Both the position numbers and the translations under genes were made by a program. From an uncultured Opitutales bacterium (lineage in GTDB: Bacteria > Verrucomicrobiota > Verrucomicrobiia > Opitutales > Intestinicryptomonadaceae), in NCBI GenBank assembly GCA_934613415.1, contig CAKTSY010000001.1, forward strand, positions 210,001 to 242,000: a DNA stretch of 32,000 nt, in the 5' to 3' direction. Below the pieces are notes generated by a model that saw only the letters and a program-made list of their open reading frames with translations, did not search any database and was not told where the DNA came from. Positions 1 through 32,000 of this stretch are shown piece after piece (position 1 is the first letter of the stretch; each line of letters opens with the position of its first letter).

Positions 1-54
1 TTGTAGTATACAACATTCATATAATTGCCCCAACTTTGGCATTGGCCGCAAAAA

Positions 55-82
55 TTTACAAACATTTTTAACTTTGTATTTT
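55..82 (+). promoter_or_regulatory. candidate sigma-70-like promoter for the 100..2634 operon
   Basis: TTTACA (55-60), a 16-nt spacer and TATTTT (77-82) lie about 18 nt upstream of the ATG at 100. This is a pattern match only; the promoter consensus of this organism is unknown. Confidence 0.2.
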
Positions 83-99
83 CTTGATAGAAATAGCAA

Positions 100-735
100 A
101 TGTCCTACTATAATCGGCAAATGTTTTTTAAATATGCAAAGGTAATACTCGTAATATTGGCGGCTGTGGCTGTTCAATATTTTTGGGGCTTTGCGCAAAT
201 TGTAGAGGCTTTCGAAGAATTTGCAAAAAACAATTCCGCCACATACGTTTTTTTGCCCGTTATGGGCATAGGGTGCGCCGTGGGCGTACCGCTTTCGTTT
301 TGCTATGTGTTTGCCGCAAGCGCATATACGTTGCCAAAAGCTTTTTTGCTTTGCATTATAGGGCTTTTTACAAGCTCGCTTATAGGTTTTTTTATAGGCA
401 ACGTGTTTTCGGAACTGCCCTATGTAAAAAAACTTAAAAACGAATTTTTGCCAAAGCATGCCGAAGACGCCATATATTTTAAACTTAATTTCTTTATAAG
501 GGCAATTCCCGGGGTTCCCTATTTTGCGCAAAACCTAATATTGGCTTCGCTTTCAAAAAAAGTGCAACTTTTTACATATTTGCTTATAAATATTTGCGTG
601 CAAGGGCTTATTGCGCTTGCAATGATTTTGATTTTCAACGCGGCTTTTAGGGAAAAGTTTTTAATTGCCATAACCCTTGTTATTGCGCTAATTGCAACCT
701 ATGTAGTTTTGAAAAAAAGATGCCCAAGAATGTAA
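100..735 (+). CDS. TVP38/TMEM64-type (DedA superfamily, SNARE-associated/VTT domain) integral membrane protein
   Basis: 211 aa with an ATG start and multiple hydrophobic helices. The motif 'FFIRAIPGVPYFAQNLILASLSKKVQLFTYLL' matches the R-x-IP-x-x-P...N...G/A pattern of DedA/TVP38 proteins, and 'GFFIGNVF' sits upstream of it. The 3' end overlaps the next gene by 16 nt. Confidence 0.6.
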   Translation: MSYYNRQMFFKYAKVILVILAAVAVQYFWGFAQIVEAFEEFAKNNSATYVFLPVMGIGCAVGVPLSFCYVFAASAYTLPKAFLLCIIGLFTSSLIGFFIGNVFSELPYVKKLKNEFLPKHAEDAIYFKLNFFIRAIPGVPYFAQNLILASLSKKVQLFTYLLINICVQGLIALAMILIFNAAFREKFLIAITLVIALIATYVVLKKRCPRM

Positions 736-1502
736 AAGAATTTTTTTGCTCGCTTTGGTTTTGCATGGGCTTTGTAGTTTTCGGCATTTTGGCAATACCC
801 GCCGTTTTGGCCTCGGTTTTGGCGTATATTATTTTGTTTTTCGACAAAGGTTTGCGCTGCAGGGCAATTTCAGCAATAATACAAGCTGCAATGAGGCTGT
901 ATGTATTTTTTGCGCTGCCTAAAATGGGCGGGTATACCGTAAAAATTTGCGGCAAAGAAAACCTTAACAAAGCCGATATTTATGTGGCAAACCACACCTC
1001 CTTTATAGACCCCTTTATAATGCTGGCTCTAATAGGCGATGCGGGAATTTTGGTAAAGACAAAATACAAAAGAAACCCCTTCATTTTGATTTTCTTTTAC
1101 ATATTCAATTTCGTGTCGATTTCTAAAGACGACATTTTGTCGGTTCAAAACTCCTATAGAAAATGCGCCGAAGTTTTAAACGAAAACCACCGCCTTATAA
1201 TATTCCCCGAAGGCCAACGCAGCCGCAGCTGCCAGCTTGCAGACTTTAAAAAATCGGCATTTAAGCTTGCAAAAGAGCTAAATAAAACCGTAGCAACCTG
1301 CACAATTCGCTTTAGTGACAAATTTATGGCAAAGGGGCAAAAAAGTTTCCGCCCAAAGTTTATGCAAACGCTTACAATTTGCATAGGCAAACCCATAAGC
1401 CCCCAAAACTGCCGCAACGCCGACGCAATTTCGGCAAAAGCCTACAACGAAATTTACCGCAACATAAAAAGCATAGACGCAAATTTAAAAAACACAAAAT
1501 AA
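720..1502 (+). CDS. PlsC-family 1-acyl-sn-glycerol-3-phosphate / lysophospholipid acyltransferase with N-terminal membrane anchor
   Basis: 260 aa. It has the HX4D catalytic motif 'NHTSFID' and the second acyltransferase block 'IFPEGQRSRS'. Two N-terminal hydrophobic segments are present. Confidence 0.8.
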   Translation: MPKNVKEFFCSLWFCMGFVVFGILAIPAVLASVLAYIILFFDKGLRCRAISAIIQAAMRLYVFFALPKMGGYTVKICGKENLNKADIYVANHTSFIDPFIMLALIGDAGILVKTKYKRNPFILIFFYIFNFVSISKDDILSVQNSYRKCAEVLNENHRLIIFPEGQRSRSCQLADFKKSAFKLAKELNKTVATCTIRFSDKFMAKGQKSFRPKFMQTLTICIGKPISPQNCRNADAISAKAYNEIYRNIKSIDANLKNTK

Positions 1503-1507
1503 CCACA

Positions 1508-1933
1508 ATGGACAAAGAAGAAATTAAAAAGCTGCTTTTGCACAGAGAACCCTTTTTGATGGTCGACAAAGTTATTTCGCACACCGACACGCAAATAGAA
1601 TGCGAATTGTTTTTAGACGAAAATTTGCCGTTTTTTAAGGGACATTTTCCGGGGCAGCCCATTATGCCTGGAGTGCTTACCTGCGAAGCCCTTGCCCAAA
1701 CGGGCGGAATTTTGCTTGCGCTAAAAAATGCCTCTCAAAACAAAATGTTTTACTTGGCATCGGCAAATATGAAATATTTAAAGGTTGCCCGCCCGCCCGA
1801 AACGTTAAAACTTTGCGTAAAAATTGTGCGCAGCTTTAACGGGCTTTATCAGTTTTCGGCTACAGCCTATGTTGACACCGACAAAATTGCAGAGGGTACC
1901 ATTGTTTTGGCGGCAGCAAAAAACGCGCAATGA
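1508..1933 (+). CDS. fabZ: 3-hydroxyacyl-ACP dehydratase, FabZ family (hotdog fold)
   Basis: The motifs 'LLHREPFLMVDKV' and 'FFKGHFPGQPIMPGVLTCEALAQ' are canonical FabZ motifs and include the catalytic His and Glu. The start was moved from 1379 to the ATG at 1508, because the upstream part of the ORF is Arg/Lys-rich and overlaps the PlsC-like gene. The stop overlaps the next start (ATGA). Confidence 0.8.
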   Translation: MDKEEIKKLLLHREPFLMVDKVISHTDTQIECELFLDENLPFFKGHFPGQPIMPGVLTCEALAQTGGILLALKNASQNKMFYLASANMKYLKVARPPETLKLCVKIVRSFNGLYQFSATAYVDTDKIAEGTIVLAAAKNAQ

Positions 1934-2634
1934 AGTTTTTAATATTAAGAGGCAACCCGCGCAAAACCGGCCTTAGCGAAAAGCTTGGCAACCTGTTTAA
2001 AGAGGGCTTAAAAGACGCAAACGCCGAAATTTTCGACATAGATTTGGCAGCGCAAAACATTGCACCGTGCAAAGGCTGTTTTGCGTGCGTAAAAACGGGC
2101 AAATGCGTGCAAAACGACAATATGCAAAACATTTTGTGCCTTTTAAAAGAATGCGACGCCATTGTGTGCATAAGCCCCGTATATTTTTATTCTACAAGCT
2201 CGCTTGTAAAAATATTTTTCGACAGATGCTTCCCCTTAATAGACGGATACACCTACAATGCTAAAAACAATGCGGTAGAAAATTCTACCGCGTTAAAGGG
2301 CAAAAAATTTATCACCATAAGCTGCGCTCTTGGGCGCAAAAACTCGGCGTTTGGCGTTATAGGCCAAACATATTCAAGCATTGCAAGCGCGCTAAACCTA
2401 AACTACATCGCAAACATTTGCCGAGGCGAAGCCCCCTTGCTAGGCGAAAATTCGCAAACATCTTTAAGGGTAAGAAAAATATTTGCGGCCTTCCGCGAAA
2501 TGGGCAAAGAGCTTGGCGAAAAAGACGAAATAAGCCAAAGTTCAATAGATGTAGCCGAACTTTATCTAAGCTTGTCGGACGAACAGTTTGCCAAAAATGC
2601 AAAAATTTTTTGGGATATAGAAAAACGAAGATAG
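1930..2634 (+). CDS. iron-sulfur flavoprotein (Isf-like) / NADPH-dependent FMN reductase family protein
   Basis: 234 aa. The flavodoxin-like N-terminus 'MKFLILRGNPRKTG' is followed by the compact cysteine motif C-x2-C-x2-C-x5-C ('CKGCFACVKTGKC', nt 2068-2106). That motif is characteristic of Isf-type 4Fe-4S flavoproteins. 'ISPVYFYS' matches the FMN reductase family. Confidence 0.6.
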   Translation: MKFLILRGNPRKTGLSEKLGNLFKEGLKDANAEIFDIDLAAQNIAPCKGCFACVKTGKCVQNDNMQNILCLLKECDAIVCISPVYFYSTSSLVKIFFDRCFPLIDGYTYNAKNNAVENSTALKGKKFITISCALGRKNSAFGVIGQTYSSIASALNLNYIANICRGEAPLLGENSQTSLRVRKIFAAFREMGKELGEKDEISQSSIDVAELYLSLSDEQFAKNAKIFWDIEKRR

Positions 2635-2705
2635 CGCGTTTTTTTTAATTGTCTTTTAAACAAAAAATGCGGCTTGTAAAAAATATGCCGACTTTTGCCC
2701 AATTT

Positions 2706-3440
2706 TTACGCGTGCGAAATTAGCCCGCCGTCTACAACAAGGCACTGACCCGTAATATACGAGGCGTCGTCGCACGCCAAAAACAAAACCGCCTTTGCAA
2801 TTTCGGCTGGGTCTGCAAAACGCTTTAATGTAATTTTTTCGCACTGGGCTGCGGCTATGGCACGGGGTATTTTTGCGGTCATATCGGTCTTAACAAAACC
2901 GGGAGCTACCGCGTTTACGCGAATGCCCTTCATGCCGCCTTCGGCAGCCGCCACGCGCATAAACGAAAGCATTGCGCCCTTGCTTGCCGCATAGTTTGCC
3001 TGCCCTACAACGCCAGTTAAGCCCGACACCGACGAAACAAACACAACGCTGCCCGATTTTTTTGCATACATTTTGCGCATAACCGCCTTTGTCCACAAAA
3101 ACGCGCCAGTAAGGTTTGTGTCGATAACGCTTTTAAAATCGCATTCGCTCATAAGCATTATGTAGCCGTCTTTTGTAATGCCTGCGTTGTTTACAAGAAT
3201 ATCTATCTTGCCGCGTTCGGCGCAAATTTCGTCTACAATGCGCGAGATTTCTTCGGGGTTATCCTGCCCGCATTGATACGCTTTGCCGCCTATTTTTTTT
3301 GCCAAATCTTCGGCAAGCTGTGCGGAAGACTTATATGTAAAGCAAACAAACGCGCCCTCTTCGGCAAAAAGCTCTGCTGTGGCAGCCCCTATACCGCGCG
3401 AACCGCCCGTAATCAAAACCGTTTTACCTGCAAGTTTCAC
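2706..3440 (-). CDS. fabG: 3-oxoacyl-ACP reductase (SDR family)
   Basis: 244 aa with 'TGGSRGIG' (the TGxxxGxG cofactor-binding site), 'NNAGIT' and the catalytic Ser plus 'YAASKGA' (YxxxK). The GTG start overlaps the upstream stop by 1 nt (TAGTG). Confidence 0.85.
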   Translation of the reverse strand: MKLAGKTVLITGGSRGIGAATAELFAEEGAFVCFTYKSSAQLAEDLAKKIGGKAYQCGQDNPEEISRIVDEICAERGKIDILVNNAGITKDGYIMLMSECDFKSVIDTNLTGAFLWTKAVMRKMYAKKSGSVVFVSSVSGLTGVVGQANYAASKGAMLSFMRVAAAEGGMKGIRVNAVAPGFVKTDMTAKIPRAIAAAQCEKITLKRFADPAEIAKAVLFLACDDASYITGQCLVVDGGLISHA

Positions 3441-4507
3441 TATTGCTCCATTCCGTTTTCAAGGCTTTTTGTCATTACGCACGGGCGCGAAATTGTAGAA
3501 ATATCGCCCAAATTTTCGCTTGCCTTCGAGGAAAATTCGAAGCCCGCCAAAGCGTATTTGCGCTTAAAAATAGCCATTCCCAAATTGTCGTTTAGCGCAT
3601 AGCTAAATTTGCTGCAAACAACGCGCCCTACGCTTTCGCCGTCGGCAAAAATTTCGGCGTTGTCGGCAATATTGCCCTTTACGCAAACTACTGGCATTAA
3701 AGATTCGTCTTTGCGGTATCCGAATATTTTTTCAGAGCCCGAAAACGATTCCTTGTCGAAATCTACCGCCCACAATAGCCCAAGCTGCGCCATATTGCCT
3801 ACTTTTGCACCTTCGTTTCTGGCGCAGTAAAAGTTCGATTCCATTGCAGCCAAGTCCAACGCCTTAAATCCGCCAAGAGTGCCTTTTAAACTTTCCACCG
3901 CGCATTTAAGCTGTTTAAAAAGTTTGCCTGCAACCGCCTTGGGCGCAAAAAACATATAGCCAAATTCGCCCGTTTTGCCGCAGCGCAACAAAACAACCTT
4001 TTCGCCCTCGTAGTCGTACGTTTCGCACGACATAAACGAAAGGTTTAAAATGTCGGAACCAAAAACCTCTTTTGCCGCCTTATACGCCAAAGGCCCGTCT
4101 ACCGAAAAAAGGCAGTGGGTTTCGCCCGCGTCTTTTGCGCCGTTTTTTAAAGCCGAAATATCGGCATTTTCCAAAGCGTCGGCAATAAGCAAAACAAAGT
4201 CGCCTGTGTCGGCAACAAAAGTTTCGGCTGCAATATTTCCGTTATTGTCGGCAAAAAACGAATCTACAACTTTGCCGTATCTAAGCTTTAATATGTTCGA
4301 AGTCAACACGGCGTCGAGATTGTCTATTGCGTCGCTTTCGGTATAAATAAAAGGTTTTAAATACGACAAGTCGCTTAAAAGCACGCTGTTGCGCAATGCC
4401 GCATATTCGTCTTTAAGCGACTTATACACCGCAACAGCTTCGCTGCCCACCACGCAGGCAAACTCTTCGGCATTCGCCCAATTTTCTTTTAAAAGCATAG
4501 TTTTCAT
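3440..4507 (-). CDS. GcvT-family (aminomethyltransferase / folate-binding T-protein fold) protein, function unknown
   Basis: 355 aa. Colinear resemblance to glycine-cleavage T protein is visible in several blocks. 'RNSVLLSDLSYLKPFIY' resembles 'aglfDvShmgki.v', 'LRCGKTGEFGYMFF' resembles 'iSRTGYTGEdGFEi', and 'LGLLWAVDFDKESFSGSEKI' resembles 'aGLgwaVkldkgdFiGreal'. The gene is translationally coupled on both sides. Confidence 0.6.
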   Translation of the reverse strand: MKTMLLKENWANAEEFACVVGSEAVAVYKSLKDEYAALRNSVLLSDLSYLKPFIYTESDAIDNLDAVLTSNILKLRYGKVVDSFFADNNGNIAAETFVADTGDFVLLIADALENADISALKNGAKDAGETHCLFSVDGPLAYKAAKEVFGSDILNLSFMSCETYDYEGEKVVLLRCGKTGEFGYMFFAPKAVAGKLFKQLKCAVESLKGTLGGFKALDLAAMESNFYCARNEGAKVGNMAQLGLLWAVDFDKESFSGSEKIFGYRKDESLMPVVCVKGNIADNAEIFADGESVGRVVCSKFSYALNDNLGMAIFKRKYALAGFEFSSKASENLGDISTISRPCVMTKSLENGMEQ

Positions 4508-4776
4508 TTAGTTGCCAAAATATAGTCTACCAAAGTGTTTATCGAACGCAGCTCGCCAAGCCCCGATTCGGGCATTTTCACTCCAAAATTGCTTTCTACG
4601 CAGCTTACAACTTCAAGAATGTCCAGCGAGTCTAACCCAAGGCCAAGGCCCACAATGGGAATATCGTCGGACAAATCGCTCGGCAAATAGGGCAAATCCA
4701 AAGCCTCTATAAGTTTGCGTTTCAGCTCCGAACAAACGTTGCGTCTTTTCTCAAGATTTTCGTTGTTGACTATCAT
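4504..4776 (-). CDS. acyl carrier protein (cluster-specific ACP 1)
   Basis: 90 aa. The phosphopantetheine attachment motif 'GLGLDSLDILEVV' (DSL serine) is present. The ATG start and the ATGA overlap with the downstream GcvT-like gene are clear. Confidence 0.8.
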   Translation of the reverse strand: MIVNNENLEKRRNVCSELKRKLIEALDLPYLPSDLSDDIPIVGLGLGLDSLDILEVVSCVESNFGVKMPESGLGELRSINTLVDYILATK

Positions 4777-4849
4777 ATTTTAGATACCTTTTATAAAAAA
4801 ATTACTATTGCTTTTATATAAACACTATTCAAGCGCAAAAAGTCTGCCT

Positions 4850-5563
4850 ATGAAAATCTGTGCGGTAATTGCCTGCTACAACCACAACAAAAGCCTAAAC
4901 TACGTTGCCGAAACCGTTTCGCGCAACTTTTTTACCATTGTTGTAGACGACGGCTCGCAAACCCCCGTAAGCTTTAAAAACCCCAACTCGCTTGTTATAA
5001 GGAATAAAAAAAACCTGGGCAAGGCGCAGTCGCTAAAAATTGCGTTTAAAAAGGCTTGCGCGCTTGGGTTTACACACGCAATAACTTTAGATGCCGACTT
5101 GCAACACCCGCCCGAATTTGCGCAAAATTTTGCAAAGGCTGCCGCCGAAAATAAAAATTGCATCATTGTGGGAGTAAGAGACTTTGAACACCCTACAATG
5201 CCAATTCCACCAAAACGGCTTTTTATGAACAAATTTTCCAACTTTTGGTTTTACAAAGAAACAAAAGTAAAGCTTGGCGACACGCAATGCGGCTATAGAT
5301 GCTACCCGTTAAACGAGATAGAAAAACTAAAGCTGAACTTTTCGGGCTTTGTTTTTGAAACCGAAATTTTGGTAAAAGCCTGCTGGGGAAACATAGCCTT
5401 AAAAGAGCTTAAAATACCCGCCGTATATACCGAAGAAAGCATAAAAAATTCGCACTACAAGCCCTTTTTAGACACGCTTAAATTTTCGATTATGAATACA
5501 AGGCTATATTTCGAGAGTCTCTTGCTGCCAAAATGCATATTAAAAAAGCTGGCTTTAAAATAG
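4850..5563 (+). CDS. family 2 glycosyltransferase
   Basis: It has 'ICAVIACYNH', 'VVDDGS', the DxD-type block 'TLDADLQHPP' and 'QCGYRCYP'. The start was set at ATG 4850; the listed ORF begins at a TTG at 4808. Confidence 0.8.
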   Translation: MKICAVIACYNHNKSLNYVAETVSRNFFTIVVDDGSQTPVSFKNPNSLVIRNKKNLGKAQSLKIAFKKACALGFTHAITLDADLQHPPEFAQNFAKAAAENKNCIIVGVRDFEHPTMPIPPKRLFMNKFSNFWFYKETKVKLGDTQCGYRCYPLNEIEKLKLNFSGFVFETEILVKACWGNIALKELKIPAVYTEESIKNSHYKPFLDTLKFSIMNTRLYFESLLLPKCILKKLALK

Positions 5564-5567
5564 TTTT

Positions 5568-7886
5568 ATGCGCATAAAAAACCTAGTTATTTTCCTGATT
5601 GCGGCAGTGGCACTGTGCGTATTTGCCGCATTGCGCCTTACAAACGCCGCTTTCGACGAAAATCCGTTCGACATACTTGCCGTTGTAAACGACTCTATCT
5701 TATCGCAAAAAAAGGCAGCCGAAAATCTGGATTTTTCGAGAAAGGTATATTTTAACGTTTCGGGCAAAAACGCGCTTATGGCCGCCGAAAATTTGGCAAA
5801 AGAGCTTGAAAAATCGGGCGCAAAAGTAAACCGCCCGAAAATTTCGCCCGAAAATTTCGAAAATACAATAGACAACATAACATATTCTTTTGCCTACATA
5901 TTTAACGCAAACCGCGAAAACTTTTTAAACGGGCTAAAAAAAGAGGAAACAAAAAAACGTTTGGCAGAATTTAAAAAGAAAATGCTTTCGCCCGAAGGCG
6001 CTGTTGCAAAAAAAATCTTGGCAAAAGACCCCTTCGGAATGTGCAATGTTGTTTTCGGCTATTTGGCGGAATTTAAAGACCCAAACTGCGAAATAAAAAA
6101 CGGCTTTCTTTGCAAAGACAACAATATATTGCTTGTTGCCACGGTAGACTTTGCGCCGTCTAACACGAAAAAGGCGGCCGAATTTTACGAATTTGCAAAA
6201 AATACGACGCAAAAAATAGACGAAGAATTGGGAACTAAAACGGCATTTAGCGGCGGCTGCATTACCAGTGCCGAAAACGCAAAAATTTCTAAAAGCGAGT
6301 CGTCTAAATCGCTATATATAACGGCGTTTTTGTTGGCGTGCATTTGCGCGGTTGCGTTTAAAAGAAAGCTTAACCTTATATTTGCAATAGCCCCCGCTTT
6401 GGCGGGCATGGGGGCTGCACTTTGCATTTTAACTTTTGTGTATGCAAAAATTTCGGTAATTGCGTTGGCGTTTGCCGCAATAGCCGTAGGGGTTGGCATA
6501 GACTACGCAATACACATAATCTATGCCATAGAATCGGGGCGCGAACCGAACAAAATAGTAGCAGATTTTGCAAAGCCCATTTGCATTGCGGCGGGAACAA
6601 GCATTGCGGCGTTTGTCATAATATTTTCCTTTTCTAACACGGGCTTTGCGCAGCTTGGTTTTTTTGGGGCTTTTGGCATTTTGCTTACCGCAATTTTTAC
6701 GCTTTGCCTGCCATTTTTATACAAAAAATCTAGACTGCAAAAGGTAACAATTTTCGAAAAATTGGGGCAAAAAATTTACAACATTCAAAGCCGTTTTGGC
6801 AAAGCGTTGTTTTTTGGAGCTGCCCTTTCGATTTTGCCTGCTGTGTTTTTTGCTTTTAAAATAAATTTCGAAAGCGACATAAATTCTTTAAACGGAATTT
6901 CCGCCCAAAGAAAGACCGACTCGCAGCTTATTACCAAGCTTTGGGCAAACGCCCTTTTCAACGACACCTACGCCGTTGTGTATGCCGACACGCCAGAAGC
7001 TTTAAGGCAAAACAACGAACTTTTAGCAAAATTTTTAAAAACGCAAAATTTAAATTTTAAAAGCGCAAGCATACTATGCCCTTCAAACAAAAGCGCGCAA
7101 AACAGCCTAGAAAATTGGCAAAAGTTTTGGGTATCGCCCCAGGGCAAACAGGCGGTGGCAAACTTTTTAGAATCGGCAAAAGAGCTTGGCTTTAAGCCCG
7201 AATTTTTTAAAGACGCAATATTAAACGCACAAAACAAACACGACATAAAATGCCTGCAAAAAACGCCCTTTAGCGACTTTGCCGAAAATTTCATTTCGCA
7301 AAAGGCGGCCCTTACAATAATAAAGAATGTAGACGGCGAAAAGTTCGAAATTTTGGAACGCCAAATGAAAGAATTTATGCCGGAGGCAAGCCTATATAAC
7401 GCAAAGGAATTCGGCAAAAATATGGCAAGTCTTTCTAAAATTTGGACGGCAAAATTTGCGTTCTTTGCCGTATTGTTTGCCGCAGCCTACCTGCTTGTTA
7501 TGTTCAAAAGCATAAAAAAGCCCCTTGTTGTGATGCTAAGCGTATTTTTGGGCATTTTGTGGGCGGCAGCCATTATGGGCATATTTAAAATTTCAATAAA
7601 CCCCATAAACGCAATATTTGTAATCTTTGCAATATGTTTGGCACAAGACTATGCCGTGTTTACAATTTGCGCAAAAGACAACAACCCAGCAAAAACTCAG
7701 GCGTGCGTTGCGCTTTCGGCACTTACAACAATAATCGCCTTCGGCTCTTTGGCGTTAACACAAAGCCCGGTGCTAAAAAGTTTGGGTTTGGCTGGCGCTA
7801 TATCCATATTATGTGTTTGGCTGGCGTCTTCTTGCATAACATATCCGCTCTGTAGAATTTTTATTAAAGACAATGCAAAACGTTAA
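5568..7886 (+). CDS. MMPL / RND-superfamily predicted lipid exporter
   Basis: 772 aa with a duplicated architecture: a TM helix, a soluble domain of about 220 aa and a TM bundle, repeated twice. The first bundle contains 'AVGVGIDYAIHIIY', which is typical of MMPL/RND transporters. Confidence 0.75.
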   Translation: MRIKNLVIFLIAAVALCVFAALRLTNAAFDENPFDILAVVNDSILSQKKAAENLDFSRKVYFNVSGKNALMAAENLAKELEKSGAKVNRPKISPENFENTIDNITYSFAYIFNANRENFLNGLKKEETKKRLAEFKKKMLSPEGAVAKKILAKDPFGMCNVVFGYLAEFKDPNCEIKNGFLCKDNNILLVATVDFAPSNTKKAAEFYEFAKNTTQKIDEELGTKTAFSGGCITSAENAKISKSESSKSLYITAFLLACICAVAFKRKLNLIFAIAPALAGMGAALCILTFVYAKISVIALAFAAIAVGVGIDYAIHIIYAIESGREPNKIVADFAKPICIAAGTSIAAFVIIFSFSNTGFAQLGFFGAFGILLTAIFTLCLPFLYKKSRLQKVTIFEKLGQKIYNIQSRFGKALFFGAALSILPAVFFAFKINFESDINSLNGISAQRKTDSQLITKLWANALFNDTYAVVYADTPEALRQNNELLAKFLKTQNLNFKSASILCPSNKSAQNSLENWQKFWVSPQGKQAVANFLESAKELGFKPEFFKDAILNAQNKHDIKCLQKTPFSDFAENFISQKAALTIIKNVDGEKFEILERQMKEFMPEASLYNAKEFGKNMASLSKIWTAKFAFFAVLFAAAYLLVMFKSIKKPLVVMLSVFLGILWAAAIMGIFKISINPINAIFVIFAICLAQDYAVFTICAKDNNPAKTQACVALSALTTIIAFGSLALTQSPVLKSLGLAGAISILCVWLASSCITYPLCRIFIKDNAKR

Positions 7887-8742
7887 ATGGAAAGGCAAGT
7901 CGTACGGAGGCTATTTCGGCAACTGGTGCTTTGCAATGCTGCTAAAAGCGGGGCTTTTGCCCGCATATTTGCTACTTATGTTTGTAGCGTTTTACTTCGC
8001 CTATTTTAGGCCGTCGGTAAACGCAATTTCGCGCAACTACCTAAAAATGGTTTTCGGCAAAAAACCAATGTACTTTTCGCCAAAAGTATATTTGCACTTT
8101 TTAAATTTCGGCATTTGCCTTTTAGACAAGGCCGCCTACCACCTTAAAAGCAAAAAAATAAAAATCGTAAATCTTTGCGGCAAAGAAATTTCTGGTTTTA
8201 TAAAAGAAGGCGGTTCTTGCATAGTTTTAACGGCGCATTTTGGCGGCTGGGCAATTTCGGCAAACACTTTAAAACAATATAACCGCCCCGTAAAAATTTT
8301 GGGAACCCAAACCGAAGACGGCAAAATTGCATCTTTGTGGGAAAAATCTAGTAAGATAGACGCCCTAAAAAGCGTGGGCGGCTACGAAGACGAATTTGCG
8401 TCGCTTGCAGCGTATAAAGAGCTTAAAAACGGAACTATTATTGCAATACATTCCGACAGGTACGCCGGCGGCAAGTACATAGAAACCCCGTTTTTGGGCA
8501 AAAAAATAAAGTTTTCTATTGCGCCTTTTGCGTTGGCAATGGCAGCCCGCAAGGGCATTATACAAACCCTTTGCGTAAGAAAAGGCCTTTGCCAATACCA
8601 AATGGTAGAGCTATGCCATGCGCAATCTTTAAAAACACACGCCGACATAAACGAATTTGCCCAAAAGTGTGTAAGCGAACTTGAAAGCTATGTAAAAAAA
8701 TACCCCTACCAATGGTTTAATTTTTACGACTATTGGGAATAA
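7873..8742 (+). CDS. LpxL/HtrB-type (lipid A biosynthesis lauroyl/myristoyl) acyltransferase family protein
   Basis: 289 aa. An N-terminal membrane anchor is followed by 'LTAHFGGWAIS', which resembles the catalytic H-x-G-N-W-E block of the family, and by 'IAIHSDRY'. It overlaps the MMPL gene by 14 nt. Confidence 0.65.
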   Translation: MQNVKWKGKSYGGYFGNWCFAMLLKAGLLPAYLLLMFVAFYFAYFRPSVNAISRNYLKMVFGKKPMYFSPKVYLHFLNFGICLLDKAAYHLKSKKIKIVNLCGKEISGFIKEGGSCIVLTAHFGGWAISANTLKQYNRPVKILGTQTEDGKIASLWEKSSKIDALKSVGGYEDEFASLAAYKELKNGTIIAIHSDRYAGGKYIETPFLGKKIKFSIAPFALAMAARKGIIQTLCVRKGLCQYQMVELCHAQSLKTHADINEFAQKCVSELESYVKKYPYQWFNFYDYWE

Positions 8743-8788
8743 ATGCTTGCCTATAACCGCGTTGTAGACAAGTATTGTGCCGTATTAT

Positions 8789-9049
8789 ATGGACAGACAA
8801 GACTTGATTGCAGACATAAAAAAGAACTTGGCTTCTTCGCTAAACATTCAGCCCGAAGACTTGGATTTTGCCGACGAAAACACCCCTCTTTTCGAGGAGG
8901 ACGGCCTTGGACTAGACTCGGTAGACGCGCTAGAGCTAATCGTTATGCTCGAAAACAAATATAAAATTTCGGTAGACGACAAAGACGAAGCCAAAAAGAT
9001 TTTCGCCACAATGGGCGCATTGGCAGATTATATTTTGGCAAAACAATGA
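8789..9049 (+). CDS. acyl carrier protein (cluster-specific ACP 2)
   Basis: It has the 'GLGLDSVDALELIVMLE' DSx serine motif. The start was taken at ATG 8789, with an alternative GTG at 8777. The stop overlaps the KS start (ATGA). Confidence 0.8.
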   Translation: MDRQDLIADIKKNLASSLNIQPEDLDFADENTPLFEEDGLGLDSVDALELIVMLENKYKISVDDKDEAKKIFATMGALADYILAKQ

Positions 9050-11196
9050 AAAGCCAAAGCATTGCCGTAGTTTCGCACGGGCTTTGGTGCGCAAACGCCC
9101 GCAACCCCAACGAAGCCTACAACTTGGCACTTTCGCAACAGCGTGCGCTAAGGCAGCAAAATTTGTTCGAAAGCGAAAGGTTTGCCGACAGGTTTTCGGG
9201 GCAAGCCGAAATACCCGAGCTTAAAAATGCTTCTAAAATTTCAAACTGCGGCAAAATGCTTTTGGCGGCTTTAAACCAAAGCCTTTTAAATTTTAACGCC
9301 GAAATTCTTAAAAAATATAAATGCGGCGTTTTTTTAGGAACAAGCATTGGCGGCATTTTTGAAACCGAAAACGCCATTGTAGACAACCTAAAAAACGACA
9401 CAAAAAACCTTTCGGCACTGCGCTATTACGAATGCAGCACTTTGGCGGAATTTGTGGCAAAAAGAACGGGGGCTTCGGGCGAATGCTGCGCGTTTTCCAC
9501 AGCGTGCTCAAGCTCGTCTATTGCGCTAGATGCCGCAGCCTGCGCCATTGCCTGCGGCGATTTAGATTTTGCAATAGTTTGCGGCGCCGACAGCCTTTCG
9601 AGAATAACTTTAAACGGGTTTGGCTCGCTTTTGCTTTTGTCGAAACAATTTAGCAAGCCCTTCGACGCAAACCGCGACGGCATAAATTTGGGCGAAGCCG
9701 GAGCCGTTTTAATTTTGGCAAGCCAAAAGGCTGTTAGCGAAAATTCGCTTAATGTTTTGGCAAATGTTTCGGGCTGGGGGTCTTCGTGCGATGCGCACCA
9801 CGCAACCGCGCCAGACCCAGAAGGCAACGGAGCTTTTTTGGCAATAGAAAATGCGCTTAAACTTTCGGGCAATGCCCAAGTTTCGTTTATATGCGCGCAC
9901 GGCACGGGAACTGCCGGCAACGACGTTGCCGAAATAAAAGCCCTAAATAAAGCGTTTGCAAACATGCCTAAATACGCGTCTTTAAAGGGCATTTTCGGAC
10001 ACACACTAGGGGCAAGCGGTCTGCTTAACGCCGCAGTGGCAATAGAGGCAATGCAAAATTGCAAGGCCTTTGCAAGCACCGGCTTTTCAGACAAAGACCC
10101 CGAAATTACCCCGCAGCCTGCAACCGAAAATTTTCAGACAAATCTGGGAAATGTTTTGTCGCTTTCGCTGGGTTTTGGCGGCAACAATTCGTGCACAATA
10201 TTTTCTAAAACGAATTCCGCAAAAATAGATTTTTACGAAAACCCTTGCTACATCTACTCTGTCGGAGCTTTTTCGGATTTGGGCGAAAACTCGGCGCAAA
10301 TTTTTGAAAACTACGGCGATTTAAACAAACGCCAAACATTTACTCCGCTAAAAAGCATATCGCCTTTAAAAAAGCGCAGGTGGTCTAGACACCAGCAAAT
10401 TTTGCTAAGCGCAATGCAAGAATGCGCAAACGCACTAGGTACCCAAATCGACGCAAAAAGAACGGGCGTATGCTTGGGAACTGGACTTGGCATGACGGGC
10501 GAAACCGAAAACTTTTTAATGCCTATTTTAACCGAGGGCGAAAATTCGGCAAAGCCGCTTTCCTTTACAAATTCGGTGCACAACGCCGCCTCTTCGCTTG
10601 CCGCGCTAAGCTACAAATTAAACGGCATAAATTTTGCGGTTTCGGCAAAGGAAATTTCGTTTGAATGCGCGCTAAAAACCGCCCTAAACAAAATAAAGAC
10701 AAATGCAATAGATGCCGCCTTTGTAGGCTCTAGCGACGAGTACAACCACTTTGCGCAAGAGTTTATGAATGCGCACGCCATATATTCGCACGCAAAGCCC
10801 AACCTAAGCGAACAGGCTGCAACCTACTATTTGTCGAAAGAGCTAAAAGGCGTTATGCCCCTTGCAAAAATAAGCTTATTAGACATTTCAAAACGCGCGC
10901 AAAGCCCGCTAGCCGAGGCCGAACGCGTAGGGCAAATTTTGGCAAATGCAAATTGCAAAGATTTTGTAAAATGCTTTTCGCTTTTGCCGCGCAATAAATT
11001 TGCCGAAAAAATCATTGGGGCAATTTCCGCAAAAGTCGGCAAATTCGAATTTTTAGACGAAGTGCTTTCAAGCTCGTATTCGGTTTCGGCATTCGGGATT
11101 TTGGCTGCTTTAAAAAACGGCTCTAAGGGACGTTATATGCAATATGTGCTATCTAGCACAAACAAGGCGGCAATTTTTGTTTTCGAAATTCTATGA
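9046..11196 (+). CDS. fused beta-ketoacyl synthase (active KS) plus C-terminal chain-length-factor-like KS-N domain
   Basis: 716 aa. The N-terminal half carries the Cys-His-His triad: 'STACSSS' (Cys154, nt 9505-9507), 'CAHGTGTAGND', 'GHTLGASG' and the terminal 'LGFGGNNS'. The C-terminal ~318 aa (from ~nt 10240) aligns to a KS N-terminal half, but has 'SAKEISFECAL' where T-A-C-x-S is expected. It also lacks the His motifs. Confidence 0.8.
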   Translation: MKSQSIAVVSHGLWCANARNPNEAYNLALSQQRALRQQNLFESERFADRFSGQAEIPELKNASKISNCGKMLLAALNQSLLNFNAEILKKYKCGVFLGTSIGGIFETENAIVDNLKNDTKNLSALRYYECSTLAEFVAKRTGASGECCAFSTACSSSSIALDAAACAIACGDLDFAIVCGADSLSRITLNGFGSLLLLSKQFSKPFDANRDGINLGEAGAVLILASQKAVSENSLNVLANVSGWGSSCDAHHATAPDPEGNGAFLAIENALKLSGNAQVSFICAHGTGTAGNDVAEIKALNKAFANMPKYASLKGIFGHTLGASGLLNAAVAIEAMQNCKAFASTGFSDKDPEITPQPATENFQTNLGNVLSLSLGFGGNNSCTIFSKTNSAKIDFYENPCYIYSVGAFSDLGENSAQIFENYGDLNKRQTFTPLKSISPLKKRRWSRHQQILLSAMQECANALGTQIDAKRTGVCLGTGLGMTGETENFLMPILTEGENSAKPLSFTNSVHNAASSLAALSYKLNGINFAVSAKEISFECALKTALNKIKTNAIDAAFVGSSDEYNHFAQEFMNAHAIYSHAKPNLSEQAATYYLSKELKGVMPLAKISLLDISKRAQSPLAEAERVGQILANANCKDFVKCFSLLPRNKFAEKIIGAISAKVGKFEFLDEVLSSSYSVSAFGILAALKNGSKGRYMQYVLSSTNKAAIFVFEIL

Positions 11197-11753
11197 AAAA
11201 ATTTTTTTGCATAATTTTAACTGTTGGCATTGCAGTGCACGGCTTTTGCAAACCCAAAGCCGTGCTTATAGAACAGACAAAAACCTATGCAATGCTTGGC
11301 GAAAAGCTGGCGTCTAAAGCCGTTGCCGTAAGCGACGGCGAAAACGTACGCTGGCAGGTGATTAGCCCATATAAAAGCATTCTTATAATAAATAAAAACG
11401 GCGTATTCCAATTCGAAGAAAGCAACAATACCCTAAGACAGATAAAAAACGCCGCCCCCGAAAAGACAAAGCAAATCACAAAAATGATTTTGAATATGAT
11501 TTCGGGCGACTTTTCGGAATTTGAATGCAAAACCGAAAGCGGCAAAATTTGGCTTACCCCCAAAGACGAGCTTGTAAAAAAATTTGCGGCAAAGATAGAA
11601 ATTACACTAAAAGATAAAACACCCATTAAGGCCGTTGTTTACGAGCAAGACTCGGACACAACCGAAATGCTTTTTTCGGAAAAAGAGCTGGGTAAAAACG
11701 CCGCAAATTCGGCTTTCGACGAAACAAAACCAGAGCTATTTAAACTGAACTAA
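11193..11753 (+). CDS. LolA-like outer-membrane lipoprotein-carrier family protein (secreted)
   Basis: 186 aa with the N-terminal signal sequence 'MKKFFCIILTVGIAVHGFC'. The size, the beta-rich composition and the position after the KS genes and beside the MMPL gene match the LolA-like genes of aryl-polyene-type loci. The family call rests on context and general resemblance only. Confidence 0.45.
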   Translation: MKKFFCIILTVGIAVHGFCKPKAVLIEQTKTYAMLGEKLASKAVAVSDGENVRWQVISPYKSILIINKNGVFQFEESNNTLRQIKNAAPEKTKQITKMILNMISGDFSEFECKTESGKIWLTPKDELVKKFAAKIEITLKDKTPIKAVVYEQDSDTTEMLFSEKELGKNAANSAFDETKPELFKLN

Positions 11754-11756
11754 AAG

Positions 11757-12251
11757 ATGAAAATATTCTGGGCTTTGCTTTTCTTTTTTGAGTCTTTTGC
11801 GTGCGTTTGGGCAACGCCGTATATGCACAATTTCGGGCTTTGCGGCAAAAGCTATATGCAAAGGGGCGTGTTTAAATTCGGCGAAACCGAGCTTGTTTTA
11901 AACGTTTTTGTAAAGTCGCAAAATGGCTGCACGCAAATGTCTATAAAATGCGAAGGGGCAAATTTTGCTTCTGTAAAAGTTTCAAACTCTGGCGAAATTT
12001 TAGAAGTTAAAGGTTCGCAATTTTTGCCCGAATACCTCGCAAAAAAATACGCCGCAAAAGACTTTCTTGTTTGCTTGGGCTATGCCGCGGCATTCCCGCA
12101 AAGGTGCACAATTAGCGAAAAAAATGGCAAAACCACGCTTAAAGCCCCAAACAATATTTACGAATTCGAAAGCCAAAACGGGCAAATAAAAAGCGTATAT
12201 ATAGAAAACCCGAACTACAAAATAACACTTAAAACAGTAAAGATATTTTAG
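11757..12251 (+). CDS. small secreted or lipoprotein-like protein, unknown function
   Basis: 164 aa with the hydrophobic N-terminus 'MKIFWALLFFFESFAC', which may be a signal peptide with a Cys. It lies 3 nt after the LolA-like gene and 2 nt before the next KS gene. It occupies the position of the small DUF-type lipoprotein of APE loci, but no family assignment is possible by eye. Confidence 0.55.
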   Translation: MKIFWALLFFFESFACVWATPYMHNFGLCGKSYMQRGVFKFGETELVLNVFVKSQNGCTQMSIKCEGANFASVKVSNSGEILEVKGSQFLPEYLAKKYAAKDFLVCLGYAAAFPQRCTISEKNGKTTLKAPNNIYEFESQNGQIKSVYIENPNYKITLKTVKIF

Positions 12252-12253
12252 AT

Positions 12254-14608
12254 ATGCAAAGCGCAATAACTGGCATAGGAATAATTTCGCCCATAGGCAA
12301 CAACTGCAACGACATTTTAAAATCGCTGCGCGGCCTTAAAGACGGAATCGGCAAAGTAACAAAAATTTGCACACAAGGTATGCAAAGCGATATGGGCGGC
12401 CAAGTAAAAGACTTTAATGCGGCGGCCTTTATGACAAACGGCGAACTTGCCGAATTTACCGACCCTTTTATAAGGCTTGCAATATGCTCGGCAAAAAGCG
12501 CGCTACAAGACGCCAACACAAGCCAGTTAGACAATGATTGCGCGGTTGTAATGGCTTCGTGCAATGCAGGCATGACATCGGGCGAGCGCGAGTATTTGCA
12601 GATGTTCGGCAAAAACGAAAAGCCCTTTACCAAAAACGACCTTGAGCAATACGAATATTGCGCTTTGCCGCGCGCAATGGCAAAATCGCTTAACACAAGG
12701 TGCCCAATGTGGATGATAAACACTGCGTGTTCGGGGGCAACCGCCGCCCTTGCCTTTGCGCAACTTTTGGTAAAAAACGGCAAATTTAAGCGTGTGCTTG
12801 CCGGTGGCGCCGACGCATTTGCCCTTGCAAACTATGCGGGGTTTTCGGCAATAAAAGTAATGAGCAAAGAAAAAACTGCGCCCTTTTCCGACCCTGTTGG
12901 AATGAACATAGGCGAAGGCGCGGCGTTTTGGCTGGTAGAAAACCTAGGCGAAGCCGAAAAGCGCAACGCCAAAATTTACGGGAAAATTATAGGGCATGCC
13001 ACTACGGGCGACGCCCACCACCCCACCCAGCCCGACCCGCGCGGCGAAGGCGCATACAAAACAATGCTAAAAGCCGTAAAAGACGCCCAAATAGAAATTT
13101 CGCAAATAGGCTGCATAAACGCGCATGCCTCTGGCACTTCGGCAAACGACAAGGCAGAATCGAAGGGCATTGCCAAATTCTGCAAAGACGAAATTTATGT
13201 AACTTCCACAAAATCGTATACGGGACACTGCATGGGGGCAACTGGCATAATAGAGGCAACCTGCCAGTTGATTAGCATGAACGACAACTTTATACCGCCT
13301 ACATTGCGCTTTACAAATTTGCGAAGCGAATGCGACAAAATTAAAGTGGCAGCTGGCAACGGTGTAGAGCTAAACTACAACTGTTTTTTGTCGGCAAACT
13401 ATGCGTTTGCGGGCAACAACGCCGCCATTGTTGTGGCAAAAAAAGACTTTGCCCCGAAAGCTGAAAGCGCATACAACGCAGCCGCAAAGATTGTAATAAC
13501 GGGCTATTCTTCGATGTCGTGCTTGGGGCTAAATTGCGCAGAACAGCTTGAAAACTACGAAACCGACAAAAGCTGCATAGGCTCTTTAAACGGAAACTTT
13601 GCAGGGAAAATACGCACGCTTACAAGAGGCGACTTCGACAGGCGCGTAGATTTTTCGGGTATGAATTTAATAAGCCAATTTGCCACAATTTCGGCAAAAA
13701 AGGCTTTCGACAATGCGCAAATAAAAATTTCAAGGCAAAACGAAAACGACATAGGCATAGCCGAAACCGTATCTAGAGGCGCGCCCGACACCGACCATAT
13801 GACAGGCGTTTTTAAAGGCGAAATTCCGCACGGCGACATCTCGTGTTTTTCGAACGTAACGGCAAACTCTACGGCGGGCTGGGCTACAAAAGGCTTGGGC
13901 ATAAAAGGGTCGAACATAACGCTTACAAGCGGTTTCGATTCGGGCATTTTGGCGATGGACTACGCCGCCTATATGCTGCGCGAAAATTCGGCGAAGCAAA
14001 TGCTAGCGCAATCTACTGACGAAATATTTTCAGGGCAGATAAACGCATACAAAAACGCCGGAATGCTTTACGACAATTTAAGCGACTTTAAGTTTTGCGG
14101 CAAAGACGAATTTAAAAGCGTATACGGTGAAGGCTCTTGCGCCTTTATTCTTGAAAGCAAAGAAAGCGCCCTTGAACGCAACGCGAAAATCTACGCCGAA
14201 CTGCTGGCGTTTGAATCGTCTATGAACATAGGGACTTTCGCCTCGCAAAATCTGGAAAGCGAGGGGCTTGAAAACACGCTTGCAAAAGCCCTAAAAAGCG
14301 CGAATTTAGCGGCAAAAGACATAGACTTTGCGGTATTTGCCCCAATGGGCAATATGTGCGACATAAAACTTAAAGAAGTTTGCGAAAAATATTTTGGGAA
14401 TGCAACAAAGGTATTTACTTCGCTAAAAACGGGGTACTTGCAAAGCGGCTCTAGCCTTAATGCCCTTTCGCTTTTGCTTTGCGCTTTAGAGACAAAAAGC
14501 TTGGCGTTCGGCGCAAATGAATTTAAAAAGGAGTGTGCAAACATTGCGGTTTTCGCCTCGCCTAGAACCTTTAACAACTACGCCATGATTTTAAGGGCGT
14601 TTTTATAG
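12254..14608 (+). CDS. fused beta-ketoacyl synthase (active KS) plus full-length catalytically dead KS (chain-length-factor, KS-beta type)
   Basis: 784 aa. The N-terminal half has 'NTACSGA' (Cys159, nt 12728-12730), 'NAHASGTSANDKAE' and 'TGHCMGATG'. The C-terminal half (from ~nt 13484) keeps the KS scaffold ('GEGSCAFILESKESALERNAKIYAELL') but has substitutions at all three catalytic positions: 'LTSGFDSG' for the Cys, 'FAPMGNMCD' for the first His and 'TGYLQSGS' for the second His. Confidence 0.8.
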   Translation: MQSAITGIGIISPIGNNCNDILKSLRGLKDGIGKVTKICTQGMQSDMGGQVKDFNAAAFMTNGELAEFTDPFIRLAICSAKSALQDANTSQLDNDCAVVMASCNAGMTSGEREYLQMFGKNEKPFTKNDLEQYEYCALPRAMAKSLNTRCPMWMINTACSGATAALAFAQLLVKNGKFKRVLAGGADAFALANYAGFSAIKVMSKEKTAPFSDPVGMNIGEGAAFWLVENLGEAEKRNAKIYGKIIGHATTGDAHHPTQPDPRGEGAYKTMLKAVKDAQIEISQIGCINAHASGTSANDKAESKGIAKFCKDEIYVTSTKSYTGHCMGATGIIEATCQLISMNDNFIPPTLRFTNLRSECDKIKVAAGNGVELNYNCFLSANYAFAGNNAAIVVAKKDFAPKAESAYNAAAKIVITGYSSMSCLGLNCAEQLENYETDKSCIGSLNGNFAGKIRTLTRGDFDRRVDFSGMNLISQFATISAKKAFDNAQIKISRQNENDIGIAETVSRGAPDTDHMTGVFKGEIPHGDISCFSNVTANSTAGWATKGLGIKGSNITLTSGFDSGILAMDYAAYMLRENSAKQMLAQSTDEIFSGQINAYKNAGMLYDNLSDFKFCGKDEFKSVYGEGSCAFILESKESALERNAKIYAELLAFESSMNIGTFASQNLESEGLENTLAKALKSANLAAKDIDFAVFAPMGNMCDIKLKEVCEKYFGNATKVFTSLKTGYLQSGSSLNALSLLLCALETKSLAFGANEFKKECANIAVFASPRTFNNYAMILRAFL

Positions 14609-22500: not shown

Positions 22501-22962
22501 ACCGTATTTAAAGGCGTCGTACCTATTGCCTTCGTAGTCGAAGAAAAACTCTGCCGTTGTGTTGTCGTAAAAAACCCTGTCGAAACCTTTGCACTGCCAC
22601 GACATTGGAACGGGCATTGTATACCAACTTTTGTCGTTAAAGTTTTTAGAGAAAAACTCGTCTTTAACCTCGCCGTGGTTCTTGGCAAACAAGAACTTCC
22701 AGTTTCCGTTTAGGCTTTGGTAGTTTTCGCCCACATAGATGTTTTCTATATCGTTTATGCTCAACGGATTCGAAGCTGCGTCAAAATTTGTGTGCACCGT
22801 AAAAAACGCGTGCGGGGCTTCTTTATTTATTGCAAATTGCGAAATGTCGTTCCAAGCATTGTTGGGGCTTGCAAAAGATGCCCCCGCAAAAGCCAAAAAT
22901 GCAAAAACCCAGCCCACTATTTTTAAGAATGTTTTGTTTTTCATAAATTTTAAGTTCATCAT
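19600..22962 (-). CDS. secreted glycoside hydrolase family 2 beta-galactosidase
   Basis: 1120 aa with an N-terminal signal peptide ('...AFLAFAGASFASP'). The GH2 blocks are 'GVNRHDWSP', 'FSVGNES' (acid/base Glu) and 'FFCEYEHAMGNAMG' (nucleophile Glu). A long C-terminal LacZ-type small-chain domain is present. Confidence 0.85.
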   Translation of the reverse strand: MMNLKFMKNKTFLKIVGWVFAFLAFAGASFASPNNAWNDISQFAINKEAPHAFFTVHTNFDAASNPLSINDIENIYVGENYQSLNGNWKFLFAKNHGEVKDEFFSKNFNDKSWYTMPVPMSWQCKGFDRVFYDNTTAEFFFDYEGNRYDAFKYGKNGAFPPALSAPFVPKDHQQVGIYRREFKLPKEWGNKEIFVRFDGVRTGYNLYINGKYVGYSEDSFTSGEFNITKYVEKASENTIAVEVFKYTTGAYYEMQDMPHVSGIIRDVVLIARNPVYIEDYRATYELNDSLDKAKVNITLKVKNNGGNDAKDVKLTAYLLDGQGKLVKKMFSQKVDVAKNGEAEVKDYATVRDIKLWNTDNPNLYYLVFALENENSYEAIKADFGFSKFEINKEKRSLVFNGKPFLIKGVNRHDWSPDKGKAVDFHWMLKDVMLMKQANMNAVRASHYPNDSRFYMLCSRLGLFVLDEANQEMHGLIEWLAPTETVSAADLENFVPAAVDRAKSMVMRDRNIPCVFIFSVGNESAMRDALMLKAIKTEIRKYANNQFIHSEAETRDSKKGRVPTADDSHFYSPMYHGIGQMKLYLTLKNETRPFFFCEYEHAMGNAMGTLKDMWDLIRQNSALNGGFIWDWVDQGIYMKDKDAQFVSDGRDWNTLPSRRNYSQNGVILADRNLTAKYYEVKRVYQNIQLKEIEKGVVEVKNEFTSRNLNEFNFVVCVERNGVEIAKKQLKALDLAPWQTAKVKIDLPYFSDKETGEYFYTLKFLDKNETLYSATGFEVAREQFFIKKNAYECEKSETAPTYTQNGQFVKVVANNAEIVFDKSKGELVSYSVFGKPIITKPITFDVSSAWMDVYRKSFQISYENYKMDTLKPHNESFSINAEKDCLKLVFAKELLTVENKGFKINTLYTVLGNGSVAVSITVDCLNLPKLPKIYKNSFDDHLQKNDLILPRLGVKMGIDKNYATAQYFGKGPWANYVDRPACSDVGFYTQNVFDFYENFTWPQDTGNREQVRFFAVKDKNKDSGLVFSMPNKPLPVAYFPYTQSEIKSAKHTYLLPAAPENYELRIAAQVCGLGNNSCGDLPEHKYRLNLQNQFKFEFAIKPFLGCPIDSGMTPLCPEYFKK

Positions 22963-23104
22963 ATAATACCGAAGTCGAAAAAAACTAATCTAAAACCATA
23001 TGCCCTGTAAAGCACATAGTTAAGCAAAAGCAAACGTTTTTTAACTATTGACAAAACACGCCAAATGTAAAGTATTGTGCCTTTTCACAGATAGAGGAAG
23101 TCTA

Positions 23105-24868
23105 ATGTTAAATTTCTCCGAGCAATGTATGGATATGGCGCGCTCGATATTGAGCCGCAACTTGGGTGCCGTAAACGAAGACGGCACCATAACTCCCGCC
23201 GAAGGCGAAATGCCTTTGCGCGACGAACCCGGCCACGCCGCTTTGGCCATGGGCGAATTTTATAGAGCCACGGGGCTTACCCAGCTCGAAAATTTCGACA
23301 CTGCCGACTTGTGCGCAAAATGCATAACAGCACAGGCAAATGCCGACATAGACAGCGAAGACGGCCTTGCATATTCGGCGTTGGGTTTATTGTCGTTCAA
23401 CCCCTCTAAAGAGCGCAACCCCATTTGGGAAAAGCTTAGCGAAGACACGCGCAAAAACCTCGACAAACGCTTGCTCGAAAGAACCGACTACGAAAACAGC
23501 TTTCAGATGTACAACATCGCCAAAGCCGTTGCAAGATTCAGCATAGGGCTAAGCAAAAAAGACGAAACCGGAAAGCTTATAGACCGCTTTGTAGAACGCA
23601 TAGAGCAGTTCTCTACCGGCAAATATTTCGACGACAAGCCCGCAAGCGGAATGGACGGCATTTTCGACATTACGGGCGTTGGCGCATTCGTATTCATCAG
23701 GCAGGCATTGCAGTTGCACGCAAACATACATTTGCGCGACAGGAAAATTCCCTCTTTGCGTACATATGCCGAAAAATATCTTAAGATATTCCCCGACTTG
23801 GTTCGCGCCGACGGCCTTGGCTGGGCATTCGGCAAAAAGATTGGCGCATACGGGCAAATGCACCTAATTAGTATGATTTTACAGTCTATGCGCGACAACT
23901 GGATTAGCGAAGACAAAATCCCCGACTATATGGATATTTTAAGAAGGCTTTTCCAGTTCTTCTTTATGACGTATATAGACCAAGAGCAAGGCGCGCTTAT
24001 TATAGAAGACGCGGAACGCTCGGCATCTAAGCTAAAGACAACGCGTATGGCGAATTTCGACGCGGCGCGCTATCTATGCCAATGGTCTAGACTTGCACGC
24101 AGCGTAAACCGCCCAATGCAACCGCGCACCACCCCAGCCAGAACGGGGTGTCGCTATGTTTCCTTCGACAGAACCAAGGTAAAGGAACAGGGCGTGCTTA
24201 TCTATCAAAACATAGAAACGGGGCTTCATGTAAGCATTCCGCTAATCGCCCCAGGCGACAGTCAGGAAGACTTAACCTCTACTTTGGCGTTCCCGCATAT
24301 GCCCGGCGTTTTCGACTGGCCGTCGAACAACTATTTGCCGATAATGATTCCCGAACTTACTTTCGGCGACAAGGTAACAATTCCCTCTTTCTACGGCAAA
24401 AACTGCGTAACAGGCATAGGGCTTAGGAATTCGTACACATTTAAATACGACCAGCCCGAGCTTACCACAAAAGACGGCGAAATTGTAAAAAATTTGGCGT
24501 CGTGCAAAGTTTGCTGGACATTCGACAACAACAAAATTACGGGCGACTTTACCTACACTGTAAAAGTGCCCACCACCCTCGACAAAATGAGGCTTGTTGT
24601 TGCCATTGCAGCCCCCCATAGCGAATACAGGGCACCCGCCTCGTACACCATAGGCGAAAAGGGTTTGGGCATTGAGGTTGAAAAAGACGACTTTCAGGCA
24701 GAATGGAAAGACACCGAAGTTGTATCCGACGACCCGAACTACAAAACCTATTGGGGCAAAATACACTATTTGCAGACATTGCAGCGCGACCATGCGCTTA
24801 TAATGCGCCCCGGCATACAATACAGGCTGGTTATTTCCTTTAACCCCGACATTGTTTTTGTAGGATAG
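23105..24868 (+). CDS. hypothetical cytoplasmic protein (helix-rich N-terminal ~350 aa, beta-rich C-terminal ~230 aa)
   Basis: 587 aa from ATG 23105, which is preceded by AGAGGAAG; the listed ORF starts at a TTG at 23048. No signal peptide and no motif I can assign. It ends 8 nt upstream of the FolE2-like gene. Confidence 0.7.
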   Translation: MLNFSEQCMDMARSILSRNLGAVNEDGTITPAEGEMPLRDEPGHAALAMGEFYRATGLTQLENFDTADLCAKCITAQANADIDSEDGLAYSALGLLSFNPSKERNPIWEKLSEDTRKNLDKRLLERTDYENSFQMYNIAKAVARFSIGLSKKDETGKLIDRFVERIEQFSTGKYFDDKPASGMDGIFDITGVGAFVFIRQALQLHANIHLRDRKIPSLRTYAEKYLKIFPDLVRADGLGWAFGKKIGAYGQMHLISMILQSMRDNWISEDKIPDYMDILRRLFQFFFMTYIDQEQGALIIEDAERSASKLKTTRMANFDAARYLCQWSRLARSVNRPMQPRTTPARTGCRYVSFDRTKVKEQGVLIYQNIETGLHVSIPLIAPGDSQEDLTSTLAFPHMPGVFDWPSNNYLPIMIPELTFGDKVTIPSFYGKNCVTGIGLRNSYTFKYDQPELTTKDGEIVKNLASCKVCWTFDNNKITGDFTYTVKVPTTLDKMRLVVAIAAPHSEYRAPASYTIGEKGLGIEVEKDDFQAEWKDTEVVSDDPNYKTYWGKIHYLQTLQRDHALIMRPGIQYRLVISFNPDIVFVG

Positions 24869-24876
24869 TTTTTGCA

Positions 24877-25845
24877 ATGCAAAGAGCGCAACACCAGCAA
24901 TCGGAGGCTGCAATACCCCACAATTTTGCAAAGTTCGACGCCAACTTTAAGGCGGGCGAAACCTATGTGCATTCTTTGCCCGACATGCAAAACGAAAAGA
25001 CCGAAACCGAAGGCCTTAAACCCATTCCCATAATTCAAGTAGGCATAAACAACTTTAAGTTGCCGCTAAACATTATGGGAGCAGATTGCGAAATGCGACA
25101 GGTTCAAGCCTCGGTTACGGGCACGGTTTCGCTTGCCGCCCAAAGCAAAGGCATAAATATGTCGCGCATAATGCGCACATTCTACCGCTATTCTGAAAGG
25201 GTTTTCACCCCCGATTTACTCGAAGAAATTTTGGCGCAATACAAAAAGGATTTGGAGACATCTAGGGCGAGAATAAAAATAAGGTTTTCGTACCCGATTA
25301 TGCAAATAAGTTTGCGCAGCGGACTAAAAGGCTGGCAGTACTACGACTGCTCGTACGAAGGCATTATAGACGACCTAAACCGCTTCAGAAAAATAGTTTC
25401 GTTCGACTTTATATATTCTTCGGCGTGCCCCTGCTCTTCGGAGCTTAGCGAACACGCGCGCAACACGCGCAACATATATTGCATTCCGCATTCGCAGCGC
25501 AGCAAGGCAAGAATTACTTTAGAGCTTGAAAAAAACTCGCATATGCCTATCGAAGACATTCACGCAAAATGCCTTAACGCCCTTAAAACCGAAACCCAAG
25601 TTATGGTTAAGCGCGAAGACGAACAGGCTTTTGCCGAAATGAACGGCGCTTACGTAAAGTTTGTGGAAGACGCAGCCCGCCTTTTACATAAAGAGTTCGA
25701 CTGCGACACGCGCGTAAAAGATTTTGAAATAACCTGCGTACACCTCGAAAGCCTGCACTCGCACGACGCGGTAAGCGTTGTATGCAAAGGCCGCCCCGGC
25801 GGCTTTACAGGCAGTTTTTCAGACTTTTCCAGTTTGGTTTGCTAA
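24877..25845 (+). CDS. folE2: GTP cyclohydrolase IB (FolE2 / GCYH-IB, T-fold) family protein
   Basis: 322 aa. The motifs 'LPDMQNE', 'KGINMSRIMR', 'SACPCSSELSEH', 'PHSQRS' and 'ESLHSHDAV' parallel the FolE2 blocks (LPDvq, G.HMSRF, CPCSK..S, HNQRS, ES.H.H.A). Confidence 0.7.
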   Translation: MQRAQHQQSEAAIPHNFAKFDANFKAGETYVHSLPDMQNEKTETEGLKPIPIIQVGINNFKLPLNIMGADCEMRQVQASVTGTVSLAAQSKGINMSRIMRTFYRYSERVFTPDLLEEILAQYKKDLETSRARIKIRFSYPIMQISLRSGLKGWQYYDCSYEGIIDDLNRFRKIVSFDFIYSSACPCSSELSEHARNTRNIYCIPHSQRSKARITLELEKNSHMPIEDIHAKCLNALKTETQVMVKREDEQAFAEMNGAYVKFVEDAARLLHKEFDCDTRVKDFEITCVHLESLHSHDAVSVVCKGRPGGFTGSFSDFSSLVC

Positions 25846-25857
25846 CAATTTTTTTAT

Positions 25858-26319
25858 ATGGACACAAAAATTACCCTTACAAAAGAGGAAGTTGCCGAGG
25901 TTATGCCCCAACAATTTCCGTATCTGTTTTTGGAAAATTCGGTTATCGAAAAAGACAAAGTCGTTTCGTCGTACAAAATCAGGGGCGACGAATTTTTCCT
26001 TAAGGGCCATTTTAAGAACAATCCCGTTTTCCCCGCTTCAATCACTATAGAGGCAATCGGGCAAATGGGCTTGCTGTATCTGCTAAAATCGGGAGACGAA
26101 CGCCTGACAGACCCTGTAGATTCGTCTAAAATTTTCTTTACTTCGTGCGACGGCATTCGCTGCGTAAGAATTTGCAAGCCTAACGAAACCATTGATATGG
26201 AAATAAAGGTTGTGGCAGTAAGACACCCTCTTATGGTGTTTTCGGCAAACGCCTATGTTAACGGCGAAAAAGCGGCGCACGCCGACAGAATTTGTTTAAC
26301 ATTCGACTATAAAAGATAA
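25858..26319 (+). CDS. FabZ/FabA-like 3-hydroxyacyl-ACP dehydratase (divergent hotdog protein)
   Basis: 153 aa. 'FFLKGHFKNNPVFPASITIEAIGQ' keeps the catalytic His and the Glu of the 'IEA' block. The N-terminal 'QQFPYLFLENSV' replaces the canonical 'HRyPFLlvDrv'. Confidence 0.7.
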   Translation: MDTKITLTKEEVAEVMPQQFPYLFLENSVIEKDKVVSSYKIRGDEFFLKGHFKNNPVFPASITIEAIGQMGLLYLLKSGDERLTDPVDSSKIFFTSCDGIRCVRICKPNETIDMEIKVVAVRHPLMVFSANAYVNGEKAAHADRICLTFDYKR

Positions 26320-27584
26320 TGAAAAACGTTGTAGTAACGGGTTTGGGATTTATAACAAGCATAGGCAACGATAAAACCGAAGTTTTAGACAGCCTTATAA
26401 ACTTGAAAAACGGCATAGAACTATACCCCGATTTTCAGGACGATAAAATACCCGTAAAATGCGCGGGAACTGTAAAACACTTTCAGACAAAGGGAACAGA
26501 CCCCGAAGACTGGGTTTGGCCCAAAGATTTATACCCTATTAAGCGCGAAGTTTTAAGGGGTTTTGCCCCGCACGTTTTGTATGCCTATTGCGCGGTATCG
26601 CAGGCGTTAAAAGATGCAAACCTTACTTTAGACGACATTGCCAACAATTTGGACACCGGCATGTATACGGCTTCGGCGGGCTCGGCTGGAATGCTGTATG
26701 CGCATATGCAAAGAATGGATAAATTCGGCGTTTTGCGCTGTCCTCCCATGGGCGTAGTTTCCTCTATTGTAGGCACGCTTTCCTACAATTTGGTTTCGGC
26801 GTACAAAATTAAGGGTGCTTCGTGCGGGTTTGCAAGCGCGTGCGCAAGCTCTACCCATGCCCTGGGCTTTGCCTACGACGAAGTTGCAAGCGGCCGCCAA
26901 AAAAGAATGTTGGTTGTAGGCGGCGAAGACGGCGATTTTCGCACAATTCTTCCCTTTGCGGGAATGCGCGCCCTTAGCATGAATAAAGACCCAATGACGG
27001 CTTCGAGACCTTTCGACAAAAAGCGCGACGGCTTTGTAGGCACTGCGGGAGCCACTTGTATGATTATAGAGGAAGAAGAATTTGCAAAGCAAAGAAATGC
27101 CCCTGTCTACGCAAAAGTTTCTGGGTTTGGGCAGGCAAGCGACGGCTATAACGTTGCAATTCCGCACCCCGATGGCGAAGGCTTGGTAAACGCCATAAAC
27201 AGAGCGTTGGCTTCCTCAAACACCCAGCCCGAAGAAATAGGCTACATAAATGCCCACGCAACTTCAACCCCCATTGGCGACGCTGCCGAATTAAAAGCCA
27301 TAAAAAAGGTTTTCGGCGAAAACACAACAGCCTACATAAGCAGCACAAAGGCAATTACCGGCCACGGGCTTTCGCTTGCTGGCGTAATGGAAGCAGCATT
27401 TTGCGCACTTTCTTTGAAGGAAAATATAGTTCCTGGCTCGGCGCACATAACCGAGATGGACGATTGCGCAAAGGGGCTAAACATTCCGCAACAGACGCTT
27501 ATAAATACGCCCGTAAAGAAAATGATGTCGCTAAGTAGCGGCTTTGGCGGCGCAAACGCGGTTGTTGTTTTAGAGCACGCCTAA
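26319..27584 (+). CDS. beta-ketoacyl-ACP synthase I/II (FabB/FabF family)
   Basis: 421 aa with 'FASACASSTHALG' (Cys), 'INAHATSTPIGD' (His), 'STKAITGHGLSLAG' (His) and 'GFGGANAVVVLE'. Several blocks read closer to E. coli FabB as I remember it. The start overlaps the upstream stop (TAATG). Confidence 0.85.
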   Translation: MKNVVVTGLGFITSIGNDKTEVLDSLINLKNGIELYPDFQDDKIPVKCAGTVKHFQTKGTDPEDWVWPKDLYPIKREVLRGFAPHVLYAYCAVSQALKDANLTLDDIANNLDTGMYTASAGSAGMLYAHMQRMDKFGVLRCPPMGVVSSIVGTLSYNLVSAYKIKGASCGFASACASSTHALGFAYDEVASGRQKRMLVVGGEDGDFRTILPFAGMRALSMNKDPMTASRPFDKKRDGFVGTAGATCMIIEEEEFAKQRNAPVYAKVSGFGQASDGYNVAIPHPDGEGLVNAINRALASSNTQPEEIGYINAHATSTPIGDAAELKAIKKVFGENTTAYISSTKAITGHGLSLAGVMEAAFCALSLKENIVPGSAHITEMDDCAKGLNIPQQTLINTPVKKMMSLSSGFGGANAVVVLEHA

Positions 27585-27588
27585 TATA

Positions 27589-28878
27589 ATGTTCATTTGG
27601 TTTTACAGGCTTATATTTTTGCCGGCATTTTTAATTGCAATGCCCTACTACGCCTTGCGAATGATTAGGCGTGGCGGCTATGCAAAAGACTTTAAGCACC
27701 GCCTGGGTTTGCATAAAAATTTACCAAAGCCCAAAAAACCCAGAATTTGGATTCAGGCGGTTTCGGTTGGCGAAACCGAAGCCATTGGCACTTTGGTTAA
27801 GCTTTTAAGCGAAAGCGGCAAAGTAGAGCTTGTAATTACCACTACAACTAGCACTGGCTATAAAATTTTAAAAGATAAATACGACAGCCTTTGCGTATAC
27901 ACGGGCATATTCCCGTGGGACTTTGCGCCATTCTCGTCTATGGCATGGAACGCAATTAAGCCCGACTTGTGCGTTTTAATGGAAAGCGAAATTTGGCCCG
28001 AACATTTGCATCAGGCTAAAAAACGCGGCGTAAAAACCTTGCTGGTAAACGCCAGAATGTCGGACAAATCTTTCGGCAGATATTCGAAAGTCGGCAAAAT
28101 TGCAAGGGCTATGTTTGCGCCTATTTCAAAGATTTTAACGGCGTCGGCAGCCGAGGCCGAGAGGTTTAAAAAGCTTGGCATTGCCGAAAGCAAAATTTCG
28201 GTAATGGGCAACCTTAAGTTCGACACAGTTCCCAGCAAATACCTTGAACCAAGCGAAAAGACAGAGCTTAAAAAACAAATGGGCTTTGGCGAAAACTCGC
28301 TTGTAATGATGGGGGCTTCTACCTGGCCTACCGAAGAAGAGGTTTTGCTGCAGACTTTGGCAAAGATAAGAAATAGCAACATAGCCTGCAATTTGCTTAT
28401 AATACCGCGCCACGAAGAACGCCGCAACGACATAGAAAACGTACTTAAAAAAACGCCCTATAAATACAATTTTAGAAAGGCGAACAAAGTTGCAGATTTC
28501 CCGTGCGATATTTACGTTGCCGACACTACGGGCGAAATGCGCATTTTAAGCCAAGTTGCAGATTTTGCCTTTATAGGCAAAAGTTTGCCGCCAAACAACG
28601 GCGGGCAAACACCTATAGACTGCGCCGCGCTTTCTATTGCAATGACATATGGGCCAAATATGACAAACTTTAAGGCGGCATGCAAAGGCTTAAAAGACGC
28701 AAATGCCGCCCTACCCGCAAAAGACGCAAACGAAGTTGTAGACAATTTGCTTGAGTTTGCAAAAGACGAATCTTTGCGCTTAAAAATAGGCAAAGCCGCC
28801 AAAGATTGGCATACGTCGAACATAGGCGCGTCTAAAAGGTGCTTTAACGCGATTTTAGAAACGCTAAATTTGCAATAA
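27589..28878 (+). CDS. waaA: 3-deoxy-D-manno-octulosonic acid (Kdo) transferase
   Basis: 429 aa. An N-terminal membrane helix is followed by 'IWIQAVSVGETEAIGTLV', the hallmark HAVSVGE block of KdtA/WaaA. A GT-B C-terminal half is present ('ADTTGEMRIL', 'GGQTPIDCAAL'). Confidence 0.85.
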   Translation: MFIWFYRLIFLPAFLIAMPYYALRMIRRGGYAKDFKHRLGLHKNLPKPKKPRIWIQAVSVGETEAIGTLVKLLSESGKVELVITTTTSTGYKILKDKYDSLCVYTGIFPWDFAPFSSMAWNAIKPDLCVLMESEIWPEHLHQAKKRGVKTLLVNARMSDKSFGRYSKVGKIARAMFAPISKILTASAAEAERFKKLGIAESKISVMGNLKFDTVPSKYLEPSEKTELKKQMGFGENSLVMMGASTWPTEEEVLLQTLAKIRNSNIACNLLIIPRHEERRNDIENVLKKTPYKYNFRKANKVADFPCDIYVADTTGEMRILSQVADFAFIGKSLPPNNGGQTPIDCAALSIAMTYGPNMTNFKAACKGLKDANAALPAKDANEVVDNLLEFAKDESLRLKIGKAAKDWHTSNIGASKRCFNAILETLNLQ

Positions 28879-28909
28879 ATTTTGCAAAAAAATTCTATTT
28901 TGTATCTGC

Positions 28910-28938
28910 TTGACAGAGCTTTTTTAGATAAATTTAAT
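28910..28938 (+). promoter_or_regulatory. candidate sigma-70-like promoter for the 29002 gene
   Basis: TTGACA (28910-28915), a 17-nt spacer and TTTAAT (28933-28938) lie within a very AT-rich 123-nt intergenic region. This is a pattern match only. Confidence 0.3.
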
Positions 28939-29001
28939 CGATAAACAAAAATTTTATTTAGTTATATTTTTAAATCTAAAAACGGCAAATTTAAGTAAAC
29001 A

Positions 29002-31482
29002 ATGAAAAGTATGCGCAAAGTATTTTTTGCGGTTGTTCTTGTAATCGCAAATATGCAACTTTTTGGGGCGGAAATTTTAATGGATTTGGTTGCCCAAAAA
29101 GACAAAGTTTTAAATCTCTGCAAGCTCTACAAAAGCGAAAATGTACAAGAAACAAAAAGCGGCTTTGAATTTACGGGGCAAGACTCGTCGTATATATTCT
29201 ACAACACGCCGCAGCTAAACGAATCGTTTGCGGTTGCAATGCTTGTAAAGCTAAACGAATACCCCAAAGACCGCGCAACATTTTTTGCAAGGCGCGGCTA
29301 CAACCATATGCTTGGCTGCGACAAAGATGGGCGAATTTTTCACGAAATTTACGAAATCGGGGGAAAAACAAAGTTTTTTGTAAATTCCGAAACCAAAATG
29401 GAGCTTGGCAGAAACTATCAAATAATTGCCGTGTTCGACACTTCCAACAACCAATATGGCATAAAGCTATATGTAAACGGCATTTTAGAGGGCGCTTCTA
29501 ACCTGCTGCAAAAGCCCTTCCCCTATAAAACCGATTTTATTTTGGGCAATGCAAACCCAAACGGCCGCTTTAGCCACCCAATGTGCGGAGCAATAAACCA
29601 CATACGCCTATGGCAAGGCGTGCCCAGCCAAAAAGAAATGCAGGCATGGCAAAACGAATCGGCAAAGGCAGCCTCGCTTACTATTAAAAAAGGCGGCACA
29701 GTTTCGGTTAGGGAATTTGGGGCAATTGCAGGCGACGGCCAAGACGACACTCAATCGGTGCGCCGCGCATTAGATTTTGCGCTAAAAAATGGGGCAAAAA
29801 AGCTAGTTTTCCCAAAAGGCATATATAATTTTGCGCAGGCAAAAGGCGGTTTATGGGAACCAAGCCACTGGCTTTTTTGGCTAAAAAACGTAAAAAATCT
29901 CGAGATAGATGGCCAAGGTTCGCTCTTTATTTTTGAAGGCACGCAATGCTTTGCATATAGTATAGACTGCGAAAATGTTGTATTTAAAAATTTCAGTGTA
30001 GACTACGAAAAGCCGTTTTTCACCCACGGCAAAGTTTCGTGGATAAGCCCCGACAAATCGGAATTCGACTTAAAATTCGACAACACAATTTACAGACCCA
30101 AGGGCGGCGAAAGCGTACCTTCGTGGTCTGAAGTTTACGGCGAAAGGCTTTTTAGCGTAAGCGGAGGGCTTTTTGTAAACTATCAAGTTTCGCAAACGCG
30201 CCTAATTGCTCCAAATTTAATTAGGGTATCGTGCACGCATTCAATAGACCCCCTAAAAATTGGAATGGAGATTATGCTGCGCCACCACACCTACAGCGGT
30301 TCTATTTTCAGGCTGCACCATTCTAAAAACCACAAGATAGAAAATGTAAACATATATTCTGGAATGGGTATGGGCATTGTCGGGCAATATCTAGATTCCA
30401 TAGAAATTAAAAACGTAAACATTGCCCCCGCTCCCGATTCAAAAGTGCCCTATTCGGTAAGTTCCGACGCGATAAACCTGCTCGGCTGCTACGGAAAAAT
30501 TTTGGTGGAAAACTGCTATGTAAAAGGCTCTAAAGACGATTCAATTAACGTGTTTAGCAACTACTATAAAATTAAAAGGCAAATAGCCCCCAACAAAATT
30601 CAGCTGCACAGCCCCAAATTCAATTCGGGCGAAATGCCGCAAGACAAAGCAGGCGACACTTTGGTGTTTATGCGCAAAGACCTTAAAAAATATGCCTATC
30701 GCAAAATAAAAAGCATAACGCAAAACTGGCAACAACGCTGCGCCGAAGTAGAGTTCGAAGAAGCTTTGCCAAAAGATGCAGACATTGCCAACGACATAAT
30801 TTCCACAACAAAGCAGCCCAGCGAAATTGTTATGCGCTTTTGCAAGCTCGACAGCGAGGGCCGCATTTGCTGCCAGGCGTCGAATATGCTGGTTGAAGAT
30901 TGCGAGCTTATAAATTCGGGAGGATTTCAACTAAACACCTGCGTGCAGCCGTGGTTTGAAGGCGTGCCCAGCAGCAACGTTGTTGTGCGCCGCTGCAGCT
31001 TTATAAACAGCAAAATTAACGGACATAGAAACCTGCCCGCCGTAATAATAGTTTCGGCCGAAGGCGCGGTTAAAGAGATTAACGACGGCCTGAGCCAGGG
31101 CGAAGTGCTAAACTGGCCCGTGCACAGCAATGTTGAAATTTCCGACAACAAAATTTTGGGCGGCGAAAATAGCGCAATGTTATTTGCAAACGTTAAAAAC
31201 CTTGTTGTTAAAAACAATTTTATAAGCGACTTTTGCACAAATACAAAAATCAAGCCTTGGCGCGTTCCAACCAGAACTTGGAACGCAAACGTTGTAAACT
31301 TTGTTTCGGGCATAGAAAACGCGGTGTTCGAAAACAACACCTACACCGATAAAAACGGAAAACCTGGCGTAATTGCCGTAGGCTTAGACATTCCCGAAAG
31401 CCAGATAGAATTTAAAAACAACAAGGGCTTTGTTGTAGAGCAAAAAGATATGTTCCCCGAACGCAAAAAAGGCGGGAAATAA
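29002..31482 (+). CDS. secreted protein with a LamG/concanavalin-like lectin domain followed by a right-handed parallel beta-helix (pectate-lyase superfamily) domain
   Basis: 826 aa with the signal peptide 'MKSMRKVFFAVVLVIANMQLFGA'. 'YQIIAVFD...LYVNG...INHIRLWQGVPSQKEMQAW' resembles the end of LamG_3 domains. 'REFGAIAGDGQDDTQSVRRALDFALKNG' resembles the GAxGDGxTDDTxAiqxAi cap of beta-helix glycosidases and lyases. Repetitive N/I/V-rich coils follow it. Confidence 0.65.
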   Translation: MKSMRKVFFAVVLVIANMQLFGAEILMDLVAQKDKVLNLCKLYKSENVQETKSGFEFTGQDSSYIFYNTPQLNESFAVAMLVKLNEYPKDRATFFARRGYNHMLGCDKDGRIFHEIYEIGGKTKFFVNSETKMELGRNYQIIAVFDTSNNQYGIKLYVNGILEGASNLLQKPFPYKTDFILGNANPNGRFSHPMCGAINHIRLWQGVPSQKEMQAWQNESAKAASLTIKKGGTVSVREFGAIAGDGQDDTQSVRRALDFALKNGAKKLVFPKGIYNFAQAKGGLWEPSHWLFWLKNVKNLEIDGQGSLFIFEGTQCFAYSIDCENVVFKNFSVDYEKPFFTHGKVSWISPDKSEFDLKFDNTIYRPKGGESVPSWSEVYGERLFSVSGGLFVNYQVSQTRLIAPNLIRVSCTHSIDPLKIGMEIMLRHHTYSGSIFRLHHSKNHKIENVNIYSGMGMGIVGQYLDSIEIKNVNIAPAPDSKVPYSVSSDAINLLGCYGKILVENCYVKGSKDDSINVFSNYYKIKRQIAPNKIQLHSPKFNSGEMPQDKAGDTLVFMRKDLKKYAYRKIKSITQNWQQRCAEVEFEEALPKDADIANDIISTTKQPSEIVMRFCKLDSEGRICCQASNMLVEDCELINSGGFQLNTCVQPWFEGVPSSNVVVRRCSFINSKINGHRNLPAVIIVSAEGAVKEINDGLSQGEVLNWPVHSNVEISDNKILGGENSAMLFANVKNLVVKNNFISDFCTNTKIKPWRVPTRTWNANVVNFVSGIENAVFENNTYTDKNGKPGVIAVGLDIPESQIEFKNNKGFVVEQKDMFPERKKGGK

Positions 31483-31524
31483 CCAAAAGCCTACAAAGGA
31501 TTAACACCCCAACAAAAACGCAAA

Positions 31525-31553
31525 ACGCGCCGAAACTAACACGGCGCGTTTTT
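31525..31553. terminator. bidirectional rho-independent terminator
   Basis: The GC-rich stem CGCGCCG (31526-31532) pairs with CGGCGCG (31542-31548) around a 9-nt loop. A T5 run follows at 31549-31553 and an A4 run precedes it. It lies between convergent genes. Confidence 0.8.
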
Positions 31554-31583
31554 GCTTTATATGAGAATAAAAAAGGGGAAATT

Positions 31584-32000
31584 CTACAAAACAAACTCTC
31601 CGTTCGGGTAATATTTTTTGGCATTTTCAAGCGTAATTACGCCCTTTTGCACCAGACGCGCATAGCTTTCTTTCATAGTAAGCATACCCATATTAGACGA
31701 TGTCTGCAAAACGTTTTGAATCATATTCGTCTTCGATTCCCTTATAAGATTTTTTACCGCCGCGTTAGAAATTAAAAATTCGAATGCCGCTTTGCGCGTA
31801 GAATTTTTTGCGGGAATTAGCGACTGAATTAAAACGCCCAAAAGAACGTCCGACAAAACCGTTCTAATTTGCCTTTGTTCTTCGGGAGCAAAATAGTCTA
31901 TTATTCTTTCTATGCAACCCGACGAACTTGATGTGTGCATTGTGGCCAAAACCAAGTGCCCGGTTTCGGCAAGTTTCATTGCAGCCCTTACGGTGTCTTG
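31584..32000 (-). CDS. pilT: type IV pilus retraction ATPase PilT family, C-terminal part (N-terminus lies beyond the window)
   Basis: 'AETGHLVLATMHT' (His box), 'RIIDYFAPEEQRQIR' and 'NAAVKNLIRE' are present. The reading frame stays open through nt 32000 ('QDTVRAA' precedes the listed Met), so the gene is truncated by the window edge. Confidence 0.8.
   Translation of the reverse strand, partial: QDTVRAAMKLAETGHLVLATMHTSSSSGCIERIIDYFAPEEQRQIRTVLSDVLLGVLIQSLIPAKNSTRKAAFEFLISNAAVKNLIRESKTNMIQNVLQTSSNMGMLTMKESYARLVQKGVITLENAKKYYPNGEFVL

Follow-up and report, generated by a model that had tools for sequence, protein, structure and literature searches.

The GcvT-fold protein encoded in the window (the whole 32,000-nucleotide stretch of DNA analysed here) belongs to a very widespread subfamily of GcvT-like proteins linked to an ACP; we coin the name GcvTL for the subfamily and for its member in the window. 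Type II FAS and PKS systems are thought to comprise a small, well-known set of parts, and a GcvT-fold protein behaves as a core FAS/PKS-like part across Verrucomicrobiota, Myxococcota, Planctomycetota, Bacillota, and Enterobacterales. We consider it a little better than an even call that GcvTL is a folate-independent, ACP-dedicated subunit. If it is catalytic, it would bring either a new reaction or a new mode of carrier-protein recognition to FAS/PKS enzymology.

An earlier, sequence-only reading of this DNA had stated that the GcvT fold is not known to have a role in FAS, PKS, or aryl-polyene (APE) pathways, and the literature searched here agrees with it. Full-text searches returned no paper assigning a function to the association of the GcvT fold with an ACP and none linking the fold to ACP or FAS/PKS/aryl-polyene genes; for O-island 47 of E. 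coli, to which we return below, they returned regulator papers only. Since no linking paper was found, the ACP–GcvT–FabG trio does not appear to belong to a characterised pathway.

Gene neighbourhood of GcvTL in the window

The window, from a gut Opitutales bacterium, has its cassette inside an envelope-lipid cluster of the aryl-polyene-like type (Table 1). KS-CLF fusions, a KR, and a DH lie near the GcvTL gene, and the acyltransferases, the glycosyltransferase, the MMPL exporter, and the LolA-like carrier are additions of the window cluster to the cassette. The FMN_red flavoprotein gene is located about 800 nt from GcvTL. The FabH-type KS III gene adjoins FabG in several Opitutales relatives.

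Table 1. Genes of the window cluster (100..15694), with the matches on which their naming is based.
Feature	Coordinates	Strand	Basis and remarks
VTT/DedA-like membrane protein	100..735	+	PF09335, 29 bits, below cut-off; syntenic in Opitutales loci
PlsC-type acyltransferase	720..1502	+	PF01553, E=4e-20; syntenic in Opitutales loci
FabA/ApeI-like dehydratase (DH)	1505..1933	+	PF07977, E=4.9e-20; weak ApeI-like match
FMN_red / flavodoxin-like protein, Cys-rich motif CKGCFACVKTGKC	1930..2634	+	PF03358, E=2.9e-18
FabG-type 3-oxoacyl-ACP reductase (KR), 244 aa, GTG start	2706..3440	-	adh_short_C2, E=7.5e-65; TIGR01830, 271 bits, below the 298-bit cut-off
GcvT-fold protein GcvTL, ACP-linked subfamily member, 355 aa	3440..4507	-	Pfam, AlphaFold, HMM scores
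ACP1, 90 aa, DSL motif (Ser50)	4504..4776	-	PP-binding, E=4e-08
Family-2 glycosyltransferase, divergent from ACP1	4808..5563	+	PF00535, E=7.6e-13
MMPL/RND-type exporter	5568..7886	+	PF03176, E=3e-17
LpxL-like (lipid A type) acyltransferase	7873..8742	+	PF03279, E=8e-15
ACP2	8777..9049	+	PP-binding, E=4e-08
KS-CLF fusion 1, 716 aa	9046..11196	+	Ketoacyl-synt domains in both halves; C-terminal half with Glu, not Cys or Gln, at active-site position
LolA-like lipid or lipoprotein carrier	11193..11753	+	PF03548, E=1.9e-07; LolA2_flexi, 46 bits, below cut-off
164-aa protein	11757..12251	+	No Pfam/NCBIfam match; position conserved in Opitutales loci
KS-CLF fusion 2, 784 aa	12254..14608	+	C-terminal half with Phe at active-site position
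FabH-type KS III	14603..15694	-	ACP_syn_III_C, E=7.6e-29

That the GcvTL gene is locked between an ACP and FabG, as had been claimed, can be read directly from the overlaps. At the ACP1/GcvTL junction, TCAT at 4504-4507 of the + strand is ATGA on the (-) strand, where the TGA stop codon of the ACP overlaps the ATG of GcvTL. Similarly, CACTA at 3438-3442 of the + strand is TAGTG on the (-) strand, where the TAG of GcvTL overlaps the GTG start of the SDR gene (FabG). Neither junction carries a promoter- or terminator-like site, and the total number of such sites in a scan of 2500..5000 was not above chance.

The likeness to APE and flexirubin clusters, at the level of profile matches, lies in the KS and CLF, the two ACPs, the KR, the FabA/ApeI-like DH, the GT2, MMPL, and LolA-like genes, and the LpxL-like and PlsC-like acyltransferases, with a 4HBT thioesterase present in sister loci. 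The APE gene list used here is reportedly that of Cimermancic 2014 and Johnston 2021. Compared with APE clusters, the window has GcvTL, FabH, and the FMN_red protein, and its KS and CLF are fused. The ORFs scanned at 100..15694 contained no aryl-starter gene (neither an ApeH-type AMP ligase nor an ammonia or chorismate lyase) and no methyltransferase, and none of the curated flexirubin models reached its cut-off for the window proteins.

GcvTL has the complete fold of a T-protein

The GcvT fold proposed from the sequence held up in both the profile and the structural comparisons. GcvTL matched Pfam GCV_T over residues 15-244 with E=1.2e-25 and 90.7 bits (cut-off 25.6), and it scored 24.4 bits against GCV_T_C, slightly below the cut-off of 25.9. 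Its AlphaFold2 model (pLDDT 87, pTM 0.87) superposed on the T-proteins 1WOO/1WOS with a TM of 0.80 (E=7e-27) over ~335 columns of its 355 residues, which indicates a complete three-domain fold, the C-terminal barrel included. The co-linearity with T-protein was likewise borne out: the block CGKTGEFGYMFF aligns without a gap with SRTGYTGEDGFEL of T. maritima GcvT, and the RxGxTGE block, R39, E223, W246, and K252 are conserved. The model also matched 3TTG, a putative aminomethyltransferase from Leptospirillum, in Foldseek; this entry was absent from the sequence/profile search, and the Foldseek, sequence, and profile searches found no solved structure of any GcvTL family member.

Could GcvTL be an ordinary glycine-cleavage T-protein that came to lie inside a lipid cluster by chance? 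GcvT is indeed its top match in Pfam, NCBIfam, and the PDB. However, its scores against the NCBIfam GcvT models, 63-83 bits, are far below the equivalog cut-offs (83 vs 300 for NF001567, 63.5 vs 235.85 for TIGR00528, and 63.3 vs 459 for NF010093), and key residues are replaced, as detailed below. Moreover, gcvH and gcvP are absent from the 32-kb window, and none was seen in the relatives' contexts examined; GcvTL lies in a KS-CLF/KR/DH context instead, and the ACP context recurs in 58/58 clusters. E. coli, furthermore, has its own gcvTHP operon, so that the copy on the O157:H7 island would be a second, additional gene. We therefore regard a stray T-protein as extremely improbable.

GcvTL scored 18-55 bits against the NCBIfam DmdA, LigM, Tdm, and SoxA models, whose cut-offs are 410-1164. 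On the other hand, it reached 272 bits against an HMM of its ACP-linked relatives from which its own Opitutales clade had been left out, compared with 153 bits for an HMM of canonical GcvT sequences, the two models differing in size (116 and 12 sequences, respectively).

An ACP accompanies GcvTL across phyla

The sequence-only reading had proposed a search for GcvT-like genes beside ACP genes in other genomes, and such pairs were found in a family-wide sample of 122 loci (59 clusters at 60% identity, with contexts from across the tree). The ACP was directly upstream of GcvTL in 55 clusters, fused to it in 2, and one gene away in 1, which accounts for every cluster whose upstream DNA could be read (58/58). 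An ACP was also upstream of GcvTL in all 36 Opitutales loci and in all 4 distant loci, and independent ACP-GcvTL fusions occur in P0013, P0078, P0115, P0137, P0144, and P0156. Compared with ACP2, ACP1 is more like the ACPs next to GcvTL in other phyla (52-91 vs 37-58 bits); judged by these sequence scores, ACP1 is of the type that accompanies GcvTL.

Members of the family were found in gut Opitutales, Myxococcota, Planctomycetota, Bacillus and Priestia plasmids, and E. coli. The GcvTL gene is retained across phyla, even in otherwise minimal cassettes. In the soil and myxobacterial cassettes, a Pfam search of the conserved uncharacterised neighbours gave nothing or only PD40 repeats. A curated model for the ACP-linked subfamily was not found, and PGAP is no more specific about its members than "aminomethyltransferase family protein" or [quoted passage not shown]. 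Because the neighbour-joining tree of GcvTL and its relatives is star-like, the case for a monophyletic subfamily comes from HMM scores, genomic context, and the characters that its members share.

Among the long loci, an ACP was present in 39/39, a KS in 35/39, a DH in 27/39, and a KR in 26/39, whereas FMN_red was present in 12/39 and FabH in 1/39; radical SAM genes were counted in 6/39, a figure of little weight, as the HMM drifted onto KS proteins and a score threshold was applied. These counts bear on the possibility that GcvTL is a YgfZ/Iba57-like Fe-S helper, either for the Cys-rich FMN_red flavoprotein, as the sequence-only reading had suggested, or for the B12-radical-SAM enzymes whose genes adjoin GcvTL in some relatives. 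YgfZ and Iba57 do share the GcvT fold, the gene of an Fe-S-type flavoprotein lies 800 nt from GcvTL, and Iba57 keeps Asp at the catalytic position and works without folate, as YgfZ is argued to do (PMC9551070); the pair thus provides a precedent for a GcvT fold that retains an acidic "catalytic" residue without folate dependence. However, the YgfZ-type KGCYxGQE signature, reported as missing from GcvTL in the first place, gave no regular-expression match in GcvTL or its relatives, and no invariant Cys column was present in the family alignment. The GcvTL model is also nearer to T-protein in structure, with TM values to YgfZ and Iba57 (0.53-0.62) much below 0.80. Finally, the linkage is to an ACP and not to Fe-S assembly genes, and the E. 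coli and Priestia cassettes contain neither FMN_red nor radical SAM genes. The idea that GcvTL supports the flavoprotein is thus not supported, and an Fe-S helper is very unlikely.

The folate site is replaced and the pocket looks remodelled

In human T-protein, tetrahydrofolate is bound by M56, D101, Y197, E204, and R233, and two of these residues, Glu204 (pterin clamp) and Tyr197 (stacking), are invariant in the THF-binding relatives, namely GcvT homologues, TrmE, and DMGO (PMC9551070). We assigned the pocket positions by sequence alignment to solved T-proteins and counted residues in 12 canonical sequences, 18 from Opitutales, and 120 from the rest of the family. GcvTL has L50, E95, K178, M185, and L217 at the five human positions, so that only D101 stays acidic, as Glu; Asp is found there in 72/120 other family members. 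The "folate-dependent" label given to the gene from its sequence is consequently not supported: Tyr197, Glu204, and Arg233 are replaced by Lys178, Met185, and Leu217, and two of these replacements lie within the very block that had been offered as evidence.

These replacements recur in the family. At the Tyr197 position, Tyr is present in 9/12 canonical sequences (the rest having His, Phe, or Asp), whereas Lys/Arg is present in 17/18 Opitutales sequences and 79/120 others; Tyr/Phe persists in 19/120 of the latter. Glu204 is invariant in the canonical set, compared with Gln, Met, Lys, or Thr in Opitutales and a Glu in only 8/120 others. The Arg233 position carries Arg in 9/12 canonical sequences, and His/Leu in 16/18 Opitutales sequences and 87/120 others. 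The Met56 position is occupied by Val, Leu, Ser, or Ala among the Opitutales sequences.

Could GcvTL nevertheless be a folate-dependent C1 enzyme, with a divergent mode of tetrahydrofolate binding, that moves a methylene, methyl, or aminomethyl group on or off an ACP1-tethered starter or head group? The full T-protein fold, the acidic residue at the catalytic Asp position, and the invariant RxGxTGE block would fit such a role, and the characterised enzymes of this fold (GcvT, DmdA, LigM, DMGO, and Tdm), among which are the best PDB/NCBIfam matches, use folate. DmdA, LigM, and DMGO, moreover, are examples of the GcvT fold recruited to new substrates. However, the aromatic residue and the Glu of the Tyr197/Glu204 block are kept by DmdA and by the human and Pyrococcus T-proteins in our alignment, and by DMGO (PMC9551070), whereas GcvTL keeps neither, having lost the pterin clamp, the stacking residue, and Arg233. 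Iba57 likewise keeps its Asp and is folate-free (PMC9551070). In addition, the cassettes lack genes for a methyltransferase, for P-protein or H-protein, and for folate recycling, and the FolE2 gene is 20 kb from GcvTL with unrelated genes between. Replacement of the folate residues also weakens the suggestion that an amine-bearing head group undergoes C1 tailoring, and we consider a folate-dependent enzyme unlikely.

The pocket of GcvTL looks remodelled rather than decayed, as judged from the conserved positions of the family. It still shares with true T-proteins the Arg and Glu of the RxGxTGE block (R175 and E181), which do not vary in the family. The canonical Asp (Asp192 in T. maritima) is replaced by a conserved F/Y182 (99%), F182 in GcvTL; W142 is conserved at 83%, with GcvTL itself having Tyr at 142; and E/D110 (72%) stands where the canonical residue is Asn. 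The C-terminal motif T338-x-S340-x-P342...S348 is conserved at 84-99%, and all four of its residues are present in GcvTL. GcvTL thus combines the features of the subfamily, namely Lys/Arg at Tyr197, a residue other than Glu at Glu204, an aromatic residue at Asp192, and the C-terminal tail. The pocket is more hydrophobic or aromatic, with Phe/Tyr for Asp192, Leu for Arg227, Val for Thr309, and the Trp at 142.

Such a pocket could also belong to a non-catalytic pseudo-enzyme that docks ACP1 and either shields or gates the growing chain or sets its length in the central cavity. H-protein, which shields its aminomethyl-lipoate, is a model for this behaviour. ACP adjacency across the family, the fusions, the greasier pocket, and the loss of the catalytic folate site would all agree with it, and no obvious new catalytic dyad was found: none of the residues conserved in the family evidently form the nucleophile/base pair that acyltransferases or thioesterases typically have. 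On the other hand, the polar residues K/R178, E/D110, T338, S340, and S348, in the former pocket and the C-terminal tail, are strongly conserved, which suggests, at the level of sequence, specific ligand chemistry and not a greasy sleeve; the gene is also kept across phyla in otherwise minimal cassettes. We consider a non-catalytic partner rather unlikely.

Proposed role of GcvTL

We propose that the GcvTL subfamily would be the dedicated partner of a specialised ACP in type II FAS/PKS-like cassettes. The other parts of these cassettes are a KS fused to a CLF, a KR of the FabG type, and a FabA/ApeP-like DH; in some, an MCAT, a PPTase, or a 4HBT thioesterase is also present. A recognisable enoyl reductase is not encoded in the GcvTL cassettes. 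T-protein receives the lipoyl-lysine arm of H-protein and moves a small group between the carrier-protein thiol and a cosubstrate bound in its pocket. GcvTL is likewise paired with a small carrier protein bearing a thiol-ended swinging arm, the difference being that its partner is a phosphopantetheinyl ACP instead of a lipoyl H-protein. By analogy, the phosphopantetheine arm of the ACP might enter the ancestral arm tunnel of GcvTL, which would then act without folate on the group held by the ACP thiol. The AlphaFold model of the natural fusion P0013 (pTM 0.70) had pLDDT values of 41-66 (10-residue blocks) in its ACP domain and linker, and docking of the ACP on GcvTL is consequently not predicted by it.

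What might the step be? It is possible that GcvTL loads or unloads the thiol of the ACP, the counterpart being a ligand other than folate that the remodelled central pocket binds; to this more specific step, which draws on the T-protein analogy, we give about half the confidence that we place in the ACP-dedicated, folate-independent subunit as such. A transfer step would fit because no priming Gln is present in the CLF halves and FabH is usually missing from the cassettes, and it would also parallel the small-group chemistry of T-protein itself. As to its direction, the N-terminal ACP of the fusions hints at release, whereas the aryl-polyene comparison hints at loading.

More tentatively, and with somewhat less than even confidence, GcvTL may represent a new enzyme class, in which the swinging-arm tunnel of T-protein is re-used for phosphopantetheine and a folate-independent transfer or processing reaction is carried out on ACP thioesters, unlike any known FAS/PKS component. 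It may then mark a hitherto unrecognised, phylum-spanning kind of type II synthase, without an encoded enoyl reductase, that makes exported envelope lipids in hosts that include EHEC O157:H7, carriers of Bacillus cereus-group plasmids, and human-gut Verrucomicrobia.

The cassette in E. coli and other tractable hosts

Of 5426 complete E. coli genomes, 382 (~7%) carry a family member, O157:H7 and O145:H28 included. The O157:H7 protein (386 aa, an "aminomethyltransferase family protein") is 22% identical to the GcvTL of the window (E=5e-25) and contains RCGKHGEYAYM. From its gene content and its ycdU flank, we infer that the island carrying it is O-island 47 (OI-47, z1528-z1556). The papers on OI-47 consulted here treat GrvA, VmpA, and T3S levels (PMC8565820, PMC10877973, PMC4076661, PMC3378721) and not its biosynthetic half. 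GcvTL offers a concrete handle on this genomic island, and the cassette is carried by tractable hosts, namely E. coli, Priestia megaterium, and B. thuringiensis. A "sporeine" cluster in B. thuringiensis was considered and rejected, as the term denotes a commercial Bt product.

On the O157:H7 island, an ACP is directly upstream of the GcvTL member, and genes for an AcpS, an SDR, a FabZ-like DH, an 852-aa KS-CLF, an MCAT, and a LolA-like protein are nearby. It differs from the window in having a two-partner-secretion pair and an ABC exporter, compared with the MMPL, GT2, and LpxL genes of the Opitutales cluster.

Fold and Gene Junctions of GcvTL

GcvTL, as we call the GcvT-fold protein of this ACP-linked subfamily, is encoded in the window by a minus-strand ORF of 355 aa. 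It matched the Pfam profile GCV_T over residues 15–244 (E = 1.2e-25, 90.7 bits), while its GCV_T_C score of 24.4 bits was slightly below the cut-off of 25.9. The AlphaFold2 model, made from 13 homologues, was confident (pLDDT 87, pTM 0.87) and superposed best on the T. maritima T-protein (1WOO/1WOS; TM 0.80, E = 7e-27, ~335 columns). Close behind came the T-proteins of B. subtilis, Pyrococcus, human and E. coli, and the folate domains of DMGDH, DMGO and SoxA. The GcvT fold proposed by the sequence-only reading is therefore borne out by a significant profile match as well as by the structure model.

The raw sequence also contains both overlaps that had been described, ATGA at the ACP1/GcvTL junction (4504–4507) and TAGTG at the GcvTL/FabG junction (3438–3442). 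Upstream, ACP1 is a 90-aa PP-binding protein with a DSL motif whose Ser is residue 50; downstream lies a 244-aa FabG-type SDR. The KGCYxGQE motif is absent from GcvTL, as had been noted, and YgfZ and Iba57 superposed on the model with a TM of 0.53–0.62, far under the T-protein. That GcvTL might be a YgfZ-like Fe-S helper is accordingly a very improbable explanation. The earlier observation on this gene was confirmed in every particular.

Features of the window, with the lipid/polyketide cluster at 100..15694
Feature	Coordinates	Strand
VTT/DedA-like membrane protein	100..735	+
PlsC-type acyltransferase	720..1502	+
FabA/ApeI-like dehydratase (DH)	1505..1933	+
Cys-rich FMN_red flavoprotein	1930..2634	+
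FabG-type reductase (KR)	2706..3440	-
GcvT-like protein (GcvTL)	3440..4507	-
ACP1	4504..4776	-
GT2	4808..5563	+
MMPL exporter	5568..7886	+
LpxL-like acyltransferase	7873..8742	+
ACP2	8777..9049	+
KS-CLF fusion, 716 aa	9046..11196	+
LolA-like protein	11193..11753	+
164-aa protein without Pfam or NCBIfam match	11757..12251	+
Second KS-CLF fusion, 784 aa	12254..14608	+
FabH	14603..15694	-
606-aa ORF	23048..24868	
FolE2, FabA-like, KS and Kdo transferase genes	24877..28878	

ACP Linkage across the Family

An exhaustive profile search (E ≤ 1e-30) gave 203 representatives of 50%-identity clusters. In a neighbour-joining tree, the true GcvTs formed one small clade; the Opitutales clade fell among ~138 other full-length representatives, which radiated in a star-like pattern. 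An HMM of the ACP-linked relatives from which the Opitutales clade and its sister group had been left out scored the window GcvTL at 272 bits, compared with 153 bits for a canonical GcvT HMM built from only 12 sequences. Furthermore, GcvTL missed the NCBIfam equivalogs GcvT, DmdA, SoxA, Tdm and LigM/DesA by wide margins, and we give next to no credence to its being an ordinary GcvT.

In all contexts sampled from distant branches, an ACP lay just upstream of GcvTL, and the same contexts contained a fusion of ketosynthase and chain length factor (KS-CLF) of ~700–850 aa, a KR and a FabA/ApeP-like DH; some also carried MCAT, PPTase, 4HBT thioesterase, FMN_red or B12-radical-SAM genes. With 80 further metagenome loci, the count of contexts came to 122 loci, which fell into 59 clusters at 60% identity. 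An ACP was linked in 58 of the 58 clusters with readable upstream DNA (55 directly upstream, 2 fused and 1 one gene away), and ACP–GcvTL fusions were found in six independent representatives. Within 7 kb in the 39 loci of at least 8 kb, the neighbours were KS (35/39), DH (27/39), KR (26/39) and, less often, MCAT (13/39), FMN_red (12/39) and FabH (1/39); the ad hoc HMM annotation of the high-GC metagenome loci is approximate, and its radical-SAM HMM drifted. ACP1, but not ACP2, is of the type that accompanies GcvTL in other phyla. The pairing of GcvTL with a distinct ACP type is obligatory in genomes, and the finding first made in the window is real and more general than could be seen from one stretch of DNA.

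Several cassettes carry additional genes. Those of Myxococcota and deltaproteobacteria share a conserved, Pfam-negative protein of ~537 aa downstream of DH (locus L039, 12459–14072; L038, 9738–11345; L040, 6502–7281), which in the Polyangiales locus L039 adjoins an amine-oxidase/phytoene-desaturase-like flavoprotein. B12-binding radical SAM enzymes are added in L045 (a GCA_041736795.1 contig) and L044, and one cassette also encodes a 1036-aa protein in which a PLP-dependent Beta_elim_lyase domain is fused to an AMP-binding domain. The radical SAM enzymes and this fusion hint at heavily tailored products in the lineages concerned.

The Folate Site

In human GcvT, Met56, Asp101, Tyr197 and Glu204 are invariant in THF-binding relatives (GcvT homologues, TrmE and DMGO), while Arg233 is GcvT-specific (PMC9551070). 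We mapped these residues in an alignment of 150 representatives and two solved T-proteins; aligning the RxGxTGExG block pairwise, which needed no gaps, placed them identically. In that block, Tyr and Glu both persist in the T-proteins of T. maritima, B. subtilis, Pyrococcus and human, and DmdA has Trp and Glu.

Residues at the canonical folate positions
Human GcvT	Window	Family
Met56	L50	Opitutales: V/L/S/A
Asp101	E95	Glu in 15/18 Opitutales; Asp in 72/120 of wider family
Tyr197	K178	Lys/Arg in 17/18 Opitutales and 79/120 others
Glu204	M185	Gln in most Opitutales; Glu in only 8/120 others
Arg233	L217	Leu or His in most

With Tyr197, Glu204 and Arg233 replaced, the label "folate-dependent" in the sequence-only reading should be dropped. 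These replacements and the missed equivalogs leave a T-protein fold in which canonical folate binding is improbable. Position 182 is F/Y in 99% of the family (canonical Asp), position 142 is W in 83%, position 110 is E/D in 72% (canonical Asn) and position 297 is V/L/A (canonical Thr); the C-terminal motif T338-x-S340-x-P342...S348 is 84–99% conserved. Because several former pocket positions bear new, family-conserved residues, the substitutions do not look like random decay, and the cofactor pocket appears to have been rewritten under selection. Iba57 is a precedent of the same fold that retains the acidic residue and works without folate (PMC9551070). A divergent C1 chemistry that still used folate, acting on a substrate carried by the ACP, would keep the ancestral cofactor in this altered site, and we regard it as improbable.

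A Possible Role on the ACP

Could a T-protein fold act on an ACP without folate? The T-protein works with a small carrier protein whose swinging arm, ending in a thiol, enters a tunnel toward a pocket-bound cosubstrate; a small group is then passed between arm and cosubstrate. In PDB 3A8I, the arm in this tunnel is lipoyl-lysine. By analogy, GcvTL would accept the phosphopantetheine arm of its ACP and perform a folate-independent transfer on the ACP thiol, with a new ligand of the remodelled pocket as the partner. We slightly favour GcvTL being a folate-independent, ACP-dedicated subunit; about half of that confidence extends to the transfer step specifically, which we infer tentatively. A loading or priming role may be suggested because GcvTL, with FabH here, occupies the place of the ACP loader in aryl-polyene clusters. 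On the other hand, the fusions run ACP then GcvTL, which suggests unloading. In an AlphaFold model of a natural ACP–GcvTL fusion, the ACP was not docked. A non-catalytic chaperone or gate for the ACP would share the obligatory pairing, and, alongside the conserved new pocket residues, we consider it unlikely, though less so than the folate-dependent alternative.

The ketosynthases of the cassettes are KS-CLF fusions of 685–853 aa (both window fusions and loci L128, L129, L134, L039 and L043–L046). In their C-terminal halves, Cys and Gln are both missing from the active-site position, where the residues are E, F, E, N, G, A, D, D, A and V. Gln at this CLF position primes aromatic type II PKSs. 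FabH is usually absent from the cassettes and present in the window, and the KS-CLF/KR/DH cassettes have no recognisable enoyl reductase.

Cassettes in E. coli O157:H7 and Other Annotated Carriers

The cassette occurs on several annotated replicons and in 382 of 5426 complete E. coli genomes, O157:H7 and O145:H28 among them. In O157:H7 EC4115 (locus L134; NC_011353.1, 1279777–1320937), the island, checked with Pfam, encodes in this order an EAL-domain protein, a winged-helix regulator, an SDR and a fimbrial operon; TpsA and TpsB; AcpS, an SDR, a FabZ-like DH, ACP, GcvTL (386 aa), an 852-aa KS-CLF and a 407-aa KS-like protein with Ser at the active-site position; and ABC transporter components, a LolA-like protein and MCAT, followed by ycdU. 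Its GcvTL, annotated as an "aminomethyltransferase family protein", is 22% identical to that of the window (E = 5e-25), with RCGKHGEYAYM as the diagnostic block. E. coli has a canonical gcvTHP operon, and the island gene would therefore be additional. The conserved coupling of T-protein fold and ACP in FAS/PKS-like machinery stands and reaches E. coli O157:H7.

From gene content and flank, we infer that the island is O-island 47, published as z1528–z1556 with 27 ORFs, including grvA (z1531) and vmpA (PMC8565820, PMC10877973, PMC4076661). Among the open-access papers found on O-island 47, the only subjects are GrvA, VmpA and the change in type III secretion when the island is deleted (PMC3378721). 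The two-partner-secretion pair (1270-aa TpsA and TpsB) immediately precedes the biosynthetic cassette, and the ABC and LolA-like export genes follow it. Linkage to such a pair recurs on an Enterobacter plasmid and in metagenome locus L046; the observation covers loci L130–L133 as well as the EC4115 locus.

The B. thuringiensis/B. cereus plasmid cassette comprises TE, MCAT, FabG, ACP, FabZ, a 1038-aa GNAT protein, DUF6365, an "aminomethyltransferase family protein", an 818-aa KS and dTDP-rhamnose genes. In pBTKNU07-02 (L128, 87663–106658), two insertions separate FabZ from GcvTL: the 1038-aa protein, whose sole match is an N-terminal GNAT, and the DUF6365 protein. The complete dTDP-rhamnose operon after KS suggests a rhamnosylated product. 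Priestia megaterium plasmids, including the QM B1551 record NC_014025.1, also carry the cassette, which in Mes11 pBMG6 runs SDR, TE, PPTase, MCAT, FabG, ACP, FabZ, GcvTL, an 809-aa KS and an MFS transporter. Other carriers are an Enterobacter bugandensis plasmid and the Proteus mirabilis chromosome. Among the carriers, E. coli, P. megaterium and B. thuringiensis are tractable hosts.

The Window Cluster and Its Surroundings

The genes at 100..15694 form a single cluster whose inventory resembles aryl-polyene/flexirubin clusters but lacks the aryl-starter enzymes of the former; none of the curated flexirubin models reached its cut-off on the cluster proteins. The entire cluster is syntenic in close relatives among the Opitutales (Verrucomicrobiota) associated with the gut, namely Coraliomargarita sp. 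CAG:312, Candidatus Merdousia and Puniceicoccaceae Marseille-Q1082, where a 4HBT thioesterase is often inserted between GcvTL and FabG. The 164-aa ORF likewise keeps its place in these relatives, between the LolA-like gene and the second KS.

The Cys motif of the FMN_red/flavodoxin-like protein, CKGCFACVKTGKC, is compact and of the kind typical of iron-sulfur flavoproteins, and DH followed by FMN_red is a conserved pair in many relatives. The flavoprotein is a candidate for the enoyl-reductase-like step that the cassette lacks.

Farther along, the 606-aa ORF has no Pfam match, and a FolE2-type GTP cyclohydrolase I lies directly upstream of a FabA-like dehydratase, a FabB/F-like KS and a Kdo transferase. 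GTP cyclohydrolase I catalyses the first step of pterin and folate synthesis. The FolE2 gene is 20 kb from GcvTL with unrelated genes between, and we treat it as housekeeping, though it is an odd neighbour for fabA/fabB.
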